From an uncultured bacterium (GTDB lineage: Bacteria > Patescibacteriota > Minisyncoccia > UBA6257 > 2-01-FULL-56-20), in assembly GCA_963707865.1 (NCBI GenBank), contig OY970175.1, forward strand, positions 822,028-886,027: a DNA stretch of 64,000 nucleotides. The letters are read 5' to 3'. Position numbers and translations under genes: made by a program. Positions within the stretch are counted from its first letter, which is position 1. Each line of letters opens with the position of its first letter. Below the pieces are notes generated by a model. It saw only the letters and a list, made by a program, of their open reading frames with translations. It had not been told where the DNA came from and searched no databases. Shown piece after piece: positions 1 to 64,000 of this stretch.

Positions 1-780
1 CACGACAACGTCTTATTCTTTACGAACCGCGGACGCGCCTTTCAGACGAAGGTATATGAGATCCCGCAGGCGACGCGCATCTCAAAAGGCAAGGCCATCC
101 AGAACTTTTTGGAGCTGCCGGCGGACGAAACGGTTAGCGCAATCGTGAACTACTCCGCGAGAGGTCCAAAACACGCAGAGAAAAAATATTTGATGATGGT
201 TACGAAGCGGGGGGTGATCAAAAAGTCGCCACTTGGGGATTTTGAAAATATCCGCCGCACCGGCATCATTGCGATCAAGCTCAAAAAAGGAGATCAGCTC
301 AAATGGGCGCGGCTCACGGGCGGTGCGGACCAGGTGATCCTCGTCACGCGCCAAGGACAGTCCATCCGCTTTGATGAAAAGCAGGTGCGTTCCATGGGGC
401 GGGCCGCGGCGGGCGTCCGTGCGATTAAGCTTAAGAAGCAGAACGACGAAGTCGCGGGCTTTGATATAATCAAAGGAGGAGAAGAAAAGCTCCTTGTGGT
501 TATGGAGAACGGTTTCGCAAAGCAGACGCCGCTCAAGGAATATAAGACACAGAGCCGAGGCGGATCGGGCGTGAAGACCGCGGAAATCACGGCGAAGACA
601 GGACCCCTGACCTCCGCGCACGTCGTGACCGAAGAGAAGGAGGTCTTCGCGCTTTCGGCGAAGGGGCAGATGATCCGCACCGAGCTCAAGGCGGTGCGCA
701 CGACGGGGCGCGCGGCGCAGGGCGTGCACATCATGAATCTGAAGAGCGGCGATCGGTTGGCCGGCACCGTTGTCATCTAA
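1..780 (+). CDS. gyrA: DNA gyrase subunit A, C-terminal domain (5'-partial, continues upstream of window)
   Basis: Frame-1 ORF is open from base 1. VLFFTNRGRAFQ, the QSRGGSG GyrA-box-like motif and repeated beta-pinwheel blades (VILVTRQGQSIRF, LLVVMENGFAK, VFALSAKGQMIR) are seen. Confidence 0.85.
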   Translation, partial: HDNVLFFTNRGRAFQTKVYEIPQATRISKGKAIQNFLELPADETVSAIVNYSARGPKHAEKKYLMMVTKRGVIKKSPLGDFENIRRTGIIAIKLKKGDQLKWARLTGGADQVILVTRQGQSIRFDEKQVRSMGRAAAGVRAIKLKKQNDEVAGFDIIKGGEEKLLVVMENGFAKQTPLKEYKTQSRGGSGVKTAEITAKTGPLTSAHVVTEEKEVFALSAKGQMIRTELKAVRTTGRAAQGVHIMNLKSGDRLAGTVVI

Positions 781-783
781 TAA

Positions 784-2070
784 ATGCCCGCAAAATTTTC
801 CAAAAAACAGATCGTTATCATCGGGGGAGGGATCGTCGTTTTGATTGTCGTTGTCTTCCTCCTTTACGTCGGGTTACGACCAAAGGTGAACACCGGTTCG
901 GGGGTTGCACTTACCGTGTGGGGCACCGAGGATAGCGGGACTTTCGGGGGTCTCCTCGCGTCGTATCCGTACGGGAAGGTGACGTATGTGCAGGTTGATC
1001 CCGCGAACTACCATTCCCAGGTTCTCTCCGCCCTCGCGGCGGGTACCGGCCCTGACGTGTTTGAAGTAAGTAACCGTGAACTCTCAAAGTGGACGTCGGT
1101 GCTCATGCCGATCCCCGCTTCCTCAACGCAGTTCGGTGTCCTCCAGCTTCAAAACTTGTTCCCCGACGCGGTGGCGAGGGATTTTGTTTGGAGTGGGGGA
1201 ATTTATGGACTTCCACTTTCCATTGACACGCTCGCCATGGTGTACAACAAAGATCTTTTTAACGCCGCAGGCATCGCGGTTCCTCCCGCAACCTGGGACG
1301 ATTTTGACGCGGATGTTGTGAAACTTCGCAGCGTGAATGTCTCGGGACAGCTTGTGCGGGCGGCGGCGGCGATCGGCGGCTCGCGCGCGAGCATCCCGAA
1401 CGCCGTTGATATCCTTTCGCTGCTTATGCTCCAAAGCGGGACGCAGATGACGAACAACAAGGGAACCGCCGCGACATTTTTCGACGGCGGGGACAACAGG
1501 ACCACGGGCATAACCGCGTTCAATTTCTACCTGCAATTTGCGAATGCCGTTTCACCGTATTACACCTGGAATGACGGCATGGGGAACGCGGTTGACAGTT
1601 TCGTGGCGGGAAAGACGGCGATCATATTTGCATACCAGTCGGATCTCACGACGATAGAGGCAAAGGCGCCTTACCTCAATATAGGCATCGCGCAAATGCC
1701 GCAGGCGAACGGGGCGAGCATGCCCGTGAACTATCCGGAGTACGACGGCTTCGCGGCGGCGAAAGCGGGCAAGTCGGCCGATGCCTGGAACCTCATCTTT
1801 TATCTCGCGACAAATGCGACGAACGCGGCGGCATATCAAAGCGCGACCGGTAAACCGCCCGCGCTCCGCGCCCTGATTCAGGCAGAGTCAAACAACGCCT
1901 CCCTTTCCGTTTTTGCCACACAGATTTTGACTGCGGAATCATGGTACGAGGCCGACGATACCCAGATAAACGCCATTTTTGACACTGCCATAAAGAACGT
2001 GCTCAGCGGTTCTGCAGATTCATCGCGAGCTTTGAACCAAGCACAAACGGCCGTCAGTCAATTAATGTGA
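784..2070 (+). CDS. extracellular solute-binding protein (ABC transporter family-1 SBP, sugar-type)
   Basis: N-terminal TM/signal anchor. WGTED...GPDVFEV and FAYQSD motifs are typical of family-1 SBPs. 428 aa. Confidence 0.6.
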   Translation: MPAKFSKKQIVIIGGGIVVLIVVVFLLYVGLRPKVNTGSGVALTVWGTEDSGTFGGLLASYPYGKVTYVQVDPANYHSQVLSALAAGTGPDVFEVSNRELSKWTSVLMPIPASSTQFGVLQLQNLFPDAVARDFVWSGGIYGLPLSIDTLAMVYNKDLFNAAGIAVPPATWDDFDADVVKLRSVNVSGQLVRAAAAIGGSRASIPNAVDILSLLMLQSGTQMTNNKGTAATFFDGGDNRTTGITAFNFYLQFANAVSPYYTWNDGMGNAVDSFVAGKTAIIFAYQSDLTTIEAKAPYLNIGIAQMPQANGASMPVNYPEYDGFAAAKAGKSADAWNLIFYLATNATNAAAYQSATGKPPALRALIQAESNNASLSVFATQILTAESWYEADDTQINAIFDTAIKNVLSGSADSSRALNQAQTAVSQLM

Positions 2071-2080
2071 TACTTATAAG

Positions 2081-2545
2081 ATGAAAACGAAACTTATCGG
2101 TGCTCTAGCCTTGTTTGCGATCATAACACCGTATCTTGCGTTCGCATGCAATGCACACAGCACTGTGTGGGATCCGAGCATCCTGAAGGGGCCACTTATC
2201 TCGTGCACGGGAGCAGGTACGGCTGGCGGGACGGACAATGCGAATTGTCATGACCTTTGCGATCTCGTCTGCACCGCGGGGAACGTTATCTATTTCGGTA
2301 TCGGCGTTGTGATCTGGATTATCGCGCCGATTATGATTGCGTGGAGTGGGATTATGCTGCTCATCTCGCGCGGAAGTCCAGAAAAGACAAGTGAGGCGCG
2401 CAAAATGATAACGAGTGTCGTCATAGGATTATTCATCGTCCTTTGCGCGTACATCATCGTGTATACATTTACGCATGTTCTTTTTTCCGCGGTCGGCACC
2501 GTACCTATTGGTGGTTTCGGAGGGCCTGCCTGTACCGTCCAATAA
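2081..2545 (+). CDS. T4SS pilin-like (TrbC/VirB2-like) small membrane protein, paralog 1 (Cys-rich N-terminus)
   Basis: Signal peptide, then two TM helices flanking a short loop with RGSPEK. Same architecture as downstream paralogs with the GG(Y/F)xYxxxxGDPEK...K(T)LLYAxIAxxxAL motif. Confidence 0.6.
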   Translation: MKTKLIGALALFAIITPYLAFACNAHSTVWDPSILKGPLISCTGAGTAGGTDNANCHDLCDLVCTAGNVIYFGIGVVIWIIAPIMIAWSGIMLLISRGSPEKTSEARKMITSVVIGLFIVLCAYIIVYTFTHVLFSAVGTVPIGGFGGPACTVQ

Positions 2546-2552
2546 GCAATAG

Positions 2553-3476
2553 ATGAATTCAGTACTGATCAACATTAACTCCAATCTTCCCGGTTCGGCG
2601 CCCGCAACTTCTATCTCCGGCTTCGTTAGCAATTTCTACAGTTTTGCCCTTCTCGTGGCGGGCATTCTTGCCTTCGGTGCGATCGTCTACGGCGGTATCA
2701 AGTATGCGGCGAGTCGCGGCAACCCTTCGGCTGAGAGCGAGGGAAGAAGCTGGATCACCGGCGCGCTCCTTGGGCTTCTCTTGCTCGCCGGCGCGTACGT
2801 CGTTCTCTACACCGTGAATCCGCAGCTCGTTTCGCTCCAGATTGCCGGACTCGCCGTCCTTCCTGCTCCGCCTCCCGCCCCCCCATCTCCGGCCCCCCCG
2901 CCCGCGCCTACAGGCCCGGGGACATGCCCCATACCACAGCTTTCCCCAATCATTGATCCAGTAGCTTTGCAGATGGAAAACGGTTCGTCGTTGCTTTGGT
3001 CTACGGGAGGAAGGGATTCCAATGTTGATAAAAACCTGGCGAAATTACAGTCAGAGTTCCAAAAATTGCAGGCGGTCGTCGGCGCGGCAGGTGGCCGCGC
3101 GGCGCCGAACTCCGCGTATCGCCCCCTCGGATATCAGATGCACCTTTATGAAATTTACCAAGACTCGGAGATGCTCTTTGCGAATCCGGACTATGCCAAT
3201 CGGCCCGAGTGCGCGCAAATCGTGGCCACGCTCAAAGCCGAAGAGAACAAGCACGGAGTCTGCAGAACCTCCAACCCCTGTTTGGTAGCGGCGCCGAGTG
3301 GTTGCGCTCCTCATGTGAGAGGGATTGGCGTAGATATAGGATTGACCGGAGTGACGTACGATTCCATCAATGCGTTGCTGCAGAGCAACAACATTGATCT
3401 GCGATGGCAAGGATTGCCCGGCGACCAAGTGCACTTCAATCTACAGAATCCGCCCTATACCGGTTGCGGAGGTTAA
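2553..3476 (+). CDS. fusion protein: N-terminal T4SS-pilin-like domain + Pro-rich linker + C-terminal peptidase M15 (VanY/LAS-type) peptidoglycan hydrolase domain
   Basis: N-term GGIKYAASRGNPSAE...LLLAGAYVVLY matches the paralog motif. Linker PAPPPAPPSPAPPPAP follows. C-term carries S-AYRPLGYQ (SxYR-like), HVRGIGVD (HxxGxAxD) and DQVHF (D/ExxH), the LAS/M15 zinc peptidase signature. Confidence 0.6.
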   Translation: MNSVLININSNLPGSAPATSISGFVSNFYSFALLVAGILAFGAIVYGGIKYAASRGNPSAESEGRSWITGALLGLLLLAGAYVVLYTVNPQLVSLQIAGLAVLPAPPPAPPSPAPPPAPTGPGTCPIPQLSPIIDPVALQMENGSSLLWSTGGRDSNVDKNLAKLQSEFQKLQAVVGAAGGRAAPNSAYRPLGYQMHLYEIYQDSEMLFANPDYANRPECAQIVATLKAEENKHGVCRTSNPCLVAAPSGCAPHVRGIGVDIGLTGVTYDSINALLQSNNIDLRWQGLPGDQVHFNLQNPPYTGCGG

Positions 3477-3493
3477 AAATTAACAGCAATATT

Positions 3494-4039
3494 ATGAAAA
3501 AAACGATAATCGTGGTGGTATGCATAGCTGCAATTCTTGGCGTTGGCCTCCTTGTGTTTTTCCTTGTTGGTCGCAAAAACGGAGGCCTAACAAATACAAA
3601 CAGCGCTCCTTCCTTGCCGTCTGTTGGAACGACGGGAACGGGGTCGCAGGCGGAGCCACTTGTCGTGAGCGCGCTTCCCACGAACACACCGCAGGGCAAC
3701 ACGCTTGTGCTTCAGGGTGCGAAGGGCGGCGTCACTGTGAACAATTTTTATAAGGATGCAAAAGGATACTGGCAGGAAATGGATGCGGTTGTTCTTGAGA
3801 AGGCGACCGCGTACACCATCTGGTACTACCGCTCCGACAGCAGTTTTGTGATTGATATGGGAGAAGGAGCGACAGGGAGCGATCAAAAAGGAGCGGAAGA
3901 TTCCCTCGCGCAGATGCTCGGCGTGAGCGGGCGCGATTTCTGCAATCTATCAATCTACGCCACCATCGTGGAAGATAAAGTGACGGGCGTGCGGGAGGCT
4001 ACGTCCCTGGATATGTGCCAAGCCGGGGCATTCCAGTAA
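3494..4039 (+). CDS. hypothetical membrane-anchored/secreted protein
   Basis: ATG at 3494 (MKKTIIVVVCIAAILGVGLLVFFLV) gives an N-terminal TM anchor. No recognisable domain. Sits inside the pilin-like array. Confidence 0.5.
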   Translation: MKKTIIVVVCIAAILGVGLLVFFLVGRKNGGLTNTNSAPSLPSVGTTGTGSQAEPLVVSALPTNTPQGNTLVLQGAKGGVTVNNFYKDAKGYWQEMDAVVLEKATAYTIWYYRSDSSFVIDMGEGATGSDQKGAEDSLAQMLGVSGRDFCNLSIYATIVEDKVTGVREATSLDMCQAGAFQ

Positions 4040-4068
4040 CGGCCGCACCGTGCTACGCTGTAGATAAT

Positions 4069-4437
4069 ATGAGGACGGTGGGAAAAATCTTAAGGCGGAT
4101 CGGATACGTAATTGTTTTGACAATTCTCGGTGTTGTTTCGGTCGCTTCTGCGGCCAGTGCCCCCCCCACACTCACGAACCCCTTGGGAAGCAGCTGTAAC
4201 GACCTGACCTGTCCCCTGACCGCCGTCATGAACTTCATTTTCACTATCTCCATTCCTATCTGTGGTATTATTATCCTGATCGGAGGCTTTCAGATGATGA
4301 CAGCGGCGGGGGATCCGGAAAAATTCAGCACCGGGAAGAAAACCATCCTTTATGCGGTCATCGGGTTCGTGGTTGTTCTTCTCGCGGGAAGCGTCGCCAA
4401 GCTCATTCAGAGCATATTGGGCGGCGGGTCAAGCTAA
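4069..4437 (+). CDS. T4SS pilin-like (TrbC/VirB2-like) protein, paralog 3
   Basis: Signal peptide (VSVASAASA), then GGFQMMTAAGDPEKFSTGKKTILYAVIGFVVVLLAG. Confidence 0.65.
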   Translation: MRTVGKILRRIGYVIVLTILGVVSVASAASAPPTLTNPLGSSCNDLTCPLTAVMNFIFTISIPICGIIILIGGFQMMTAAGDPEKFSTGKKTILYAVIGFVVVLLAGSVAKLIQSILGGGSS

Positions 4438-4450
4438 TAATTTATCGGGC

Positions 4451-4816
4451 ATGGAAAAGATAAAAAATTTGACGGTTGGTGCGATCGGTTCACTCACGAC
4501 GTCGCTTATCACGGTTGTGAACGCGGCGCCAGCTCCTACGAACGTCATCACGAGTCCGTCAGATATTACCACTCTCCTCTGCGATGTATTGAACTGGGTC
4601 TATTGGGGGCTCATCGTAGTGGGAATAATAATGTTCCTCATAGGCGGCTACCGCTATGCGACGTCGGCGGGAGATCCCGAAAGCGTCAGTAAGGCGAACA
4701 AAACGCTTCTTTATGCCGCGATCGCGATCGTAATCGCGCTAGTGGCGAGAGGAGTGCCGCTCTTCATAGGAAGCGTCTTCGGTGTACAGGCTTCAAGTTT
4801 GAGCGTGTGCCCGTAA
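4451..4816 (+). CDS. T4SS pilin-like (TrbC/VirB2-like) protein, paralog 4
   Basis: GGYRYATSAGDPESVSKANKTLLYAAIAIVIALVARG with a preceding TM helix (LNWVYWGLIVVGIIMFLI). Confidence 0.7.
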   Translation: MEKIKNLTVGAIGSLTTSLITVVNAAPAPTNVITSPSDITTLLCDVLNWVYWGLIVVGIIMFLIGGYRYATSAGDPESVSKANKTLLYAAIAIVIALVARGVPLFIGSVFGVQASSLSVCP

Positions 4817-4832
4817 TGGTATAATAAAAACG

Positions 4833-5249
4833 ATGGTGAGGAACATGTTTTACAAACTTAATTCGCGGACAGGCCGGATGTTTCTTTCTGGATTACTCGC
4901 AACTTCCTCGTTTTTTGTGGCACAAGTCGCCGGGGCAACGATTACTCTGAATCCACCGAATGACGTAAAGGCTCCTGTGACGACGCTCGCGACGGGCGAC
5001 ATCACTACCCTTTTCTGCGGCATCATTAACTGGGTTTTCTGGGGGCTCATTGTGCTCGCCGTTGTTATGACTTTGGTGGGGGGTTACCAGTACGCGGTGT
5101 CGTCGGGAGATCCGGAAAAGGTTGGCAAAGCAAACAAAACGCTTCTTTATGCCGCGATCGCGGCTGCGGTTGCCATATGCGCGTGGGGAGTTCCCTCGCT
5201 CATTGGCAGTATCTTGGGTGCCGGCACCCTTGGCACGTTTTGCAAATAA
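4833..5249 (+). CDS. T4SS pilin-like (TrbC/VirB2-like) protein, paralog 5
   Basis: GGYQYAVSSGDPEKVGKANKTLLYAAIAAAVAICAWG. Near-identical motif block to its neighbours. Confidence 0.7.
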   Translation: MVRNMFYKLNSRTGRMFLSGLLATSSFFVAQVAGATITLNPPNDVKAPVTTLATGDITTLFCGIINWVFWGLIVLAVVMTLVGGYQYAVSSGDPEKVGKANKTLLYAAIAAAVAICAWGVPSLIGSILGAGTLGTFCK

Positions 5250-5254
5250 GAACA

Positions 5255-5668
5255 ATGAGGAAATTTAAGACAACACCTCTTTTTGCAGCAGTTGGCGCGA
5301 CGATTTTAGCGGCGATGGCTTTTGCGCGGACCGCCGCTGGTCTCGCGGGCCCCCCGACGCCTCCCGGTATGACTGGGTTGCCCGTGAGTCCGGTTCAGGA
5401 TGTTTATAGCGTTGCCAGCATTGCGTGCGGCATCCTTTTGTGGATCTTTTGGCTTCTCATTATGTTTGCCATCATCATGTTTCTTATAGGCGGCTACCGG
5501 TATGCGACCTCGGCGGGTGAGCCAGAAAAAGTGCAGAGTGCGAATAAGACACTTCTTTATGCCGCAATCGCGGTCGTTGTGGCTCTCTGCGCGTGGGGGA
5601 TTCCAACCCTTATAGACAGTTTCCTGGGAGGATTTAACTGGCGGATGCTCGTGAGCATCTGTGGATAG
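5255..5668 (+). CDS. T4SS pilin-like (TrbC/VirB2-like) protein, paralog 6
   Basis: Start MRKFKTTPLFAAVGATILAAMAFA (signal), then GGYRYATSAGEPEKVQSANKTLLYAAIAVVVALCAWG. Confidence 0.7.
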   Translation: MRKFKTTPLFAAVGATILAAMAFARTAAGLAGPPTPPGMTGLPVSPVQDVYSVASIACGILLWIFWLLIMFAIIMFLIGGYRYATSAGEPEKVQSANKTLLYAAIAVVVALCAWGIPTLIDSFLGGFNWRMLVSICG

Positions 5669-5677
5669 CAAGAGAAC

Positions 5678-5706
5678 TTGTCGGTTATCTTGAGACGAGA
5701 TATACT
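5678..5706 (+). promoter_or_regulatory. candidate sigma70-type promoter (TTGTCG, 17-nt spacer, TATACT) for the paralog-7 gene
   Basis: ttgtcg at 5678-5683, 17-nt spacer, tatact at 5701-5706, about 38 nt upstream of the ATG at 5745. Confidence 0.35.
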
Positions 5707-5744
5707 AAAACGGTAACTGGAAAGGTCGAAAACTCTCATTATTC

Positions 5745-6131
5745 ATGAAAACAGTAAAAGAATTTGCGAAGGGACTGGTAGCGCCGGTCCTCGCGCTCGG
5801 ACTTCCGCTTGTGGCATTGGGGCAGTTTCAGGGGCCGGGCGTGACAGCACCCGCGTCGCCGGTTACAGGCATATCGCAGATCTCAGGCACGAACGGTCTC
5901 CTCTGCACGATCATTAACTGGCTGTTTTATTTAATGATCATCTTGGCCATCATCTTCGTTTTCGTCGCAGCGTTCAAGTACTTAACTGCCGCGGGCGATC
6001 CTGAAAAGGTGAAGTCGGCAGGGAGTACGCTGCTTTATGCGGTCATCGCCGTTGTGATCGCGCTCGTCGCGAAGGGCATACCACTGATCATCTCAAGCTT
6101 CCTTGGTGGGACCGTCTTCACCGCGTGCTAG
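5745..6131 (+). CDS. T4SS pilin-like (TrbC/VirB2-like) protein, paralog 7
   Basis: Signal peptide, then AAFKYLTAAGDPEKVKSAGSTLLYAVIAVVIALVAKG. A candidate promoter lies upstream. Confidence 0.7.
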   Translation: MKTVKEFAKGLVAPVLALGLPLVALGQFQGPGVTAPASPVTGISQISGTNGLLCTIINWLFYLMIILAIIFVFVAAFKYLTAAGDPEKVKSAGSTLLYAVIAVVIALVAKGIPLIISSFLGGTVFTAC

Positions 6132-6164
6132 CCGACCACCATCCGAATCTTGTCACGGCTGCAT

Positions 6165-6196
6165 TTTTCAAAAGGCCCCCTGCGGGGCCTTTTGGG
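6165..6196 (+). terminator. rho-independent terminator (GGCCCC-loop-GGGGCC + T-run) ending the pilin-like array
   Basis: aaaaggccccctgcggggccttttgggtt. Confidence 0.6.
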
Positions 6197-6267
6197 TTCA
6201 TGGCATCGTGCCGCGGGGGAGATGACGATAGTATACGCAAACGGGAGCAAGGCGGCTCTGGTCTTAT

Positions 6268-6323
6268 ATAAAAACAGAATCCCGCCGGCGTGTATAGTGC
6301 TTTTGAGCGCACGCGCGGCGGGT
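6268..6323 (-). terminator. hairpin + T-run terminator for the convergent minus-strand gene
   Basis: cccgccggcg...cgcgcggcggg inverted repeat, followed on the minus strand by a T-run. Confidence 0.4.
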
Positions 6324-6347
6324 CAATTGAATCGGTACGAAAAAACT

Positions 6348-7238
6348 TCATTGGATACGCTGGTACCGAAGCGTTCCAAGGCCCTGCAGGCACTGCTCCC
6401 GCGGCTTGTTATTTAGCCGCTCGTCGTCAAGGTCAGGAGGGTTTACTCCCCAGGGGCCGTACGACACGGTGAACCCCGAAAAGAGAATCCCAAAGTGGCG
6501 GTCGGGCTGGAATGTGACCCAATATTGGCACCACTGCGTCCAGTCGTCCGGCACGACGATGTGCCCCTCCTTACAGAACTCTCCCTTCCCAGAATCGCCC
6601 AGGTCTCCCAAGAGCACGACATCAAAATATTTGATCTTGTCGTGCTTGTGATTGTTGGTTCCATTCGCGTCCTCCTCGTAGAGGTGACGCGAGATGGAGG
6701 TCGGGTCGGGGTTGTAGTTTGGGTAGCCGCCCGCGCTCCAAAGATCGAAACCTGGAGCAAGGCCGAAGCCTTGAGACCGGGCGAACAGAACCGTTATCAA
6801 TATCATGCTGAGTACTAAAACCCTCCGGAACCATTTGTATTGGTTTGCCAAACGGAGGAATATGTACGACAGCACTACGAATATCAACGCAGCCGTCAGT
6901 CTCTGTTTCATTTGAGCTAGGCCTGTAGGCGCGGGAATGATCAGGAGCAGTGCATATGCTCCCGCGGCGAAAACCAACCCAACAACGAATGAGGCCCAGC
7001 GTAGAGTAGGGGTGGTAAGCCCGACGATGATAGTCACTACTGGTTGTCTTGTGAGGACCAGTGTCACGACCACTCCGAAAACCATCGCGAGCCATGGGAG
7101 AGCCTCCGGCATCCAAATTGCCGATGCCAAAATGAGGAGGATGAGGACGAGCCCTATGCGAAGCAGGGCTCGCACAACGAAATTGCCGGACCTCACGAGG
7201 GCCTCCAGAATCCTTCGGACTTCTCTTGCAGTTCCCAT
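6348..7238 (-). CDS. hypothetical polytopic membrane protein with a C-terminal extracytoplasmic domain
   Basis: 296 aa. About 5 hydrophobic helices, then a Cys/Trp-containing C-terminal domain (GEFCKEGH...WTQWCQYW). No family recognised. Confidence 0.5.
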   Translation of the reverse strand: MGTAREVRRILEALVRSGNFVVRALLRIGLVLILLILASAIWMPEALPWLAMVFGVVVTLVLTRQPVVTIIVGLTTPTLRWASFVVGLVFAAGAYALLLIIPAPTGLAQMKQRLTAALIFVVLSYIFLRLANQYKWFRRVLVLSMILITVLFARSQGFGLAPGFDLWSAGGYPNYNPDPTSISRHLYEEDANGTNNHKHDKIKYFDVVLLGDLGDSGKGEFCKEGHIVVPDDWTQWCQYWVTFQPDRHFGILFSGFTVSYGPWGVNPPDLDDERLNNKPREQCLQGLGTLRYQRIQ

Positions 7239-7247
7239 ATTTCCTCC

Positions 7248-7937
7248 TCAGAAGATCAGGCTAAAGAGATCCTTCAACCGTTGGATCCTTCGGCCCTTTC
7301 CTCCCTTTTTCGCCCCGGGCAAACCCTCCGTCCAGTCGGCGATTACTTTCACTCTAGATGCCAAAAGCCTGTCCAACGCCTTCAATTCGGGCTCAATCTC
7401 TTTCCACCCGGCTCGGACATCCTGCTTGAATTTCCTCAGGTCCTCAATCGTGATTTTCCTGGGGGCCGTAGCGGGCTGTTGGGTTTTCTCACGAATGAGA
7501 TCCGCGAGACGGATCCGCAACTGAAGTTCCTTTTTCAGTTGCACGAACACGTCCTTTGCTGCTTTCGTATTCTTGGCTGCCTGGAGCCGCGTGGTGGCGG
7601 ATTTCTGGAAATCTTTGACCCAACTCAGATCGGAAGAGGTCTTCCCCCCTCCCTTACTCTGTTCGCCGATGCTGCGGCCGATGTTCTCCGTGAAGTCGCC
7701 GAGCTTCTCCACTAGCATACCCAGTATCGGTGACTTGACCGGGTCAGTTTTTGACTCGATCCAGCCAGCAAGAGGTCCAAGCATCCTCTCGAAGAGAGGT
7801 GACTTGGCCCAATCTGGAAGGAGAGACGCAACCCAATCTGCTCCCCTTTCCGTCTCTCGGTCGAAAACTTTCGACAGCTCAATCAATAGATTTTTTCGGC
7901 TTTCCTGTTTCGGCGTCGGACCATTCGCGTTCGCCAT
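7248..7937 (-). CDS. hypothetical protein (charged, probably coiled-coil)
   Basis: Preferred start MANANGPT at 7937, preceded by AAGGAGG. Lys/Glu-rich. No family recognised. Confidence 0.45.
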   Translation of the reverse strand: MANANGPTPKQESRKNLLIELSKVFDRETERGADWVASLLPDWAKSPLFERMLGPLAGWIESKTDPVKSPILGMLVEKLGDFTENIGRSIGEQSKGGGKTSSDLSWVKDFQKSATTRLQAAKNTKAAKDVFVQLKKELQLRIRLADLIREKTQQPATAPRKITIEDLRKFKQDVRAGWKEIEPELKALDRLLASRVKVIADWTEGLPGAKKGGKGRRIQRLKDLFSLIF

Positions 7938-8065
7938 ATGAAACCTCCTTAATTGAATTTTCTGGCTCATGCGTGGGTTCGCCCTCGCATGTGCTTCGTA
8001 CATAATAGCATAGAATCTACAATTTGTCAAATATCTTAAATTGTCTTAATATAACAATAGGTTTT

Positions 8066-8146
8066 GCTGGGGTGGCGAAATGGCAAACGCACTGGCTTTA
8101 GGAGCCAGCGCCGCAAGGCTTGTGGGTTCAAGTCCCACCCCCAGCA
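8066..8146 (+). tRNA. tRNA-Leu (anticodon UAG), type II with a 13-nt variable arm
   Basis: Cloverleaf folded by hand. Acceptor gctgggg/ccccagc. Anticodon stem ctggc/gccag with loop tttagga. Variable-arm hairpin gcc-gcaa-ggc. T-arm gtggg-ttcaagt-cccac. Confidence 0.8.
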
Positions 8147-8148
8147 CG

Positions 8149-9084
8149 TTATTTTCTTCTCCTCCCGTGGAAAGCCTGGTGCACTTCGCGGAGGGCTTTG
8201 TTCGTGAGGTGGGTGTAGATCTGTGTGGTTGAAATGTTTGCGTGGCCGAGGAGTTCCTGGACGGAGCGGATGTCGGCGCCGTTCATAAGGAGATCGGTCG
8301 CGTAACAATGCCGAAGCTGGTGCGCATGGACGTGCTTTGCGATGCCGGCTTGCCGCGCGCGCGCGGAGACGAGTCGCTGCACGGCGCGCGGCGTTACGCG
8401 CCCAATCACTTTTCCGGATTTATTCAAGCTTACAAAAAGCGCCTCATCCGCGTCGCTGCGTTTTGCAAGATATTTTTGAATAGCGTCGCGCGCAGAATCG
8501 GAGACGAAAACGACGCGCAGCTTGTCGCCTTTACCGCGCACGGTGACCTCGCCGCGTTTCAGATCCAAGTAGCGGCTTAAGGAGCATAGTTCGGCTAACC
8601 GCAGGCCCGTAGAGAAGAACGTTTCCAGGATCGCTTTGTCACGAAGCGAGCGGAGGTCGTTGCCTTTGGGCGCAGCGAGCAAACGCTCCAGGTCGCCGTA
8701 TTCAAGTACTTCTATTTGCCGCGACGGCGTTTTGGGAAGCTCTATTTTTTCCGCCGCGAGCGTTTTCACGTCGCGCCTTGCCAAATATTTTAAAAAGTTC
8801 CGGAGCGCGATCACATAATAGCTTTGTGTGACCTTTTTGATCGCCGCGCCGTCACTCCCGCGCTCGCGGCGGGCGAGCGCGAGACGGAATTCGCGCACCG
8901 CGTCGTCCGTGATGTCCGCCGGCCTCCGCACTTTGGAAAATTTCAGGAACTCGTTCAGATAATGTTCGTAATTTTCCCGCGTCTTCGGCGAGCGGTTCTT
9001 TTCTATCTCAAGATAGTTCAAATAATCCCTAAGCAACTTTTCAATTTCGGTCACGGCTTTATTATACCCCCTCGTGTCGCACAA
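8149..9084 (-). CDS. tyrosine recombinase / integrase (XerC/XerD-like)
   Basis: 311 aa. N-terminal core-binding domain (LRDYLNYLEIEKNRSPKTRENYEHYL). C-terminal catalytic motifs ...R...HQLRHCYATDLLMNGADIRSVQELLGHANISTTQIYTHL (R-H-R-Y). Stop codon is 3 nt from the tRNA-Leu 3' end. Confidence 0.8.
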   Translation of the reverse strand: MCDTRGYNKAVTEIEKLLRDYLNYLEIEKNRSPKTRENYEHYLNEFLKFSKVRRPADITDDAVREFRLALARRERGSDGAAIKKVTQSYYVIALRNFLKYLARRDVKTLAAEKIELPKTPSRQIEVLEYGDLERLLAAPKGNDLRSLRDKAILETFFSTGLRLAELCSLSRYLDLKRGEVTVRGKGDKLRVVFVSDSARDAIQKYLAKRSDADEALFVSLNKSGKVIGRVTPRAVQRLVSARARQAGIAKHVHAHQLRHCYATDLLMNGADIRSVQELLGHANISTTQIYTHLTNKALREVHQAFHGRRRK

Positions 9085-9133
9085 TAAAGACTTGCGCTAG
9101 CAAAGCAATTTTGTTATAATCGTAATAATCACA

Positions 9134-11425
9134 ATGAGCCAGGAATCCACCAGCGGAACAATCCCTACGCCCGCGGAAGAGCCAAAAAAGGAAGCAGGGG
9201 AAGTACGGCCGCGATATAAAATAGTAGCTGGCTCCGAGGAAGAGCCATCTATCCGCTTGCTGGGGTTTTCGGAGGGAGCAACAGAGACGCCGGCGGAGCG
9301 CGCAGCGCGCGAAGCAGAAGAAAAACTGGAAAAGGATCTTACGACTGCCCGCGACGAGTATGCAAAAATAAGCCGTGAATTCAAGAAATCTGGCAATGGA
9401 GACAAGAAGGCGCTGGAGGAGGCGCAGAAAAAGTATTCTGAGGCACGGAGGGATGAGCTTGAACACAGGCTGGGATTTTTTGAAGAGACGTTTGACGAAG
9501 AAGTTAAGCGTGGCACATTCAAGGCAGAAGACAGGAAAAAAGAAATTGCGAGATTTACCAAGTTTGGTTTGGTGAATGAATTCAAGCAGCTCTACGACGC
9601 AAAAACGAATCTGGAGATCGCCGAGAAAAAAGAAACCATTGCGAACAGGATCGGCAAAGCGGCATACCGGGCTTTTGATTGGTATCGGAAGCTCCCGGCT
9701 TGGAAAAAGGTTACTGCAGGTGTTGCGCTTATGGGGGTTGGTTGGGCCGGCGGCGCAACTGCGGTGGTAGCCGCATCCGTTGCGGGCGCAAGCACGGCCA
9801 TGAGACTGATGGGCTCGGGAGGTATGACGCTCACCATAGAAGCCCTCTTGAAGAAAAGGGATGAAAGGAAGCTTGCGAGAGAGATCGGTAAGGCACTTAA
9901 TGTTGGGGAAGGGGTTGATACGGCGCTCCAAAGTGCACGGGAAGGGAAAACCGCAGCGGCGCTGACCGAATTTTTGAAAGCAAACGATGCGCAATTATTG
10001 GACCGTTATGCGGACAACGAAGAAATATTCAGAAAGAGGGAGGGGGCATTAAGAAAGAGAAGGTGGTTAATCTCTGCCGCGGGAGGTGCGGCGATGTTCG
10101 CGGGCGGGTTGGCCCTTAGCAAGCTTATACATGGCTCTGGCGGGCATGGGGCGACGACTGGGCATGCGCCCGGATCCGCCGCGGGCGCTCCGAAAGTGGA
10201 AGTGGTCATAGGAGACCAAGTGGAGATGAAGGACACCGTTTGGAATTCCTGCAGAATCTTGCTGAACCAGCAAGGGATTGCGCACCCGACGCCGAGTGAG
10301 ATTATGCAGGTTGCAGAGCAGGTAGCGAAGGATAATCATGTCGGCGTGGCTCCGTGGAACATCCCTGGGAGTTCACTGGATGTTGCCATGAAACAAGGGG
10401 AGCATCTCAAGCTGACAAAGATGGTAGGTGGGCTTGTGAAGGAAATTGTTGCGAAGCATGCTGGGGCGCCATCACACGGAGTCCATGCACTTGGCAACGA
10501 AGTCGTGCCGCATCCCGCACACGAAGTCTCGTCGATACCTCCGTCGCCGCATGCGCCTGATGTTCCTATTTCTCATCCCGCAGAAGCAACCGCGCATGTG
10601 AGCGGCGAATCTGCCGCCGCCAATGTTCCGCACGTCCACGAAGCCGCATCACCGGCGGCCCCACTGGCAGGAGATCAGGGTTGGCATCACTTCAGCCATC
10701 AGCAGGGAGAACATCCATTCACTGGAACGCACGGAAAGGTACCTGCACCACCCGCGCCGGACGCGGCCGCGAACGCGCAAATGAATACCGTGGATAATTT
10801 TTTCAGCGTGCCGCATTCGCTTCAGGATGAGATTGGGTTCTTGAATTCACATGCGCATGATTTCAGCCACGAAGCGTTGGGAAGAGCCAGGGACGCCGTA
10901 TTCAACGATCAGAGCTTTGATTTTTCGCGCCGATACAATTTTCTAGAGCAACAGGAAGCCCTCACAAGGATGCACGAAATCGTTGCAAAGGCCACCGACC
11001 CTTCACTCCGGGATTGGTACCAGGGAATGGCGAATGCCTTGGAGCACGGTGCTGCCTACCAACACTCCGAAGGGGTTTTTCGGGAAATGCTTGGCCGCGC
11101 CGGCATGAACGCCAAAGAGTACGGTGACGTGAAAAACATGACGGTTGGCAAATTCCTTGGGCACCACCGATGGCACAGCATAGCCGACTGGTTCAAATCC
11201 CCCTATGCCGTGGCTGACCCCACGCATCCGCAGACGTACGTATACCGAGGATGGGGGGGCGTCCGGGCCACGACCGTTCCTGGGGCTACTCCGGAAAGAA
11301 TCTATCATTCCAGATTACTTGCGGAAGAAATGCGGCAGTGGTTTTTGACCAGGGCTTCCTCCACCGATTACAAAAACCTTACCGTGGACGAATGCCTGAA
11401 GACGATGATCGGGCCAGAATCGTAG
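9134..11425 (+). CDS. large hypothetical membrane protein (coiled-coil N-term, two hydrophobic segments, His-rich region, C-terminal globular domain)
   Basis: 763 aa. Charged coiled-coil N-terminus. Gly/Ala-rich TM segments (VALMGVGWAGGATAVVAASVAGA; LISAAGGAAMFAGGLAL). His-rich stretch (HPAHEV...HVHEA...WHHFSHQQGEHPF). No family recognised. Confidence 0.5.
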   Translation: MSQESTSGTIPTPAEEPKKEAGEVRPRYKIVAGSEEEPSIRLLGFSEGATETPAERAAREAEEKLEKDLTTARDEYAKISREFKKSGNGDKKALEEAQKKYSEARRDELEHRLGFFEETFDEEVKRGTFKAEDRKKEIARFTKFGLVNEFKQLYDAKTNLEIAEKKETIANRIGKAAYRAFDWYRKLPAWKKVTAGVALMGVGWAGGATAVVAASVAGASTAMRLMGSGGMTLTIEALLKKRDERKLAREIGKALNVGEGVDTALQSAREGKTAAALTEFLKANDAQLLDRYADNEEIFRKREGALRKRRWLISAAGGAAMFAGGLALSKLIHGSGGHGATTGHAPGSAAGAPKVEVVIGDQVEMKDTVWNSCRILLNQQGIAHPTPSEIMQVAEQVAKDNHVGVAPWNIPGSSLDVAMKQGEHLKLTKMVGGLVKEIVAKHAGAPSHGVHALGNEVVPHPAHEVSSIPPSPHAPDVPISHPAEATAHVSGESAAANVPHVHEAASPAAPLAGDQGWHHFSHQQGEHPFTGTHGKVPAPPAPDAAANAQMNTVDNFFSVPHSLQDEIGFLNSHAHDFSHEALGRARDAVFNDQSFDFSRRYNFLEQQEALTRMHEIVAKATDPSLRDWYQGMANALEHGAAYQHSEGVFREMLGRAGMNAKEYGDVKNMTVGKFLGHHRWHSIADWFKSPYAVADPTHPQTYVYRGWGGVRATTVPGATPERIYHSRLLAEEMRQWFLTRASSTDYKNLTVDECLKTMIGPES

Positions 11426-11467
11426 CACGGTGAACTACATAACGCGCGAAATGGTATAATAGAAACC

Positions 11468-11761
11468 ATGAGAGACCTTATAAAAGAACTTGGCATAGAA
11501 GAATTGACGCAGGAAGAAAAAGACGAAGTGCTTACACGACTCACCGACTCGCTTCTCCAGCGGCTCATCCTTCGTGTGTATGACAAGCTGGATGAGGAAC
11601 ATCAGAAAGAATTTGACAAACTCACCGACGAAGGCGATGTAGGAAAGATTAATACTTTTCTAGGACAGAATGTGCCCGACCTTGATGAGATAAGGGACCG
11701 CGAGCTGGACGAGCTCGTTTTGGAAATGAAGGATTTCATGGCTGCGGCCGCGAAAAGATAA
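11468..11761 (+). CDS. small acidic hypothetical protein
   Basis: 97 aa, Glu/Asp-rich (EELTQEEKDEV...DEEHQKEFDKLTDEGD). Confidence 0.45.
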   Translation: MRDLIKELGIEELTQEEKDEVLTRLTDSLLQRLILRVYDKLDEEHQKEFDKLTDEGDVGKINTFLGQNVPDLDEIRDRELDELVLEMKDFMAAAAKR

Positions 11762-11820
11762 TCCCTCACGCGTAGCGCGAGGCGTTGTGTTTTTCCCGTG
11801 TGCGCAGTATTATATATTCA

Positions 11821-12087
11821 ATGCTTACGAAACGCGTAAAATCCCGCATCATCGGGGAGCACGGCGAACACAGCAAGGACACGGGTTCGGCGCAGGTGCA
11901 GGTCGCGATGCTTTCACGCCAGATTGACGAGCTCGCGTTGCATCTGAAGAAAAATCCAAAAGATAACCACTCGCGCAGGGGACTTTTGAAAATGGTTTCC
12001 AAACGCAGGAAGCTACTGTCCTACCTCCAAAAGCGCGAACCATCCGAATACGGAAAGTTGATAAAGAAACTTGAACTTAAACGATAA
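11821..12087 (+). CDS. rpsO: 30S ribosomal protein S15
   Basis: MLTKRVKSRIIGEHGEHSKDTGSAQVQVAMLSRQIDELALHLKKNPKDNHSRRGLLKMVSKRRKLLSYL is a classic S15 sequence. Confidence 0.9.
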   Translation: MLTKRVKSRIIGEHGEHSKDTGSAQVQVAMLSRQIDELALHLKKNPKDNHSRRGLLKMVSKRRKLLSYLQKREPSEYGKLIKKLELKR

Positions 12088-12716
12088 TGAAAATTGATAC
12101 GCGATATTCCAACCAGCGGGTTGGGATTTTTGTTGATGTGCAGAACCTCTATCATTCCGCGAAGAACCTCTATCGCGGCCGCGTGAACTATACGGAGCTC
12201 AAAAAATACCTCGTGGGCGACCGGCAGTTGATCCGCGCGATGGCGTATGTGGTGAAAAGTGAGGGGGTTGAGCCCCAGCACTTCGGGCCCCGGCCGGAGC
12301 GGTACGAAGCGGAACCGGGCGTGCGCCCGACACTCCGGACGGGACGCGTGGTGCGTGCTGCGGAAGAGAACAGCGAGCTTTCTTCTGAAAGCGCGTTCTT
12401 TGAGGCGCTTACGAAAGCGGGATTTGAGCTCCGGATGAAAGACCTTCAAATCTATGCCGGAGGCATGAAGAAGGCGGACTGGGACGTAGGGATGGCGGTG
12501 GACGCGATCAGAATGGCGTCGTTTTTAGACGTGGTCATACTTGTGACGGGCGACGGCGATTTTATTCCGCTTGTGGATTATCTTAAATGGGGCGCCGGTC
12601 GGTTTGTTGAAGTGGCTGCGTTCCGCCGGAGCGCGTCTTCAAAAATACAGGAGGCTGCCGACCACTTTATAAACATTGAGGAAATTCCGAGGGCTATCAT
12701 GAAGTCGCGCATATAG
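12087..12716 (+). CDS. NYN-domain (LabA-like, PIN-fold) predicted ribonuclease
   Basis: VGIFVDVQNLY ... DVVILVTGDGDFIPLV carries the NYN/PIN acidic motifs. The start codon overlaps the rpsO stop (taATGa). Confidence 0.65.
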   Translation: MKIDTRYSNQRVGIFVDVQNLYHSAKNLYRGRVNYTELKKYLVGDRQLIRAMAYVVKSEGVEPQHFGPRPERYEAEPGVRPTLRTGRVVRAAEENSELSSESAFFEALTKAGFELRMKDLQIYAGGMKKADWDVGMAVDAIRMASFLDVVILVTGDGDFIPLVDYLKWGAGRFVEVAAFRRSASSKIQEAADHFINIEEIPRAIMKSRI

Positions 12717-12735
12717 CATATTCATCATTAAAACT

Positions 12736-14841
12736 ATGTTAAACAAAAAACAGTTCTCGATTGACGTTGCCGGAAAAACGCTCACGATAGAAATTTCAGC
12801 GCTTGCCGAACAGGCGAACGCCGCCGTGCTCGCGAAATACGGCGAGACGGTGGTCCTCGCGACTGCGGTTATGACGCGGAAGGAGGCGTCCACCGATTAT
12901 CTTCCGCTCAAAGTGGATTACGAAGAGAAATTTTACGCGGCAGGGAAGATCATCGGCAGCAGGTTCATCCGCCGCGAAGGGCGCTCTTCGGAAGAGGCGA
13001 TCCTTGCGGGACGGCTTGTTGATCGCACGATCCGGCCGCTCTTTGATAGTCGCGTCCGGCACGAGATCCAGGTGGTCGTGACGGTGCTCCAGATTGATGA
13101 AGAAAACGATCCGGAATTTGTGGGGCTCTTGGGCGCATCCACCGCGCTTCTTATATCCGACATTCCGTGGAATGGGCCCGTGGCGGGAGTGCGCGTTGCG
13201 CACGTCGGCAACGAGTTCAAGATGAATCCCGACAACTCATATATTACTGCGAATCCGCCGACGTTTGACGCTTTTGTTTCGGGCACAAAGGACAGGATCA
13301 ATATGATGGAGCTCGGCGGCCTGGACGCAGAGGAGAGCGACATTGCGCGCGGGATAACGCTCGCGCAACAGGAGATCAATCACCTCGTGGAGTTCCAGGA
13401 AAAGATCCGGAAAGAAATCGGGAAAGAAAAAGTTGTCGTTGCCATCTCCGAACCGGATGAAGAGTTGAAGAGCGCGGTCAGTACGTATCTGGCGGATAAG
13501 CTTGAGGCTGCGGTCTTCCGTCCGAGCAAAATGGAACAACAGAGCGAGATCGGCAAATTAAAAACAGAATTTTTCCTACACCTCAAAGAAACATTTGAGG
13601 CGAAGGAAAAAGAAGTGAACTGGAAAGCAGCCGATTTCCTCTTTGAGGAAGAGATTAATGACCTCGTGCACCGCGAGACGCTTACAAAGGAGCGGCGTCC
13701 CGACGGAAGGAAGTTGGACGAACTGCGCGCACTGGACGGCGAAGTGGCGCTTTTCTCCCGCACGCACGGCTCGGCGCTCTTCGTGCGCGGGAATACGCAG
13801 GCTCTTGCGGTCACGACGCTTGCGGCGCCGGGCGCAGAACAGATGATTGAAACGATGGAGACGACGGCGAAGCGCCGGTTCATGCTGCACTACAATTTTC
13901 CGCCGTTCTCGGTAGGGGAGGTGGGCACGTTCCGCGGACCGGGCCGTCGCGAGATCGGCCACGGGAACCTTGCGCGCAAATCGCTTGAGCGACTGATGCC
14001 GACGAAAGAGGAATTTCCCTATACGATCCGCGTGGTCTCGGAGATCATGTCTTCCAACGGCTCGTCTTCCATGGCAACCGTCTGCGCATCGTCCTTGTCA
14101 CTCATGGATGCCGGCGTGCCAATTAAAAAACCGGCGGCGGGCATCGCAATGGGTTTGATGATGAAAGACGTGAATAATTACAAAATTCTCACGGACATCC
14201 AAGGACCGGAGGATCACCACGGCGACATGGACTTCAAGGTTGCGGGAACGATGGACGGCGTGACTGGCATGCAGATGGACATCAAAGTAGACGGGCTCAC
14301 GGTGGAAATTCTGGAAAAAACGATGATGCAGGCGAAGAAAGCACGACTCCAAATTTTGGATGTTATGAAGGGCGTGATTGCTGCCCCGCGCGAAAAGTTG
14401 TCGCCGTACGTGCCAACCATCAGGCAGCTCAAGATTGCGACGGACAAGATTGGCGCAGTCATCGGCCCAGGCGGAAAAGTTATCAATGGCCTCATTGAGA
14501 AATACGGTCTTGCAGGGATTGATATTGATGATGACGGCGGCGTATTCGTTTCGGGAACCGACCTCGCGAAGGTGGAGGCGGCGGTCGCGGAAATAAAAGG
14601 CATTGCGCGTGAATTCAAAGTGGGCGAGATCGTGGAAGGGACTGTAATAAAAACGCTTGAATTCGGCGCGATCGTGGACCTCGGCGGCGGCAAGGACGGC
14701 ATGATCCACGTTTCCGAGCTGAAGAACGGCTTTGTGAAGAAGGTGGAGGATGTGGTGAAGGTCGGGGACTTTGTCCGCGCAAAGATCATAAGCACGGACG
14801 ATAGCGGTCACGTCCGATTGTCCATAAAACAGCTGCAATAG
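12736..14841 (+). CDS. pnp: polynucleotide phosphorylase (PNPase)
   Basis: 701 aa. Two RNase-PH-like halves (GKIIGSRFIRREGRSSEEAILAGRLVDRTIRPLF; FMLHYNFPPFSVGE...GRREIGHG), then KH (IGAVIGPGGKVINGL) and S1 (FKVGEIVEGTVIKTLEFGAIVDL) domains. Confidence 0.9.
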   Translation: MLNKKQFSIDVAGKTLTIEISALAEQANAAVLAKYGETVVLATAVMTRKEASTDYLPLKVDYEEKFYAAGKIIGSRFIRREGRSSEEAILAGRLVDRTIRPLFDSRVRHEIQVVVTVLQIDEENDPEFVGLLGASTALLISDIPWNGPVAGVRVAHVGNEFKMNPDNSYITANPPTFDAFVSGTKDRINMMELGGLDAEESDIARGITLAQQEINHLVEFQEKIRKEIGKEKVVVAISEPDEELKSAVSTYLADKLEAAVFRPSKMEQQSEIGKLKTEFFLHLKETFEAKEKEVNWKAADFLFEEEINDLVHRETLTKERRPDGRKLDELRALDGEVALFSRTHGSALFVRGNTQALAVTTLAAPGAEQMIETMETTAKRRFMLHYNFPPFSVGEVGTFRGPGRREIGHGNLARKSLERLMPTKEEFPYTIRVVSEIMSSNGSSSMATVCASSLSLMDAGVPIKKPAAGIAMGLMMKDVNNYKILTDIQGPEDHHGDMDFKVAGTMDGVTGMQMDIKVDGLTVEILEKTMMQAKKARLQILDVMKGVIAAPREKLSPYVPTIRQLKIATDKIGAVIGPGGKVINGLIEKYGLAGIDIDDDGGVFVSGTDLAKVEAAVAEIKGIAREFKVGEIVEGTVIKTLEFGAIVDLGGGKDGMIHVSELKNGFVKKVEDVVKVGDFVRAKIISTDDSGHVRLSIKQLQ

Positions 14842-14847
14842 CACGCG

Positions 14848-14871
14848 CCGCCCACGGGGCGGAGCGTTTTT
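14848..14871 (+). terminator. rho-independent terminator after pnp
   Basis: ccgcccacggggcgg hairpin + gcgttttta. Confidence 0.5.
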
Positions 14872-14892
14872 ATTCGTGCTAAAATAGAGCAG

Positions 14893-15951
14893 ATGGAAGG
14901 ATCTCTCAACAACGCGCCGTTATCGCCACCTTCGCCGTTCCCCGAAGTTCCCTCGGCGCCACCTCCGCCGCCGGAGGTACAAGTGCGCACGATGCGCTCC
15001 GACCTGGAATCAATGGCAAAAAGCGGCGGAGGTTCGCCGCGTTTCCGAATTGTGAAAGCGGCAGGACTCGCGATGGAAAATAATTCTGTCTCGAGAGCGG
15101 TGCGTGCAAAAAAGGAAAAAGCCCTTATCATTGCGCTTGTCGCCGTCGCGGTCGCTGCAGTAGTAGCATGTATCGGCTATTTCGCGTACCCGGCATTTTT
15201 CTCCGGTTCCACGGCACCGCAGCAGCCGCCGCAACAACCGACGCAGTCCGGTGCCAGCGCGGGCGCCTCGGCGGCTCAACCCAATGCTGCGACTACTACC
15301 GCGACCACTACTGTAACAAGCGTTGCGACAAGCACCCCCGCGGCGACGGCATCCTCCGCCCAAAACTCATCCTTCAAAGAACCCGCGGACCAGGTTTTGA
15401 CGCTCGTACTCAGTGCGGGCGGAACGGTCACGAGCGCAGCCGACCTTCAAACATTCAATCAGAGACTCTCCGCGCTTCTTACGGCCGCGGACAAAAAATC
15501 AAACTTTATTGAAATTGACGCGAAGGGTGCGGACGGGCGTGATCTCGGCATCGCAGAAATTTTATCGCAGGCGAACGCAGAGATCATTAGTCCGACGCTT
15601 CTTGCCGCAAACTTTGATCCCGCCGCGGCCTTCTTTGTGTATCGCGACAAGAACGGTTTCTGGCCTGGCTATGTGCTTTCGCTCCAAACGGGGAAGAGTT
15701 GGCTGTTTTTGGAAAATGATGTGGCGAAATTGGAAACGTCGCCGAATATCGCCAATCTATTTCTCTATGACATTGGCGTGCTGCCCACGAGCGGCTTCGT
15801 GGGCGGAACAGTGGCGAACACGTCTGTGCGAGTGTTGCCGTTCCCGAGCGCAAACCCGTCCGCGAGCTTCGTGTATGGTTGGTATGGCGGGACCCGCCTC
15901 ATCGTGAGTACGTCGCTTGCAGGCTTTGCGCAGGCGGTGTCTCACCTTTAG
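14893..15951 (+). CDS. hypothetical membrane-anchored protein (Pro-rich N-term, single TM, Ala/Thr-rich linker, C-terminal domain)
   Basis: 352 aa. PPSPFPEVPSAPPPPPE, then TM LIIALVAVAVAAVVACIGYF, then a T/A-rich linker. No family recognised. Confidence 0.45.
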   Translation: MEGSLNNAPLSPPSPFPEVPSAPPPPPEVQVRTMRSDLESMAKSGGGSPRFRIVKAAGLAMENNSVSRAVRAKKEKALIIALVAVAVAAVVACIGYFAYPAFFSGSTAPQQPPQQPTQSGASAGASAAQPNAATTTATTTVTSVATSTPAATASSAQNSSFKEPADQVLTLVLSAGGTVTSAADLQTFNQRLSALLTAADKKSNFIEIDAKGADGRDLGIAEILSQANAEIISPTLLAANFDPAAAFFVYRDKNGFWPGYVLSLQTGKSWLFLENDVAKLETSPNIANLFLYDIGVLPTSGFVGGTVANTSVRVLPFPSANPSASFVYGWYGGTRLIVSTSLAGFAQAVSHL

Positions 15952-15981
15952 TCCGCCATGCGTGGCCTCGCTGCCTAGAAC

Positions 15982-17082
15982 CTACGAGTGTTTTGGATCC
16001 GTCTTCTCCATGTCTTCCACGACTTTTTTCTTGATCTCGTTCAAGAGTTTTTTGTCTTCTTTTAGTTTTAGGCGGACGTTATCAAACCCTGTGCCGAGCT
16101 TCTCCCCCTCAAACGTGAAACCCGCTCCTGATTTTTTGACGACACCGCGGTTCACGGCGGCGTTTAGGACATCGCTTTCGTAGGAGATTCCTTCGCCGAA
16201 CATGATGTCAAACTCGGCGGTCCGGAAGGGCGCCGCCACCTTGTTCTTCGCCACCTTTGCTCTCACGCGGTTGCCCACCACCACGTCCCCTTTCTTTACC
16301 TGCGCAATACGGCGGAGATCTATCCGCACCGAAGCCGCAAACTTGAGCGCCAATCCCCCCGGCGTCGTTTCCGGATTGCCGAACATGACGCCGATCTTCA
16401 TGCGGATCTGGTTGATAAAAATGATGAGCGTCTGACTTTGGCTTGCGATGGCGGTGAGCTTCCGCAAGGCCTGCGCCATCATGCGCGCCTGGCGTCCCAC
16501 GTGCTGCTCCCCCATTTCTCCTTCTATCTCCGCACGTGGCGTGAGCGCCGCCACGGAGTCCACGACGACGACCGAGATCATCTTGGAACGCACCAGGCTT
16601 TCCAGGATATTGAGCGCTTCTTCGCCGTTGTCCGGTTGGGAGATTAAGAGTTCGTTCACGCGGACGCCGAGCCGCGCCGCGTATTCCGGGTCCATCGCAT
16701 GCTCCGCGTCAATAAAGGCGCACCGTCCGCCCTGCTTTTGCGCCTGCGCGACGACGTTGAGGGCCAGTGTGGTTTTGCCGCTCGCCTCCTGGCCGTAGAT
16801 CTCAACGACCCTTCCGCGCGGCAGGCCGCCGACGCCAAGCGCGAGATCAAGCGAGAACGATCCCGTGGGGATCACCGCTACGTCTGCGCGGCTCACGTCG
16901 CCAAGCTTCATGATGGCGCCTTCGCCAAATTTTTCCTGGAGGGAAGAAAGAAGATTGTCCAGATCCTTCATGCCTTCGTCCTTTGCCACTTTCTTCGTTT
17001 CTTTTTCTTCTTTCGCGTTCACTAATTCTCTCGCGAGCTCGCCGTCTTTTTTTGCGGGCTCCGGTTTTTTTACTTGTGCCAT
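15982..17082 (-). CDS. recA: recombinase RecA
   Basis: [19 protein letters not shown] (Walker A), [50 protein letters not shown] are RecA hallmarks. Confidence 0.92.
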
Positions 17083-17202
17083 GCCCTTATTATATCAGAG
17101 CCGGCATTAAATTCCTATTAAAGAATGCTTGACAGCGTTGCCTGCCGCGCAGCCATCAGTTGAAGTAGGTGCCAGTGGCGGGGATTTGCGGCGTGGAGTG
17201 GG

Positions 17203-17898
17203 TTAGTGGATCATAGGCAGCGTTCCGGAGACCGAGAGCGGCGTGTAAATGACCTCTTGCGTTACGTTGGTTTCGCCGCCAAGAAATTTTTTCGCGCTGA
17301 TCACAACACTATTGGGCCCCTCTCCCAAGGTCACCCCTTTTTCCCAGGAACCGTCGGGAGCTATGATGATTTCCTCGCTGCTTGAGGATCCGTTGCTTAC
17401 AAGGTAGAGTGCGTCGGCATTGCGTACCGTACCTTGGATCGTGAGAGTAGAGGAAGGGGTCACATAAGGATTTTCCGTAGGATACGTCACGGCGAGAATG
17501 GGTTTGCCGAAAATATAGGGAAACGCAAAGATGAAATATCCGGCGAGGATAACGATGAAAACGGCCGCGATCCACGCGGATTTCGGCACGCGGCTTCGGA
17601 CGAATCGGTTTCTCGGAAGCTCATCCGACACCCCTGCGTCTTTCATAGTATCTTCTTGTCCCAGTTTTTCCCACCATTCCTCGCCGTCAAAATCAAGCGT
17701 CCTGCCGATGCGGATGAGGTAACCGTGGAGATACGGTTTGGAGGGCATGTCGCTAAAATTGCCGTGGAAGAGATTTGCGAGATGCACGGGTGCGATGCCG
17801 GTGATCTCCGAAAGCTTCTTCAGTGAGATCCCCTTGCTACGAAGCCGTTCGGCAAGGAACTCCTGAAAGCTCATTTCGTTTTCGTGGTCGTGATTCAT
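17203..17898 (-). CDS. RodZ-like protein (N-terminal XRE-type HTH, single TM, C-terminal domain)
   Basis: HTH segment SFQEFLAERLRSKGISLKKLSEITGIAPVHLANLFHGNF, then TM (IAAVFIVILAGYFIFAF) and an extracellular domain, which is the RodZ architecture. Confidence 0.55.
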   Translation of the reverse strand: MNHDHENEMSFQEFLAERLRSKGISLKKLSEITGIAPVHLANLFHGNFSDMPSKPYLHGYLIRIGRTLDFDGEEWWEKLGQEDTMKDAGVSDELPRNRFVRSRVPKSAWIAAVFIVILAGYFIFAFPYIFGKPILAVTYPTENPYVTPSSTLTIQGTVRNADALYLVSNGSSSSEEIIIAPDGSWEKGVTLGEGPNSVVISAKKFLGGETNVTQEVIYTPLSVSGTLPMIH

Positions 17899-17917
17899 TG
17901 GTGCGCGTGCGGCTATG

Positions 17918-20080
17918 TTACGAAAGCCGCTCTTCTATTTTTTCCAGATTGACGTCGCGTGGCTTCGCGCCATCGCCGGGACCGATGAGGTCGGCGGCCT
18001 CCATGAGATCCAAAAGCCGCGCGGCACGGGCATAGCCGACTTTCAGGCGGCGCTGCAGAAGCGACGCCGAGGCCTTCTTGGCTTCTACCACGATCGCGAT
18101 GGCCTCGTCAAAAAGTTCGTCGGTGTCCTCGTCCTCAAGATATTCGTCAAAGTTTTGCGGCGCAGAAATGCCGGCGGCCATACCGTTCATGCCGCTGCCG
18201 TTCACACCCCCGTTTTCAAAATTCACTTTCTCGTTTTCGTCCGCCATCGGGGCGTTGTGATCGCGGATAAAGCTCGCCACGTTCTTGATCTCGTCTTCCG
18301 TGATGTAGGTACCCTGGATGCGCTTCGGCTTGGAGAGTTCAGCGGATACGAAAAGCAAGTCCCCGTTGCCAAGGAGTTTCTCCGCGCCGCCCGTATCTAA
18401 AATAGTGCGCGAGTCAATCTGCGACGCTACTTGAAGCGCTACGCGTGCGGTGATATTCGCCTTGATGAGTCCCGTGATGATCTCCACCGACGGCCGCTGT
18501 GTGGCGAGCAGAAGATGAATACCCGTCGCGCGCGCCATCTGCGCCAGGCGCACGATGGAACCCTCCACTTCGCGGCCGTAAGAGGTCATGAGGTCCGCCA
18601 TCTCGTCTACCACAATCAAAATGTAGGACAGTGCCTCGTCGCGGTGGCTCGCGTTGTAGCTCTTCGTATCGCGGCTACCGGCTTTTTGGAGAAGCTCATA
18701 GCGCCGCTCCATTTCGGCGATCGCCCAGCGGAAAACGCTAACCGCCTTTTTGTTTTCGGTGATCACGGGGCTTACGAGATGGGGGATACCTTCATAGACG
18801 GAAAGCTCCACGCGTTTCGGGTCAATAAGGATAAGTTTCAAGGTCTGCGGCGAGTTTTTATATAAAAGGGAAACAATGAGCGAGTGCATAAGGATTGATT
18901 TTCCCGAGCCGGTCGCGCCCGCGACGAGCATATGCGGCATCTTTTCAATATTCGTGAAGACTGGCTCGCCCGAAACGTCGCGGCCGAGGATGAATCCGAG
19001 CAGCCCCGATTGATTGAACTCGGGATAATTCATCAAACTGCCGAGGCGGACGAGCGCGGCTGCTTTGTTCGGCACCTCAATGCCCACGAGCGATTTCCCC
19101 GGGATCGGCGCTTCAATACGGATAGGATGCGCAGCCAATGCGAGCGCAAGATCGGAGGAGAGCGCTGTGATGCGCGAGAGTTTCATCCCCTCGGCCGGCT
19201 TCAGGGTGTAGCGCGTGACCGCCGGACCCACATTGATCTCCCCCATTTCCACCGAAATGCCGAAACTTTCAAGCGTGCGCTTTATAATGTTCGCATTCGC
19301 GAGAAGATCACCCGTCGTCGGTTTCCCCACCTCGGCCTTGAGGAGCGAAAGCGGTGGCGGGATATAGTTCGCGAAAACCGGTGCTTTCAACTTTTTTGTG
19401 CTCGCGGGCTTCATCATGGACCTTGGCCCCACGACCGTCGGTTTCATCTCCTCTTCGTCTTCGTCGGGTTCTTCCTCAATATTTTCCATTCCTTTTTTTC
19501 CATGATTCTTGCCTTTCTCGTCACCCGTTCCAGTCACAGGGAGGTCCTCTTCTTCAGGCGCCTTTCCCAGCCATTTGATTTTGATTGGCACGTTCGCCGT
19601 CACAAGTATTGAAATGATAAAGATAAAACCGTCAATAATAGTGGCCGCGGTTTTGCCGAAAGGGTAGCGGAGTGATCCGAGTACGAGCCCAAGCCAGCCA
19701 CCCTTCGTGGGGGAGAATATTTCAATGAGGCCGAGGAACGAAAAGATGAGAAGGCCAGCTCCCACGAGTGTCGTGCCCACGATCTTCTTTCGCCCGGAGG
19801 CCAAGAGCACGACTGCGGCGAAGGCAAGCGTTACGGGGAGGACGAAATACCCCCAGCCGAAGAGCGCGTCCAGGCCTTGGTACGTCGCGCCGCCCGCGGG
19901 CCCCGCCGCGCCAAACCCCGCGAGCGTGAGGATTACTGCAATGCAAAGAAAGCCAACCCCCCAGATGCTTTTCTTCGTATCCGGGTGCAAGCGGTGGTCC
20001 GAAAAATTCTCCCGCGCGTTGCCGCCGCCACGGACGTCGCCGTTCTTCTTGTACTCGCCGTTCCCGTTCCTTTTCGCCAT
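17918..20080 (-). CDS. ftsK: DNA translocase FtsK/SpoIIIE
   Basis: N-terminal TM helices. Motor domain PHMLVAGATGSGKSILMHSLIVSLL (Walker A) ...LILIDPKRVEL... VVDEMADLM (Walker B). C-terminal gamma-like domain. Confidence 0.9.
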   Translation of the reverse strand: MAKRNGNGEYKKNGDVRGGGNARENFSDHRLHPDTKKSIWGVGFLCIAVILTLAGFGAAGPAGGATYQGLDALFGWGYFVLPVTLAFAAVVLLASGRKKIVGTTLVGAGLLIFSFLGLIEIFSPTKGGWLGLVLGSLRYPFGKTAATIIDGFIFIISILVTANVPIKIKWLGKAPEEEDLPVTGTGDEKGKNHGKKGMENIEEEPDEDEEEMKPTVVGPRSMMKPASTKKLKAPVFANYIPPPLSLLKAEVGKPTTGDLLANANIIKRTLESFGISVEMGEINVGPAVTRYTLKPAEGMKLSRITALSSDLALALAAHPIRIEAPIPGKSLVGIEVPNKAAALVRLGSLMNYPEFNQSGLLGFILGRDVSGEPVFTNIEKMPHMLVAGATGSGKSILMHSLIVSLLYKNSPQTLKLILIDPKRVELSVYEGIPHLVSPVITENKKAVSVFRWAIAEMERRYELLQKAGSRDTKSYNASHRDEALSYILIVVDEMADLMTSYGREVEGSIVRLAQMARATGIHLLLATQRPSVEIITGLIKANITARVALQVASQIDSRTILDTGGAEKLLGNGDLLFVSAELSKPKRIQGTYITEDEIKNVASFIRDHNAPMADENEKVNFENGGVNGSGMNGMAAGISAPQNFDEYLEDEDTDELFDEAIAIVVEAKKASASLLQRRLKVGYARAARLLDLMEAADLIGPGDGAKPRDVNLEKIEERLS

Positions 20081-20103
20081 TACGTTTCTATTGTACTGTA
20101 ATT

Positions 20104-20910
20104 TTGAATGTTGCTACAATGGACAGTATGCCGTCGCTTTCAGAGAAGGAACTCATCGTTTTTGATATGGATGGGACGCTCACGCCGAGCAAATCGGTTG
20201 CCGATCGGGAAATGATCGCACTGCTTCTCCAATTGCTTGAGAAAAAGAAGGTGGCGGTGATCGGCGGTGGAAAATACGCCCTCTTCCGGGAGCAGATTAT
20301 TGCCCGCCTGCCACACCGTGACGCGCGGCTCGCAAATCTTTTCCTTTTCCCGACTACTTCAACGACGTTCTATCGCTACCAAGGCGGGGCATGGAAGAAT
20401 GTATATACGCTTCTTTTGCCCAAGCGGGACCGGGCAAAGATACGAAACGCATTTAAAGCGGTTTTCAAAGAAATGGATTACGAGCATCCAAAGAAGACAT
20501 ACGGTCCCGTGATTGAGGATCGCGGGACGCAAGTTTCTTTTTCCGCGCTGGGCCAAGACGTGGTGGCCATGCTGGGGAAAAGAGGCATTCGGATGAAAGA
20601 AGAATGGAAGAGGAAGTACACGCCTTTGAAGATGGAAATAGCGCGAGCGGTCGCGAAGCGCTTGCCCGGCCTTGAGGTGCGCGCCGCGGGCTACACGACC
20701 ATTGACGTTACGCGGAAAGGCATTGACAAGGGCTACGGCATCCGGCAGATAGAGAAATACCTTCACGTGCCCGTTAAAAAAATGCTTTTTGTGGGTGATG
20801 CGCTCTACCCGGGCGGCAACGACTACGCCGCGCGGAGGACTGGGGTGCAATGCATCGCCGTGGGCGGACCGGAGGACGCGAAAAAAATAATTAAAAAAAT
20901 TCTTCGTTGA
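20104..20910 (+). CDS. HAD-IIB hydrolase of the eukaryotic-type phosphomannomutase (PMM) family
   Basis: FDMDGTLTP (HAD motif I), IGGGKYALF, AAGYTTIDVTRKGIDKGYGIR and FVGDALYPGGNDY line up with PMM motifs FDVDGTLT / VGGSDFEKV / DVFPDGWDKRYCL / FFGDKTMPGGNDHE. Confidence 0.65.
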   Translation: MNVATMDSMPSLSEKELIVFDMDGTLTPSKSVADREMIALLLQLLEKKKVAVIGGGKYALFREQIIARLPHRDARLANLFLFPTTSTTFYRYQGGAWKNVYTLLLPKRDRAKIRNAFKAVFKEMDYEHPKKTYGPVIEDRGTQVSFSALGQDVVAMLGKRGIRMKEEWKRKYTPLKMEIARAVAKRLPGLEVRAAGYTTIDVTRKGIDKGYGIRQIEKYLHVPVKKMLFVGDALYPGGNDYAARRTGVQCIAVGGPEDAKKIIKKILR

Positions 20911-21016
20911 CAGGCGGCGCGTGCGGAGGTATGATGCGCATACTTGCGGAGCACTATTGTTTTGGTGCCACGCAGCTATAAAAATGTCGTCGACAACGAA
21001 ACAATAGCGAGGGACA

Positions 21017-21496
21017 ATGCCGGACTTCTTAAACAGCTCGCTTGGAATCCGAATGACCATTGACGAAGTGGTCCGCGCGATTGTTGATTTTATGACACTG
21101 GAGCCCGCGCGCCGCTACAAGGTGACCATCGGCACCGACTCCGAGCTTCTGCGCGGCAAAAAGGCGGATTTTGTGACGGCGGTCGTGGTGCACCGTGTGG
21201 GAAACGGCGGCCGCTATTTCTGGCGGCGCTTTGAACTCGGAAAGTTCCACAACTTGCGCGACAGGATCATTAAAGAAGTATTGATCTCGCTTGAGGTCGC
21301 CGAGAAGGTGCTTTTGGAGCTCAAAAAGCTCCCGCTCCCGGAATTTGATTTTGAGATCCACGCCGACATCGGCGAGAACGGCCCCACAAAGGCGATGATC
21401 CAAGAGGTGGTGGCGATGATCCGGGCGAATAATTTCCAGGTGAAAACGAAGCCGGAGAGCTATGCGGCGTCCAACGTCGCCGACCGGCACGTATAG
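21017..21496 (+). CDS. YkuK/DUF458-like (RNase H-like fold) protein
   Basis: VTIGTDSE motif and size (~160 aa) resemble the YkuK family. Recalled from memory, not searched. Confidence 0.4.
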   Translation: MPDFLNSSLGIRMTIDEVVRAIVDFMTLEPARRYKVTIGTDSELLRGKKADFVTAVVVHRVGNGGRYFWRRFELGKFHNLRDRIIKEVLISLEVAEKVLLELKKLPLPEFDFEIHADIGENGPTKAMIQEVVAMIRANNFQVKTKPESYAASNVADRHV

Positions 21497-21579
21497 AATT
21501 ACTAATTTCTAATGACTAATTTCTAAAAAAACCTTTTTATTGGTCATTAAAAATTAGAAATTAGGCATTAGAAATTTTC

Positions 21580-22158
21580 ATGGACACCCTGGTTTTTGAC
21601 ATTGAAACCCAGAATTTTTTCACCGACCCGGACGTGGGATGGGACAATTTCGCGGCGCTCAAAATATCGGTCGTCGGCGTCTATTCCTACTTGTACGATA
21701 AGTATTTCACCTTTGAGGAGCACGAGATGGCCAAGCTTGCCGAGCTCTTTGCGGAAGCGCGGCGGATCGTCGGATTCAGCATGAACCGTTACGACGTGCC
21801 GGTGCTGAATAATTACTTCCAGGGGTTGGGCGCCGCGGTGCCGAATCTTTGGGAGAAAGAGCGCGTGGATCTGCTTGAGGAAATTGAGATGGCGGCGAAG
21901 CAGCGGGTGAGCCTGAGCCGGCTCGCCGAAGCGAACCTCGGCTTGAAAAAAGACCATCATGGTTCGGAGGCGATCGGTCTGTATCGGGAAGGCAAGATGG
22001 ACGAGCTTAAGGCATATTGCCTGAAGGATGTGGAGCTCACAAAGGCACTCTACGATCTGTATCAGAAACAAAATTATCTTTTGATGCCCGATAGGCAAAC
22101 GGGCGAGATCGTGAAAGTGGCGTTTGCGAAACCGCTTGCGGCAGCCGGACTTTTCTAA
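21580..22158 (+). CDS. DEDD-type 3'-5' exonuclease-like / RNase H-like protein (PolB exonuclease-like)
   Basis: LVFDIETQNF (Exo I-like) ... FSMNRYDVPVL ... YCLKDVELTKALY (Exo III-like YxxxD). Confidence 0.55.
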   Translation: MDTLVFDIETQNFFTDPDVGWDNFAALKISVVGVYSYLYDKYFTFEEHEMAKLAELFAEARRIVGFSMNRYDVPVLNNYFQGLGAAVPNLWEKERVDLLEEIEMAAKQRVSLSRLAEANLGLKKDHHGSEAIGLYREGKMDELKAYCLKDVELTKALYDLYQKQNYLLMPDRQTGEIVKVAFAKPLAAAGLF

Positions 22159-22196
22159 TCTCCACCGCACCTTCGCGGTTTTGATATGATAACGAC

Positions 22197-22517
22197 ATGA
22201 AGGTGCTCTACTGGCTTCCTCGCATATTGGCCATATCCTTTGCGGTGTTTCTGGCAATTTTTTCTCTTGATGTTTTTGGAGAAGGATACGGTTTTTGGGG
22301 GACCGTCACCGCATTCATTGTTCACAATATTCCATCCATCCTGATTATCGCGGCTCTTATCATTGCATGGCGTTATGAGAGAATCGGGGGCGCGATATTT
22401 ATTGTGCTGGGCATTATCGCGACAGCGTTTTTTCACACCACGGGCAGCATCGTTTCGTTCGTCGCGGTTTCTTTGCCCCTCTTCGTAATCGGCGTTCTTT
22501 TTCTCGCCGGGCAATAA
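22197..22517 (+). CDS. small hypothetical membrane protein (3 TM)
   Basis: 106 aa, three hydrophobic helices. Confidence 0.45.
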   Translation: MKVLYWLPRILAISFAVFLAIFSLDVFGEGYGFWGTVTAFIVHNIPSILIIAALIIAWRYERIGGAIFIVLGIIATAFFHTTGSIVSFVAVSLPLFVIGVLFLAGQ

Positions 22518-22520
22518 AAC

Positions 22521-23747
22521 ATGAAAAAGATATACCTTGACTACGCGGCATCCACGCCGGTTGATCCCGCGGTTTTGCGCGCGATGATACCGTATTTTTC
22601 CGAGCGGTTTGGCAATCCCGGTTCACTCCATGCATTCGGGCAGGAGGCGATCGCGGCAGTGGATCGCTCGCGCGAAATGATCGCGAGGGCGCTCGGCGTG
22701 GACTTCCGGCAAGTGATCTTTACGGCATCTGCGACGGAGGCGAACAATCTTGCGCTCCGCGGCGCGGTGCAAAAATTCCGCGAGGCGCACGGGGGGGGCA
22801 AGCACAGGGCAGGCAGGTACGGAGTAAGCGGGAACGTGCCGGCACCTCGCATCATCGTTTCCGCCGTTGAGCATGAATCGGTGTTTGAAACCGCGCGGGA
22901 TTTGGAACGGCAAGGTGCCGAAGTGGTATATGTGCCGGTGAACGCGAGGGGGATCGTAGATTTAAAAAAGATGAAAGAATCCCTGGCAGAAGACACCGCA
23001 ATTGTTTCTATGATGTATGCAAACAATGAGATCGGAACCATCCAGCCGATTTCCGAAATCGCGGAAATTATCAAGGAATTCCGAGAAAAAAGGCGCTCAC
23101 AGCGATCAGTAACCGGCGGTCAGTTTCCAGTTTTCCATACCGATGCCGCGCAGGCGTTCCAGTTTTTGGATTGCGATGTTCAGGGGTTGGGAGTGGATTT
23201 AATGACAATTTCTTCCCACAAAATCTACGGCCCAAAGGGTGCGGGAGCGCTCTTTGTGCGTGACGAAAAAATGCTGGCGCCGGTCGTGATGGGCGGCGGT
23301 CAGGAGTTCGGGCTGCGCTCCGGTACGGAAAACGTTCCGGCAATCGTCGGGTTTGCGAAGGCGGTTGAACTTGCCGCGGCCATGCGGGAAAAAGAGTCCA
23401 AGCGTATTGCTGCGCTGCGCGATCGCCTGTGGAGTGGGATAAAAGAAACTTTCCCGGACGCCGAGGTAAACGGTTCAGAGAACGCTTCGGAGAAATTGCC
23501 GAATTTTCTGAACGTTTATTTCCCCGGCCACGCAGCACAGGATTTACTCACAAAGTTTGATTTGAAGGGTCTTGCAGCATCCTCTGGTTCCGCCTGCCAC
23601 TCCCGCGCGATGGAGGCCCCCTACGTCATTGAAGCACTTGGCCATCGGAAGGAGCGCGCGAAGGCAAGTATTCGCTTCAGTTTGGGACGGCCGACAACGG
23701 AAAGAGAGATAAAGGAGGCACTGAAAATAATGGAGACTGCTCGGTAG
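22521..23747 (+). CDS. cysteine desulfurase (NifS/IscS family, class V aminotransferase)
   Basis: YLDYAASTPVDP; SSHKIYGPKGAGALFVR (PLP-lysine motif); SSGSACHS active-site Cys loop. Confidence 0.85.
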   Translation: MKKIYLDYAASTPVDPAVLRAMIPYFSERFGNPGSLHAFGQEAIAAVDRSREMIARALGVDFRQVIFTASATEANNLALRGAVQKFREAHGGGKHRAGRYGVSGNVPAPRIIVSAVEHESVFETARDLERQGAEVVYVPVNARGIVDLKKMKESLAEDTAIVSMMYANNEIGTIQPISEIAEIIKEFREKRRSQRSVTGGQFPVFHTDAAQAFQFLDCDVQGLGVDLMTISSHKIYGPKGAGALFVRDEKMLAPVVMGGGQEFGLRSGTENVPAIVGFAKAVELAAAMREKESKRIAALRDRLWSGIKETFPDAEVNGSENASEKLPNFLNVYFPGHAAQDLLTKFDLKGLAASSGSACHSRAMEAPYVIEALGHRKERAKASIRFSLGRPTTEREIKEALKIMETAR

Positions 23748-23985
23748 GTCTGTGGGGAGTCGCTGGTTATGCACAGGCAAGGAATAATGGGGGTGACGGC
23801 GATATGTTAAAATAACATTAAAGATTTTAAGGGTTGTTTTGCCGTGTTTAGCTCCCGAAAACAAAGGTCAAGATTAAGCAAATTAAAATCCTCTCATAAG
23901 AACGTTGCCCACCGTATTTAAAATATAAAGGCCGATTACGGCATGAAGGTAAACGTTGTGATAAAGAAAATACTAAGGATAAAAA

Positions 23986-26900
23986 ATGAATAGCACCAGT
24001 TTTAATTTTAGAAAATTCGTTCCCTTGTTTTTAATAATAGTGTTTGCCCTCGCCGGGTCGGTCTTTGTACAGCATGCGAGTGCAGGAACAATAGGTTCTG
24101 TAGGCATCGCGTCGCCGGCTGGCGGCCAGAAGTGGAGCGGTTCTCATAATATCACATGGACCACCACGGGAAATGCAGGTGGAACAAGTACGGTGAATAT
24201 TTATTATTGCCATGATACTCCGAGCGGCGGTTGTGGCGATGGAATAAATACACTTATTCAGGCAAGCGTCGCCGACGATAGTAGTAGCAGCACCGTAGAA
24301 ACATATAGCTGGAATACAACGTCCCCGTCCATACCAGATGGCTCCGATTATAAAATCAGGGTGTCCGCTTCGGCCGATGCTGGCGTTTCGGGTCTTTCGG
24401 GCACCGACTTCACCGTGGACAACACGCCGCCCACCATCTCTATTGGTTCCCCCTCGGCCTTGCTTACCGCTACAACTTCGGTCGCCTACACTATTACTTA
24501 TAGTGGTGCTAGTACGGTGACCCTCGTAGATGGAAACGTGACAGTGAATAAGACGGGTAGCGCCACGGGCACGGCCGCAGTCACCGGAAGCGGCACTTCC
24601 ACTCGCACTGTTACGATCTCAGGCATCGGCGGCACTGGAACGTTGAGTATCACGATTGCTACGGGGACCGCCTATGATGATGCAACCCCACCCAATTACG
24701 CCACAGGGACTGCCGCCAGCGCCACCTTCGCCGTGGACAATACAGCGCCCGCTGCGCCAACAGCAGTGACGCTTACCGATCCGATCAATTTAACAAACCA
24801 AGCAAGCGTTACGGTTACCGGCGATGCCGCGGGTGAAGCCGATGGCTCTGTGGTGACTTGTTCGGTCAGCGACCCAAGTGTAGTTCATACGGTTCAAGCT
24901 ACGAGTTCTGCAGCGACCAATGCATTTACCATTCCTTTAGACGTTCACACTTTGAACGATGGCACCTCGACTGCTACGTGTTACGTTACTGATCTTGCGG
25001 GAAATGTCGGTGCGACCCGAACCGATACGGCTACAAAAGATACGGTCGCGCCGACCATCTCCGTAAGCACGTCCTCGGCAACGCTTACGAACACCGGCCC
25101 CGTCACGTACACCGTTACGTACACCGGCGCTAGTGCGGTGACCCTTGTCCCGGGCGACATCACGCTCAATGCGAGCGGCACTGCCGCGGGCACCGTAGGG
25201 GTCTCCGGCACCAGCACCAGCGGGGGGACCGTCACGATCTCGGGCATCACCGGCGACGGGACGCTGGGTATCACGATCGCCGCGGGTACGGCGTCTGACG
25301 CTGCAGGGAACACCGCCACAGGGACTGCCGCCAGCGCCACCTTCGACGTGGACAATACCGCGCCGACCATCTCCGTAAGCACGTCCTCGGCAACGCTTAC
25401 GAACACCGGCCCCGTCACGTATACCGTTACGTACACCGGCGCTAGTGCGGTGACCCTTGTCAATGGAAACGTAACGCTTAACAAGACGGGCACGGCGACA
25501 GGAACCGTAGGGGTCTCCGGCACCAGCACCAGCGGGGGGACCGTCACGATCTCGGGCATCACCGGCGACGGGACGCTGGGTATCACGATCGCCGCGGGTA
25601 CGGCGTCTGACGCTGCAGGGAACACCGCCACAGGGACTGCCGCCAGCGCCACCTTCGACGTGGACAATACCGCGCCGACCGATCTAGTGGTTAATGCCGT
25701 CTTTGCGGCTTCAACGACCAAACAAGGCAACGCTTCAGTAACGATCGCAAGCTCCGGCGATGCGTCCAACACGGTTTGGTTCGCGCCGCCAGGAACCGTG
25801 GCCTTCGCTACAGACACGACCATGACCAAAGCGGGAGGAACCGATATTTCAATCCTTGCCCCCGCCAATGAGGGTTCCTACAAACTTTTTGTGATTGACG
25901 CCGCCGGCAATGTTTCGTCGGGATCCAATGCGATACTCACCGTGGACAATACGCCGCCGACCATCTCCGTAAGCACGTCCTCGCTCCCGGTCACGAACAC
26001 CGGCCCCGTCACCTACACCGTTACGTACACCGGAGCCAGCTCCGTAACGCTTGTCAACGGAGACGTAACGCTTAACAAGACGGGCACCGCGACAGGCACC
26101 GTAGGGGTCTCCGGCACCAGCACCAGCGGGGGGACCGTCACGATCTCGGGCATCACCGGCGACGGGACGCTGGGTATCACGATCGCCGCGGGTACGGCGT
26201 CTGACGCTGCAGGGAACACCGCCACAGGGACTGCCGCCAGCGCCACCTTCGACGTGGACAATACCGCGCCGACCATCTCCGTAAGCACGTCCTCGGCAAC
26301 GCTTACGAACACCGGCCCCGTCACGTACACCGTTACGTACACCGGCGCTAGTGCGGTGACCCTTGTCCCGGGCGACATCACGCTCAATGCGAGCGGCACT
26401 GCCGCGGGCACCGTAGGGGTCTCCGGCACCAGCACCAGCGGGGGGACCGTCACGATCTCGGGCATCACCGGCGACGGGACGCTGGGTATCACGATCGCCG
26501 CGGGTACGGCGTCTGACGCTGCAGGGAACACCGCCACAGGGACTGCCGCCAGCGCCACCTTCGACGTGGACAATACCGCGCCGACCATCTCCGTAAGCAC
26601 GTCCTCGCTCCCGGTCACGAACACCGGCCCCGTCACGTACACCGTTACGTACACCGGCGCTAGTGCGGTGACCCTTGTCCCGGGCGACATCACGCTCAAT
26701 GCGAGCGGCACTGCCGCGGGCACCGTAGGGGTCTCCGGCACCAGCACCAGCGGGGGGACCGTCACGATCTCGGGCATCACCGGCGACGGGACGCTGGGTA
26801 TCACGATCGCCGCAGGTACGGCGTCTGACGCTGCAGGGAACACCGCCACAGGGACTGCCGCCAGCGCCACCTTCGACGTGGACAATACCGCGCCGACCAT

Positions 26901-29900
26901 CTCCGTAAGCACGTCCTCGGCAACGCTTACGAACACCGGCCCCGTCACGTACACCGTTACGTACACCGGCGCTAGTGCGGTGACCCTTGTCCCGGGCGAC
27001 ATCACGCTCAATGCGAGCGGCACTGCCGCGGGCACCGTAGGGGTCTCCGGCACCAGCACCAGCGGGGGGACCGTCACGATCTCGGGCATCACCGGCGACG
27101 GGACGCTGGGTATCACGATCGCCGCGGGTACGGCGTCTGACGCTGCAGGGAACACCGCCACAGGGACTGCCGCCAGCGCCACCTTCGACGTGGACAATAC
27201 CGCGCCGACCATCTCCGTAAGCACGTCCTCGGCAACGCTTACGAACACCGGCCCCGTCACGTACACCGTTACGTACACCGGCGCTAGTGCGGTGACCCTT
27301 GTCCCGGGCGACATCACGCTCAATGCGAGCGGCACTGCCGCGGGCACCGTAGGGGTCTCCGGCACCAGCACCAGCGGGGGGACCGTCACGATCTCGGGCA
27401 TCACCGGCGACGGGACGCTGGGTATCACGATCGCCGCGGGTACGGCGTCTGACGCTGCAGGGAACACCGCCACAGGGACTGCCGCCAGCGCCACCTTCGA
27501 CGTGGACAATACCGCGCCGACCATCTCCGTAAGCACGTCCTCGCTCCCGGTCACGAACACCGGCCCCGTCACGTACACCGTTACGTACACCGGCGCTAGT
27601 GCGGTGACCCTTGTCCCGGGCGACATCACGCTCAATGCGAGCGGCACTGCCGCGGGCACCGTAGGGGTCTCCGGCACCAGCACCAGCGGGGGGACCGTCA
27701 CGATCTCGGGCATCACCGGCGACGGGACGCTGGGTATCACGATCGCCGCGGGTACGGCGTCTGACGCTGCAGGGAACACCGCCACAGGGACTGCCGCCAG
27801 CGCCACCTTCGACGTGGACAATACCGCGCCGACCATCTCCGTAAGCACGTCCTCGGCAACGCTTACGAACACCGGCCCCGTCACGTACACCGTTACGTAC
27901 ACCGGCGCTAGTGCGGTGACCCTTGTCCCGGGCGACATCACGCTCAATGCGAGCGGCACTGCCGCGGGCACCGTAGGGGTCTCCGGCACCAGCACCAGCG
28001 GGGGGACCGTCACGATCTCGGGCATCACCGGCGACGGGACGCTGGGTATCACGATCGCCGCGGGTACGGCGTCTGACGCTGCAGGGAACACCGCCACAGG
28101 GACTGCCGCCAGCGCCACCTTCGACGTGGACAATACCGCGCCGACCATCTCCGTAAGCACGTCCTCGGCAACGCTTACGAACACCGGCCCCGTCACGTAC
28201 ACCGTTACGTACACCGGCGCTAGTGCGGTGACCCTTGTCCCGGGCGACATCACGCTCAATGCGAGCGGCACTGCCGCGGGCACCGTAGGGGTCTCCGGCA
28301 CCAGCACCAGCGGGGGGACCGTCACGATCTCGGGCATCACCGGCGACGGGACGCTGGGTATCACGATCGCCGCGGGTACGGCGTCTGACGCTGCAGGGAA
28401 CACCGCCACAGGGACTGCCGCCAGCGCCACCTTCGACGTGGACAATACCGCGCCGACCATCTCCGTAAGCACGTCCTCGGCAACGCTTACGAACACCGGC
28501 CCCGTCACGTACACCGTTACGTACACCGGCGCTAGTGCGGTGACCCTTGTCCCGGGCGACATCACGCTCAATGCGAGCGGCACTGCCGCGGGCACCGTAG
28601 GGGTCTCCGGCACCAGCACCAGCGGGGGGACCGTCACGATCTCGGGCATCACCGGCGACGGGACGCTGGGTATCACGATCGCCGCGGGTACGGCGTCTGA
28701 CGCTGCAGGGAACACCGCCACAGGGACTGCCGCCAGCGCCACCTTCGACGTGGACAATACCGCGCCGACCATCTCCGTAAGCACGTCCTCGGCAACGCTT
28801 ACGAACACCGGCCCCGTCACGTACACCGTTACGTACACCGGCGCTAGTGCGGTGACCCTTGTCCCGGGCGACATCACGCTCAATGCGAGCGGCACTGCCG
28901 CGGGCACCGTAGGGGTCTCCGGCACCAGCACCAGCGGGGGGACCGTCACGATCTCGGGCATCACCGGCGACGGGACGCTGGGTATCACGATCGCCGCGGG
29001 TACGGCGTCTGACGCTGCAGGGAACACCGCCACAGGGACTGCCGCCAGCGCCACCTTCGACGTGGACAATACCGCGCCGACCTACTCGGTGGCATATACC
29101 GTAGGCGGAAGCCCCGTGACCTACCTCAATGAAAATGACCATGTCGTGATTACGGCGACCTTCAACGAAGACATGGCTGTCTCGCCGACACCTAAGATTC
29201 AGTTAGACGGTGCTGCGACTGCGTTATCGGCGACGGACATGGTGAGGGACACCGCCACCAGCTCTCACTACAACTGGTTCGCCGGTCAAACTGGAGACGG
29301 CGTGATGACGCCGACCGTGACCGTGGGAACGGATGTGGCGGGGAACACAGTGACCGAGGCTAGTTCTACGAAAACAACAATAATGGTGGACAACACAGCG
29401 CCGGTCGTTGACCCAGGTGCAAGTGTCGGAACGGTGGCGGAAGAATTTACGCAGAACGGATCTTCCACCGACGAAGGAGGTTCGGGCGTTAATACGGGCA
29501 CCTATCAATGGACCAAAGTGCTCGGTCCCGGTACGGTTACCTTTGGCAGTTCCTCCACCGCCATCACAACCGTAAGCGCCAATGTTGACGGTGCGTATGG
29601 TATCAAACTGGCCGTTAGTGATAATATCGGCAACATTGGTTCAAGCACCGTCGGTTTTGTGTGGTCATCCACCAATGTTCCTATAGTGTCTTACAATCCG
29701 GCCAGCGGGGCGACGGGGGTTTCTATAGCTACTGGCACGGCAATCGTAACTTTTAGCGCTGACATCACAATAGTAAGTTCCACTAAGGTTGATTTGGTAG
29801 ACGATGCCAGCAGCACTTCCATGAAAAATGGCGCGGTGACAGCTACCAGCAGCACTCTCCTCATTCCTTACGTCGGGCTGGGAAATGCGAGAGTGTATAG

Positions 29901-30825
29901 GATCAATATTCTGGCTGGCGCCGTGAGAGATGCGACCGGACATATCAACTCCGACGGCATTTCCTACTTCACGACCGCGCCAGTTCGCGACTTGACTCCG
30001 CCGACAGTTTCGACCCAGAGCCCCGAAGCGAGCACTACTCTCGCTGGCAATTTTGTCTCGAACGCCTACGTTGATTTTTCGAAAGCCATGGACCCGACTA
30101 CGATCGGCACCTCTACCATCAAGCTTTGCGTGGCGAGCGATACCAGCTGTAGCACTCCTTTCGATATCCCGGTAATCATCTTGGGCAATTCTGGCAGACG
30201 CGCCATCATCGGCGGACCGGGCCTCACGCTGGCTTACAGCACGAATTACTGGATTTGGGTAAAGGGTGGCGCGACCGGTGTGAAGGATTTATCCGGCAAC
30301 CCGCTGGCCTTTGGCGGAAGTCCCGTGGATAGCTATGGCTCGCCCAATAATGGGAATCCGGATTATTCTGGTTTCGCTACCGGCGCCCAGTCGCCTGGGG
30401 TGTTGAACATAGACAACGTCAGTATAAATCCCGCGAGATCGTATGCCGTTGCCACGAATACCTATGAGAATGGTTGGGAATGGTTCGTGAGCTTGACCAT
30501 CCCCGAGAACCAAACCTCGGTTCAGATGATGTTCAGTAACTTCACGAACGGCAGCGGTGGTGTTATTCCGGCCACAGACAACATCAGGTATTATTCGGCG
30601 CAATCTACCAATGCGACGTCATCAAGCCCGATCTCAAGTGCCGCAGCGGGAGAGTACCCCACGAGCACTATGAGCTTTGATCCTGTTACAAGTGACACCC
30701 AGTCCGGTATTGCCGGCATCCAGATCGTTGTGGGAGTTCAAGTGAAGATTCCCACGTCAACGACGAGCGGGGGAGCATACTCCGCGCAATTTAAGGTGAG
30801 GTCTTCCGGTCCTCCTCCCGGGTAG
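23986..30825 (+). CDS. giant secreted repeat protein (Ig-like/SbsA_Ig-like repeats; putative surface/S-layer-like or adhesin protein)
   Basis: 2279 aa. Signal peptide MNSTSFNFRKFVPLFLIIVFALAGSVFVQHASA. At least 12 near-identical 104-aa repeats DNTAPTISVSTSS(ATL/LPV)TNTGPVTYTVTYTGASAVTLVPGDITLNASGTAAGTVGVSGTSTSGGTVTISGITGDGTLGITIAAGTASDAAGNTATGTAASATFDV. Thr/Ser-rich, with Ig-like C-terminal modules. Confidence 0.85.
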   Translation: MNSTSFNFRKFVPLFLIIVFALAGSVFVQHASAGTIGSVGIASPAGGQKWSGSHNITWTTTGNAGGTSTVNIYYCHDTPSGGCGDGINTLIQASVADDSSSSTVETYSWNTTSPSIPDGSDYKIRVSASADAGVSGLSGTDFTVDNTPPTISIGSPSALLTATTSVAYTITYSGASTVTLVDGNVTVNKTGSATGTAAVTGSGTSTRTVTISGIGGTGTLSITIATGTAYDDATPPNYATGTAASATFAVDNTAPAAPTAVTLTDPINLTNQASVTVTGDAAGEADGSVVTCSVSDPSVVHTVQATSSAATNAFTIPLDVHTLNDGTSTATCYVTDLAGNVGATRTDTATKDTVAPTISVSTSSATLTNTGPVTYTVTYTGASAVTLVPGDITLNASGTAAGTVGVSGTSTSGGTVTISGITGDGTLGITIAAGTASDAAGNTATGTAASATFDVDNTAPTISVSTSSATLTNTGPVTYTVTYTGASAVTLVNGNVTLNKTGTATGTVGVSGTSTSGGTVTISGITGDGTLGITIAAGTASDAAGNTATGTAASATFDVDNTAPTDLVVNAVFAASTTKQGNASVTIASSGDASNTVWFAPPGTVAFATDTTMTKAGGTDISILAPANEGSYKLFVIDAAGNVSSGSNAILTVDNTPPTISVSTSSLPVTNTGPVTYTVTYTGASSVTLVNGDVTLNKTGTATGTVGVSGTSTSGGTVTISGITGDGTLGITIAAGTASDAAGNTATGTAASATFDVDNTAPTISVSTSSATLTNTGPVTYTVTYTGASAVTLVPGDITLNASGTAAGTVGVSGTSTSGGTVTISGITGDGTLGITIAAGTASDAAGNTATGTAASATFDVDNTAPTISVSTSSLPVTNTGPVTYTVTYTGASAVTLVPGDITLNASGTAAGTVGVSGTSTSGGTVTISGITGDGTLGITIAAGTASDAAGNTATGTAASATFDVDNTAPTISVSTSSATLTNTGPVTYTVTYTGASAVTLVPGDITLNASGTAAGTVGVSGTSTSGGTVTISGITGDGTLGITIAAGTASDAAGNTATGTAASATFDVDNTAPTISVSTSSATLTNTGPVTYTVTYTGASAVTLVPGDITLNASGTAAGTVGVSGTSTSGGTVTISGITGDGTLGITIAAGTASDAAGNTATGTAASATFDVDNTAPTISVSTSSLPVTNTGPVTYTVTYTGASAVTLVPGDITLNASGTAAGTVGVSGTSTSGGTVTISGITGDGTLGITIAAGTASDAAGNTATGTAASATFDVDNTAPTISVSTSSATLTNTGPVTYTVTYTGASAVTLVPGDITLNASGTAAGTVGVSGTSTSGGTVTISGITGDGTLGITIAAGTASDAAGNTATGTAASATFDVDNTAPTISVSTSSATLTNTGPVTYTVTYTGASAVTLVPGDITLNASGTAAGTVGVSGTSTSGGTVTISGITGDGTLGITIAAGTASDAAGNTATGTAASATFDVDNTAPTISVSTSSATLTNTGPVTYTVTYTGASAVTLVPGDITLNASGTAAGTVGVSGTSTSGGTVTISGITGDGTLGITIAAGTASDAAGNTATGTAASATFDVDNTAPTISVSTSSATLTNTGPVTYTVTYTGASAVTLVPGDITLNASGTAAGTVGVSGTSTSGGTVTISGITGDGTLGITIAAGTASDAAGNTATGTAASATFDVDNTAPTYSVAYTVGGSPVTYLNENDHVVITATFNEDMAVSPTPKIQLDGAATALSATDMVRDTATSSHYNWFAGQTGDGVMTPTVTVGTDVAGNTVTEASSTKTTIMVDNTAPVVDPGASVGTVAEEFTQNGSSTDEGGSGVNTGTYQWTKVLGPGTVTFGSSSTAITTVSANVDGAYGIKLAVSDNIGNIGSSTVGFVWSSTNVPIVSYNPASGATGVSIATGTAIVTFSADITIVSSTKVDLVDDASSTSMKNGAVTATSSTLLIPYVGLGNARVYRINILAGAVRDATGHINSDGISYFTTAPVRDLTPPTVSTQSPEASTTLAGNFVSNAYVDFSKAMDPTTIGTSTIKLCVASDTSCSTPFDIPVIILGNSGRRAIIGGPGLTLAYSTNYWIWVKGGATGVKDLSGNPLAFGGSPVDSYGSPNNGNPDYSGFATGAQSPGVLNIDNVSINPARSYAVATNTYENGWEWFVSLTIPENQTSVQMMFSNFTNGSGGVIPATDNIRYYSAQSTNATSSSPISSAAAGEYPTSTMSFDPVTSDTQSGIAGIQIVVGVQVKIPTSTTSGGAYSAQFKVRSSGPPPG
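25048..29085 (+). repeat. coding tandem repeat array, 312-bp unit, ~12 high-identity copies (two sub-variants, SATL/SLPV) interrupted by one divergent ~270-bp insert (25681-25950)
   Basis: Unit boundaries (gcgccgacc) recur at 25048, 25360, 25672, then 26266, 26578 ... 29074 every 312 bp. Copies differ by only a few SNPs. Confidence 0.9.
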
Positions 30826-30847
30826 TATCTGAAACAAGAATAAGAGT

Positions 30848-32119
30848 ATGACTAAAACAAGACTCGTTGTCATTTGCCTTGTCGGGGTACTCGTTCCTTT
30901 GAGTGGAGCATTTGCCACGGCGTCAACCTCATCGGAGGTGAGTAGCACGTTGAGCGCCCCCACGCTTTCCCCTATGCTTCCCAACGGCACGCTCGTCGTC
31001 CCGCCGTCGGCGTCTTTCGCATCCGGCGATTATCATTCCTCGCTTAGCGTAACCCTTACCGCAGCCGGCTCGCATGCCATCTATTACACACTGAATGGCA
31101 CGGGGGATCCGGTATGCGCTACGGGGACGGCGTATACAAGCGCGCTCACGATCAATAGTGCGACGACATTGAAAGCCGTCGCCTGCTACAGCGACGATAA
31201 CAGCGTTTCTTCGACGATCGCCCCCTATGCCTACACCTTTAGCTGCAGTCCGGCGACGGTTTCCAATGGATCGTTTTCTTCGTATTCCTCCGGTTGTTTA
31301 ATCAGCTGTTATTCTGGTTATACGCCGAGCGGCGGATCGTGTGTAGCTTCCGGTAGTAGTGGCAGCGGAGGCAGCGGGGGCGGCGGGGGTTCGTACAGCA
31401 ATCCCTATACCATTACGATCAACGGCGGCGCGACGACGACTGCTTCGGCGAACGTCACCCTTGTGCTCACCTCGCTCGGGGGGATGAACTGGGTGTGGAT
31501 TTCAAATGATCCGAGCTTCGCCACGTCAACGGGAACCGGCTGGATTCCATTCCAGGCGACCTATCCATGGACGTTGGCCTCGGGACCGGGAAATAAGACC
31601 GTCTATGCAGAATTCGGGAGCGCAAGCAATACGGTGGCCTTTGCGGGATCCGCCCAGGCCAGCATAACGGTTGTGGGCGGTGGCACTGGCGGGACAACCG
31701 GTAGCGGCGGTAGCGGCGGAACATCGGGAACATCGCGCGCGTCGCAACTACAGCTTCTTAATATGCTCATTGCGGAGCTTCGGCTCCTTCTCCAACAGGC
31801 GTTGGCACAAGGAATAACGCTTCCGCCGGGCGTGGCCGCGTATCTCAATGCGGGATCCGCGACATCAACGCTTTCGGCCATAACGCGTGACCTTACTATC
31901 GGCTCAATCGGCACGGACGTGAGCGCTCTCCAGGCGTTTCTCATCTTGCAGAACAAAGGCCCCGCCGCTAGTGCTTTGGCTGCGGTTGGTGCCACCGGGC
32001 ACTTTGGATTGCTCACCCAGGCAGCGCTTGCGGAGTATCAGGCGGCGGTGGAGATTACGCCCCCCACGGGATACTTCGGTCCTCGTACGAGAGCGTATTT
32101 GCAGAGCATAGGATACTAG
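30848..32119 (+). CDS. secreted protein with chitobiase-C-like N-terminal module, Gly/Ser linkers and C-terminal peptidoglycan-binding domain (PG_binding_1)
   Basis: Signal peptide. AIYYTLNGTGDP (CHB_HEX_C-like). C-term DLTIGSIGTDVSALQAFL...GHFGLLTQAALAEYQAAVEITPPTGYFGPRTRAYL matches the PG_binding_1 pattern. Confidence 0.55.
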   Translation: MTKTRLVVICLVGVLVPLSGAFATASTSSEVSSTLSAPTLSPMLPNGTLVVPPSASFASGDYHSSLSVTLTAAGSHAIYYTLNGTGDPVCATGTAYTSALTINSATTLKAVACYSDDNSVSSTIAPYAYTFSCSPATVSNGSFSSYSSGCLISCYSGYTPSGGSCVASGSSGSGGSGGGGGSYSNPYTITINGGATTTASANVTLVLTSLGGMNWVWISNDPSFATSTGTGWIPFQATYPWTLASGPGNKTVYAEFGSASNTVAFAGSAQASITVVGGGTGGTTGSGGSGGTSGTSRASQLQLLNMLIAELRLLLQQALAQGITLPPGVAAYLNAGSATSTLSAITRDLTIGSIGTDVSALQAFLILQNKGPAASALAAVGATGHFGLLTQAALAEYQAAVEITPPTGYFGPRTRAYLQSIGY

Positions 32120-32281
32120 AACCCATCTCAAAAATATTCTAGCCCGCGTTCCTGGGTATTTCCCCGAAGGGCAAGGCGCAAGGCGGAGACAGTAGCAGCG
32201 CTACGGCTCCGCCGCAGACGCACGGGTTAGAACCCTCGTGAAACTTTTTGTTGCCGGTTTCGTACAATAAAATGAAAATAT

Positions 32282-33580
32282 ATGAATAGTGGGAACAAAA
32301 AGACACTTGGAGTTATCGCCGGAATCCTTGTGATAGGACTTCTTTTGGGCGTTGCGATAAGTGCGCCGCAGGCGCGGGCGAACGTATTCACCGACTTTTT
32401 CAGCAAGCTGTTTTCGCCGTTTGTGGGGCAGCCGCCGTCCACTAGTTCTTCCGCGAACACTGCCACGGGCGTTGGCGTTTCCTCATCTGTTCCACTGTAT
32501 CAGCCGGTCATTGACTACGAGCAGGCGGTGGTTAACGCGGTGAAAAAAGCGTCGCCCGCGGTCGTTTCCATCATTATTTCCAAGAACGTTCCTATCGTTG
32601 AACAGTGTCCCTACAATCCTTTCGGCAATGTTCCGCCGGAGTTTCAGCAATTTTTTGGGAATGATTTCCAGGGACTCACCCAGCCATGCGATACGGGAAA
32701 AACCCAACTCCAGGAAGTTGGCGGCGGCAGCGGTTTCATCATTTCTTCAGACGGCCTGATCCTTACTAATAAGCATGTCGTATCCGATTCAAGCGCATCC
32801 TATACCGTGATTATGAGCGATGGTACAAAATATGATGCGACGGTTCTGGCCCGTGATTCAAATCAGGATTTGGCGGTCGTGAAAATCAAAGCGACGGGAT
32901 TGCCCACCGTTACCTTAGGCGATTCGGATAGTTTGGAACTTGGCCAGACCGCGATTGCGATCGGAAATGCGCTCGGCGAATTCTCCAACACGGTTTCCGT
33001 CGGCGTGATCTCCGGACTCGCGCGGACGGTGACCGCTTCCGCACCCGATACGGGAACGCAGGAGACCATCCAAGGCGTTATCCAAACCGATGCCGCGATC
33101 AATCCGGGCAACTCCGGCGGTCCTCTCGTTAATCTGCGCGGGGAGGTGATCGGCATTAACACCGCGATCGCATCCAACGCGGAGAACATCGGCTTCGCGA
33201 TCCCCGTGAACCGCGCGAAGCACGATATCAGTTCGGTAAAAACGTCTGGCGAGCTCCAAACGCCCTACCTCGGCGTGCGGTATCTCGCGGTCACCCCGGA
33301 CATTGCGACGCAGCAGAAGCTTCCCGTTGACTATGGCGCGCTCGTCCGCGGGAGCGACAAAGGACCGGCCGTGGAGCCGAATTCCCCTGCGGCGAAAGCA
33401 GGAATCCAGGCAGAAGATATTATCCTTTCCGTGAACGGCCAAAAAATTGACAGCAGCCATGACCTCGGCACGGTGATCTCGCAATTCAATGTGGGCGACA
33501 CGGTGACGCTAGTTGTGAACCGCGGCGGGCAACAGATTACACTGACGGCGACGCTCGCCCAACGTCCTGCGGGACAGTAG
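32282..33580 (+). CDS. HtrA/DegP-family serine protease with PDZ domain
   Basis: Signal anchor. GSGFIISSDGLILTNKHVV (His), DLAVVKI (Asp), TDAAINPGNSGGPLVN (Ser), and a C-terminal PDZ domain. Confidence 0.85.
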   Translation: MNSGNKKTLGVIAGILVIGLLLGVAISAPQARANVFTDFFSKLFSPFVGQPPSTSSSANTATGVGVSSSVPLYQPVIDYEQAVVNAVKKASPAVVSIIISKNVPIVEQCPYNPFGNVPPEFQQFFGNDFQGLTQPCDTGKTQLQEVGGGSGFIISSDGLILTNKHVVSDSSASYTVIMSDGTKYDATVLARDSNQDLAVVKIKATGLPTVTLGDSDSLELGQTAIAIGNALGEFSNTVSVGVISGLARTVTASAPDTGTQETIQGVIQTDAAINPGNSGGPLVNLRGEVIGINTAIASNAENIGFAIPVNRAKHDISSVKTSGELQTPYLGVRYLAVTPDIATQQKLPVDYGALVRGSDKGPAVEPNSPAAKAGIQAEDIILSVNGQKIDSSHDLGTVISQFNVGDTVTLVVNRGGQQITLTATLAQRPAGQ

Positions 33581-33642
33581 GTGGCGCAGCAGTCAAGTTT
33601 CTTTTAAAGATTTTTTAATCGGAGGTTTGGCATGATGGCTGG

Positions 33643-34086
33643 GTGGAAAACCCAGCTTTTCACGATGGCTACGAAGAAGTGCGGCGAAATGCAAAATCAC
33701 TCTATTCAAAAATAGGGCGCGTTTGGTGCCCAAAATTAAATGATTGGGTTGTTTTTAACAATGTCGGGTTTTATCATCTGATATGGAAGGGAAGGAGACG
33801 TCGTTCGGAACGCGAACAGAAAAGAAGATTTTTGCTTCTTGGCCATGCGGCAGATATTGTCGGGGATTCAAATGCAATTGTTTTCCGCGAAGGGAAACTG
33901 ATAGCGAACAGCAATGAGCATGATCAAATGACTGCTGAGAGCCCAAACACAACGTTTTGGAGGCTTGTTGCAAAGAGACAAGGAGAAACGATTACTGTTG
34001 TCGTCTGTCAGGCAATGCACGGCAAAAAGCATTTTCTGAGCATTTTTAATAAAAACAAAAACCGCTCCAGGAAGAGCGATCTTTGA
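33643..34086 (+). CDS. hypothetical protein (GTG start; AT-rich orphan gene)
   Basis: 147 aa, basic. Local GC is visibly lower than flanks. No family recognised. Start assigned to GTG at 33643. Confidence 0.35.
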   Translation: MENPAFHDGYEEVRRNAKSLYSKIGRVWCPKLNDWVVFNNVGFYHLIWKGRRRRSEREQKRRFLLLGHAADIVGDSNAIVFREGKLIANSNEHDQMTAESPNTTFWRLVAKRQGETITVVVCQAMHGKKHFLSIFNKNKNRSRKSDL

Positions 34087-34257
34087 TATGCCCGCCACCA
34101 GCACAACGCCGATCAGGGAGGGAGTTCGCCTCCCGCGGGCATGATTTCATGATAGTCCTGCCGCGCAGAAAGTCAAATATAATTTAATCATTTTTTAATG
34201 ATCTTTTGTGCGCGGGACGGGATTCGAACGGATAAAATGAAGTTCAGCATGACTCCA

Positions 34258-34284
34258 TTAGCAATCTCCCCCTGAGATTGACAA
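34258..34284 (+). promoter_or_regulatory. CIRCE-like inverted repeat (TTAGCAATC-N9-GATTGACAA) overlapping the clpB -35
   Basis: Compare CIRCE consensus TTAGCACTC-N9-GAGTGCTAA: 8/9 and 6/9 matches, and the exact 9-nt spacer. Confidence 0.3.
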
Positions 34285-34306
34285 TCGGTGTTTTTGAAAC
34301 TAAAAT
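34278..34306 (+). promoter_or_regulatory. strong sigma70-type promoter for clpB (TTGACA-17-TAAAAT)
   Basis: ttgaca at 34278-34283, 17-nt spacer, taaaat at 34301-34306, about 32 nt upstream of the clpB ATG. Confidence 0.5.
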
Positions 34307-34338
34307 GGTCCTATCGCGGTATAATTACTATACAAGCC

Positions 34339-36996
34339 ATGCCAAACTTTCATCGTTTTACCATAAAAGCCCAGGAGGCGTTGCAGAACGCGCAGGAGAT
34401 CGCCGCGAAGAAAAATCACGGCGAGCTCAAAGGGCTTCATCTTCTCGCCGCGCTTTTGGAAGACGGGCAGTCCCTCGTCATCCCTGTTTTGGAACGCTCG
34501 GGCGTGAATTTGGAGAAGCTCCATGAGCACATAGAGCTTGAGCTGGACCGCATCCCGCCGATCCTTGCAAACTCAAATGTCGGGCAGCTCTACCTCTCGC
34601 AGGAATTGATGAAAGTGCTGGATCAATCGGCGAAGATCGCGGCGCAGCAGAAGGATGAATTCGTTTCGTGCGAACATCTGCTTTTGGCGCTTTTGGACAT
34701 CGCAGGGAGTGCGAAGAGCGTTCTGGAAAAATTCGGCGTGCGGCGCGAGACGGCGTTCCGCGTCTTGGCGCAGCTCCGCGGTTCCATGCGCGTGACGGAC
34801 GAGACACCGGAGAGCAAATTCCAGGTTTTGGAAAAATATGCCATTAATTTGAGTGACAAAGCGAAGGCGGGGCAGTTGGATCCCGTGATCGGCCGCGACG
34901 AAGAATTGAGGCGCGTGATGCAGGTCTTGTCACGGCGCACGAAGAACAATCCATGCCTCATCGGCGAGCCGGGCGTAGGGAAAACGGCCATTGTGGAGGG
35001 TTTAGCGCAGCGTATAGCGGCGGGCGACGTCCCGGAGCCATTGAAGGGTAAGCAGGTCATAATGCTTGACCTCGGATCGCTCATTGCGGGCACAAAGTTC
35101 CGCGGCGAATTTGAGGACCGCTTGAAGGCATTCATAAAAGAGGTAAAAAATGCCACAGGACAGATCATTCTTTTCATAGATGAGATCCATACGATCGTGG
35201 GAGCGGGTGCCGCAGAGGGCGCAATTGACGCCTCAAATTTATTGAAGCCGGCGCTTGCGCGCGGCGAGCTGCATGCGGTAGGCGCCACGACCATCCGTGA
35301 GTATCAGAAATATATAGAAAAGGATGCGGCGCTGGAGCGGCGCTTCCAGCCGATTATGGTGGAGGAGCCGTCCATTGACAACTCCATCGCGATCCTGCGC
35401 GGCCTCAAAGAAAAGTATGAGATTCATCACGGGATGCGGATCAGCGACGAAGCCATTGTAGAGGCGGTCAATTTGTCCGCGCGCTACATCACGGATCGGT
35501 TTCTGCCGGACAAAGCAGTGGACCTGATTGACGAGGCGATGGCGGCGCGACGACTGGAATCGGAAAGCCTGCCGAAAGAAATTGATACGATTCGCCGCGA
35601 GATCACGAAGCTTGAGATAGAAAAACAGGCGCTCATCAAGGAAAACGGAAAAGCGAGCGATCGCGTAAAAGAAATAGACAAAGAGATTGCGAAGCTGAAA
35701 GAGCAAAACGATGAACTTTCTGCCAAGTGGCATTCGGAGAAAATAAAATTTGAAACGTTGCATCAGTTGCGGCAGAAAGTGGACAATTTGAAACGCGAGG
35801 CGGAGATCGCCGAACGGGAGGGAAACTTGGAGCGTGTGGCGCGAATCACGTACGGCGAGCTCCCGCAGGCCGAAAAGGATTTCGCGAGCTTTGAAAAGAA
35901 GAATTTCGGCGGGCCGAAGGGCGGTAAAAAAGGAAAAGCGGGCACGAACGCCCAGGGCGACCGCTTCCTCAAGGAGTCGGTGGACAAGGAAGACGTCGCG
36001 GCGGTGGTTTCGGTTTGGACTGGCATTCCTTTAAGGAGGATGCTTGAGACGGATTCGGAGAAGCTCATAAAAATAGAAGAGGTACTTCACGAGCGGGTGG
36101 TGGGCCAGGATGAGGCCATCGGCGCCGTCGCCTCGGCCTTGCGCCGGTCGCGCGCGGGCCTTTCGGACGAAAACCGCCCCATCGGCTCGTTTATGTTCCT
36201 TGGCCCCACGGGCGTAGGGAAGACCGAGCTCGCGAAGGCGCTCGCGGAATTCATGTTCAACGACGAAAAGGCGCTCGTGCGCATAGACATGTCGGAATAT
36301 ATGGAGCGCCATGCCACCTCCCGCCTCATTGGTTCGCCGCCGGGCTACGTCGGCCACGAGGAGGGCGGCCAGCTCACGGAGATGCTGCGCCACCGGCCGT
36401 ACAGCTTGATCCTCTTTGACGAGATAGAAAAAGCACATCCGGAGGTATTCAACCTGCTTCTCCAAGTGCTGGACAACGGGCGGCTCACGGACAGCAAGGG
36501 GAAAACGGTGAATTTCAAGAACACGATCATCATTATGACGTCTAACGTCGGCAGCCAATATCTAAAGGCCATGTCGCGGATCGGGTTCAGCGCTCCGAGT
36601 GCCGAGGAGTCCTCGGCGGAAGAAGGGGATTACCGCGACAAAGTGATGGACGCCCTTAAAAGCAACTTCCGGCCGGAATTCCTGAACCGCATTGACGACA
36701 TCGTCATTTTCAATCCCCTGCACAAGAAAGAGATTCAGAAGATCGTAGATTTACAGATCACGCTCATAGAAAAGCGTCTGAAAGAGCGGGGCATCGTGCT
36801 CACGATAGAACCCTTGGCGCGCGAATACCTTGCAAAAGAGGGATTCAGCGCGGAGTTCGGCGCCCGGCCCTTGAAGCGAATCATCCAGAAAGTTATCCTT
36901 GATAAGTTGGCGGATAAGATCATCCGCGGCGAATTCAAGGATGGTGGCAAAGTTAAAGTCAATTTCAAGGCGGATTCACTGGTCTTTAGTTCTTAA
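34339..36996 (+). CDS. clpB: chaperone ClpB (AAA+ disaggregase)
   Basis: Clp-N repeats. NBD1 [18 protein letters not shown]. Long middle coiled coil. NBD2 [17 protein letters not shown] with the sensor region. Confidence 0.9.
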
Positions 36997-37645
36997 GGCT
37001 GCGGTTTTCGCGCTCGCGTGGCTCTTGCTGCCATTCTGGATTTTCTTTTTGGTCGCACTGTATCTTTATTTTGTGCCGCCGTTCCAGTCCGGAAAGCTGG
37101 CACTCCCTTTTTTTGTGCTCCTTGTGCTCGCGTACGTCCAACCGCCAGGGCCGTTTTTTGCGGTTGTGTTCGGCGCGGCGCTCTATGTTATTTTCCTCAT
37201 CAAAGACCTCTTGGTCATTGATCGCCGGTCCCTGTATGAGTTTCTCGTGCTTGTGCTGTCCTTCCTCCTCCTGCGCGCCCTTTATGTGCGGTTTGATGAA
37301 GGGGCCCAAGGCGTGGCGCTTTGGTACGCATTCTTTGTGGCCGCAGCGATCGTTCTCCTCCTGCGCAGCTTGGCGCGCGCTTCCGGCGGCACGGTACCCC
37401 GCGAGGAGCCAGTTGCCTTTTTCCTCTCCTTCGTGCTCATTGTGCAGGCGATCATCGTGGGTCTTTTTCTTCCCCTTGATTTTATCGCCCAATCACTCCT
37501 CGTGTTCCTGGTCGCTTTTTTTCTTATTGATACGATTCCCGAACATCTTGCGGGTGGGGCATCAAGGAAGAAAATCCTCGTCACGGCAATGGTCCTCTTT
37601 GCGCTCGCGACTATCGTCGTGGGCTCGGCGCAATGGGGATTGTAG
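36941..37645 (+). CDS. hypothetical polytopic membrane protein
   Basis: About 6 TM helices. Start uncertain: the ATG at 36941 overlaps the clpB 3' end by 56 nt, and an alternative TTG lies just after the clpB stop. Confidence 0.45.
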
Positions 37646-37647
37646 AG

Positions 37648-37653
37648 TATAAT
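37648..37653 (+). promoter_or_regulatory. candidate -10 box (TATAAT, with TGn-like extension) for galU
   Basis: tgtagagtataat lies 15 nt upstream of the ATG at 37669. Confidence 0.3.
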
Positions 37654-37668
37654 AAAACCACTGTTGCC

Positions 37669-38472
37669 ATGAGAAAGGTAACGAAGCTGGTGCTGCCCAT
37701 CGCGGGGCTTGGGAAGCGGCTTTTGCCCCTCACTAAATATGTGCCCAAGAACCTTATTCCTGTGAACGGAAGGCCTCTTTTGGAGTACGTGTTGGACGAG
37801 GCGGTTTCATGCGGGATACAAGAAGTCGTACTGGTGATAAACCCGAAGCACCGCGGGGATTTCGCCGCGTATGTTCGGAAAAACCAGAAGAGGTTCCCCA
37901 CGCTCACGTTTCATACGAGGATCCAGGAAACGCCCGGGGGGAACGGGCATGCCATCGTGAAGGCCTACGACATTCTTAGGGACGAACCGTTCGCTGTGCG
38001 TTTCTGCGATGATGTTGTTCTGGGTGATCCGCCGGTTCTGCGCGGCTTGCTAGACCTTTTTCATAAGTACAAAGCGTCCGTGCTGCTTCTTGAGCGCATT
38101 CCCAAGAGCAAGGTTTCGCGGTTCGGGGTAGTGGGATTTGAAAAAGCAAGGAAACTCCCTGTTTTCCAAGGCGGAAAGGTGTACCAGTTGAACAAAATCG
38201 TGGAGAAGCCAAAAAGGGATGAAGCGCCCTCCAATCTCATCATTGTGGGGGGATATGTTCTTACGTCGGAGATTTTGAGAAATCTTAGGATGGTGGCGGA
38301 TACCCTTCCTGTCATTGCGGACGACGCCTTGCCGCTCGCGGTCGCGTTGCAGGTAGACCTTATTCTGAAGAATAAGCTTTACGGTTGGGAGTTCCCTGGC
38401 AGGCGTCTTGACTGCGGCACGCTTGAAAAGCTTCGGGAAGCCGAAGAGTTCCTCGGTAAAAAAGCAAAATAG
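37669..38472 (+). CDS. galU: UTP--glucose-1-phosphate uridylyltransferase (GalU-like sugar nucleotidyltransferase)
   Basis: KLVLPIAGLGKRLLPLTKYVPKNLIPVNGRPLLEYVLDEAVSCGIQEVVLVIN matches the GalU N-terminal signature (A-G-G-TR-LP-TK--PKE). Confidence 0.75.
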   Translation: MRKVTKLVLPIAGLGKRLLPLTKYVPKNLIPVNGRPLLEYVLDEAVSCGIQEVVLVINPKHRGDFAAYVRKNQKRFPTLTFHTRIQETPGGNGHAIVKAYDILRDEPFAVRFCDDVVLGDPPVLRGLLDLFHKYKASVLLLERIPKSKVSRFGVVGFEKARKLPVFQGGKVYQLNKIVEKPKRDEAPSNLIIVGGYVLTSEILRNLRMVADTLPVIADDALPLAVALQVDLILKNKLYGWEFPGRRLDCGTLEKLREAEEFLGKKAK

Positions 38473-38555
38473 CCTAGAGGCAAGAGATATGGCATTTTGA
38501 CGGCACTTGTCTTACGTATGGCTGCAAAGTCGCATACCTTGTCTCCCCTTGCCTT

Positions 38556-39236
38556 TTGCCGGTTGCCGGATTATGCTTTTGCCGTATGGAAGAAACCGGC
38601 AAAAACAAGATTGCGCTTAAGAACGCATACGAAATCGGCTATGCAATCTTCCGCGTATGTGGAAGATCCACCAGTGTGGCCCTTAGGGAATCTCTGGAAA
38701 GGCAAGCCCTGTCCCTTTTGGAAGCTGCCTCCGTCGGAAATTATGGCCGCATGGTGACGATTTCCGGCACCATTGAATATCTCGTTCGATTTGGGAGCGA
38801 CGTAGGTTTGATCCACAAGGCGAACGGAGAAACGCTTACTTTCCAGCTCGGAGTGTTGAATGCGGCAATTGCCGGATCGGAGAAACCGGCAGAAATCAGC
38901 GAGGTTCCGCTTGGAGATATTTTTGGCGGGCAAGATGTTTTGTTTCCGGCAAAGCGGCAACACACAGAAGAAGCTGAAAATATACATAATCCGGCAAACA
39001 GTGCAAAAGCTGCAATGCGGCAAGCGGCAATTCTTGAAAAAATCAGGCAATCCGGCAATTGCCGGATTAAGGATATACAGGAACTTTTGCCGGATTGCAG
39101 TGAAAGGACAATCCGTTACGATCTCCAAACCCTCCTTGAGCAAAACCACATAGAAAGGGTTGGGGGCGGAGGGCCTGCCGTGTTGTACCGGATTCGGCAA
39201 GAAAACGGTAACCTTTCCCCCATAGACGCGTTATAA
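38556..39236 (+). CDS. hypothetical protein with C-terminal DeoR-like winged-HTH segment; ORF carries dense DNA-level 9-mer repeats (coding status uncertain)
   Basis: C-term IKDIQELLPDCSERTIRYDLQTLLEQNHIERV resembles a DeoR-type HTH. An alternative start is MEETGKNK at 38586. Six copies of ATCCGGCAA/TTGCCGGAT lie inside. Confidence 0.35.
   Translation: MPVAGLCFCRMEETGKNKIALKNAYEIGYAIFRVCGRSTSVALRESLERQALSLLEAASVGNYGRMVTISGTIEYLVRFGSDVGLIHKANGETLTFQLGVLNAAIAGSEKPAEISEVPLGDIFGGQDVLFPAKRQHTEEAENIHNPANSAKAAMRQAAILEKIRQSGNCRIKDIQELLPDCSERTIRYDLQTLLEQNHIERVGGGGPAVLYRIRQENGNLSPIDAL
39051..39068. repeat. 18-bp perfect palindrome ATCCGGCAATTGCCGGAT (operator/iteron-like)
   Basis: aatccggcaattgccggatt is its own reverse complement. 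Half-sites recur at 38567, 38871, 38990 and 39088. Confidence 0.8.
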
Positions 39237-39349
39237 TACCAGTAAAGGTTCAGTGTGAGGCTGGACCCCTAGTAACCGGGAATCCCCAGAAAACCTAATT
39301 TCTAGTATGCTAGAAACTAGGTCTTCTAGAAGCAAGGTTTACTAGACAA

Positions 39350-39378
39350 CCGGCCTCGCTAAAAGCGAGTTTTTTCAT
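39350..39378 (+). terminator. rho-independent terminator-like hairpin (CTCGC-TAAAA-GCGAG + T6)
   Basis: ggcctcgctaaaagcgagttttttc. Confidence 0.45.
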
Positions 39379-39536
39379 TTTTATAGCTACAACCCCGTTT
39401 TCTTCATTCTTCCCGCCGTCGCAACCTCACGGCGATTGCGGACAAGGATGGGGAGAGCGGTCCAGACACAAGTAAAACAACAGAAAGGTCGACGGCCAAA
39501 TGGTCGATATTAGATAAAAAGTCAAAAAACAAATTA

Positions 39537-42500
39537 ATGAATAGTAAAAAATTGATTTCGGTGGCACTCACCGCGACCACAGTTTTGTGGGCGCTGGGGA
39601 TTGCCACCCTTCCTCTCGCGAACGCACAGACCGCATCTGGCCTTCAGGATCAGATCACGGCCTTGCTCGCGCAGATCCAACAGTTGCAGGCGCAATTGGG
39701 AAGCACGCAGGGCATGGGTTCCACGTCTTCGTACTCATTCACCAGCGACCTCACCGTTGGTTCAAAGGGTGCCGACGTGACCGCGCTCCAGCAGCTCCTG
39801 ATTAACAAGGGATACCTTACCGCGGTCTCGGCTCCGACGGGTTACTTCGGGTCTTTGACCCAGGCGGCCTTGGGGAAGTTCCAGGCGGCGAATGGCATCT
39901 CTCCTACAGCCGGATACTTTGGTCCTAAGACCAGGGCATTCGTGAATTCTCTGAGTGTTGGTACGGGTACTGGCACGACGACCACCTATCCAGCTGGTTG
40001 CACTTCGTCGGTTGGCTACAGTCCAACGACTGGTCAATCGTGTGCTTCGGGTACCACCACGACGACGGTGACTCCGCCGGCGACCGGCCTCGCGGTTTCT
40101 CTTAGTTCGTCCAATCCGGCGGCTGGTTCGCTCATCTCTTCCGCTTCGGCGGCAGCGGCGCGCGTTCCGGTCCTCGCGATTAACCTAACGGCGTCCAACT
40201 CGGGCGCGGTAACGGTGACGGACATTAAGGTCCACAAGACGGGCGTCCTTTCAGACAGCTCCATCTCCGGCGCATACTTGGTCCAGAACGGCCAGGTGCT
40301 CTACCAGTACACATCGCTCAACCAGGGCGTTATTGACTTCTCCGGCTTGGCCCTTTCGGTTCCGGCCGGCCAGACGCAGACCCTCTCTGTGGCGATGGAC
40401 CCTTCAACGAACCTTGCTGCCGGCAACACGGTGGGATTTGCAGTAAACGCGGCCTCGGACATCACGGCGGTTGATGCGTCTAACAACGTGCTCACGCCTT
40501 CCGGTGGCTTCCCGCTCCTCGGCAACATCTTCACGGTGACGACGGTCAGCAACCCGTCCCTTGCGTCGTTGACGACGGCATCTACGTCCATCGGGACACA
40601 GGTTACGGCGGGTACGCAGAATAACATCGTCGGCGCGTGGACCTTCACGGGTCAGAACAGCTTGACATACCTCAAGGGCATCAAGTTCACGGTTATCGGT
40701 TCGGCAAACAACGCCGACATCCGGAACGTGAAGCTTAATGTAAACGGCGCGCAGGTGGGTCCCTCCTTGGCGACCGTCGGAGCGAACGGGGTGGCCTACT
40801 TTGACCTCTCGTCCTCTCCTGCGAGCATAAACACCGGAGGCAACAACATCCAGGTGTTTGCGGATGTCATGGGTTCTCCTTCAAAGAACTTCCAGTTTGA
40901 GATTTTGAACTCCTACGACGTCTACGCGATTGACTCGCAGTACAATGTCCCGATCTCAGTATCGGTGGTGGGTGGTGCGGGTACGGTGGTTACGATCCAA
41001 CAGGGTCAGATCACGGTCTCGCAGGACTCCGCGACCCCGACCGGCAACATTGCAGTCGGACAGTCCGGCGTCGTGCTCGCGAAGTTTGACATCTACGCGG
41101 CTGGCGAGCCGGTCAAGGTGAAATTCCTCGGCTTCAAGATCGCCCTCACGAACGTGGCGACGAGTTCTAGCGTGACTGCGTTGAGCAACATGCTCAAGAA
41201 CGTTTCGCTCGTTGATGACGCAGGTGGCCAGGTAGGTACCACCATCAACACGCCTCCGTCGGGCAATACATGTGACGTAACAACGGGTCAGAGTGGATAC
41301 ACGTCCAAATCTGACGGTACGTTCACGTCCGCCACGGTGGCTTACGTTGACTGCTTTGGTACGAACTCTTCGCCGATCAACTACATCATTCCGGCGAATA
41401 CGACTCGGGTGTTGTCCTTGAAGGCCGACATCCAGTCCACGGCGAGCTTCAGCACGATAGCGGCTTCCCTCTTGGCCGAGTCCAGCAACTTGCAGGGCTT
41501 GACCTCGAGCCAGACGGGTTCTTCGTCCGGCGCATCGGGCAGCGCGCTCTCGCTGCAGTCCAGCTTACTCTCTATTTCCGCAAACTCGGCCTACGGTAAT
41601 CAGACCGTTACACCGAACAGCACTGGCGTAAAGATCGGTTCCTACGCGTTCACGGCTTCGTCCGCGAGCGGTGTTCAGATCAACACGGTGAGCATCGAAC
41701 CGGTCAAGAATGGCAGCGGTTCCAGCGACATCCAGAACATGAAAGTCATGATCGGCGGCACGCAGTTCGGCACGACGCAGGGCGTAGTGGCTGACGCGGG
41801 AACGTACACGTTCTCCGGATCCGCCTTCACGGTCCCTGCCGGCGGCACGACCTACGTTGACGTGTATGCCGACATACTCTCCAACGCGACCTCGTCAATG
41901 AGCCCGGCCACTACGCTTACCGGTTGCTCGGGAACAAGCGTTATTTCCTACGGCGCGGTTTCCTGCACTGGCAGCGGTACTGACGGCGAGAACTTGACCG
42001 TTACCTCGAGTGGCGCGACTGTGGCAGTTGGTCTTGACTCCTCCGCTCCTGCGGCAGGTCTACTTGTCATGCCTTCCACAGGGAACTTGCTTGCAGCCTT
42101 CCGCTTCACGGAGACGACGAATGTTGAGAACGTGAAGATTACGGATCTCACGATCAAGCAGACCACGTCCGCGGGGGCTTCCGCGTACCAGAATGTGACG
42201 ATCTCCAACGGTTCCACGGTAGTCGGTACGTCCGGCAGCGCGTCTAGCACGAGCGGCGGCTTCGCGTACGTCTTCCACTTCGGGACCCCGCCCATCGTTC
42301 TACAGAACAACACGCTCGTGCTCACCCTGAAGGGTAATGTGCCGAGTTACACTGATCTCGGCAGCTCGTTGGACAACACGACGTCCACCTTCGGGATTGC
42401 CGCGACGTCTTCGGTAACGGCGTTGGGCGCAAGCTCCAACATCTCGTCGCAGATTTCGGGTACGGCGACCGGCAACACATTGACGGTTCTCCGCACGACG

Positions 42501-43022
42501 CTCACCCCGACCGCGACGGCGCTCGGAAGCCTCACGAGCCGCGTGAAGTCCTCGGTTGACAACCTCGCAACCATCACCCTTGCGGCGAATAACGCCGGAT
42601 CGGCCATGGTACGGACGTTGGCGATCAACTTCAGCGGTAACGCGATCTCTTCAACGGCGACGTCCTCGTTTGTCTTGCGCGACACGAACAATGTTGACGT
42701 GACAGACAGCACGAGCTACGGTGCCGTCCAGACTGGCGGTCCGTGCACGTCGAGCTGTACGCTCACGTGGACGTTCTCCACGAGCACGAATCCGTTGGTC
42801 GTCTCTGCGGGCGGTTCCTACACGCTCACGCTCCAGACGGATGATACCCACAGTTTCGGGGTTGGTGTTGGCAGCGCCTCGGTCAGCTTGAGCGCGACGC
42901 TCCAGACCACGGCGGCATTGACCTACTACGACAACAGCACGGCGACCGGCAGCACAATCAGCTTGCCGAACACCGTGGTGCCGTCCAGTATCACGAACAT
43001 CACGTTCGCGGCTGGGACATAG
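39537..43022 (+). CDS. large secreted Ser/Thr/Gly-rich surface protein with N-terminal coiled coil, PG_binding_1 domain and multiple Ig-like modules
   Basis: 1161 aa. Signal peptide. QDQITALLAQIQQLQAQL. PG_binding_1: DLTVGSKGADVTALQQLLINKGYL...GYFGSLTQAALGKFQAANGISPTAGYFGPKTRAFV. The rest is low-complexity S/T/G/A/V beta-rich sequence. Confidence 0.8.
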   Translation: MNSKKLISVALTATTVLWALGIATLPLANAQTASGLQDQITALLAQIQQLQAQLGSTQGMGSTSSYSFTSDLTVGSKGADVTALQQLLINKGYLTAVSAPTGYFGSLTQAALGKFQAANGISPTAGYFGPKTRAFVNSLSVGTGTGTTTTYPAGCTSSVGYSPTTGQSCASGTTTTTVTPPATGLAVSLSSSNPAAGSLISSASAAAARVPVLAINLTASNSGAVTVTDIKVHKTGVLSDSSISGAYLVQNGQVLYQYTSLNQGVIDFSGLALSVPAGQTQTLSVAMDPSTNLAAGNTVGFAVNAASDITAVDASNNVLTPSGGFPLLGNIFTVTTVSNPSLASLTTASTSIGTQVTAGTQNNIVGAWTFTGQNSLTYLKGIKFTVIGSANNADIRNVKLNVNGAQVGPSLATVGANGVAYFDLSSSPASINTGGNNIQVFADVMGSPSKNFQFEILNSYDVYAIDSQYNVPISVSVVGGAGTVVTIQQGQITVSQDSATPTGNIAVGQSGVVLAKFDIYAAGEPVKVKFLGFKIALTNVATSSSVTALSNMLKNVSLVDDAGGQVGTTINTPPSGNTCDVTTGQSGYTSKSDGTFTSATVAYVDCFGTNSSPINYIIPANTTRVLSLKADIQSTASFSTIAASLLAESSNLQGLTSSQTGSSSGASGSALSLQSSLLSISANSAYGNQTVTPNSTGVKIGSYAFTASSASGVQINTVSIEPVKNGSGSSDIQNMKVMIGGTQFGTTQGVVADAGTYTFSGSAFTVPAGGTTYVDVYADILSNATSSMSPATTLTGCSGTSVISYGAVSCTGSGTDGENLTVTSSGATVAVGLDSSAPAAGLLVMPSTGNLLAAFRFTETTNVENVKITDLTIKQTTSAGASAYQNVTISNGSTVVGTSGSASSTSGGFAYVFHFGTPPIVLQNNTLVLTLKGNVPSYTDLGSSLDNTTSTFGIAATSSVTALGASSNISSQISGTATGNTLTVLRTTLTPTATALGSLTSRVKSSVDNLATITLAANNAGSAMVRTLAINFSGNAISSTATSSFVLRDTNNVDVTDSTSYGAVQTGGPCTSSCTLTWTFSTSTNPLVVSAGGSYTLTLQTDDTHSFGVGVGSASVSLSATLQTTAALTYYDNSTATGSTISLPNTVVPSSITNITFAAGT

Positions 43023-43061
43023 TAGTTCTTGTCTGATCTCTTCCTCTCTGCTTGTGACGGA

Positions 43062-43100
43062 GACGGAAACCAAAAGGCCCCCGGGTTATCCCGGGGGTCT
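43062..43100 (+). terminator. rho-independent terminator
   Basis: aaaaggcccccgggttatcccgggggtcttttgcg. Confidence 0.6.
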
Positions 43101-43214
43101 TTTGCGTTGTGGGCGGGTGACGTTTTCCCCTTTGCCTCTTTTCCCTCGTATTTGCTATACTTATTGGGAATCAAATAAAGGTCGGGAAATAGTAACCATT
43201 ATCAATGAACAAAT

Positions 43215-43490
43215 ATGAACAAAAAAGGATTGGTTGAGGCGGTGATGAAGGCCGCGGAGATTGAGACGAAAGCGGCGGCGGAAAGGGCGGTGGAGGCCCT
43301 GTTTGACACGATTGTGAAGACCCTGAGCCACGGCGAGGAAGTGGCGGTCACGGGCTTCGGGACGTTCCGTGCTGCAAAGCGCGCCGCGCGCGAGGGCCGG
43401 AACCCGAAGACGGGCGAGAAGATCCAGATCAAGGCCTCCACAAAGCCGAAATTCCGGGCCGGCAAGCTTCTCAAAGAAGCGGTATTGTAG
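43215..43490 (+). CDS. hup: DNA-binding protein HU
   Basis: MNKKGLVEAVMKAAEIETKAAAERAVEALFDTIVKTLSHGEEVAVTGFGTFRAAKRAAREGRNPKTGEKIQIKASTKPKFRAGKLLKEAV is the canonical HU fold sequence. Confidence 0.9.
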   Translation: MNKKGLVEAVMKAAEIETKAAAERAVEALFDTIVKTLSHGEEVAVTGFGTFRAAKRAAREGRNPKTGEKIQIKASTKPKFRAGKLLKEAVL

Positions 43491-43527
43491 CGAACAAGCG
43501 CGAACAAAGGATCCTTTGTTCTGTATA

Positions 43528-43568
43528 ATCGGAAGGGCCCCGCACCGTCGGGGCCCTTCGCGTTTTAG
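43528..43568 (+). terminator. rho-independent terminator after hup
   Basis: gggccccgcaccgtcggggccc + ttcgcgtttt. Confidence 0.55.
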
Positions 43569-43601
43569 AAAGATTTAATATCCGGTGCGTATAATTGTGG
43601 C

Positions 43602-43901
43602 ATGAAGAAACAAGTTGCGGTGGCGCCGATAGCGGAAAATGTTGAGAACAAAATACTGGTGATACGAGGATGCCGCGTGATGCTGGACGAAGACTTAGCT
43701 GCCATCTATCAAATAAATACGAAACGCCTAAATGAACAAGTGAGGCGCAATAGAGGTCGGTTTCCAAAAGACTTTATGTTTCAACTAACGAAGGATGAAA
43801 CTGATTGTTTGAGGTCGCAAATTGCGACCTCAAAGCGGGTGCGAAGGATACCTACTGGCCCGTTTTTTCGGTGGGCAGGAGCGTCTGCACAATCGTGCTG
43901 A
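43602..43901 (+). CDS. ORF6N-domain protein (KilA-N-related DNA-binding domain), apparently truncated
   Basis: ILVIRGCRVMLDEDLAAIYQINTKRLNEQVRRNRGRFPKDFMFQLTKDE...LRSQIATSKR matches the ORF6N core. Only ~99 aa, where ~180 aa is expected. 3' end overlaps the convergent gene by 50 nt. Confidence 0.5.
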   Translation: MKKQVAVAPIAENVENKILVIRGCRVMLDEDLAAIYQINTKRLNEQVRRNRGRFPKDFMFQLTKDETDCLRSQIATSKRVRRIPTGPFFRWAGASAQSC

Positions 43902-44661
43902 TGTCAAAAAACTTTTGGTAGGCGTCGGAAAGCGATTGGAGCGATTGCTGGATGGTTGCGAGCGACTGGTCGGGGGGCGATGACCGGAGGATGGCGTCTT
44001 CCGCCGCCTGGTTTTCGTCGCGCGCAGTTTGGACGAGCGCTTGGGCGTTCGCAAAATCGCTCTGGAGGTCGTTGTTCGGCGCCGCCTGCGTGAAGAGCGA
44101 AACGAGGTTTCCTATTCCCTGAAGCCGGCTCTCCGCGGCGCTGAAAAGATCCTGGTTCTTTGACCAAAGTATGAAATTCGCCACCTGTCCGGCGAGGGGA
44201 TCGTAATTGGAAGCCCGCCACGCGAGTATTTCTTTTGCGACTGCCTGCGTCCCTGCGACGCCCGCCCCGTTCACTTTCCCAAGTTCAATGTCGTAATAGT
44301 TCATCGCATCGCCGAGTTTTCCCAAGAGTTGCGACTGGAGTGTTTTTGCATCGTTACTCGTTGACGAGACGCTCGTCAGGTCGTCCTCAAGCGTTTGCGG
44401 ATCGGCCTTGGCGCACGTGATTGTTTTCGTGAGGAGCGCTTTCCGTACCGCGAGTTTGGCCACGAGCCCTTGCGCTTCGGCTGCCGTTACGGCATCAAGG
44501 TCGGCGGGCGCGATGACGCAGGATGCGTCAGCGTTCGCGGTCCGCGCCACATGAAGGAAAATTCCCAGGGCGACTGGGAGCGTGATCAAAAACACGATGG
44601 TTTTGACGGATAAGGTTTTCACGCCGATGTTATTTAGAGAGGCTACGGAGCGCGTCATCAA
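43852..44661 (-). CDS. hypothetical secreted protein (helical; downstream of the sigma/anti-sigma pair)
   Basis: Signal peptide. Ala/Gln/Leu-rich helical protein with conserved Cys pair. No family recognised. Confidence 0.5.
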   Translation of the reverse strand: MMTRSVASLNNIGVKTLSVKTIVFLITLPVALGIFLHVARTANADASCVIAPADLDAVTAAEAQGLVAKLAVRKALLTKTITCAKADPQTLEDDLTSVSSTSNDAKTLQSQLLGKLGDAMNYYDIELGKVNGAGVAGTQAVAKEILAWRASNYDPLAGQVANFILWSKNQDLFSAAESRLQGIGNLVSLFTQAAPNNDLQSDFANAQALVQTARDENQAAEDAILRSSPPDQSLATIQQSLQSLSDAYQKFFDISTIVQTLLPTEKTGQ

Positions 44662-45103
44662 TGCTTACGCTTGAAGTGGCGTTTGAAGTGGCCTCCGTGC
44701 CATTCACTGCGGGAGGCGTGCTCGTGGGCGCCGTTATGGCGCTGCCGGGCTTCGTTCCCGCGACCGCTGCCGTGGAAACCGCCGCCGGCTCGCTGTAGCT
44801 CAGATTGGCGAGCTGAATTTGGATATCAATCGCTTGCGCTTCCGCGCGGAGGCTCTGGGGGTCAATGGCCGAATATCGGGCGGGGGAGAATTCTGATCCG
44901 GGGAATGCGCCCGTGATGAGCAATATAAAAAACCCGGTAAGCGCCACTGCGACCCCGGTTTCAATGATTTTCCAAAAGGTCCGCTGTGCGCTCCACCCGG
45001 CCGCCTTCGGCTCCAGAGCCAAAATCGCCCGCTTGGAAGTTTCCTTGAACGCGGCGTCCGGTTCTATATTTTTAAATTGTTTGAGAATTTCAAAAAGGTT
45101 CAT
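44630..45103 (-). CDS. putative anti-sigma factor (single-TM membrane protein)
   Basis: 157 aa. Central TM (VAVALTGFFILLITGAF). Directly downstream of, and 8 nt from, the ECF sigma gene. Confidence 0.45.
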   Translation of the reverse strand: MNLFEILKQFKNIEPDAAFKETSKRAILALEPKAAGWSAQRTFWKIIETGVAVALTGFFILLITGAFPGSEFSPARYSAIDPQSLRAEAQAIDIQIQLANLSYSEPAAVSTAAVAGTKPGSAITAPTSTPPAVNGTEATSNATSSVSIDDALRSLSK

Positions 45104-45110
45104 GGTTTCA

Positions 45111-45647
45111 TTATGCGGTGAGTATCCGTTGCAGTTCTTTGATCGCCCGATGTTGCATGAGCTTCACTGCCCCTTCGGTTTTCTCCATCGCTCCGGCGGT
45201 TTCCTTGATGGGGAGTTCCTCAATAAATCGGAGGATGATGACGTCTTGGTATTCCGGCTTGAGCGTGGCGAGAACTGCGAACACTCTCTCTGTCTCAAGC
45301 TTCAGAGAAAGGTCAAACTGCGCTGTGGCGGGAATGACGAAGTGTTCGGGATCCATTCTCTCAATGCTCGTCTCGTTTTTCTTTGCACGGTAGTGATCAA
45401 CGATCTGATTCCGCGCGATCTGATAGAGCCAGCTTGAGAACGGATGTCCGCGGTGCTTGTAGCTCCTGATGCCCTGCCATGCCGAGAGGAAAACCTGATG
45501 GGTGATATCCTCGGCGTCCTCACGCCGACCGACCTTCACGAGTACGAACCGATAGATCATCGGCTGATAGTGATCGTAAAGAGGGCCGAACGCCGAGGAT
45601 TTCCCGGCGACAGCTTCCTTGATCAGTTTTGACTCGCTGTCTAACAT
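45111..45647 (-). CDS. RNA polymerase sigma factor, ECF (sigma-70 group 4) family
   Basis: Region 2 DAEDITHQVFLSAWQGIRSYKHRGHPFSSWLYQIARNQIVDHYR. Region 4 YQDVIILRFIEELPIKETAGAMEKTEGAVKLMQHRAIKEL. Confidence 0.85.
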   Translation of the reverse strand: MLDSESKLIKEAVAGKSSAFGPLYDHYQPMIYRFVLVKVGRREDAEDITHQVFLSAWQGIRSYKHRGHPFSSWLYQIARNQIVDHYRAKKNETSIERMDPEHFVIPATAQFDLSLKLETERVFAVLATLKPEYQDVIILRFIEELPIKETAGAMEKTEGAVKLMQHRAIKELQRILTA

Positions 45648-45778
45648 AGGGAACGTAATATGCCGTGTTCTCGTTACGCGGGGCGCAACGACGCCCCCTT
45701 TTCAAGCAAAACGCCCTCTCCATAAGGGCATTTTGCTATTGTCTTCATTGTATACCGTTGCGCCGCCGGGGTCAAAGT

Positions 45779-45852
45779 TGGAGCGGGTAAGGGGAGTCGA
45801 ACCCCTGTCATCTGATTGGCAACCAGATGTAATACCGTTATACGATACCCGC
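45779..45852 (-). tRNA. tRNA-Gly (anticodon GCC), CCA encoded
   Basis: Hand-folded. Acceptor gcgggta/tacccgc. Anticodon stem tctgg/tcaga with loop ttGCCaa. T-arm agggg-ttcgact-cccct. Discriminator U + CCA. Confidence 0.75.
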
Positions 45853-45858
45853 TTGATA

Positions 45859-46530
45859 TCAATCCATTGTAAAATGTTTTGAGAAAAGGTCAATCCATGT
45901 TTGTACTTTGATTTTATATCTCCGACTATTCACCGTCACCATACAAACACCATAAGAAAGCCGTTTGGTCGGATGGAAACCTTTGATGTATTGAGTTTTT
46001 ACAAAAGCATTTTGGGGTAGGAAAGTCGTCTTCGCCCAAAAATTTTTACAATGTGTATCCGATAAGTCTGGGTATAATACCAATCCCAATCTTATTTTGT
46101 TATCAGGAACTTTCAATATTTCTTTCAAAAAAGAAACATAAAGAGCGATAAGCGCTGGAGTAGTATTCGATAACCGCAGAGGATTCTTAGGGTTACTGTC
46201 GCCTTCACCCCAATATAACATAATGCCGGCTGTGAATAAAGAATTATTCTTTAACTTTCTAAATTCTCGTATCGCTTCTTCGTGGGCGACTAGGCCCCAC
46301 TGTTCCCATCTCGCTTTCTGGGCTTTAATGACACGCTTGATGCGTCGCTTACTACGTCGGTTGTTCCTCTCAGTCAGAATCTCTTTAACCTTCCTTGATT
46401 CGGGATCCTTCGCAATCCAATAGGATATCCTCCCCTTTCTGATTCCCAGAATTTCTGAAATTTCATTATAGCTTTTTTGTTTTCTTCGCAGTTCCAGTAT
46501 TCTCTCTTTGAGATTCGAACTACTGCTCAT
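45859..46530 (-). CDS. LAGLIDADG-like homing endonuclease with N-terminal HTH domain
   Basis: N-term HTH (YNEISEILGIRKGRISYWI). LFTAGIMLYWGEGDS resembles the LAGLIDADG motif. Gene is markedly AT-rich relative to flanks. Starts 7 nt from tRNA-Gly. Confidence 0.5.
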   Translation of the reverse strand: MSSSSNLKERILELRRKQKSYNEISEILGIRKGRISYWIAKDPESRKVKEILTERNNRRSKRRIKRVIKAQKARWEQWGLVAHEEAIREFRKLKNNSLFTAGIMLYWGEGDSNPKNPLRLSNTTPALIALYVSFLKEILKVPDNKIRLGLVLYPDLSDTHCKNFWAKTTFLPQNAFVKTQYIKGFHPTKRLSYGVCMVTVNSRRYKIKVQTWIDLFSKHFTMD

Positions 46531-46610
46531 ACCTTAAATATACCACAAGCACAGTTCAGAGCAAGGTATTTGGATACGCCTCATCGCGACTCTTACCTCT
46601 TGTTATCGGC

Positions 46611-47996
46611 TTGCGCCGTCGCTTCTGCTACAATAGGAAGATGCGCGGCAAACTTCGTTCACTTCTCCGGGAGAAGGTGGTGAAGAACAGTATGCTCTAC
46701 GGCACGACGACGCTCGTCGCGGGCGTGTTTGGCTATCTTTTCCAGTTCGTGATCTCACGGCGGCTCTCCGTTGCCGCGTACGGCGAGTTCCAGAGTTTGA
46801 ACTCGCTTTTCGCCGTGTTCGGTGCGGGGACAGTCGCCCTCAATTATTTTTTCCTTAAATTCTTCCCCGTGTTCGCGAAAGCCCGCGATTATGAGGCGCA
46901 GCGGCAGTTTATGGCATGGATCGGGAAAAAAATATGGCTTATCGTCGGCGTGTTCGCCGCGGTCTTTTTGGCGCTCACCCCGCTTTTGCAGTGGGCGTTG
47001 CATCTTGGGACGCCATGGGGACTTATGTTTGTGATGATCGCCATCGTGCTCAGCATTTGGGGATCACGTTACAGTGCAGCGCTTACCGGTTGGGAATATT
47101 TTTTTGCTGCAGGGAGCATCGCGGTCGCGGCTGCGGTCGCGAAACTCGTTTCTGGCTACTTGATCGCGCTCCACGCCCCCGCAGCTACCCTCATACTTGC
47201 CACATTCGTCATTAGCGTGGCGGTGAGCACGGCCTTCGCGTATTACCTGAATAAAAGGTGGTTTTCCGCGGCGCGGGGGGTAAAAGCGGGCACGGTGGCG
47301 GCGCCGGCGCCGACGGCTGCCGGGCCCGCGTCGCCCTCCTGGCGCGAGCGGTATTACGCCTCGTTTGATATCAAGAAGAACACGTATGCTATCCTCGTGT
47401 TTTCCCTGTTGATCGCGCTCGCAAGCAACGCGGACGTGCTTCTCGTGAAAAATCTGACCTCGGCGGAACTTACGGGATTCTACGGCGCGCTGCGGACCCT
47501 GGGCGCGATCATACTCACCCTGAACGGCGTGATCGTGACCGTTGTGCTCCCCGCCGCCTGCGCCGAAGGGCACGACCGAAAAAGTTTGAACGCGAGAATC
47601 ATATTCTTCGCGTACGCGGGAATATTTTTGATAAGCGCCGGAAGCACCGCGCTCTTCGCTCTCTTTCCGAAACTGTTGATGGGGATGCTCTTTGGGCCAC
47701 AGTATCTTTCCGTGGCGCCGAACCTGTGGCTCTTCGGCCCCCTCGTGTTTTTCCTTTCCGTCCTCACCATGGAGGCGAACTTCTCCTACGCGCGGCACGA
47801 TTATGCCGTCTGCCTGTTCCTTTTCCTCGCGCTCGGGCTTACGGCTGCGGGCATCGCCACATTCCACGCGACGATCGGCGAGGTCGCTCTCGCGACGACC
47901 GCCTCCCTTGCGCTCGGCTGGCTCGCCATTTTTCTCTTCAATCTTTCCCGCCGCCGCAGGCAAATCCTTGAAGTTACGGTGCCGGAGGGCATATAA
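46611..47996 (+). CDS. polysaccharide biosynthesis protein / Wzx-like flippase (MOP superfamily)
   Basis: About 12-14 TM helices. N-term MLYGTTTLVAGVFGYLFQFVISRRLSVAAYGEFQSLNSLF is typical of the polysaccharide-biosynthesis (Wzx) family. Confidence 0.6.
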   Translation: MRRRFCYNRKMRGKLRSLLREKVVKNSMLYGTTTLVAGVFGYLFQFVISRRLSVAAYGEFQSLNSLFAVFGAGTVALNYFFLKFFPVFAKARDYEAQRQFMAWIGKKIWLIVGVFAAVFLALTPLLQWALHLGTPWGLMFVMIAIVLSIWGSRYSAALTGWEYFFAAGSIAVAAAVAKLVSGYLIALHAPAATLILATFVISVAVSTAFAYYLNKRWFSAARGVKAGTVAAPAPTAAGPASPSWRERYYASFDIKKNTYAILVFSLLIALASNADVLLVKNLTSAELTGFYGALRTLGAIILTLNGVIVTVVLPAACAEGHDRKSLNARIIFFAYAGIFLISAGSTALFALFPKLLMGMLFGPQYLSVAPNLWLFGPLVFFLSVLTMEANFSYARHDYAVCLFLFLALGLTAAGIATFHATIGEVALATTASLALGWLAIFLFNLSRRRRQILEVTVPEGI

Positions 47997-48553
47997 TGGC
48001 GAATATGCTTATCTCGGTCGTCGTTCCGTGCTACAACGAGGAACGCAACATCCCTGCCGTTTATGAGGCGATAAAAAAAGCGCTGGCCGCCATCCAGCCA
48101 AAGTATGACGCCGAGATCATTTTTGTGGACGACGGGAGCAAAGACGGGAGCGTCGCGGAGATGGAGAAGCTGGTCCAAAAAGACACTGAGGTAAAGTTCG
48201 TTGCGTTTTCCAGGAACTTTGGCAAAGAAGCTGCGCTCTCCGCCGGCATCCGCTATGCGAAGGGCGATGTGGTCATTATGCTTGACGCGGACTTCCAGCA
48301 TCCGCCGGAACTTATCCCGCTATTTTTGGAGAAATGGCAGAACGGCGCGGAGGTGGTGGTAGGCGTCCGTGAGAACGATGCGAACGACAGCATCGTACGG
48401 CGGTGGGGAGCAAAATTGTTTTACGCGGCGATGAGGCGCATCGGCGAAACCAAGCTTGTCCCGCGCGGCACTGATTTTCGCCTGATCTCCCGACCCGTGG
48501 CTGACGCATTCAATCAATTTACCGAGCACGGCCGGATCGGGGTATGGTGCTGA
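47996..48553 (+). CDS. glycosyltransferase family 2 (DPM1-like), apparently C-terminally truncated
   Basis: ISVVVPCYNEERNI...FVDDGSKDGS...MLDADFQHPPE are GT2 motifs. Ends at 185 aa without the usual C-terminal segment. Confidence 0.7.
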   Translation: MANMLISVVVPCYNEERNIPAVYEAIKKALAAIQPKYDAEIIFVDDGSKDGSVAEMEKLVQKDTEVKFVAFSRNFGKEAALSAGIRYAKGDVVIMLDADFQHPPELIPLFLEKWQNGAEVVVGVRENDANDSIVRRWGAKLFYAAMRRIGETKLVPRGTDFRLISRPVADAFNQFTEHGRIGVWC

Positions 48554-48566
48554 TCTCGGTGCGACC

Positions 48567-49412
48567 GTGGGTTACGGATCTGGTTATGGCTACAAGACGG
48601 ACTTTACATATTCTTCAAGTAGCGATTATGGGTACGGCTACGGATTTGGTTATGTGACGTCGACCATCGCTCTTGCAGCCATCACTTCTCAAACGGTCAC
48701 TGTGGGGGATACGGTTTCTTTCACGGCGAGCGCGACAGATAATGATCCTACCGCCACCGTTTCCTACAGCCTTACCAGCGCTCCGAGCGGAGCCGCGATT
48801 AATGCATCGACCGGCGCGTTCTCATGGAATACGACCGGAGTCACGCCTAACACCTACACCTTCTCGGTGGTTGCGACCGGCAGCACCGGCGGCTCGGACA
48901 CCAAAAGCGTGTCTATCACCGTGAATGCTGCACCAGGCATTACCGTGACCACAAGCGGCGGTGGTGTCAGCGGCGGTGGTGGGGGAGGCAGTGGTTACTA
49001 TGCAACGAGCACCACGCCGACGAATGCTCAAACGACCTTATCCGTAGCAGACCTGCAGGCACAGCTAGCCTCTTTGATCGCGACGCTCAAGACCCTCCTT
49101 TTGCAGGCGAAGGCGGCGGGCGTATCAATTCCTGCCGGCGCGGAGGCGTACCTTGTGCAGCCATCCGCCATTACGCACGATCTCACCCTCGGTTCAACTA
49201 GCGCGGACGTACAGACGCTCCAAGAATTCCTGAACATGAAAGGATTTACTGTCGCCGCGAGCGGCGCGGGTTCTCCGGGGAAAGAAACGACCTACTTCGG
49301 CAGTCGTACAAAGGCGGCTCTCGCGAAATACCAGGCAAGCGTGGGCGTGAAGCCCGCAAGCGGCTACTTCGGGCCGATCACGAGGGCATACTTGAAGTCA
49401 ATCGGGTTCTAA
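48567..49412 (+). CDS. Ig-like domain + PG_binding_1 protein lacking a signal peptide (possibly N-terminally truncated)
   Basis: Tyr/Gly-rich N-term (GYGSGYGYK...YGYGYGFGY). Ig-like module (VTVGDTVSFTASATDNDPTATVSYSLTSAPSGAAINASTGAFSWNTTG). C-term PG_binding_1 (DLTLGSTSADVQTLQEFLNMKGF...GYFGPITRAYL). Confidence 0.55.
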   Translation: MGYGSGYGYKTDFTYSSSSDYGYGYGFGYVTSTIALAAITSQTVTVGDTVSFTASATDNDPTATVSYSLTSAPSGAAINASTGAFSWNTTGVTPNTYTFSVVATGSTGGSDTKSVSITVNAAPGITVTTSGGGVSGGGGGGSGYYATSTTPTNAQTTLSVADLQAQLASLIATLKTLLLQAKAAGVSIPAGAEAYLVQPSAITHDLTLGSTSADVQTLQEFLNMKGFTVAASGAGSPGKETTYFGSRTKAALAKYQASVGVKPASGYFGPITRAYLKSIGF

Positions 49413-49432
49413 CGGGTTCTGACCAAAGCAGA

Positions 49433-49468
49433 AATCCAAAGGCCCCCGCGAAGGGGCCTTTTGGGTTG
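49433..49468 (+). terminator. rho-independent terminator
   Basis: aaaggcccccgcgaaggggccttttgggtt. Near-identical design to the terminator at 6165. Confidence 0.6.
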
Positions 49469-49676
49469 TGCCTCGAGAGGAATCTCACGTCGCGGCCCGG
49501 TAAGACCAGGCCGCTCCCTGGAAACCCCTCGGTTTCCAGCACCTTCCCACACGGGGAACCTCCCGGTTCCCCGACCCCCTCCCCAGTTCGATCCCTCTCA
49601 AGAAAACAAAAACAACAAGAACACTCCTTCTCGCTCGTGCGAAGACGAATTCGCGAGAAGGAGTGTTCTTGTTGTC

Positions 49677-49750
49677 GGTGCCCTCGAGAGGAATCGAACC
49701 TCTATCACAAGATCCGCAATCTTGCGTCCTGTCCGTTGAACGACGAGGGC
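49677..49750 (-). tRNA. tRNA-Arg (anticodon read as GCG)
   Basis: Hand-folded. Acceptor gccctcg/cgagggc. D-stem gttc/ggac. Anticodon stem caaga/tcttg with loop ttGCGga. T-arm agagg-ttcgatt-cctct. Confidence 0.7.
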
Positions 49751-49778
49751 GTGAGTATGCACTCACGCTTTTACCTTA

Positions 49779-50246
49779 CTAAAACCCGACGAGCTTTTCA
49801 ATGGAGTCAAGCAGAGTCGGTTCGTGGGGTATTTCCCTAAGGATCAGCTTCATATTGTTGCGGAATTCGGTGAGCCGCGCCTCCGGGAGAAAGATCTTCA
49901 AGGGCGTTTTGAGTTTTGCGCGGAAGGTAAACACAAGTTCAACCCAGCCATCGTTCGCCGCCGCCGCACTCACGCTCTCAAAGTCATTGAGCGGACGGGA
50001 TTTCCCTCCTTCTATTGCTAGGCCGTTCTCGGTGAGCGTGCAGTGCACCATGCGTGGCGCGCGGTTGCCCCATACAATGAAAAGCATCTCTGCGATGACG
50101 ACGAAAAGCCCGAAGAGGAAATTCCTTTCCCAGATGGAGAATGCGACAATGACAGCCGCGACAATGATGGAAATCCAATACCACGACACGCCTTTCTCGC
50201 GGTACTCATACTCCGGCGCCTCCCATTTCATTTCAAATGATGCCAT
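49779..50246 (-). CDS. hypothetical membrane protein (two N-terminal TM helices + soluble domain)
   Basis: 155 aa, two TM helices then a soluble domain. No family recognised. Confidence 0.45.
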   Translation of the reverse strand: MASFEMKWEAPEYEYREKGVSWYWISIIVAAVIVAFSIWERNFLFGLFVVIAEMLFIVWGNRAPRMVHCTLTENGLAIEGGKSRPLNDFESVSAAAANDGWVELVFTFRAKLKTPLKIFLPEARLTEFRNNMKLILREIPHEPTLLDSIEKLVGF

Positions 50247-50265
50247 ACGATTATTTTACCATGCG

Positions 50266-50337
50266 AGAACCCATCTCCAAAATAGGCCGCGCGAAAATGG
50301 TTCATAATCCCATGCGCCTATTTTGGAGATGGGTTCT
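50266..50337. promoter_or_regulatory. 22-bp perfect inverted repeat forming a long hairpin (28-nt loop) downstream of comF
   Basis: agaacccatctccaaaataggc ... gcctattttggagatgggttct. The right arm overlaps the comF stop codon. Confidence 0.6.
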
Positions 50338-51037
50338 ACGCCTTGGCTGCTGCAAGCGCGATAATGTTCGCCGCGTGAGCGCCCTTGAGCGCGCGCGCAG
50401 CTTCAAGAAATGTCGCGCCGGAGGTGCTCACGTCGTCAATAAGGAGAACATTCTTCCCGCACACGGCAGCAGCATCGGCAATCGCAAAACATCCGCGGAT
50501 GTTTTCTCTCCGCTCCGCCACGCTTGTCGTTTCGCTCTGTGGTTTTGCGTGCTTGATCCGCACAAGGCACTTCGTTGCCACGGGAAGTCCGAGATATTCC
50601 GCGAATCGTGTTGCGATGCGTTCTGATTGATTGAAACCGCGGATACGGAAGCGTTCGCGCGAAAGCGGGATTGGCATCGCGACGTAGCACGACAAGTCCG
50701 TTTTGAATGGCAGGGCGTACTCCGCCATGATGGATGCAAGCGGTTCCGCCGCCGCTCTCACGCCGCGGAACTTAAGGGCGTGGATGAGCGCTCTTAGGGT
50801 TTTATTCTTATAGCTCCCCGCGGCGCCGAGCATATAAGGAAAATCAGGATGGCAGATGCGGCGGGGATCACAGAGTTTCAAGCCGGGAAGCAGCGAGCCG
50901 CATTGGCCGCAGAAGAACGTGCGTGCGGTCGTTATCCCCCCGCGGCACGTGGTGCAGAGTGCGCCCGCCCGCAGGGTTTTCCCGCACGCAAGGCAGCGGC
51001 GCGGAAAGAAAAGAGAAACCAGAAAGTCAAAACACAT
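50336..51037 (-). CDS. comF: ComF family protein (phosphoribosyltransferase domain; competence protein ComFC-like)
   Basis: N-terminal Cys4 zinc finger (CLACGK...CTTC...CGQCG). C-terminal PRTase motif VLLIDDVSTSGATFLEAARAL. Confidence 0.8.
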   Translation of the reverse strand: MCFDFLVSLFFPRRCLACGKTLRAGALCTTCRGGITTARTFFCGQCGSLLPGLKLCDPRRICHPDFPYMLGAAGSYKNKTLRALIHALKFRGVRAAAEPLASIMAEYALPFKTDLSCYVAMPIPLSRERFRIRGFNQSERIATRFAEYLGLPVATKCLVRIKHAKPQSETTSVAERRENIRGCFAIADAAAVCGKNVLLIDDVSTSGATFLEAARALKGAHAANIIALAAAKA

Positions 51038-51078
51038 GGTATGATAATAGGAATTGGCAGATTAAAAACAGGTTAACA

Positions 51079-52134
51079 ATGGCGAATTCGTGTCTCGGCG
51101 TGGATATCGGCACCACCTCCATCAAGATTGTTGAGGTGAAAAAGGGCGGAACGCGGCCGCAGGTTGTAAACTACGGCATGTTGGAATCGGGCGGATATCT
51201 TTTGCGTGCGAACCAAGCATTGCAGACAAGCAGTCTCAGAATTTTTGAGTCAGACATCGTTGAATTTTTGAAGATAATCATACGAGAAATGGGCACGCAG
51301 GCGAAGGTCGCCTTTGCGTCCCTGCCGCCATTCTCCGTGTTTACCACCGTCGTTGATTTTCCGCGGATGAGTCCAGAAGAGATGAAAAAAGCGATGGTCT
51401 ATCAGGCGAGGCAATATGTCCCCATGCCGCTTTCTGAAGTTGCGCTCGATTGGCTAAAGGTTGCGGAGTACGAAGACAACAATGGCTCTGTCCATCAGAA
51501 AATCCTCCTCATCTCGGTCCCCGAAGAGCAGGTCAAAAAATACCAAAGGATATTCAAGGCGGTGGGACTTACGCTCCGCGCACTTGAGATTGAGAGCATG
51601 AGCATCGCGCGAGTTTTTGGCGGCGATCCGACGCCTACCATGGTCGTGGATATCGGCAGCCATTCAACCAATATTGTTTTTCTTGACGGGGGGCAACTTG
51701 TGTGGACTGCCCAGAGCAGCGATTTCGCCTCGGCCTCGCTTACGAAGGCTCTTGCCACAAGCTTGAGCATCAATCCGTTGCGCGCTGAGGAGCTCAAAAA
51801 AGAACGTGGTATCATAGGGACAGGCCCGAGCTACGAATTGTCCACAATAATGCTTCCATTGTTGGATGCTATAATTAATGAGGTGAAGAAGGCGCAATTT
51901 GTCTATGCGCAACAGTTTCCTGTAGCCCGAAAAACGGAGCGGTTGGTGCTCTCGGGGGGCGGGGCAAACCTTTTGGGCATCGAAAAGTATTTTGAACGCG
52001 AGTTTGGAATGCCGGTGGTGAAAGCGACGCCCTTCCTGCGGTTTGAGTATGCTCCCGAAATTTCGCCGCTCGTCGCGGAGCTCAACCCCGTGATGAGCGT
52101 GGCGCTTGGACTCGGAATGAAAGAATTCGTATAA
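51079..52134 (+). CDS. pilM: type IV pilus assembly protein PilM (actin-like ATPase fold)
   Basis: LGVDIGTTSIKIVEV... Size and position ahead of the pilN/pilO-like genes. Confidence 0.75.
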   Translation: MANSCLGVDIGTTSIKIVEVKKGGTRPQVVNYGMLESGGYLLRANQALQTSSLRIFESDIVEFLKIIIREMGTQAKVAFASLPPFSVFTTVVDFPRMSPEEMKKAMVYQARQYVPMPLSEVALDWLKVAEYEDNNGSVHQKILLISVPEEQVKKYQRIFKAVGLTLRALEIESMSIARVFGGDPTPTMVVDIGSHSTNIVFLDGGQLVWTAQSSDFASASLTKALATSLSINPLRAEELKKERGIIGTGPSYELSTIMLPLLDAIINEVKKAQFVYAQQFPVARKTERLVLSGGGANLLGIEKYFEREFGMPVVKATPFLRFEYAPEISPLVAELNPVMSVALGLGMKEFV

Positions 52135-52147
52135 AGCAATTATTATC

Positions 52148-52705
52148 ATGGCTTTTCCAGAACAAGTTATCGAACGCTTGAGTAATGAGTCCCCCCAGAC
52201 GCCGGGTTGGTCGTTCGGCTTGCTTGCCTTCTCCGGCAGCATTCTCCTTATTGCCCTGGTCATTTATTTCGGTCTTGCCTTTGGATATGAGCCGTACCTG
52301 GACTCACAAATCGCACGGCTGAATACGCAAATGGATACGCTTGCAAAGTCCATATCTGCCGGCGATATGGCAAAGTTCACAGCTTTCTATTCCGAAATCA
52401 CGAATTTGAAAGCGACGCTCGGAGATCACGTTATATTCTCCCGTTTTCTTCTGTGGCTTGAAAAAAATACCGAAGCGAATGTTTATTATTCGCGCCTCAC
52501 CTTCTCGTCTGGGAATCAAATCGCACTTTCGGCCATCGCAGCGACCGAGGCTGATGTGAATCAGCAGGTCGCTATCTTTGAATCTGCCCCCGAGGTGAAA
52601 TCCGCGAATCTTTCGGCGGTTTCCCTTTCCCCTACGGACGGACAGTGGCAATTCAGCGTGACGCTCATCCTGGATCCATCGTCGGTATTGCGGGGACCGC
52701 AGTAG
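52148..52705 (+). CDS. pilN: PilN-like pilus assembly protein (bitopic)
   Basis: Single N-terminal TM (FGLLAFSGSILLIALVIYFGLAF) then a periplasmic-type domain. Synteny pilM-N-O. Confidence 0.55.
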   Translation: MAFPEQVIERLSNESPQTPGWSFGLLAFSGSILLIALVIYFGLAFGYEPYLDSQIARLNTQMDTLAKSISAGDMAKFTAFYSEITNLKATLGDHVIFSRFLLWLEKNTEANVYYSRLTFSSGNQIALSAIAATEADVNQQVAIFESAPEVKSANLSAVSLSPTDGQWQFSVTLILDPSSVLRGPQ

Positions 52706-52717
52706 CGCACTCACGCC

Positions 52718-53347
52718 ATGAAACAAAGCTCAAAACGAATCGCCAGCATGCTCATCGCCCTTGTGTTTCTTGTGGCCGCGCTTTGGGTTTTCTTTGATCT
52801 TATCCAGCCGACCTATGGTCAACTCCAAACAAAAAAAGGGACGGAATTGAGCAGTGAGAATTTTTTGAGCAACGAGCAACAAATTGTGGGCCAAGCAAAA
52901 ACGTTGATTAACCAATACGAAAATGAAAGTGCGGTGCAGGATAGCCTTGCCTTGGCCATGCCCTCCGGGCCGAACACGGCATCGGCGCTTGCTCAAGTGT
53001 ACGGCATCGCATTGAATAACAATATTGCGGTGCAGAGCGTGAGCGTGGCGGCGCCGACAAGCCGCCAGTCCCAGAATCAAGCGCAAGGTACCTCCACGGC
53101 GTCTACCACGGGACAGGGACCGAAACAGATGGAAACTTTCTCGTTTCAAGTTACTGCCTTCGGAAGTTATGAGAACTTCAAAAGCTTTTTATCTCAACTT
53201 GAAACCAATATCCGCATCTTTGATCTCACGGCGCTTTCCGTCCAGGAGCCCACGTCCAGCGACGCGACGAACGGGAAGGGATCTTCGACTCCATCTGACT
53301 TTTTCACCTATGGTTTTACGGTCGCAACGTATTATGAACTCCCCTAA
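52718..53347 (+). CDS. pilO: PilO-like pilus assembly protein (bitopic)
   Basis: N-terminal TM (IASMLIALVFLVAALWVFF), coiled segment, C-terminal domain. Synteny. Confidence 0.5.
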   Translation: MKQSSKRIASMLIALVFLVAALWVFFDLIQPTYGQLQTKKGTELSSENFLSNEQQIVGQAKTLINQYENESAVQDSLALAMPSGPNTASALAQVYGIALNNNIAVQSVSVAAPTSRQSQNQAQGTSTASTTGQGPKQMETFSFQVTAFGSYENFKSFLSQLETNIRIFDLTALSVQEPTSSDATNGKGSSTPSDFFTYGFTVATYYELP

Positions 53348-53352
53348 CGCCC

Positions 53353-53655
53353 ATGGCCGTCATTATTGAGGAAGAAAAACAGAACAGGGTGAATCTTATG
53401 AGCATTCTTGGATGGCTTGTCTTCCTTGTAATCGTCGGCTTCGCAGCTTATTACATCTTTTTCACTAAGCCGGAACTCGTGATCATTTCACCACCTGCGA
53501 ATTTAGAGAACATCACGCCGATTTCGCAAGCCACCTTACGTCCGGAAGACGTGCTCAATAGTCCGACTTTCCAGGCGTTAAAAGCCCCATCGTTCCCAAT
53601 GCCTGTCCCACAGGCGTCTGCCACAGGCCGCCCGAATCCGTTCGTCTCGCCCTAG
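53353..53655 (+). CDS. small bitopic membrane protein (possible PilP-like pilus assembly component)
   Basis: 100 aa. One TM. Pro-rich C-terminus ending GRPNPF. Assignment by position only. Confidence 0.35.
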   Translation: MAVIIEEEKQNRVNLMSILGWLVFLVIVGFAAYYIFFTKPELVIISPPANLENITPISQATLRPEDVLNSPTFQALKAPSFPMPVPQASATGRPNPFVSP

Positions 53656-53745
53656 CGCGCGCATAGCAGTTTTATTGGACGAGGTATCCAGCCGTAGTTT
53701 TGCCTAACGAAGCTACGGCTGGATGAATGTGCTAAAATACAAACA

Positions 53746-55467
53746 ATGACTCCTGATGAACTATTGGCGCAATTGCAGGCGAAAGGGATCATTGACGCTG
53801 CGCTTGCGAACCGGATCAAACGTGACGCACTCGTAAGCGGAGAGTCTGTTGAAACGGCTATCGCGAAGCAACGGGCGGTTGACGACGTAAAGATTGCGGA
53901 GCTCAAGAGTGAGCTTCTCAAGATTCCCTATAAAAAAGTTTCTCCCGCGGATGTTGACGCAAAGCTTTTTCAAATGATTTCAGAAGAGACCGCGAAGAGC
54001 TACGAGGTGATCCCCATCGCGCTCCAAGACAATCTTCTTGTGGTCGGTATGCTGCATCCCGATGATCCGAAGTCCCAGGAAGCGTTAAGATTCATTGCGC
54101 GCCAGAATCATGTGAATCTCGGCATCTACCTCGTCGCGTACGGCGATTGGGAAGCGGTTCTCCGGAAGTATTCCCCCTATAGGACGGAGATTGCAAAGGC
54201 GGTTCAGTCGATCGGAGGAGGAGGGGAGGAAGGTGGGCAGCGAATCGTGAGCTTGGAAGAAGTTGGGGGGAGCGAAGACGCCCCCATCGTTAAGATCGTT
54301 GCCGACACCTTCCGCGAGGCGGTTGAGAGTAAGGCCTCGGACATCCACATTGAGCCGCAGCAAGGACTTCTTCGCATTCGCCTCCGCAATAACGGCGATC
54401 TTCATCAGGTGGCGTTGTTGCCCGCGCAGCTTGCGCAGCCGATCGTTTCACGCATCAAGGTCATTTCCAATTTAAAAATTGACGAGACAAGGATTCCGCA
54501 GGATGGCCGCTTCCGCGCGAAGGTTTTTGACCGCGACATTGATTTCCGCGTGGCGACGTTTCCCACGCCGCTCGGCGAGAAGGTCGCGATCCGCGTCCTC
54601 GATCCGACTACGGGGCTCAAAAGCTTTGAAAATCTTCCGTTTCGCTACGGCAATCTGGAGGCCATAAAGGCGGGACTTGCGAAACCATTCGGGATGGTAC
54701 TCATTACGGGTCCGACTGGCTCGGGGAAAACCACGACGCTCTACGCTTTCCTCCAGGCGCTGAATCAGGAAAGTGTGAACATCGTGAGCTTGGAAGATCC
54801 GGTGGAATATTTCATCGCGGGCATCAACCAATCTCAAGTGCGGCCGGAGATCGGTTATGATTTCGCGTCGGGCTTGCGCCAGATCCTGCGGCAGGATCCG
54901 GATATCATCATGGTAGGCGAGATCCGCGACGATGAGACGGCAGGGCTCGCAGTACAGGCGGCGCTTACCGGCCACGTCGTACTCTCAACACTGCACACGA
55001 ATAACGCTGCGGGCGTGATCCCCCGGCTTATTGACATGAAAGTGGAGCCGTTCCTTCTCCCGGTTTGCCTCAACGTGATGATGTCGCAGCGCTTGGTGGG
55101 GGAACTTTGCCCCGATTGCAAGTTCCAGGAGGACGCGTTGCCGGAACTACAGAAGGTCATCGGGCGGACGTTGGAAGGCGTGCGTCCGGAGTTCAGGGTG
55201 AAATATCAGGAGCCGTACAAGATTTGGCACACGAAAGGATGCGCCACCTGCAAGGGCAAGGGCATCGTGTCAAGAACCCCGATTTACGAGGTTTTCCATA
55301 TGACGCCGGCGCTTGAGGAAATCATCGCGAATGGTCCTACTACCCAGAAGATTGTGAAGGAAGCGAAGGATCAGGGAATGGTCACGTTGCGTGAGGACGG
55401 CGTCATGAAGGCACTTGACGGCATCGTGTCCATGGAGGAAATAATCCGGGAAACGGAAGAGGTGTAG
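53746..55467 (+). CDS. pilB: type IV pilus assembly ATPase PilB (GspE family)
   Basis: GSPII_E N-terminal domain. LITGPTGSGKTTTLYAFL (Walker A). Asp/His boxes. C-terminal CxxC...CxxC zinc motif (CPDC...CATCKGKG). Confidence 0.9.
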   Translation: MTPDELLAQLQAKGIIDAALANRIKRDALVSGESVETAIAKQRAVDDVKIAELKSELLKIPYKKVSPADVDAKLFQMISEETAKSYEVIPIALQDNLLVVGMLHPDDPKSQEALRFIARQNHVNLGIYLVAYGDWEAVLRKYSPYRTEIAKAVQSIGGGGEEGGQRIVSLEEVGGSEDAPIVKIVADTFREAVESKASDIHIEPQQGLLRIRLRNNGDLHQVALLPAQLAQPIVSRIKVISNLKIDETRIPQDGRFRAKVFDRDIDFRVATFPTPLGEKVAIRVLDPTTGLKSFENLPFRYGNLEAIKAGLAKPFGMVLITGPTGSGKTTTLYAFLQALNQESVNIVSLEDPVEYFIAGINQSQVRPEIGYDFASGLRQILRQDPDIIMVGEIRDDETAGLAVQAALTGHVVLSTLHTNNAAGVIPRLIDMKVEPFLLPVCLNVMMSQRLVGELCPDCKFQEDALPELQKVIGRTLEGVRPEFRVKYQEPYKIWHTKGCATCKGKGIVSRTPIYEVFHMTPALEEIIANGPTTQKIVKEAKDQGMVTLREDGVMKALDGIVSMEEIIRETEEV

Positions 55468-55557
55468 CCCTGTGTGTGCGGTATTTTGAAAAACCCTCTC
55501 TGGCCTCGCAAAAATCCGGCTCGCTCATAACGAAAAAATGCCGCCCTAGTCGCTGCT

Positions 55558-55606
55558 CCCGGGCACCCGGCATTTTTTCTATTCGCTCGCGGATTTTTTT
55601 ACTCGG
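55558..55606 (+). terminator. long hairpin + T-run after pilB (central element of a larger imperfect palindrome)
   Basis: aaaaaatgccg...cggcattttttc: 11-bp stem with a large loop. Confidence 0.4.
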
Positions 55607-55773
55607 CCTCCGCACGGTTTTTCAAAATACTGCCACGGGCAGGGCTACACCCGCTTCCTCATTTTTATATTGCAGTTCCGACGCAATCTGAGGTGTCCGA
55701 ATCCTCTCCTGTGCGCAGAAAAACAATCCGCGACAGATTGTCCCTCATCTTTTAGTCGTGATAAAATAGCTCA

Positions 55774-56223
55774 ATGGATCGCAAACCTCTCTCTTCTGAG
55801 GAATTCAAGGCAATCTACTCGAAGGTCCCTAGATTGTGCGTTGACCTGATCATAAGGACGGAGAAAGGTATCGTTTTGACGCTCCGTAATCTTCCGTCGT
55901 GGAACAACCAATGGCACCTCCCCGGGGGGACGGTGCTTTACAAAGAAACCCTTGAGCAGGCAGTGGCAATGATTGCCCAGGAAGAATTAGGCATTCCCGT
56001 GCATATCGAAAAGATGCTGGGATATATTGAGTATCCGAGTGAAGAAAAGGAACGTGGATTTGGCTGGGCTATCAGCATCGCCTTCCTTTGCAGGACCGCT
56101 GCACAAGACTTCAAAGTCAATGACGAGGCCAGTAAGGCAGGCATTTTCGATCAATTACCGGAAAACCTGATTCACGAGCAATCGTCATTTTTGAGGGCTC
56201 ATTGGGCAGAAATTGAAAGATAA
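55774..56223 (+). CDS. NUDIX hydrolase
   Basis: WHLPGGTVLYKETLEQAVAMIAQEELGI matches the Nudix box (GX5EX7REUXEEXGU). Confidence 0.8.
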   Translation: MDRKPLSSEEFKAIYSKVPRLCVDLIIRTEKGIVLTLRNLPSWNNQWHLPGGTVLYKETLEQAVAMIAQEELGIPVHIEKMLGYIEYPSEEKERGFGWAISIAFLCRTAAQDFKVNDEASKAGIFDQLPENLIHEQSSFLRAHWAEIER

Positions 56224-56319
56224 GAGATCTTATATCTGCGCCCTACCAGGATCGTTCGAAAATCGTCCGGGCCTGTGCGCGGCACTTTCCCTTTGTGGTA
56301 TACTTTAGAAAAAGAACCG

Positions 56320-57396
56320 ATGGCAGAAGATTATAAAGCGAAGTTGAACGAGCTTTTGACGACGTGCGCGAAGCAGAGCGCTTCCGATTTGCACCTCGCG
56401 GTCGGACGGCGGCCAACGCTGCGCATTGATGGGACCCTCGTGCCGCTTCAGAAGGAGCCCATTATGACGCCGGAGGCGGCGGAAGGTATCATTGCGGAGC
56501 TTACGAGCGCCGAGCAGAAGGAGAGACTTGTTGCCCAGCGGCAGCTTGACTTCGCCTATAGTTTTGAGGACAAGGCGCGGTTCCGCGTGAATGTCTATTA
56601 CCAGCGCGGCTACCTCGCAGCAGCCCTACGCCTCGTGCCTGCGCGCATCAGAACGATTGAGGAGTTGAACCTCCCGCCCCTTCTCCACGATTTCAGTAAA
56701 CTGTCGCAGGGATTCATTCTCATCGTAGGCCCCGCAGGACACGGAAAGTCATCAACGCTCGCGGCAATCCTTGACGAAGTGAACCACACCAGGGCCGATC
56801 ACATCATTACCGTTGAGGATCCGGTTGAATACCTTTTTACGCAGGACAAATGCATCGTTTCGCAGCGTGAAATAGGAAGCGATGCAGTGAGTTTTCATAG
56901 CGCCCTGCGCACCGTTCTACGGCAGGATCCGGACGTCATCATGATCGGCGAAATGCGCGACGTTGTTTCCATTTCTACCGCAATGACGGCAGCGGAAACA
57001 GGGCACCTGGTATTTTCCACGCTTCATACGAATTCCGCGTCGCAGACGATTGATCGCATTATCGATTCTTTTCCGGCCGAGCAGCAGGGGCAGGTAACCT
57101 CCCAGCTCGCGGCAACCTTGGTCGCGATCATTTCTGAACGGCTCTTGCCGAGGATCTCCGGTGGCCGCATCCCGTCCATGGAAATTATGATCGTGAACCC
57201 GGCTATTCGGAATCTTATCCGCGAGCGGAAAACGTATCAAGTTGACCTTGTGATCGAGACCTCATTGCAGGAGGGTATGGTGACGCTGAACCGCTCGCTC
57301 GCGAATCTTGTAAAAAACAAGGAAATATCGCTCGAGAATGCCGAGCTCTATTCATTGAATCCGGCGGAGCTTCGGATTCTTCTTGAACGGACGTAA
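56320..57396 (+). CDS. pilT: twitching-motility ATPase PilT
   Basis: ILIVGPAGHGKSSTLAAILDEVNHTRADHIITVEDPVEYLF, the AIRNLIRE motif, and ~360 aa with no N-terminal extension. Confidence 0.85.
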   Translation: MAEDYKAKLNELLTTCAKQSASDLHLAVGRRPTLRIDGTLVPLQKEPIMTPEAAEGIIAELTSAEQKERLVAQRQLDFAYSFEDKARFRVNVYYQRGYLAAALRLVPARIRTIEELNLPPLLHDFSKLSQGFILIVGPAGHGKSSTLAAILDEVNHTRADHIITVEDPVEYLFTQDKCIVSQREIGSDAVSFHSALRTVLRQDPDVIMIGEMRDVVSISTAMTAAETGHLVFSTLHTNSASQTIDRIIDSFPAEQQGQVTSQLAATLVAIISERLLPRISGGRIPSMEIMIVNPAIRNLIRERKTYQVDLVIETSLQEGMVTLNRSLANLVKNKEISLENAELYSLNPAELRILLERT

Positions 57397-57398
57397 TA

Positions 57399-58610
57399 AT
57401 GAGATTTAAGTATCAAGCCAAAACCAAAGAGGGGGAGATGCAGGTCGGGTTCGTAGAAGCGGGGGATCGCGATGGTGCCGTGAATATTCTCACAAGCCAC
57501 GATCTCTTCATTTTGAGTGTGGAAGGCGAAGAAAAGATAGGCCTCTTTGAGCAGATTTCTTCCCTTTTTAATCAGGTTCGCCGCAAGGACATAATTATTT
57601 TTTCCCGCCAGCTTGCGACGCTCCTCCAAGCGCAGTTACCGTTCAATAGTTGTCTCAAAGTACTTTCCGAGCAAACCAAAAATAAGATTTTGAAGGAAGT
57701 GATTCTTGAAATTGCGAGGGACATTGACGCCGGGATTCCTTTCTCGCAGGCCATGGCTAAGCAAGGACACATTTTCCCTGAGTATTATATTGAAATGGTG
57801 CGCGTGGGCGAGGTGACTGGCAATCTGAACGAGATCGCCGACCTTTTTGCCAATTACACTGAAAAAGAGGGAGCGCTGGCCGGAAAGATTGCTTCCGCCA
57901 TGATTTATCCCGGCGTTGTCCTCACTCTTTTTATCGTTGTTGTGTTTATCTTGATCATCTTTGTCTATCCCGCGCTTGGTTCTGTTTTTGCTGAGAATGG
58001 GATCATGCTTCCATGGTATACCCAGGCTTTTTTGAGCACAGGGACCTTTTTAGGCAAATGGTGGCTCGCGGTGGTCGTTGTGGTCGCTTTCCTCGGATTT
58101 GCCGGCTTTAATTATTTCGGAACCAACGAGGGCAGAGCGGTGCTGGATGAGGCGAAAATCCGGCTTCCCATCATACGCAGAATATATACGCCCATCATCA
58201 TGGCGCGGTTCGCAAGTTCCGCGGCTCTCCTTGTGCATGGCGGCATCCCTATCGTGCAATCCATTGAAATCATCAGTCACATGACAGGAAATGTATTGTA
58301 TAGGGATATCCTGCACGATATCGCCGAAGATGTGCGGCAAGGAGAGCTTTTATCTCAAAGTATTGCAAAGCACCCGCAATTTTTCCCAGATATCGTGCCT
58401 CAGATGGTAGCTGTCGGTGAAAAGACTGCAAAGGTAGAGGAAATGCTTAACCGTCTATCGGCGATGTATACTCGCGAAGCAGATGACGTTTCAAGCAATC
58501 TCGCCGAGCTCCTTCAGCCGCTGCTTATCGTTGGCATGGGTGCCATGGTCGGATTGCTTTTCGCCTCAATTCTGATACCGATTTACAGCTTGACGGCGAG
58601 CATCCATTAA
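57399..58610 (+). CDS. pilC: type IV pilus platform protein PilC (GspF family)
   Basis: Two GspF repeats (FSRQLATLLQAQLPFNSCLKVL...; FASSAALLVHGGIPIVQSIEII...) and three TM helices. Confidence 0.85.
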   Translation: MRFKYQAKTKEGEMQVGFVEAGDRDGAVNILTSHDLFILSVEGEEKIGLFEQISSLFNQVRRKDIIIFSRQLATLLQAQLPFNSCLKVLSEQTKNKILKEVILEIARDIDAGIPFSQAMAKQGHIFPEYYIEMVRVGEVTGNLNEIADLFANYTEKEGALAGKIASAMIYPGVVLTLFIVVVFILIIFVYPALGSVFAENGIMLPWYTQAFLSTGTFLGKWWLAVVVVVAFLGFAGFNYFGTNEGRAVLDEAKIRLPIIRRIYTPIIMARFASSAALLVHGGIPIVQSIEIISHMTGNVLYRDILHDIAEDVRQGELLSQSIAKHPQFFPDIVPQMVAVGEKTAKVEEMLNRLSAMYTREADDVSSNLAELLQPLLIVGMGAMVGLLFASILIPIYSLTASIH

Positions 58611-58701
58611 AAACTTATCCACATCTCAAACGGCTCCATTTTTCCCCGTATCTGTGGTAACTTTATTAAATGGAAAGGTCGAATTTAACCAAGCAACCTA
58701 T

Positions 58702-59025
58702 ATGACTGTAAAACAAGACAAAAAGGGTTTTACCCTGATCGAGATGATGATCGTGGTAGCCATCATCGGTATTTTGGCCGCTATTGTTATGGCAAACTTT
58801 GGGAGTGCTCAAAACGCTGCGATAGATGCGCGACTTGAGGCCGAAGCACACGAGTGCGCTAATGAGCTTGCCATATGTTCTGTAAGAAACAACGGCGTAA
58901 CTACCGGCTGCACTAGTGATATTGTCGATAAGATCGGCACAATTACGGCCTCGGCCGCGAATGGCACGTGTACCGCGACGAATCCCAATGACGGATTCAC
59001 ATTTTCGACCAGCCCGATATTTTAA
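58702..59025 (+). CDS. type IV major pilin (prepilin, class III signal)
   Basis: MTVKQDKKG|FTLIEMMIVVAIIGILAAIV prepilin cleavage/methylation motif. Cys pair in the C-terminal region. Confidence 0.8.
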   Translation: MTVKQDKKGFTLIEMMIVVAIIGILAAIVMANFGSAQNAAIDARLEAEAHECANELAICSVRNNGVTTGCTSDIVDKIGTITASAANGTCTATNPNDGFTFSTSPIF

Positions 59026-59032
59026 AAGCTAG

Positions 59033-59881
59033 TTGCGCATGAGGTTACCTCTGTTTTTTGTCTTCGGCCTCGTCGTAGGCAGCTTTTTTAACGTCATCGC
59101 TCTGCGGTATGACGGAGAGAATTTCTTGTTCAATCCAAAGGTAATAGGCGGGCGGTCGCGTTGTCCCCATTGCCACACCACCCTCCGCTGGTTCGAACTC
59201 GTCCCCCTTGTGAGCTTCATCATTCAAGGCGGCAAGTGTCGCCACTGCAAAGCTTTCATCGGATTTAGGTACCCCGTGGTTGAGCTGTTATCCGGGCTGA
59301 TCTTTTTATTTGTTCCCCTTCAGCGTTTGTTCTTTTTCCCAAATTTCCCTACCATTTCAGTTTTATGGGTCTTCGCTTTTGAGATTTTCCTCCTCATCGG
59401 TTATATAGATATTTTGCTCGGCATCATCCCCGATGAGCTCAATATTTTGCTTTTTGCAGTGGGCCTTCTTGAAACCTACAAGCTTGCAATATCCGGCGCC
59501 AGCAATGTTTCTTTTTTGGGACTCCCTGCCGCATTTTTTGGATTGCAAACGAATGTGTGGACAAATCATTTTGCGGCTGCGCTCTTCGGCGCCGCATTCT
59601 TCGGGCTACTTGTGATCGTAACCAAAGGAAAGGGAATGGGATTAGGGGACGTAAAACTGGCGTTTCCTTTGGGATTCCTTTTTGGCTGGCCTGACATTTT
59701 GATACTTTTGATGATGACATTTGTGATCGGGGGTGTATTTGGAATTTTTGCCGTCACGGGTGGGTCAAAAACATTGAAAAGCCAGGTTCCTTTCGCCCCT
59801 TTTCTGATGATGGGGGCAACCGTCGTTTTTTTCTTTGGTGCGACGCTCTTTCAAGCATATTTCCATGTGATAGGATTATAA
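59033..59881 (+). CDS. pilD: prepilin peptidase PilD (A24 family)
   Basis: N-terminal zinc-finger CPHC...CRHC. Polytopic with conserved Asp-containing loops (GLGDVKL). Confidence 0.8.
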   Translation: MRMRLPLFFVFGLVVGSFFNVIALRYDGENFLFNPKVIGGRSRCPHCHTTLRWFELVPLVSFIIQGGKCRHCKAFIGFRYPVVELLSGLIFLFVPLQRLFFFPNFPTISVLWVFAFEIFLLIGYIDILLGIIPDELNILLFAVGLLETYKLAISGASNVSFLGLPAAFFGLQTNVWTNHFAAALFGAAFFGLLVIVTKGKGMGLGDVKLAFPLGFLFGWPDILILLMMTFVIGGVFGIFAVTGGSKTLKSQVPFAPFLMMGATVVFFFGATLFQAYFHVIGL

Positions 59882-59885
59882 GGAG

Positions 59886-60395
59886 ATGTTCCGCAGAGCT
59901 TTTACCCTTATCGAGATAATAGTGACCATTGCGCTGATGGCGATTTTTGCGGGGATTGCCATCCTGTCTTCGCGTAACGGTCAGGCGGCAATGGCATTGT
60001 CGGGTGAAGCAGAAAAAATCGGCCAATTTGCTCTCGAGGCAAAATCACTTGCCCTTGTCGCCTATAGCCCTTCCGGTTCCGCAATCTGCGGTTACGGGGT
60101 AGTGGTGGATCCGGGAAGTCAGACCTATTCAATCTTTGCCTACGAACCGGGCGGTTCCCCTTGCCCATCGGCAGATAGTGTGACCGTCCCCGGAATTTAT
60201 GACGGAACTGAGCATCCCTATTCTGGCGGGACGTGGCGGGTGCCCACTGCGCAAGGCGTGACGATCAGTTCTGGAGGCGTCGTTCTTTTTTATCCACCGG
60301 ATCCCACCGTCCTTGGTGGAGGTTCCTTTTCGCTCAGCGGGGGAGGGGGCAGCAAAACCATTTCGGTAAGTTCGGCAGGCCAGGTATCTTTTTAA
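59886..60395 (+). CDS. minor pilin / pseudopilin
   Basis: MFRRAFTLIEIIVTIALMAIFAGIAIL class III signal. Confidence 0.7.
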   Translation: MFRRAFTLIEIIVTIALMAIFAGIAILSSRNGQAAMALSGEAEKIGQFALEAKSLALVAYSPSGSAICGYGVVVDPGSQTYSIFAYEPGGSPCPSADSVTVPGIYDGTEHPYSGGTWRVPTAQGVTISSGGVVLFYPPDPTVLGGGSFSLSGGGGSKTISVSSAGQVSF

Positions 60396-60406
60396 AATAA
60401 AAGCAT

Positions 60407-60853
60407 ATGTCATTAAGAAAGAGGGGACAGACGCTTATTGAGGTCATGGTCGGCCTTTCGATGCTCACGATTGGATTTTCGGGGATTTTTTCCCTTCTCA
60501 CCCAATCATTAAAAATGACCGCGACGATAAGTAACGGAACCGTAGCTACCTATCTTGCAGCCGAAGGCATCGAACTCGCGCACAACCTCATCTATCACGA
60601 TGTCTTTGAAGAAGTTGCAGGCGTGGGAAGCGGTTGGGGGGCGTGCTTCGGAGCGGGGGGGAATTTTTACCTTGACTATACCACCCACAGTTGCCCCCCG
60701 CCTTCGTATTCCGGCCAAGTTGTCATGTCTGGATTCGCAAGAGAAGTTACGGTTACTCCCGCCGGTTCAGACGAGATCGCCGTACAGTCTACGGTGACAT
60801 CGCCGAATGGGCAAACGGTCGTTTTACAAGATATTTTTTATAACTGGCGATGA
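60407..60853 (+). CDS. minor pilin / pseudopilin
   Basis: RGQTLIEVMVGLSMLTIGFSGIFSLL class III signal. Confidence 0.65.
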   Translation: MSLRKRGQTLIEVMVGLSMLTIGFSGIFSLLTQSLKMTATISNGTVATYLAAEGIELAHNLIYHDVFEEVAGVGSGWGACFGAGGNFYLDYTTHSCPPPSYSGQVVMSGFAREVTVTPAGSDEIAVQSTVTSPNGQTVVLQDIFYNWR

Positions 60854-61338
60854 ACCGTCAAGGTTTTACGTTAGTAGAAGTACTTACCGCCATTGCAGTC
60901 TTTTCGATTGTGGTTACGATTGCTGCCGGCGCATTTGTAAGTGCAATGAAAGCTCAGGGAGAGCTCGCAGGAATCATTGCGATGCAATCCAATGCAAGTA
61001 CCGCGCTGGAGCAAATGACTCGCGAGATACGAACAGGATCTCAATTTTCGGGTTCCGGCGGCAGCCTTTCTTTTACCAATGCAAAGGGACAAGGAGTTAC
61101 GTACGGATTGCAAGGCGGTGCGCTCGCCAGGAATTCTTCTCCCCTCACCGGCGCCAACATGACAGTGACGAGTTTGAGCTTTATAGTTTTTGGAAATACG
61201 AGCGGCGATCATTGGAATCCACTCATAACGATCTTAATGAACGCGGCGCCGAACTCGAGCGGCGCGTCGGGCGGTATCAATTTGGAAACTTCGGTGAGTG
61301 CCAGGGCAATTGATTGCGACGCTGCAGGCAAATGCTGA
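60850..61338 (+). CDS. minor pilin / pseudopilin (PilW/GspJ-like)
   Basis: MNRQGFTLVEVLTAIAVFSIVVTIAAGAF. Start overlaps the previous stop (ATGA). Confidence 0.7.
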   Translation: MNRQGFTLVEVLTAIAVFSIVVTIAAGAFVSAMKAQGELAGIIAMQSNASTALEQMTREIRTGSQFSGSGGSLSFTNAKGQGVTYGLQGGALARNSSPLTGANMTVTSLSFIVFGNTSGDHWNPLITILMNAAPNSSGASGGINLETSVSARAIDCDAAGKC

Positions 61339-61733
61339 CATCAACAATGTTCCAATTCATCAAAATCAAAAATAATCGTTTCGGCCAGGCGGTGGTTGTT
61401 GCCATTTTGACCATTGGCATCACGCTGCTCGGAGCCACCGCGTTTGCGGGCGTTATTATGGCAAATGAATTACGGGCCGCGGGAAGCGTCCCGGATTCGG
61501 CAAACGCTATATTCATTGCGGATTCAGGCGTGAATTGGGCCTTATATAGTTATCTCACCGGGAAGTCCGTTGCACAACCAGGGGTACCTTCAGGAGAATC
61601 GCTTTTGGTGACCTGTTTTGATTCAACGGGTGCAGCGCTAGCTTGCACGAGCCCCGATGTCAAAACCGTGGTTTCGAAAGGGACCTCGGTGGGAGGTTCG
61701 CGACGCGCCTTTTTGCTTGATGTCAAGCCATAG
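61335..61733 (+). CDS. minor pilin-like protein (PilX-like)
   Basis: N-terminal hydrophobic helix QAVVVAILTIGITLLGATAFAGVIMA. Start overlaps the previous stop by 4 nt. Confidence 0.5.
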   Translation: MTSTMFQFIKIKNNRFGQAVVVAILTIGITLLGATAFAGVIMANELRAAGSVPDSANAIFIADSGVNWALYSYLTGKSVAQPGVPSGESLLVTCFDSTGAALACTSPDVKTVVSKGTSVGGSRRAFLLDVKP

Positions 61734-61745
61734 TTTGGAAAACGT

Positions 61746-63872
61746 ATGGCCAAGTCCGAAGCCCGCGAGCGGATCGCACATCTTAAGAAGGTTATCAACG
61801 AGTATCGGTATTCGCGACTGGTTCGCAACAAGGAGTTGGTTTCTCCCGAGGCAGAAGACGCTCTCAAGAAGGAACTGTTTGATTTAGAAACGCAATTTCC
61901 GGATCTCATAACGCCCGATTCGCCGACGCAGCGCGTGGCGGGAAAGCCGCTCAAGGAATTCGCGAAGGTGCGCCACGTGGAGCGGATGACTTCCTTCAAC
62001 GATGCCTTTTCAGAAGAGGATGTGCACGCGTGGTTCACGCGGCTCACAAATTATTTGGGCCATTCCCTCGTACCGCACGCGCCGGCGAAAAGAGAGCACG
62101 CGAGCGGCCGTGGCGTTCCCCTTTTCTATTGCGAGCTGAAAATAGATGGGCTCGCAATTGAGCTTGAATACGAGAACGGCATTTTCGTCCGCGGTTCTAC
62201 CCGCGGCGACGGACTGATCGGCGAGGATGTCACGCAAAATCTGCGGACGGTAGAGGCGATCCCACTCAAACTTTTGGAGCCGGACGAAGTGGCAGCGAAT
62301 CTCAAAAAAATATCTCTTAACCCAAAAGCGTATATCCCAAACCCGAGGCACTTGATTGTCCGCGGCGAAGTGTTTCTCACAAAAAAAGAATTCGCGAAGA
62401 TCAACAAAGAACAGGAAAAAAAAGGACTGAAATCTTACGCAAATCCGCGGAACGTCGCTGCCGGCTCCGTGCGCCAGCTGGATCCCACGGTCACCGCGCG
62501 CCGGCGCCTGGATTCGTTCCAATACGACATTGTCACGGACATCGGGCAAACGTATCACGAAGAAGTACACTTGCTTTTAAAAGCATTTGGATTCAAAACC
62601 AATCCGAACAACAAGTCAGCGGAAACCATCGCCCAGACATTCGCGTTTCGGGACTATTGGGCAAAGCATCGCGAGAAGCTTGATTATGAAATTGACGGGA
62701 CGGTCATCATTGTGAACGACAATGCGACCTTTGCGCGGGCGGGGATCATCGGCAAGGCGCCGCGCGCGGCGATCGCATATAAATTTTCTCCGCGCGAAGC
62801 GACGACGGTGGTAGAGGATATAAAGGTGCAAGTTGGGCGGACGGGCGCGTTGACGCCGGTCGCGGTCATGCGGCCGGTCGCCGTGGGGGGCATCACGATC
62901 ACGCATGCGACGCTTCACAACGCGGACGAGATCGCGCGGCTCGGTTTGAAAATAGGGGATACGGTGATCGTTTCGCGGGCGGGCGACGTGATACCGCAGG
63001 TGACGAAAGTGCTCACCGAACTCCGCACCGGAAAAGAAAAAGCATTTCACATGCCCGAGCGTTGCCCGGTGGACGGTTCGCGGGTCGCGCGCGACGGCGC
63101 CATCCATCGCTGTTCGTCCAAGGACTGCGGCGCAAAGCACCGAGAATTTCTCTACCATTTCGTTTCGCGAGGCGCATTCAACATTGAGGGGCTTGGCCCG
63201 AAGATCATTGATCGATTCCTTGATGAGGGGCTTATCTCCGACGCCGCGGACATTTTTACGCTTGAGGAGGGGGATGTCGCCGCACTTGCGCGGTTCGGCG
63301 AAAAATCGGCAGAAAACATCGTCCAGGAAGTCGCCGAGAAAAAGAAGGTACCGCTTGCGCGGTTTCTCTACGCCCTCGGCATCCTCCATGTCGGCGAGGA
63401 GACCGCCGTGCTGCTTGCGAAAAATTTTGATTTCCCGCATGCAGCCGGCCGCGTGGCGATCAAAGACATTTTGAAAGTTTTTGGAATGCTCTCGCTTGAA
63501 GATCTACAAAAAGTGAAAGACATCGGGCCGAAGGTCGGGCAGAGCATCTATGACTGGTTCCGCGAGTCGCGCAGCGTGAGGTTTCTCATGCGGTTGGAAA
63601 AAGCCGGCGTTGAAGTTGGAGCCCAACCGCGGAGCGCGACGAGCGGAAAGCTCGCAGGGAAGGCATTCGTCTTGACGGGCGGGCTCACATCCATGAGCCG
63701 CGAAGCGGCGAAGGAAAAAATCCGCGAGCTCGGCGGCGAAGCGTCCGAGTCCGTGAGCAGAAAAACTGATTACGTCGTCGCGGGCTCCGAGCCCGGGTCA
63801 AAGTACGAGAGAGCAAAAAAACTTGGCGTGAGGGTTATAGACGAAAAAGAATTTCTCGCGATGTTGAAATAA
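61746..63872 (+). CDS. ligA: NAD-dependent DNA ligase LigA
   Basis: Ia domain. Adenylation motif CELKIDGLAIEL. OB fold. Cys4 Zn finger. HhH repeats. C-terminal BRCT (KAFVLTGGLTSMSREAAKEKIRELGGEASESVSRKTDYVVAG). Confidence 0.9.
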   Translation: MAKSEARERIAHLKKVINEYRYSRLVRNKELVSPEAEDALKKELFDLETQFPDLITPDSPTQRVAGKPLKEFAKVRHVERMTSFNDAFSEEDVHAWFTRLTNYLGHSLVPHAPAKREHASGRGVPLFYCELKIDGLAIELEYENGIFVRGSTRGDGLIGEDVTQNLRTVEAIPLKLLEPDEVAANLKKISLNPKAYIPNPRHLIVRGEVFLTKKEFAKINKEQEKKGLKSYANPRNVAAGSVRQLDPTVTARRRLDSFQYDIVTDIGQTYHEEVHLLLKAFGFKTNPNNKSAETIAQTFAFRDYWAKHREKLDYEIDGTVIIVNDNATFARAGIIGKAPRAAIAYKFSPREATTVVEDIKVQVGRTGALTPVAVMRPVAVGGITITHATLHNADEIARLGLKIGDTVIVSRAGDVIPQVTKVLTELRTGKEKAFHMPERCPVDGSRVARDGAIHRCSSKDCGAKHREFLYHFVSRGAFNIEGLGPKIIDRFLDEGLISDAADIFTLEEGDVAALARFGEKSAENIVQEVAEKKKVPLARFLYALGILHVGEETAVLLAKNFDFPHAAGRVAIKDILKVFGMLSLEDLQKVKDIGPKVGQSIYDWFRESRSVRFLMRLEKAGVEVGAQPRSATSGKLAGKAFVLTGGLTSMSREAAKEKIRELGGEASESVSRKTDYVVAGSEPGSKYERAKKLGVRVIDEKEFLAMLK

Positions 63873-63887
63873 CCCCGCAAAGACGGT

Positions 63888-63916
63888 TTGATTTATTGAG
63901 ACAAGGAGTATAAAAT
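63888..63916 (+). promoter_or_regulatory. candidate promoter for tRNA-Asp (TTGATT-17-TAAAAT)
   Basis: ttgatt at 63888-63893, 17-nt spacer, taaaat at 63911-63916. Confidence 0.3.
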
Positions 63917-63937
63917 TTTTGAGAAAGCGTTGAAATT

Positions 63938-64000
63938 GCGGGCGTAGCTTAGCCTGGCAGAGCGTCCCCCTGTCACGGGGAAGGTCGTGGGTTCAAATCC
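63938..64000 (+). tRNA. tRNA-Asp (anticodon GUC), 3'-partial at window edge
   Basis: Acceptor gcgggcg. D-arm gctt-agcctggca-gagc. Anticodon stem tcccc/gggga with loop ctGTCac. T-arm gtggg-ttcaaat-cc... truncated by the window end. Confidence 0.7.

Follow-up and report, generated by a model that had tools for sequence, protein, structure and literature searches.

Tandem arrays of VirB2-like pilin genes are already published for the Patescibacteria: 441 arrays are reported from 383 assemblies, together with an array in TM7x (PMC12102498, PMC10633639, PMC12857230). In Southlakia epibionticum ML1, an essential series of six pilins lies within the T4SS locus (PMC10633639, PMC12857230). Pili built from these proteins have never been observed in a Patescibacterium, and reviews treat them as a possibility (PMC12857230). 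The array described here, from a patescibacterium (Minisyncoccia/Paceibacteria) with a genome of about 0.9 Mb, is of the kind already described for the phylum. Like the published arrays, it belongs to PF18895, lies on the chromosome, and consists of strongly diverged tandem paralogs with a non-pilin gene among them; likewise, the genome encodes a monoderm-type T4SS, and a relaxase or coupling protein is not seen in the vicinity. It differs from them in lying outside the T4SS locus, about 45 kb away in the closest, syntenic relative. The published arrays are most abundant in Microgenomatia and Saccharimonadia, whereas the present host belongs to another class. Core identity among four of its paralogs (48-65%) extends beyond the quoted maximum of 54%, which is possibly a full-length figure. 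It also contains a hairpin/peptidase fusion with a conserved partner gene, undescribed in the three reports (PMC12102498, PMC10633639, PMC12857230), and a replaced cassette that is an observation added to the known patescibacterial pilin arrays.

More distant systems offer partial parallels. The pilins of diderm conjugation systems (Ti VirB2, RP4 TrbC, F TraA) and the archaeal CedA1-type pilins have the same long signal peptide, small mature protein, and two hydrophobic helices connected by a short charged loop, and VirB2 also has a Cys right ahead of helix 1 (..NNICTFI..). However, they share no significant sequence similarity with the array proteins (TrbC Pfam, hhalign against VirB2), and in place of evidence for head-to-tail cyclisation there is a conserved terminal Cys pair. 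The host here is a monoderm, unlike those of the diderm pilins, and has seven paralogs rather than one gene. The Mbov_0395 and MMCAP2_0565 proteins of mycoplasma ICEs (NF045849) provide the best NCBIfam match, yet below cut-off, and the element here is chromosomal and without ICE features. Bartonella and Anaplasma likewise encode several adjacent VirB2-type genes with differing exposed parts, but they are an unrelated lineage with another T4SS class, whereas the paralogs here are ancient, orthologous across species, and without sign of inter-copy recombination.

The array spans positions 2081-6131 of the window, the whole 64-kb stretch of DNA that was analyzed, running exactly from the ATG of g1 to the stop codon of g8 (Table 1). 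The first-pass annotation had listed seven consecutive paralogs; seven genes of PF18895 type are present, but the run contains eight co-directional genes, and g3 is not a pilin. The PF18895 (Pfam T4SS_pilin) two-helix hairpin scores above the curated cut-off of 26.6 bits in six of the eight genes and 0.3 bits below it in g2, whose orthologs reach 29.5-46.1 bits. A profile of the hairpin core matches exactly the seven array ORFs of the window and zero others. Since this profile picks those ORFs only and the same gene order is kept in other genomes, the array is far beyond chance.

Table 1. Features of the array and its surroundings in the window
Feature	Position	Strand	Description
g1	2081-2545	+	154 aa; PF18895 29.6 bits
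g2	2553-3476	+	307 aa; PF18895 26.3 bits
g3	3494-4039	+	181 aa; without pilin domain
g4	4069-4437	+	122 aa; PF18895 47.5 bits
g5	4451-4816	+	121 aa; PF18895 39.5 bits
g6	4833 or 4845-5249	+	138 or 134 aa; PF18895 38.6 bits
g7	5255-5668	+	137 aa; PF18895 43.7 bits
g8	5745-6131	+	128 aa; PF18895 37.1 bits
Replaced cassette	2880-4160	+	g2 linker and catalytic domain, g3, 5' end of g4
Promoter-like site	5678-5706		9/12 consensus positions, a weak consensus match only
Likely operon terminator	6170-6193		A-tract, GC-rich hairpin, T-tract: AAAAGGCCCC-CTGC-GGGGCCTTTT; read from sequence
ORF convergent with g8	6348-7238	-	
tRNA-Leu	8066-8147		
Tyrosine recombinase	8149-9084		XerC/D domain layout
Type IV pilus operon	50923-59881		PilM, PilN, PilB, PilT, PilC, PilD
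Four prepilin-type genes	58654-61338		

The earlier assignment to T4SS-pilin-like proteins of TrbC/VirB2 type stands in its first half. Membership of the TrbC/VirB2 Pfam family does not follow, the top score being 25.8 bits (g4) against a cut-off of 27.9. NF045849 (Mbov_0395) is the top NCBIfam match of all six small pilins (E 1e-9 to 2e-5), with scores of 24-38 bits that all lie below its 40-bit cut-off. Neither hhalign profile comparison with Agrobacterium VirB2 nor PDB sequence searches yield a match. With the TrbC Pfam and Mbov_0395 NCBIfam scores below cut-off, the sequences do not demonstrate a relation to pilins characterised by experiment, and the array is classed, by its PF18895 domain, as encoding T4SS-pilin-like proteins.

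Hydropathy, from which signal peptides and topology were called, shows that g1 and g4-g8 start with a signal-peptide-like stretch and then have two strongly hydrophobic segments. The common architecture claimed for all seven genes thus applies to these six; g2 has no signal peptide and is extended by 210 residues at its C-terminus. The combination of signal peptide and two-helix hairpin is the topology of conjugative pilins and not of type IV pilins, as the first-pass annotation had it, and the g2 hairpin as modelled by AlphaFold is in keeping with it. The quoted signature GG(Y/F)xY..AGDPEK..K(T/S)LLYA is present in g5-g8 and loosely in g4 but fails in g1 and g2. Nor is the membrane core near-identical, as had been stated: hairpin-core identity ranges over 18-65% across the array (48-65% within g5-g8, 39-43% between these and g4, 18-36% for g1 and g2). 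g1 has a Cys-rich exposed segment, the hairpin loop SRGSPEK and a C-terminal Cys, and is 74-77% identical to its orthologs in the related genomes L001 and L003. The most conserved member is g4, with a core 95% identical to that of L001 and a dN of about 0 to L003; it has a CxxxxC pair ahead of helix 1 and no C-terminal Cys. In g5, Cys44 and Cys120 flank the hairpin. Alignment with orthologs suggests that the true start of g6 is the downstream ATG, giving the shorter protein.

The exception among the pilin-type genes is g2. Its hairpin at residues ~20-93 is joined by a Pro-rich linker at ~96-124 to a LAS/M15 (VanY-like) zinc peptidase domain at ~125-307 (Pfam VanY, E=0.0014), in which SxYRP, HxxGxxxD and DxxH are invariant among 19 homologs. 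The AF2 model (pLDDT 83) renders the hairpin as two long helices, 21-53 and 58-88 (pLDDT 85-91). In Foldseek, the C-terminal domain matches Ply500, VanX, VanY and LdcB, with the phage endolysin Ply500 best, and the hairpin weakly matches the Aeropyrum pernix conjugation pilin 8dfu (E=3, probability 0.75, TM 0.61 on the target), its sole membrane-hairpin match in the PDB. Contrary to the reading of all seven proteins as pilin subunits, g2 is therefore a predicted membrane-anchored peptidoglycan peptidase. Pilin-type hairpins also anchor at least seven other families of C-terminal domains, and in relatives the anchored catalytic module is a lysozyme/SLT-like domain. Such modules are likewise found in PrgK (pCF10), TraG (pIP501), CwlT (ICEBs1) and TcpG (pCW3), which share with g2 an N-terminal membrane anchor, an extracellular wall-degrading domain and an association with T4SS components. 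g2 differs from these hydrolases in its anchor, where a T4SS_pilin hairpin takes the place of the single helix, and in a catalytic domain exchangeable between close relatives; its M15/LAS peptidase is not typical of VirB1-type proteins.

The protein encoded by the partner gene g3 has an N-terminal transmembrane helix, which a linker connects to an alpha/beta ectodomain of ~120 aa; Cys150 and Cys175 of this ectodomain are conserved. The protein has zero Pfam hits and no NCBIfam match above a curated cut-off, and its AF2 model (pLDDT 88) finds no fold match in the PDB; 287 relatives are found at E<=1e-3 among 1.84 billion representatives. g3 recurs directly downstream of pilin-anchored hydrolases and occupies the same position in L001, L003, L006, L009, L012, L013, L015, L016 and L017. 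The order pilin, anchored hydrolase, g3, pilins is also seen in unrelated metagenome contigs.

Named relatives of the host are Minisyncoccia or Paceibacterota. The array holds the same position in three related genomes (L001, L003/L004 and L006), within the kept order GyrA, SBP, pilin, fusion, g3, 4-5 pilins, Xer, S15, NYN and PNPase. This conservation is interrupted by a cassette of ~1.25 kb: its flanks share 70-95% of their nucleotides with L003 and L001, and over ~2900-4150 identity falls to 38-52%, the background level. Protein comparisons likewise find the cassette completely unlike the same stretch in the closest relatives. The enzyme part of g2 has thus been swapped, along with g3, between close relatives.

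As had been noted before, the window encodes no VirB4, VirB6 or VirD4 homologue among its 39 largest ORFs by Pfam, smaller ORFs having been read by eye; a VirB4 is missing from the window because it is located outside it. The candidate, P0163 (579 aa), shares 97% identity with the syntenic relative's VirB4 and, by record match rather than contig reading, would lie on the same contig as the array. In that relative, PrgI/VirB3, a TrsD-like protein, VirB4 and one more T4SS_pilin gene adjoin dnaA. The relative's VirB4 matches NF045971 (388 bits, cut-off 325) and also the mycoplasma ICE VirB4 model NF045975 (292 bits). On a different Paceibacteria contig, VirB4 is followed three genes later by a g2-type pilin. 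The array is not adjacent to VirB4, and its predicted tie to a T4SS comes from the co-occurrence of these families in other genomes.

Probably, the VirB2-like pilin paralogs of this locus form a vertically inherited operon on the chromosome that is functionally part of a monoderm-type (MPF-FATA-like) T4SS encoded elsewhere, next to dnaA. g1 and g4-g8 would be exported by Sec and lose their signal peptide; to judge from the topology, they would then form a membrane hairpin with both termini outside (N-out/C-out), its short charged loop (A/S)G(D/E)PEK facing the cytoplasm. By analogy with VirB2, TraA and CedA1 pili, a VirB4-driven machine may extract these subunits and stack them into a pilus-like tube or stalk, with the Pro-rich N-terminal segment and the C-terminal tail outside and the loop lining the lumen. 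The conserved Cys before helix 1 and that at the extreme C-terminus probably join the external ends. Since each paralog is retained as a 1:1 ortholog under purifying selection, a division of labour, for example among major, minor and alternative subunits, is most likely, and the paralogs would not be antigenic variants that can stand in for one another. g2, given its fold and active-site residues, would use the same kind of hairpin to anchor an extracellular M15/LAS peptidoglycan peptidase, a local analogue of the Gram-positive T4SS wall-opening hydrolases VirB1, PrgK, TraG and CwlT, with g3 as its constant and presumably functional membrane-anchored partner. The whole apparatus may serve host-cell contact or exchange, if Southlakia epibionticum, in which T4SS and pilin array are essential, is a guide.

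The proteins could instead be small membrane-resident hairpins that never polymerise; they would be subunits of a channel, stalk or scaffold, or would generically anchor an envelope complex, and "pilin" would be a family name only. The hairpin is indeed a mere anchor in g2 and in the other fusion families, resemblance to solved pilins is weak, pili are normally absent from Gram-positive-type T4SSs (PMC12102498, PMC10633639), and a patescibacterial T4SS pilus has never been imaged (PMC12857230). This reading is nevertheless rather unlikely: six genes keep the pilin design of a cleavable signal peptide and a bare minimal hairpin, a simple anchor hardly justifies seven conserved paralogs, the family co-localises with VirB3 and VirB4, and mycoplasma ICEs supply the nearest curated family, named "pilin-like conjugal transfer protein", albeit with scores below its cut-off. 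What remains of a prophage or mobile element integrated near a tRNA-Leu and an integrase, with the two-TM proteins as holins and the M15 enzyme as endolysin, is hardly credible as a reading of the region, even though Ply500 is the best structural match of that enzyme, a tRNA-Leu and a tyrosine recombinase lie 2 kb downstream, and the stretch from the array to these genes varies among relatives. None of the eight proteins has a match among the PHROG holin and endolysin families, other phage genes are absent, GC content does not deviate, and the family is tied to VirB4 elsewhere; the array and the recombinase (93-98% identical across relatives) are syntenic and vertically inherited.

The remaining alternative, raised for such arrays in PMC12102498 and proposed for Bartonella and Anaplasma VirB2 arrays, is antigenic or host-range variation, in which the paralogs are alternative surface variants under diversifying selection. 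Their N-terminal parts do diverge (13-44% identity), as the first-pass annotation had seen, and the array adjoins the swapped cassette. In pairwise comparisons of 1:1 orthologs from three genomes, the exposed ends (N-terminal segments and C-terminal tails) have a dN 3-10 times that of the core, and in a few cases dN/dS comes close to 1 or passes it (g5 2.08, g7 0.92, g8 0.96, g8 tail 2.06). However, the values above 1 come from 9-18 codons and most exposed-part values are 0.1-0.8, so the diversifying selection once proposed is not demonstrated. N-terminal segments give 0.12-0.96, apart from the g5 value on 18 codons, and the core 0.00-0.17, similar to the 0.08-0.15 of housekeeping genes; the fast exposed ends are equally compatible with relaxed constraint and with selection. 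Every paralog has its own 1:1 ortholog in the three genomes, in preserved order, and the set is therefore old and stable rather than a rapidly turning-over variation cassette. A DNA identity of only 57-68% between paralogs, with saturated synonymous sites, likewise shows that no recent duplication or gene conversion took place. Variation of this kind is accordingly very unlikely, and an operon of T4SS pilin paralogs with separate roles is preferred.

Within this presumed operon, g8 is preceded by a 76-bp gap that contains the promoter-like site. The likely terminator lies between g8 and the convergent ORF; a simple terminator scan left it unlisted, probably by a rule that counts T after the full stem. 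The window also encodes the separate type IV pilus operon that had been reported earlier, along with four prepilin-type genes.

A tandem array of pilin-like genes occupies positions 2081-6131, where eight co-directional genes on the forward strand (g1 to g8) follow one another at spacings of 7-29 bp, save for one 76-bp gap before g8 that contains a weak promoter-like match. The starts of g3, g4, g5 and g7 were set by ortholog match, the longest mechanical ORFs opening further upstream. Downstream of g8, an A-tract, a GC hairpin and a T-tract precede a convergent gene. The first-pass annotation had described seven consecutive genes of the T4SS-pilin (TrbC/VirB2) type. The array is real but was imprecisely described: the interval holds eight genes, seven of which match the Pfam T4SS_pilin family (PF18895).

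Judged by the PF18895 gathering threshold of 26.6 bits, the family assignment is correct, with the six small proteins above the threshold and g2 just under it; orthologs and homologs of g2 score 29.5-46.1 bits. Assignment to TrbC/VirB2 (PF04956) did not hold. The threshold of 27.9 bits is reached by none of the proteins (g4 25.8 bits, E 1.3e-5; g5 19.7; g1 12.2; no match for the others), and hhalign of a 25-sequence profile against the verified VirB2 of A. tumefaciens aligned merely 5 columns. The closest NCBIfam model for the six small pilins is NF045849, the Mbov_0395 pilin-like conjugal transfer protein of a mycoplasma ICE, whose cut-off of 40 bits is missed by all six (24.4-37.9 bits), g2 giving no match. 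In the PDB, sequence searches starting from the array profile, from a core profile of 25 sequences and from the database protein P0025 returned linker or designed-protein noise only. A hairpin-core profile run over the whole 64 kb window recovered exactly seven ORFs, all array members; g3 lacks a pilin domain and matches nothing in Pfam.

Positions of the array genes and of other features discussed in the text (window coordinates unless a comparison locus, L number, is named)
Feature	Position	Strand	Length	PF18895 (bits)
g1	2081-2545	+	154 aa	29.6
g2	2553-3476	+	307 aa	26.3
g3	3494-4039	+	181 aa	
g4	4069-4437	+	122 aa	47.5
g5	4451-4816	+	121 aa	39.5
g6	4833-5249, start probably 4845	+	138 or 134 aa	38.6
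g7	5255-5668	+	137 aa	43.7
g8	5745-6131	+	128 aa	37.1
Replaced segment, vs closest relatives	2880-4160; L001 10300-11650; L003 10300-11500		~1.25 kb	
Promoter-like match, g7-g8 gap	5678-5706			
A-tract, GC hairpin, T-tract	6170-6193			
Two ORFs, no Pfam match	6348-8030	-	296 + 260 aa	
tRNA-Leu	8066-8147			
Xer-type recombinase	8149-9084			
ORF with charged N-terminus	9134-11425	+	763 aa	
FtsK	17918-20080			
Giant Big_12/PKD-like protein	23986-30825	+	2,279 aa	
Three PG_binding_1 proteins	30848-32119; 39537-43022; 48567-49412			
g4 ortholog with insert	L001 11496-12299 (also L002 2056-2892)		267 aa (L001)	
g2-type hairpin pilin inside VirB4 cluster	L008 13414-13767; L007 10001-10627			
Lineage VirB4	L008 10001-11731			
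Reverse-transcriptase fragment and bAvd gene	L005 16733-18417			

The exact window proteins are found on a single NCBI/ENA contig of 898,885 bp, and named relatives belong to Minisyncoccia or Candidatus Paceibacterota (Patescibacteria/CPR). The window is ordinary chromosome, with genes for the GyrA C-terminus, a solute-binding protein, a XerC/D-type recombinase, tRNA-Leu, PNPase, RecA, FtsK, ClpB and LigA; the separate type IV pilus operon that had been noticed there is complete (PilM, N, B, T, C, D and four prepilin-type genes). Three other genomes have a common order of GyrA, solute-binding protein, pilin, hairpin-fusion, g3-like gene, small pilins, Xer, S15, NYN and PNPase. These are L001 (OY970382.1, MAG uncultured bacterium isolate MFD03726.bin.c.5, 887,956 bp), the closest genome found, L003/L004 (GCA_049997875.1, a Minisyncoccia bacterium) and the more distant L006 (GCA_964456235.1). 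Five small pilins follow g3 in L001 and L003, and four in L006. From this comparison, the array is ancestral and stable.

VirB2-type pilins are small proteins with a cleavable signal peptide and two hydrophobic helices joined by a short polar or charged loop. The first reading had expected this pattern throughout, and hydropathy predicts it for g1 and g4-g8. In these proteins, a signal-peptide-like hydrophobic stretch at the N-terminus, ending at AxA-type sites, is followed by a Pro-rich segment of ~18-40 residues, two hydrophobic helices (two segments with KD above 1.9) and a short tail; the inter-helix loop reads (A/S)G(D/E)PEK, or SRGSPEK in g1. g2 has no signal peptide. Its hairpin begins after 22 residues, carries the loop SRGNPSAESEG, and leads through a proline-rich linker into a 180-residue domain. 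AlphaFold models the g2 hairpin as helix-loop-helix at pLDDT 85-91. Its only membrane-hairpin match in the PDB by Foldseek is the conjugation pilus of Aeropyrum pernix (8dfu; E=3, prob 0.75, TM 0.61 on target, 72 columns), a weak match; short helical hairpins yield weak statistics.

Cysteines distinguish the hairpin types. g1, g5, g6, g7 and g8, together with orthologs, across four genomes, have one Cys directly before helix 1 and one 0-8 residues from the C-terminus (for instance Cys44/Cys120 in g5 and Cys54/Cys128 in g8; orthologs in L001, L003 and L006). Both positions are expected on the outer face, so a disulfide tying the two ends of the hairpin as an external staple is plausible. VirB2 and TrbC undergo head-to-tail cyclisation, whereas a terminal disulfide in the array pilins would be a different solution. 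The g4 type has CxxxxC ahead of helix 1 and no terminal Cys, and g2-type hairpins have no Cys. A lipoprotein reading of g1 was rejected: its LAFA-C sequence recalls a lipobox, yet this Cys is missing in both orthologs. The g4 ortholog of L001 is more than twice as long as window g4 and has a Ser/Thr-rich extracellular domain of ~145 residues inserted after the signal peptide and before a hairpin that is 95% identical; the cargo of a pilin-type hairpin can thus be N-terminal as well as C-terminal.

The membrane core had been called near-identical among the paralogs, which is incorrect. For the hairpin core, identity is 48-65% within g5-g8, 39-43% between g4 and g5-g8, and 18-36% where g1 or g2 is compared; the N-terminal parts share 13-44%. 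The nucleotide sequences of the g5-g8 cores agree at 57-68%, with saturated synonymous sites (pS 0.5-0.85), and the paralogs are old duplications. This saturation makes the originally proposed dN/dS comparison among paralogs uninformative, and orthologs from three close genomes, with a usable dS of ~0.3-0.9, were compared in its place. Every paralog of the window pairs with a single clear ortholog (71-87% identity, 95% for the g4 core), with cross-paralog values of 23-70%; flanking housekeeping proteins are 85-98% identical to their counterparts. Housekeeping genes gave dN 0.03-0.07 and dN/dS 0.08-0.15, pilin hairpin cores dN 0.00-0.10 and dN/dS 0.00-0.17, and mature exposed N-terminal segments dN 0.08-0.59 and dN/dS 0.12-0.96, with one value of 2.08 on 18 codons; for the C-terminal tails, of 6-16 codons, dN/dS was 0-2.1. 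The exposed ends of the pilins do evolve several times faster, as had been suggested, but diversifying selection is unproven and relaxed constraint fits the data too.

The C-terminal domain of g2 was assessed for LAS/M15 membership by a Zn-binding H-x6-D with a distal H, the substrate-carboxylate motif SxYR and the LAS fold. Among 19 full-length g2 homologs (34-56% identity), SxYRP, HxxGxxxD and DxxH are invariant, and g2 itself carries S187-x-Y189-R190-P191, H254-x2-G257-x3-D261 and D291-x2-H294. The AlphaFold model of g2 has a pLDDT of 83 overall and above 90 in the catalytic domain, which Foldseek matched to Ply500 (2vo9, E 1.2e-3) and also to VanX, VanY and LdcB, all four at prob 0.95-1.0, with LysB4 as a further structural match. 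Ply500 is a Listeria phage endolysin acting as an L-Ala-D-Glu peptidase. On the Pfam side, g2 scores 18.9 bits on VanY vs a cut-off of 25, and its homolog P0010 lies above it at 28.7. Motifs and model together place the domain in the LAS/peptidase M15 group (VanY, LdcB, Ply500) as a predicted enzyme.

This domain is one of several found on the same anchor. Across 98 proteins that share a g2-type hairpin (49-82% identity), at least seven unrelated C-terminal domain families with several members each occur, beside many Cys-rich singletons. The M15/VanY-like and SLT_3 lysozyme-like families are Pfam-confirmed. The other labels come from motifs read in the sequences, not from a family search: three Cys-rich families, of which two or more show LAS-like H..G..D motifs, one family with a possible CHAP/NlpC-like motif, and one Cys-rich family with no recognisable catalytic motif.

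A replacement of this kind separates the window from its closest relatives. The g2 ortholog of L001 and L003 has a hairpin 71-81% identical to that of g2 and an unrelated C-terminal domain, which contains ..NKESGGG..GLWQINV.. and is a member of the SLT_3-containing cluster. For g3, identity is 28-33% between the window and L001/L003, and 91% between L001 and L003. Along the alignment, nucleotide identity is 70-95% on both flanks and falls to a background of 38-52% over ~2900-4150, a stretch that runs from the g2 linker through its catalytic domain and g3 into the signal-peptide part of g4. Background-level identity between conserved flanks indicates that this segment was replaced by recombination, leaving the M15 domain with one g3 variant in the window vs an SLT/lysozyme-like domain with the other g3 variant in the relatives.

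The second gene of the segment, g3, encodes a protein for which a word-indexed search gave a single homolog and an exhaustive phmmer search 287, mostly of 150-200 aa. Its AlphaFold model (pLDDT 88) comprises a transmembrane helix, a linker and an alpha/beta ectodomain with two invariant Cys, and has no match among solved structures. A g3 relative lies directly downstream of the hairpin-hydrolase fusion in every locus with visible neighbours (L001, L003, L006, L009, L012, L013, L015, L016 and L017), and small pilins come after it wherever the contig goes on, that of L015 stopping after g3. Identity to window g3 is 39-50% where the upstream enzyme is of the M15 type (L009, L012 and L013) and 28-33% with other enzyme types, the phylogenetically closest genomes being in the low group. 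One database protein, P0243 (246 aa), fuses a partial Peptidase_M23 domain, at 26.6 bits vs a cut-off of 28.7, to a g3 domain; this single example may serve as a 'Rosetta stone' that connects the g3 family with peptidoglycan hydrolases. The constant place of g3 after the hairpin-hydrolase, an identity that tracks enzyme type and the P0243 fusion make g3 appear tied to the hydrolase. Another protein, P0227, was set aside as a g3 repeat protein: 44 'repeats' match g3, but its sequence is that of an acidic low-complexity repeat protein.

The earlier statement that no VirB4, VirB6 or VirD4 gene is present in the window agrees with a Pfam scan of its 39 largest ORFs. Two candidates were rejected. 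The 763-aa ORF, considered as a hidden VirB4, has no Walker A (P-loop) in the translation read and no Pfam match, and FtsK, considered as a coupling protein, carries full FtsK alpha and gamma domains. The suggestion to look for a VirB4 elsewhere on the contig led to one that probably lies there. In L007, another Paceibacteria contig, the g2-type pilin P0071 lies three genes downstream of PrgI, a TraC-like protein and VirB4, beside dnaA. A search with this VirB4 retrieved the VirB4s of all three syntenic relatives as well as P0163 (579 aa). Its contig agrees with that of the window's proteins both in length (898,885 bp) and in its sources, NCBI and ENA, and we infer that P0163 lies on the window's own contig; VirB4 and mating-pair-formation genes would then belong to the same genome. 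With the VirB4 of OY970382.1, P0163 shares 97% identity, which matches the genome-wide similarity level.

The T4SS cluster of OY970382.1 starts with unknown proteins of 661, 778 and 360 aa, followed by PrgI/VirB3, a TrsD-like protein and VirB4 (388 bits on NF045971, the CD1110 family, vs a cut-off of 325), and then by 295- and 243-aa proteins, a 117-aa T4SS_pilin and a 411-aa protein. It lies at ~795-817 kb, adjoining yidC, rnpA, dnaA and dnaN, and the array at ~851-855 kb is roughly 45 kb away. By synteny, the T4SS cluster of the window genome should lie ~45 kb left of the window. The pilin inside the VirB4 clusters of OY970382.1 (L008) and L007 has a g2-type hairpin with no signal peptide, no Cys and TxNPQ after helix 2, unlike the small secreted g4-g8 type, and the two hairpin subtypes seem to have different genomic homes. 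The nearest curated relatives of the pilins and of the lineage VirB4 are mycoplasma ICE families (Mbov_0395 pilin-like and Mbov_0397 VirB4), the VirB4 also being near the Clostridioides CD1110 family. These affinities hint that the pilin-like gene arrived with the monoderm-type T4SS and not as a loan from a diderm system.

Patescibacteria account for a large part of bacterial diversity, and most of them live attached to other microbial cells; to our knowledge, only one species is genetically tractable. In Southlakia epibionticum, both the T4SS and its run of predicted pilins proved essential (Wang et al., 2023; PMC10633639). Quinonero-Coronel et al. (2025) searched 3,035 Patescibacteria genomes with PF04956 and PF18895 and defined an array as at least two such genes, in tandem or with one non-pilin between, in a Patescibacteria genome with VirB4 (PMC12102498). 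The published arrays have a mean identity of 25% and a maximum of 54%, pilin genes lie away from virB4 in a large minority of assemblies, and T4SS clusters are often beside dnaA (PMC12102498). With seven PF18895 genes, one interloper, Minisyncoccia/Paceibacterota relatives and, given the placement of P0163, a VirB4 in the genome, the present array fits the published definition and is another instance of a known phenomenon. It adds a well-resolved Paceibacteria-type example; the array alone leaves current understanding unchanged.

Other explanations differ in how well they fit. The hairpins may hold a non-polymerising membrane role, which is made more plausible by g2, where the hairpin serves as an anchor. 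VirB2-type pilins in general polymerise, together with phospholipid, into an extracellular pilus that depends on VirB4; in no Patescibacterium has such a pilus been demonstrated, and a 2025 review called it an 'intriguing possibility' (PMC12857230). An antigenic-variation system is disfavoured by the dN/dS values and by 1:1 orthology, which argues against a fast-turnover variation cassette. The pilin set, being old, stable and orthologous across species, points instead to subunits that divide the labour. A phage holin/endolysin remnant is likewise disfavoured: none of the eight proteins has a PHROG match with known function, GC content is normal, and chromosomal synteny is conserved among housekeeping neighbours.

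The most useful new lead is the swappable module of hydrolase and g3 inside the array. The g2/g3 pair could explain wall passage by a system said to lack VirB1. The literature searched contains no description of pilin-hairpin/hydrolase fusions, of their exchangeable catalytic domains or of the conserved g3 partner, and no paper on the Pfam family PF18896/SLT_3 came up; since Pfam includes both the T4SS_pilin and SLT_3 families, their co-occurrence is at least implicit in databases. A speculative and rather improbable reading is that the g2 catalytic domain and g3 form a horizontally exchangeable polymorphic 'warhead', a pilin-mounted hydrolase presented by the T4SS to breach the host wall, with g3 as its matched partner. 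The T4SS would display the hydrolase at the pilus or contact site, and g3 would be a specificity factor, regulator or self-protection protein. If so, swapping M15, SLT-like, other LAS-like and CHAP-like modules would retune the host cell walls that an epibiont can open, and pilin-anchored hydrolases would be both the 'missing VirB1' of Patescibacterial T4SSs and a host-range determinant.

Other features were noted in the window and on the comparison contigs. The two reverse-strand ORFs at its 3' side adjoin tRNA-Leu and the Xer-type recombinase, and gene content between array and recombinase/tRNA varies (326 + 222 aa in L001; 149 + 430 aa and an AbiEii-like gene in L003), a small variable islet beside the conserved array. 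The 763-aa protein, with a charged coiled-coil-like N-terminus, 2-3 hydrophobic segments and a His/Pro-rich middle, has a 581-aa protein at its position in L001 and nothing there in L003. The giant protein matches Big_12, PKD-like and DUF7356, has an unusually high GC in its central part (0.62-0.68 at 26-30 kb vs ~0.54 elsewhere) and is a probable surface adhesin. PG_binding_1 occurs in each of three secreted or large proteins, of which one also has He_PIG/PKD and one, of 1,161 aa, lacks any further recognisable domain; this suggests a rich set of wall-associated surface proteins. On L005, an unrelated Patescibacteria contig, a reverse-transcriptase fragment adjoins a bAvd gene ~6 kb from a lone g2-type hairpin protein; reverse transcriptase and bAvd are hallmarks of a diversity-generating retroelement.

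Follow-up and report, generated by a model that had tools for sequence, protein, structure and literature searches.

A VirB2-like pilin module joined to a VanY-like M15 peptidase, and exchange of the enzyme head as a cassette, in a CPR pilin array

The gene at 2553..3476 on the forward strand of the 64-kb window (the whole stretch of DNA analysed here) encodes a protein that begins as a pilin and ends as a predicted peptidase, and raises the question of why an enzyme of this kind would be covalently tied to a pilin and whose wall it would cut. Features located below in the same start..end form lie on this strand. The gene is a modular pilin gene of 307 codons in a single open frame, with a VirB2-like pilin module, a proline-rich linker and a VanY-like M15 peptidase. 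The stop codon of the pilin gene before it is 7 nt ahead of its ATG, and because an in-frame TAG lies directly before this ATG, the N-terminus cannot be extended upstream; close homologues share the same start (MNSVQI...). Hydropathy and charge analysis gives the order of the protein as a 27-residue polar, uncharged N-terminal tail, a helix at residues 28-49, an 18-residue loop, a second helix at 68-88, the linker and the C-terminal domain, and the AlphaFold2 model of the full-length protein has a pLDDT of 82.

The pilin module occupies residues 19-88 (2607..2816), with TM1 (28-49) and TM2 (68-88) on either side of the loop KYAASRGNPSAESEGRSW, which carries three Lys/Arg and two Asp/Glu residues. 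Residues 19-86 match the Pfam family T4SS_pilin (PF18895) at 26.3 bits, just under the cut-off of 26.6, and homologues whose module is 60-80% identical score up to 41 bits; among the 36 module-sharing proteins scanned, 35 match the family at E<=0.01. In the AlphaFold2 model of the fusion protein, helices 21-53 and 58-88 fold as a hairpin, so that the model and the hydropathy together give the two hydrophobic helices and short polar loop of VirB2/TrbC-like pilins. A sequence-only reading had described a pilin-like two-helix N-terminus, and the Pfam match, the two-helix model and the higher scores of the homologues now support its reading as a VirB2-like T4SS_pilin hairpin. Foldseek added a weak structural match to the Aeropyrum (archaeal) conjugative pilin 8dfu (TM 0.62, E 4); matches of the module to Htr2, a sensory-rhodopsin transducer, were rejected as generic similarity between hydrophobic helices. 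No cleavable signal peptide was found in the window's fusion protein, whose first 27 residues are polar and uncharged and which has no upstream extension, and many more distant homologues do carry one ahead of the module.

The linker (residues 89-124; 2817..2924), delimited by its composition, its low pLDDT and the end points of DNA similarity to relatives, contains no charged residue among its 36 positions and is 50% proline over 99-120, and at residues 96-106 the pLDDT falls below 50. The left recombination junction described below lies inside it. The C-terminal domain that follows (residues 125-307; 2925..3473) has 183 residues, six of them cysteines, and is of the VanY-like M15 type (LAS / Hedgehog-DD-peptidase fold). 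The M15 signatures listed by the sequence-only reading are all present and in the order it gave: S187-AYRPLGY-Q195, H254-VRGIGV-D261 and D291-QV-H294. The first (S187-x-Y-R-P-x-x-Y-Q195; 3111..3137) corresponds to the GYRS...Q substrate-binding segment of VanY and Ply500, the second (H254-x-x-G-x-x-x-D261; 3312..3335) holds two predicted zinc ligands, and the third (D291-x-x-H294; 3423..3434) holds the predicted catalytic acid/base and the third zinc ligand. All three are conserved without exception in 21 full-length homologues (33-56% identity), in which S187, Y189, R190, P191, Y194, Q195, H254, G257, D261, D291 and H294 are invariant; C125, C220, C251 and C305 are invariant or nearly so.

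Structure and profile comparisons agree with these motifs. The domain modelled on its own reaches a pLDDT of 91, the top Foldseek match of the fusion protein is the phage endolysin domain Ply500, and the closest solved folds also include VanY and the LdcB/DacB carboxypeptidases; a comparison with VanY or phage L-Ala-D-Glu peptidases had been proposed as a check. In Ply500 the zinc ligands are H80, D87 and H133 (PMC3315420). In a profile of 167 family domains, R190/Q195, H254/D261 and D291/H294 fall on Ply500 R50/Q55, H80/D87 and D130/H133, so the predicted zinc ligands are in place; the larger profile was needed for this, since an 18-sequence profile (hhalign, single Ply500 sequence) aligned the wrong segment, and a profile of 18 C-terminal domains gave no meaningful match against PDB sequences. 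An HMM match to the VanY family, which had been proposed as a check, was obtained in part: Pfam VanY (PF02557) was matched by the window's sequence, and at 18.9-20.6 bits (E 4e-4 to 1.4e-3) this sequence stays below the gathering cut-off of 25 bits. The same model is matched by 14 of 18 family members (best 3e-7), PF02557 matches are precomputed in the homologues P0010, P0102 and P0105, and a profile search linked the domain at E 4.6e-17 to P0105, which comes from Paenibacillus and combines VanY with two peptidoglycan-binding domains. The domain has the M15 fold, the zinc triad H-x6-D ... H, the acid/base D-x-x-H and the YR...Q segment, and no SLT or lysozyme-like glycosidase domain, by which VirB1 is recognised, is present in it, as it is of the metallopeptidase type. 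On the strength of the invariant motifs, the VanY matches, the Ply500 profile alignment and the Paenibacillus link, we predict that it is a divergent but catalytically complete M15/VanY-like peptidase.

The domain is also predicted to form a new, divergent subfamily within M15/VanY. Its identity to other M15 peptidases (VanY, VanX, VanXY, LdcB/DacB, Ply500 and LysB4) is 15-21%, and it differs from them by a helical insertion of about 35 residues between the YR..Q and HxxG motifs (helices 192-234), by an N-terminal CP..L.P..DP.AL..E.G segment and conserved cysteines that the window's family keeps, and by its attachment, as they are tethered through a signal anchor or cell-wall-binding domain and this one through a pilin hairpin.

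The fusion is both real and widespread. Around 20 full-length homologues with 33-56% identity come from independent metagenomes, so that a frame error joining two separate genes, which the sequence-only reading had kept open, fails as an explanation. An HMM search of 1.84 billion cluster representatives returned 769 relatives of the C-terminal domain, each representing a cluster at 50% identity (350 at E<=1e-10 and 48 at E<=1e-30). The pilin module is found in 42 of the 48 closest representatives, the other six being proteins of 163-255 aa that are probably fragments, and in 62 of the best 150 relatives; more distant relatives have other N-termini. In P0104 the same enzyme is joined to a different, Cys-motif pilin subtype. 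The architecture had at first not been recognised, and it proves to be no one-off: it belongs to a sizeable family that is common in CPR metagenomes, and M15 is one of several heads on the pilin module. When the heads of 99 module-sharing proteins were assigned by BLAST against reference heads, 21 were VanY-like, 18 SLT-like, nine of the P0056 type, six of the P0027/P0074 type and four CHAP-like, and about 40 proteins had Cys-rich tails, unassigned tails or none. The SLT_3 lysozyme-like head of P0042 scores 33.5 bits and so passes the cut-off of 27; the CHAP head matches Pfam CHAP below cut-off. Pfam and PDB sequence searches gave no assignment for the P0056-type and P0074-type heads, and the H...D / HxH motifs in them are no more than a hint of LAS-like enzymes.

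The window opens with the 3′ end of gyrA, followed by a membrane-anchored solute-binding protein (SBP_bac_1; 784..2070), placed by Pfam and synteny between gyrA and the array. The first pilin of the array (2081..2545) belongs to the T4SS_pilin family (PF18895, 29.6 bits), has a Cys-rich N-terminal part and holds the same position in all syntenic loci. After the fusion gene come a partner gene and five further VirB2-like pilins (4069..6131), with probable starts and signal peptides and probable genes at 4069-4437, 4451-4816, 4833-5249, 5255-5668 and 5745-6131, each with a PF18895 match of 37-47 bits. Downstream of the array are two unassigned genes, tRNA-Leu, a XerC-like tyrosine recombinase gene 4.7 kb from the fusion gene, a NYN-domain gene, pnp, recA and ftsK. 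Scanning for promoters and terminators revealed no signal beyond that of shuffled sequence. Conservation of the locus extends to seven related genomes. The order gyrA–SBP–pilin 1–fusion–partner–pilins is shared by L001, L004, L008, L009 and L010, L011 has the same order from pilin 1 onward, where its contig begins, and xerC–rpsO–NYN–pnp follows downstream in L001, L004, L008 and L009 as well. In L001 and L004 the syntenic slot carries an M15 head, so the same fusion is indeed found in related genomes.

Seven divergent VirB2-like genes in tandem, interrupted by a non-pilin gene, resemble the arrays described in Patescibacteria (Wang et al. 2023, PMC10633639; Quinonero-Coronel et al. 2025, PMC12102498, as far as the available text of these papers goes). 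According to the sections available of PMC12102498, such VirB2-like pilin arrays, also stand-alone ones, are typical of Patescibacteria, and in the accessible parts of PMC10633639 and PMC12857230 the T4SS and a VirB2-like pilin array are essential for epibiotic growth in Southlakia, the only species of the group that is genetically tractable. In the portions of these reports available, the published arrays consist of small pilins with separate hydrolases, whereas the window has a pilin-hydrolase fusion, and its array adjoins gyrA rather than virB4.

The gene had been read in the setting of a T4SS gene cluster, and this framing is not supported, because no T4SS machinery was found in the window. 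No VirB4, VirB6 or VirD4 appeared among the Pfam matches on the subset of the window's larger ORFs that was scanned, several of which had no match, and a tblastn search of the 64-kb window with the T4SS proteins of a related MAG matched the pilin module alone; the Pfam matches are to housekeeping genes and to a type IV pilus cluster at 53.7-60.4 kb (pilB, pilT, pilC, prepilin peptidase and a type IV pilin). The link of the fusion to a T4SS is for this reason indirect. It runs through that MAG, in which contig CAVYIK010000003.1 (locus L005) encodes a bare 126-aa pilin with a module 76% identical to the window's. Ahead of this bare pilin lie a VirB4-like ATPase (P-loop_TraG/AAA_10), whose gene is frameshifted in the assembly, and a membrane protein, with yidC and dnaA adjoining, and the same MAG holds a second copy of a near-identical module fused to a CHAP-like domain that matches Pfam CHAP below cut-off. 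A genome-collection search with the single fusion protein returned only two N-module loci, both in one MAG. Through the bare pilin next to the VirB4-like ATPase, the pilin module is genuinely T4SS-linked.

The most interesting element of the locus is the exchange of the head as a cassette at a fixed chromosomal slot. Compared by blastn with the close relatives L008 and L009, the window is 84-87% identical over 1-2856/2903 and again from 4150/4171, and nothing similar was detectable by blastn between 2856/2903 and 4150/4171. Since the flanks are this similar and no similarity is found in between, a cassette of about 1.25 kb (2904..4149) has been replaced, which runs from the end of the linker through the enzyme domain and the partner gene into the 5′ part of the following pilin gene. 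The proteins follow the same pattern, with 95% identity to L008/L009 for the GyrA C-terminus, 88-92% for the solute-binding protein, 79-82% for pilin 1 and 82-83% for the N-terminal module of the fusion; flanking genes are thus 79-95% identical, against 33-35% for the partner protein. In GC and GC3 the cassette resembles its flanks, with no foreign signature. The head is VanY-like in the window, L001 and L004, and Cys-rich and lysozyme-like in L008 and L009, where it matches SLT_3 weakly, as do the syntenic proteins P0021 and P0025 of relatives. L010 and L011 carry two further, unassigned types, and a CHAP head was found at a non-syntenic locus. The pilin module looks like a carrier for exchangeable wall-degrading heads.

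Polymorphic effectors such as evolved VgrG/PAAR, Rhs, CdiA-CT and LXG combine a conserved carrier with variable C-terminal enzymatic heads. The locus resembles them in its conserved N-terminal carrier with a variable head at one position and in the exchange of the head as a cassette together with the next gene. It differs from them in that the gene downstream belongs to one homologous family for all heads, rather than to a head-specific immunity family. This partner gene (3494..4039) encodes 181 aa with an N-terminal membrane anchor and an outer domain of about 110 aa with two conserved cysteines, and a homologue follows every fusion type examined. The protein has no Pfam or PDB match, a word-index search returned a single close homologue, and between L008 and L009 the partner proteins share 91% identity. 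Members of its family stand downstream of five head types (M15, SLT-like, CHAP, P0074-type and P0056-type). A homologue also follows the CHAP fusion, which stands without other pilins, and none follows the bare pilin next to VirB4 in MAG CAVYIK010000003.1, which ties the partner to the fusions and not to the array. That a single family accompanies five unrelated heads speaks against a classical cognate immunity role and weakens the idea of a head-specific immunity protein; an assembly factor, a chaperone or a regulator are candidate roles.

With somewhat better than even confidence, we propose that the protein is a modular VirB2-type pilin whose peptidase sits outside the membrane and opens the wall where VirB2-like pilins assemble, doing the job of VirB1. 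The pilin hairpin would insert with both ends outside and its short basic loop inside, and the flexible proline-rich linker would hold the VanY-like zinc peptidase in the wall compartment of a monoderm CPR bacterium. As the fusion protein lacks a signal peptide, we infer the N-out topology only indirectly; an extracytoplasmic C-terminal domain fits the uncharged N-tail and linker, the three Lys/Arg residues of the loop, the six cysteines and the signal peptides of homologues. Zinc would be held by H254, D261 and H294, with D291 as the acid/base and with R190 and Q195 holding the substrate carboxylate, and the enzyme would cut the stem peptides of peptidoglycan as a carboxypeptidase or as an L-Ala-D-Glu-type endopeptidase. 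Because the anchor is itself a pilin, from a family whose members assemble with the T4SS, it may deliver the enzyme to the site where the six neighbouring pilin paralogues assemble, and local opening of the wall there would amount to a VirB1-like role for a pilin-tethered peptidase. That other heads on the same module match wall-hydrolase families (SLT_3, and CHAP below cut-off) supports a function in wall opening. Topology, substrate, co-assembly with the other pilins and the choice of wall, own or host, are the parts of this proposal that we infer.

The wall that is cut could also be that of another cell. In the main alternative, which we judge less likely, the module would co-polymerise with bare VirB2-like pilins into a putative filament, on which the displayed head would breach the wall of a host or partner, with heads matched to host wall chemistry. 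Solved structures of conjugative pili have the ends of their subunits pointing outward. Exchange of the head between genomes with 84-87% identical flanking DNA and 95% identical GyrA C-termini, at least four different heads in one syntenic slot, Cys-rich non-enzymatic tails or none in about 40% of the module proteins and the bare paralogue of the module beside VirB4 all speak for such a pilin, and modular type IV pilins offer a precedent (PMC8179133). However, a head of 180 aa on each subunit is sterically impossible, so that sub-stoichiometric or tip incorporation must be assumed, and the single partner family behind all heads is unlike cognate immunity proteins. Rapid turnover of heads and the many non-enzymatic Cys-rich heads fit host-directed display better than a self-directed role, and purely housekeeping hole-punching is weakened by the replacement of the peptidase with a glycan-cutting head in close relatives that share the wall type. 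By analogy with evolved VgrG/PAAR spikes, the VirB2-type pilins of CPR bacteria might then be "evolved pilins" with exchangeable wall-degrading and possibly adhesive heads, built sparsely into a T4SS pilus or placed at its tip and opening the host wall at the contact site, with heads and partner swapped to follow host wall chemistry; we offer this broader picture as speculation that may well prove wrong.

It is unlikely that the protein is a housekeeping membrane-anchored DD- or LD-carboxypeptidase of the VanY, LdcB or DacB type that trims the cell's own stem peptides, with the hairpin as a mere anchor. The closest solved folds do include VanY and LdcB/DacB, the locus is chromosomal and conserved among housekeeping genes, and no T4SS genes were found nearby, but the sister genomes carry a lysozyme-like head in place of the peptidase, which disfavours such a role. 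Moreover, the gene always lies inside the pilin array, the same module also bears SLT_3 glycosidase and, weakly, CHAP heads, and against L008/L009 the module is better conserved (82-83%) than the enzyme, which has no similarity. An artefact or foreign element, either a frame-error fusion or a prophage endolysin with a holin-like anchor, is highly improbable and effectively refuted, as the top Foldseek match to a phage endolysin domain and the tyrosine recombinase gene downstream are outweighed by conservation of the fusion in dozens of independent metagenomic sequences, by the lack of phage genes among the ORFs scanned nearby, by the place of the recombinase within conserved chromosomal synteny with rpsO, NYN and pnp, and by the flank-like GC and GC3 of the cassette.

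CwlT and PrgK are wall-cutting enzymes of monoderm T4SSs that combine several hydrolase domains. Like VirB1, PrgK, TraG of pIP501 and CwlT, the window's protein is a membrane-held wall-cutting enzyme, by prediction, associated with T4SS components. Those proteins are held by a conventional transmembrane or lipoprotein anchor, and their defining domain is a lytic transglycosylase or muramidase. The window's protein differs in having an anchor that is a homologue of the pilin and an enzyme of the M15 type. SLT, CHAP and metallopeptidase domains are combined in the T4SS-associated hydrolases of monoderms described in the available text of PMC12102498. Modular type IV pilins occur in many architectures, including ones with peptidase modules (PMC8179133), and those of Streptococcus sanguinis, PilB and PilC, share with the window's protein the plan of a small polymerisation module, a linker and a grafted functional module. 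They belong to an unrelated system, with a class III signal peptide and one N-terminal helix, unlike the VirB2/TrbC-type two-helix pilin described here. Pilin arrays of Patescibacteria (the available text of PMC10633639, PMC12102498 and PMC12857230), anchored T4SS hydrolases in monoderms and modular type IV pilins (PMC8179133) are therefore already known, and in the portions of papers returned by a full-text search for a pilin-hydrolase fusion in CPR, pilins and hydrolases appear as separate proteins only.

In the sections available of PMC12102498, VirB1 homologues are often missing near virB4 in Patescibacteria, and a hydrolase borne by a pilin may help explain this frequent absence. The 769 cluster representatives define a divergent VanY-like subfamily, and the principle of the modular pilin is carried from type IV pili to the unrelated conjugative-type pilins. 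A hydrolase-bearing pilin paralogue and the swapping of its cassette point to a possible function, the breaching of walls under the direction of the pilins. Patescibacteria depend on host cells, and the reading of these proteins as evolved pilins, if true, would give a concrete job to the pilin arrays that are essential to them.

The four small pilin genes of the array (4451-4816, 4833-5249, 5255-5668 and 5745-6131) each encode a single cysteine immediately N-terminal to the first hydrophobic helix, and a second cysteine falls among the final one to four residues in all four; the pilin module of the fusion is devoid of cysteine. A disulphide between the two residues would join both outer ends of the hairpin, a putative arrangement that resembles the head-to-tail cyclisation known for some VirB2/TrbC pilins.

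The region 6199-8062, which separates the final pilin gene from tRNA-Leu (8066-8147), shows scant DNA similarity, if any, to L008 and L009, two close-relative loci with the same gene order, although the flanks on either side are 84-99% identical. This is a second variable spot, adjoining the pilin array, and its two minus-strand ORFs (6348-7238 and 7248-8030) have no Pfam matches. Further downstream, a 763-aa ORF (9134-11425) separates the gene for a XerC-like recombinase from NYN/pnp; this ORF likewise has no Pfam match and is only partially conserved in relatives, with blastn against L008 aligning 10180-10441.

Two proteins with PG_binding_1 domains, of 423 aa (30848-32119) and 1161 aa (39537-43022), are additional wall-associated proteins of the window. 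The 2279-aa ORF at 23986-30825, with Ig-like, PKD and DUF7356 matches, probably encodes a repetitive surface protein; its middle (~26-28 kb) reaches 68% GC, whereas the window averages 55%, and the opposite strand contains long frames without stops. The only secretion-type machinery detected within the 64 kb is a type IV pilus gene set (53746-60395) comprising a pilB-like ATPase (53746-55467), pilT-like (56275-57396) and pilC-like (57399-58610) genes, a prepilin peptidase (59033-59881) and a type IV pilin (59886-60395), and this set and the VirB2-like array are separate systems.

Bare and CHAP-fused forms of the carrier pilin occur together in a related MAG, ~40-50 kb apart on contig CAVYIK010000003.1. 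The bare pilin, of 126 aa, is found directly 3′ of a VirB4-like gene and near yidC/dnaA (locus L005, region 7333-10348), while the other copy is fused to a CHAP-like domain and followed by a 276-aa homologue of the partner (locus L006, region 9950-11640), with no other pilins around that gene in L006. The modules of the two copies are near-identical. Among the homologous metagenomic proteins, P0067 (432 aa) is a single ORF that combines an SLT_3 head with two pilin modules, one pilin-1-like and the other the carrier module, and P0104 (325 aa) bears the same VanY-like head as the fusion on a different, Cys-motif pilin subtype. The joining of a pilin to a wall hydrolase apparently arose more than once.

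Follow-up and report, generated by a model that had tools for sequence, protein, structure and literature searches.

The closest described systems are the Periscope Proteins, among them SasG, Aap, Rib/alpha C, Sgo_0707, Esp and CdrA, which are secreted surface proteins with non-repeated end domains and a stalk of tandem folded domains of very high DNA identity, and in which this identity between repeats predicts recombination-driven length changes (Whelan et al. 2021, PMC8201768). Fibrillar adhesins likewise combine a signal peptide with a repeated Ig-like stalk and are built very long and thin (Monzon et al. 2021, PMC8286594). Here we analysed a window of 64,000 nucleotides from the genome of a member of the Minisyncoccia (Patescibacteria), located on a contig of about 0.9 Mb, and found a giant gene whose product resembles both.

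The gene (23986..30825, on the forward strand like all other genes, domains and sites given below) starts with ATG and encodes in an unbroken reading frame a protein of 2279 aa, for which the ORF list, the translation and domain searches delineate about 21 beta-sandwich domains. The N-terminus, read from the sequence, shows the hallmarks of a Sec signal peptide (aa 1-33, 23986..24084, MNSTSFNFRKFVPLFLIIVFALAGSVFVQHASA followed by GT), namely a basic n-region, a hydrophobic core at aa 8-34 and the canonical A-x-A site in HASA ahead of GT. Tandem Repeats Finder (TRF) reported two arrays with a period of 312 bp, the first at 25047-25685 (2.0 copies, 93% matches) and the second at 25941-29082 (10.1 copies, 97% matches, score 5969). 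In-register alignment resolved them into 12 units of 104 aa or 312 bp, starting at aa 352, 456, 654, 758, 862, 966, 1070, 1174, 1278, 1382, 1486 and 1590. An earlier sequence-only reading had proposed a secreted giant with 12 near-identical 104-aa units, and the ORF, the TRF result, the alignment and the signal peptide features bear this out. That reading took the array to be contiguous, but units 1-2 (aa 352-559, 25039..25662) and units 3-12 (aa 654-1693, 25945..29064; TRF, in-register alignment and unit model) are separated by an unrelated Ig-like insert of 94 aa with weak BiPBP_C and Big_13 matches (aa 560-653, 25663..25944). A 13th, divergent unit (aa 145-250, 24418..24735) has about 55% aa identity and contains an exact 32-nt stretch common to all 12 core units.

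The distance of the 12 units from the core sequence is 0-32 nt of 312, and the DNA is 100% identical in seven of them (aa 758, 966, 1070, 1278, 1382, 1486 and 1590). Unit 1 follows the core from nt 9 on, unit 2 carries an NKTGTATGT patch, and the 3' 159 nt are the same in all 12 units except for one SNP. The SATL and SLPV variants do not alternate as had been described: SLPV is confined to units 3, 5 and 8 (aa 654, 862 and 1174). A second variable patch (VPGDITLNASGTAAGT versus VNG[ND]VTLNKTGTATGT) is found in the units at aa 456 and 654. Non-adjacent units have variant patches in common, a mosaic pattern as expected of gene conversion. The units also have an excess of GC3, for which transfer or biased gene conversion would be candidate sources. 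Judged by the sequences of 119 relatives with at least four units, the near-identity of the 12 units is far beyond chance, because the median unit-to-unit identity in these relatives is 0.55 and only 2 of the 119 reach 0.9. The long antisense ORFs within the array are not genes and can be set aside as by-products, because the periodic sequence is stop-free.

The predicted structure of one unit is an Ig-like beta-sandwich (pLDDT 95.9), in line with the beta-rich repeat that had been expected, and its nearest solved structure is an Ig-like domain of the S-layer protein SbsC (2ra1), a remote match at TM 0.51. Big_12 (PF19078, gathering cut-off 27 bits) matches end to end (1-102 of 102), at 20.4 bits for a single unit and 24.9 bits for the whole protein. 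Many homologues of the unit are annotated PF19078 or PF13750, and the family comprises widespread stalk modules, with 492 matches annotated Big_12, Big_3_3 and Big_13. Combining the structure model with these annotations, we are confident that the repeat unit is a predicted Ig-like beta-sandwich of the cosmopolitan Big_12/Big_3_3 type. Repeat proteins with the same module of about 104 aa (P0001-P0120) occur in Verrucomicrobia, Planctomycetes, Desulfuromonadales, Bdellovibrio and others; one protein can hold up to 29 copies, and the modules are 54-71% identical at the domain level. They differ in that their own units are typically about 55% identical to one another, and none of them has the Patescibacteria terminal domain described below, their remaining domains being unrelated.

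Other domains flank the array. Behind the signal peptide lies an N-terminal Ig-like domain (aa 34-144, 24085..24417), the presumed distal tip, with a weak, sub-cut-off Big_7 match (E 5.8e-4, 20.9 bits) and no relatives among the proteins retrieved. The divergent unit is followed by a Big_13-like Ig-like domain (aa 251-351, 24736..25038; Big_13 E 8.8e-4, sub-cut-off). C-terminal to the array are an Ig-like domain that is Big_13-like by homologue (aa 1694-1801, 29065..29388), aligning to repeats of P0142, a PF19077 protein, and a K319L-like PKD domain (29389..29664; PF22352 match at aa 1820-1889, 34 bits, cut-off 27). Then come two Big_5 modules of the SbsA Ig-like type (aa ~1894-2109, 29665..30312). 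The SbsA_Ig modules proposed earlier for the C-terminus were recovered by transitive homology, as this region aligns to canonical PF13205 domains of relatives with E 1e-9 to 1e-14, although Pfam gave no direct Big_5 match on the giant protein even at E<1. The protein ends with an unannotated beta-sandwich domain (aa ~2137-2279, 30394..30822), assigned from its family matches and a structure model, which we propose as the docking end. The NCBIfam search of the giant protein returned zero families, and PDB sequence searches with two units, the N-terminal 351 aa and the C-terminal 586 aa gave nothing meaningful. Pfam recognised no adhesive domain, the N-terminal domains giving the sub-threshold Big_7 and Big_13 matches above, and neither Pfam nor NCBIfam found a known anchor family, SLH or another S-layer anchoring family. 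No TM segment is present besides the signal peptide, and no LPXTG was noticed when the C-terminus was read by eye.

Set beside the Periscope Proteins, this protein would be a secreted surface protein by its signal peptide features and extracellular-type Ig-like folds (sequence and model), and it has tandem folded domains of very high DNA identity (12 x 312 bp, seven identical, Ig-like model). The earlier reading was of a cell-surface fibre whose near-identical repeats imply recent expansion or concerted evolution and make length variation likely, and the Ig-like fold, the mosaic patches and the Periscope match support it. The fibre differs from the Periscope Proteins in its organism, a Patescibacterium and not a cultured pathogen, in its Big_12-type stalk module, which is not G5-E, Rib or SHIRT, and in having no LPXTG/sortase or T1SS anchor. 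Furthermore, whereas in Periscope Proteins repeat number varies between strains and the array is an elongated rod that carries a functional end domain outwards, the fibre is known here from one assembly, with a single unit modelled. Unlike fibrillar adhesins, it has no recognised adhesive domain or anchor motif, and both its ends are unannotated or weakly matched.

The count of 12 units rests on this single assembly, and the array closes with a tract of 1,530 bp (27553-29082) whose periodicity at lag 312 is perfect. When run ERR10755942 was assembled independently with k=31, the breaks fell precisely at 24729 and 29052, the first multi-copy 31-mers, which confirms the edges of the array; together with the periodic tract, this makes an earlier warning about assembly collapse a fair one. 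The exact 2279-aa protein has no other record on look-up, and no second strain or assembly with the giant gene was found. These observations would fit a real fibre whose 12 copies are an assembly product, the true array being shorter or longer and the assembler guessing through the periodic tract. We regard this as rather unlikely, since the array holds landmarks (three SLPV units, one private SNP, the 94-aa insert and a 936-bp higher-order duplicate) that are unexpected from simple collapse-and-expand, since its reading frame is unbroken, and since a contig of 898,885 bp suggests a long-read or curated assembly. Because the same-sample k-mer assembly breaks at both edges, short-read metagenomes will for the most part miss arrays of this kind.

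The terminal domain of about 145 aa constitutes a new domain family of 569 representative clusters. It is modelled as a beta-sandwich (pLDDT 95.6) and matches no Pfam or NCBIfam model; its structural matches are remote (TM <= 0.47) and comprise carbohydrate-binding-type beta-sandwiches (GH123 N-domain, CBM32) and pilins. A profile search of its alignment against a 5.8-billion-protein set returned 8 matches, a count held down by the word index, and the domain alone found nothing in GTDB representative genomes. All six organism-named members are from Patescibacteria. The domain sits at a protein terminus in 144 of 150 members, at the extreme C-terminus in 95 and right behind the signal peptide in 49, and none of these 49 has an LPXTG or a C-terminal TM segment. 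Some family members also carry Pur_ac_phosph_N or fn3 domains.

Directly downstream of the giant gene, a second gene (30848..32119) encodes a protein of 423 aa that we call the adaptor. Domain searches define a signal peptide, a CHB_HEX_C_1/Fn3_assoc domain, a Cys-rich segment, Gly/Ser linkers, an Ig-like segment and a C-terminal PG_binding_1 domain, and the protein is 53% identical to its counterpart in locus L015 (E 7e-38); a search against GTDB representative genomes found nothing. In seven of seven loci, all of them picked via the terminal domain, a CHB_HEX_C_1 adaptor gene lies directly downstream of the terminal-domain gene and on its strand, at a distance of 2-80 bp, and the flanking genes otherwise differ. 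In the 318 kb of Patescibacteria DNA examined, the terminal domain and the CHB_HEX_C_1 adaptor domain occur only as adjacent pairs. The conserved fibre/adaptor operon is apparently undescribed. A terminator-like hairpin 3' of the adaptor gene (32221..32240) is a possible end of the two-gene unit; the consensus scan that found it gave promoter and terminator sites no more numerous than in shuffles, and we make no regulatory claim.

The C-terminus of the adaptor is PG_binding_1 in three loci and Dockerin_1 in four (L013, L014, L019 and L020). The Dockerin_1 adaptors are followed by a third gene, whose product of about 240 aa has a signal peptide, a P/A/T-rich spacer, a C-terminal TM helix and a basic tail, and carries a Pfam cohesin in L013, L014 and L019. 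The L020 third gene looks cohesin-like when its sequence is read by eye. The window's adaptor carries PG_binding_1 instead of a dockerin, and the scan of neighbouring genes detected none for a cohesin.

Gene adjacency speaks for linkage of the terminal domain and the adaptor and not for contact between them. Terminal domains cluster by adaptor type, and terminal-domain and adaptor divergence correlate weakly (r 0.44, 21 non-independent pairs). Being weak, this mirror-tree style correlation was set aside as evidence of contact.

We consider it reasonably probable that the locus encodes a Sec-secreted, variable-length Periscope-type surface fibre whose adaptor holds it on the cell wall. According to this model, about 21 beta-sandwich domains in a row would form a surface fibre of a Minisyncoccia/Patescibacteria bacterium. 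Gene conversion and intragenic recombination would keep 12 of them, the near-identical Ig-like modules of Big_12 type, uniform, and should also alter copy number and with it how far the fibre extends. Of its two ends the C-terminal one, with the PKD domain, the two Big_5 modules and the terminal domain, would be cell-proximal, a placement we adopt because the third-gene protein of the dockerin loci has a membrane anchor. The terminal domain may dock onto the CHB_HEX_C_1 domain of the co-transcribed adaptor, a link for which we know of no counterpart. By its domain content the adaptor is probably the wall-binding protein that fastens the fibre to the cell, its PG_binding_1 tying the complex to the peptidoglycan of that same cell. 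Such an arrangement would display the N-terminal Ig-like domains at a distance of about 75-95 nm, and the fibre would probably serve attachment to a host cell or surface. In host-attached Paceibacteria, secreted proteins with PG-binding, Ig-like and PKD domains are highly expressed (PMC10936435).

The same features could be arranged the other way round, with the terminal domain as a distal ligand-binding tip, an uncleaved N-terminal signal-anchor, and the adaptor as a wall protein in its own right or an adhesin that binds the host wall. The remote likeness of the terminal domain to carbohydrate-binding-type beta-sandwiches and pilins would suit such a tip, PG-binding domains of Paceibacteria have been speculated to act in host attachment (PMC10936435), and PG_binding_1 could in principle bind the wall of a host instead of the cell's own. 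We nevertheless find a reversed orientation unlikely: in the 49 members with the domain right behind the signal peptide, the "tip" would lie against the membrane, the signal peptide has a canonical cleavage site, and the TM-anchored protein after dockerin-type adaptors, in which Pfam finds a cohesin at 3 of 4 loci, indicates the envelope of the producer itself.

Alternatively, the protein could belong to an S-layer or matrix, self-assembling into a lattice or biofilm scaffold without projecting as a fibre. The Geobacillus S-layer proteins SbsA and SbsC also consist of Ig-like domain chains with Big_5-type modules, Big_5 being the SbsA-type Ig domain, and SbsC supplies the best solved structural match of the unit. 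That match is remote, however, and the fibre has neither an SLH or other known S-layer anchoring domain (Pfam, NCBIfam) nor an SCWP-binding N-terminal domain; its repeats are near-identical, as is typical of stalks (PMC8201768), and its gene is accessory. A segment of about 8.4 kb (23748..32200, approximate extent from gene order in L003-L012 and boundary alignment) is missing from sister Minisyncoccia genomes, in which the cysteine desulfurase runs straight into HtrA and both the giant gene and the adaptor gene are absent at the site. An essential envelope layer is therefore unlikely, and we hold the S-layer reading to be quite improbable. A mobile element or phage origin of the segment was rejected, as a non-exhaustive look at the neighbouring genes noticed no integrase, transposase or flanking repeat.

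Least probable of all is a cellulosome-like glycan-processing assembly with the fibre as scaffold, in which the CHB_HEX_C_1, dockerin and cohesin genes would serve polysaccharide degradation and not tethering, for although these domains are classically tied to glycoside hydrolases and cellulosomes and some family members have Pur_ac_phosph_N or fn3 domains, no catalytic domain is found in the fibre, adaptor or cohesin proteins and the window system has neither cohesin nor dockerin. What the four dockerin loci do have in common with cellulosome anchoring scaffoldins is a Dockerin_1 adaptor paired with a membrane-anchored protein, and thus a plug-and-socket logic to mount a large extracellular assembly; in the window, PG_binding_1 stands in place of the dockerin-cohesin pair, and there are no enzymes.

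Returning to the wall-held fibre, a repeat protein of this kind, taken without its operon, adds one more ordinary member to a well-known class. More tentatively, we hypothesize that the terminal domain and the CHB_HEX_C_1 adaptor, which terminates either with PG_binding_1 or with a dockerin that leads to a membrane-anchored cohesin, may form an undescribed, Patescibacteria-specific system that mounts long fibres on the cell surface. The window would show the most extreme cargo of this system, with a stalk length resettable by repeat recombination.

Patescibacteria account for a sizeable part of bacterial diversity, and the majority presumably live attached to other cells; episymbionts of the Paceibacterota type have mostly never been cultured. 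To our knowledge, the molecules that make this contact are unknown outside a few cultured Saccharibacteria. The locus provides a concrete candidate, with fibre, adaptor and anchor travelling together as an operon across divergent Paceibacterota, and the repeat array carries the Periscope-protein idea, which has so far come from cultured pathogens, into an uncultured lineage with small genomes. If the hypothesis is true, the mounting system would qualify as a candidate for the apparatus with which Paceibacterota-type episymbionts attach to their hosts.

The ORF at 23986-30825 (+) is translated without interruption into 2279 aa, and Tandem Repeats Finder detects two stretches with a period of 312 bp, 25047-25685 (2.0 copies) and 25941-29082 (10.1 copies, 97% matches, score 5969). 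The sequence-only reading had described at least 12 near-identical 104-aa repeats, and in-register cutting of the protein bears this out, giving 12 units that start at aa 352, 456, 654, 758, 862, 966, 1070, 1174, 1278, 1382, 1486 and 1590, with a divergent thirteenth unit (unit 0) at aa 145-250. Seven of the 12 units are 100% identical in DNA and define a core sequence, from which the other five differ by 5, 6, 7, 19 and 32 nt. An unrelated 94-aa Ig-like domain (aa 560-653) divides the array into 2 + 10 units. The SATL and SLPV variants of one short segment had been thought to alternate; instead, SLPV is confined to units 3, 5 and 8.

All variation between units lies in their 5′ half, the 3′ 159 nt being uniform across the 12 units save for one SNP. 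Variant patches are common to non-adjacent units, as is the case for SLPV, and a second variable patch, NKTGTATGT, is found in units 2 and 3. Furthermore, unit 1 is identical to the core from nt 9 on despite the two diverged units and the insert in between, unit 0 has an exact 32-nt stretch in common with all 12 units, and at a higher order a 936-bp block is duplicated as units 4-6 and units 7-9, with one SNP between the two copies. Gene conversion together with unequal recombination produces just such a mosaic. A single recent duplication burst would not leave it. The GC3 of the units (0.83 across 25039-29064, versus 0.48-0.61 in the rest of the gene and 0.58-0.75 in neighbouring genes) is compatible with two explanations, GC-biased conversion and a module that came from a foreign source. 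The window contains no unit-like or terminal-domain-like sequence outside this gene. Two long antisense ORFs, 25849-29142 (-, 1097 aa) and 26013-29069 (-, 1018 aa), lie wholly within the array; we reject them as genes, because periodic sequence without stop codons yields such ORFs as a by-product, but automatic annotation could pick them up.

We infer that the stalk would become longer or shorter, in frame, when identical 312-bp units recombine with one another, as in Periscope Proteins, for which recombination among repeats has been proposed to alter stalk length (PMC8201768).

The proteins flanking the giant gene are on record in NCBI and ENA on a contig of 898,885 bp, and also in the Logan k-mer assembly of run ERR10755942, where two contigs are 100% identical to 21852-24728 and 29053-32392 and end exactly where 31-mers become multi-copy. 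Since the contigs break at such 31-mers, this assembly independently supports both points at which the array meets unique sequence, but not its interior. The final 1,530 bp of the array (27553-29082) are perfectly periodic, and copies can be counted there only with reads longer than ~1.6 kb. The existence of the giant gene is thus certain and the copy number of 12 provisional.

A single unit matches Pfam Big_12 over its full length at a sub-threshold score (20.4 bits, cut-off 27). Among 5.8 billion proteins searched, we found 492 relatives of the unit at 45-56% identity, covering the repeat region only, with no full-length orthologue among them. They are annotated Big_12, Big_3_3 or Big_13, carry up to 29 units and come from phyla including Verrucomicrobia, Planctomycetes, Desulfuromonadales, Hydrogenedentes, Bdellovibrio and Chloroflexi. 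The 119 relatives with at least four units have a median unit-to-unit identity of 0.55; because only two of them reach a median of 0.9, the giant protein is an extreme of its module family. Short-read assemblies probably hide further proteins with near-identical repeats. AlphaFold2 (60-sequence alignment) models the unit as an all-beta Ig-like sandwich (pLDDT 95.9), and the closest solved structure is a remote one, an Ig-like domain of S-layer protein SbsC (E 7.5e-3, TM 0.51).

The rest of the giant protein comprises a signal peptide with an A-x-A site (aa 1-33), weak Big_7 (aa 34-144) and Big_13 (aa 251-351) matches, an Ig-like domain recognised by alignment to a Big_13 protein (aa 1694-1801), a K319L-like PKD above the Pfam cut-off (aa 1820-1889), two Big_5 (SbsA_Ig) modules (aa ~1894-2109) and an unannotated terminal domain (aa ~2137-2279). 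The SbsA_Ig modules previously assigned to the C-terminus are upheld through transitive homology, as aa ~1894-2109 align to canonical PF13205 segments of relatives, and not by a direct match, this region having no Pfam match of its own.

A word-indexed search retrieved no relatives of the ~145-aa terminal domain; when 1.84 billion representatives were scanned exhaustively with HMMER, 569 matched, 373 of them at E ≤ 1e-10. In the best 150 of the 569, the domain sits at the extreme C-terminus (95), directly after the signal peptide (49) or internally (6). The domain is covered by neither a Pfam nor an NCBIfam model, whether in the query or in its relatives. Six members carry an organism name, and every one is from the Patescibacteria (four Paceibacterota, one 'Patescibacteria group', one Minisyncoccia). 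Because the domain is absent from all repeat-module relatives retrieved, the giant protein is a chimera that joins a cosmopolitan stalk module to an end domain typical of the lineage. The domain is confidently modelled as a beta-sandwich (pLDDT 95.6) with remote structural matches (TM ≤ 0.47) to the GH123 N-domain, chaperone-usher pilins and CBM32. The 49 N-terminal-type members all lack both an LPXTG motif and a C-terminal TM helix, which leaves the terminal domain as the sole recurrent candidate for cell retention. Near-identical repeats recur in the family on different stalk modules: among 86 other members of at least 600 aa, five (P0214, P0249, P0328, P0234 and P0238) contain internal duplications at least 90% identical, with units of 111, 190-193 or 330 aa and near-identical spans of 30-122 aa, versus 948 in the giant protein.

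The adaptor gene, 30848-32119 (+), begins 22 bp past the giant gene and encodes 423 aa with a signal peptide, CHB_HEX_C_1/Fn3_assoc, Gly/Ser linkers and a C-terminal PG_binding_1. At all six other terminal-domain loci examined, whose flanking genes are unrelated, an adaptor-type gene comes next in the same orientation after a gap of 2-80 bp. PG_binding_1 adaptors occur in the window and at L015 and L017, where the next gene falls outside the pattern; Dockerin_1 adaptors occur at L013, L014, L019 and L020 (the L020 dockerin being a precomputed 'weak' match), where the next gene encodes a ~240-aa membrane-anchored protein (L013:10404-11120, L014:11073-11798, L019:3880-4629, L020:8108-8836). All four third-gene proteins share one layout, from the signal peptide through a Pro/Ala/Thr-rich spacer to a C-terminal TM helix followed by a basic tail. 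Three contain a Pfam cohesin domain; that of L020 has no Pfam match on record and is cohesin-like by eye only. As L020 bears the terminal domain N-terminally, the link between domain and adaptor gene is valid for both polarities. The N-domains of the window and L015 adaptors are 53% identical (E 7e-38), and terminal-domain identity is 47-59% within an adaptor type versus 32-45% between types. In 318 kb of Patescibacteria DNA examined, the terminal and adaptor domains occur only as adjacent pairs; neither occurs in ~145 kb of sister-genome sequence. At L017, the 2375-aa terminal-domain fibre gene is immediately preceded on its own strand by a large ORF cut by the contig end (L017:2-3109 (+), at least 1035 aa), possibly a second, tandemly arranged fibre gene. 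The 1161-aa ORF at 39537-43022 (+), with PG_binding_1 near its N-terminus (aa 78-134), a weak Fn3-like match and neither the terminal domain nor the repeat unit, is another large wall-associated protein of the window.

The giant gene is surrounded by housekeeping genes (FtsK, cysteine desulfurase, HtrA, ClpB). The upstream exonuclease has a cluster-mate recorded as 'Minisyncoccia bacterium'. In that sister lineage (19 contigs, 10 shown) the genes run exonuclease, cysteine desulfurase, 126 bp, HtrA, with both the giant and adaptor genes absent from that interval, and boundary alignment delimits ~8.4 kb (roughly 23750-32200) specific to the window genome. Gain here or loss in the sister lineage would each account for this, and in both cases the pair acts like an accessory cassette. 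No window tRNA adjoins it, so nothing points to integration targeted at a tRNA; the window has three complete tRNAs in other places (Leu-tag, Gly-gcc, Arg-gcg) and a partial one, 63938-64000 (+), cut by its end. A DUF7670 gene at 22197-22517 (+), between exonuclease and cysteine desulfurase, has no DUF7670 counterpart at that position in sister loci L003-L012 and is a second small lineage-specific difference beside the cassette. The place of a 268-aa HAD/PMM-like gene at 20104-20910 (+) is taken in sister genomes by a phosphoglucomutase of 608-617 aa on the other strand (L003:7640-9466 (-)). Rearrangement around the cassette extends more widely.

The constant part of the adaptor, CHB_HEX_C_1, accompanies the terminal domain, and its variable part is in every case a cell-attachment module, PG_binding_1 or dockerin. 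The simplest reading of these loci is a tether, in which the fibre's terminal domain would contact the adaptor and the adaptor would in turn hold on to the producing cell's wall through PG_binding_1 or to its membrane through dockerin-cohesin. We infer this contact, the attachment function and the fibre polarity from the arrangement of domains and genes. The TM anchor of the third-gene proteins argues for the producer's own envelope as the attachment point, and by analogy the PG_binding_1 of the window adaptor should bind own-cell peptidoglycan. The C-terminus of the giant protein would then be cell-proximal and the 12-unit array a stalk. Ig-like rods measure 3.5-4.5 nm per domain, and with about 21 domains the N-terminal Ig-like domains would stand an estimated ~75-95 nm from the cell. 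This overall explanation of the locus we consider moderately probable. It fits two published findings: methanogen-attached Paceibacteria express at high levels secreted proteins that carry PG-binding, Ig-like and PKD domains (PMC10936435), and a cultured Saccharibacterium has an essential dockerin-domain envelope protein (PMC10633639). In the searchable literature we found no paper tying cohesin, dockerin or CHB_HEX_C to Patescibacteria surface fibres.

Taken alone, the giant repeat protein is real but adds a fairly ordinary case to the Periscope/fibrillar-stalk class. The conserved fibre-adaptor-(cohesin) operon appears to be undescribed, and the importance of the finding is raised by its setting: this operon, a terminal domain family that has no model, and an accessory two-gene cassette in an uncultured small-genome lineage.
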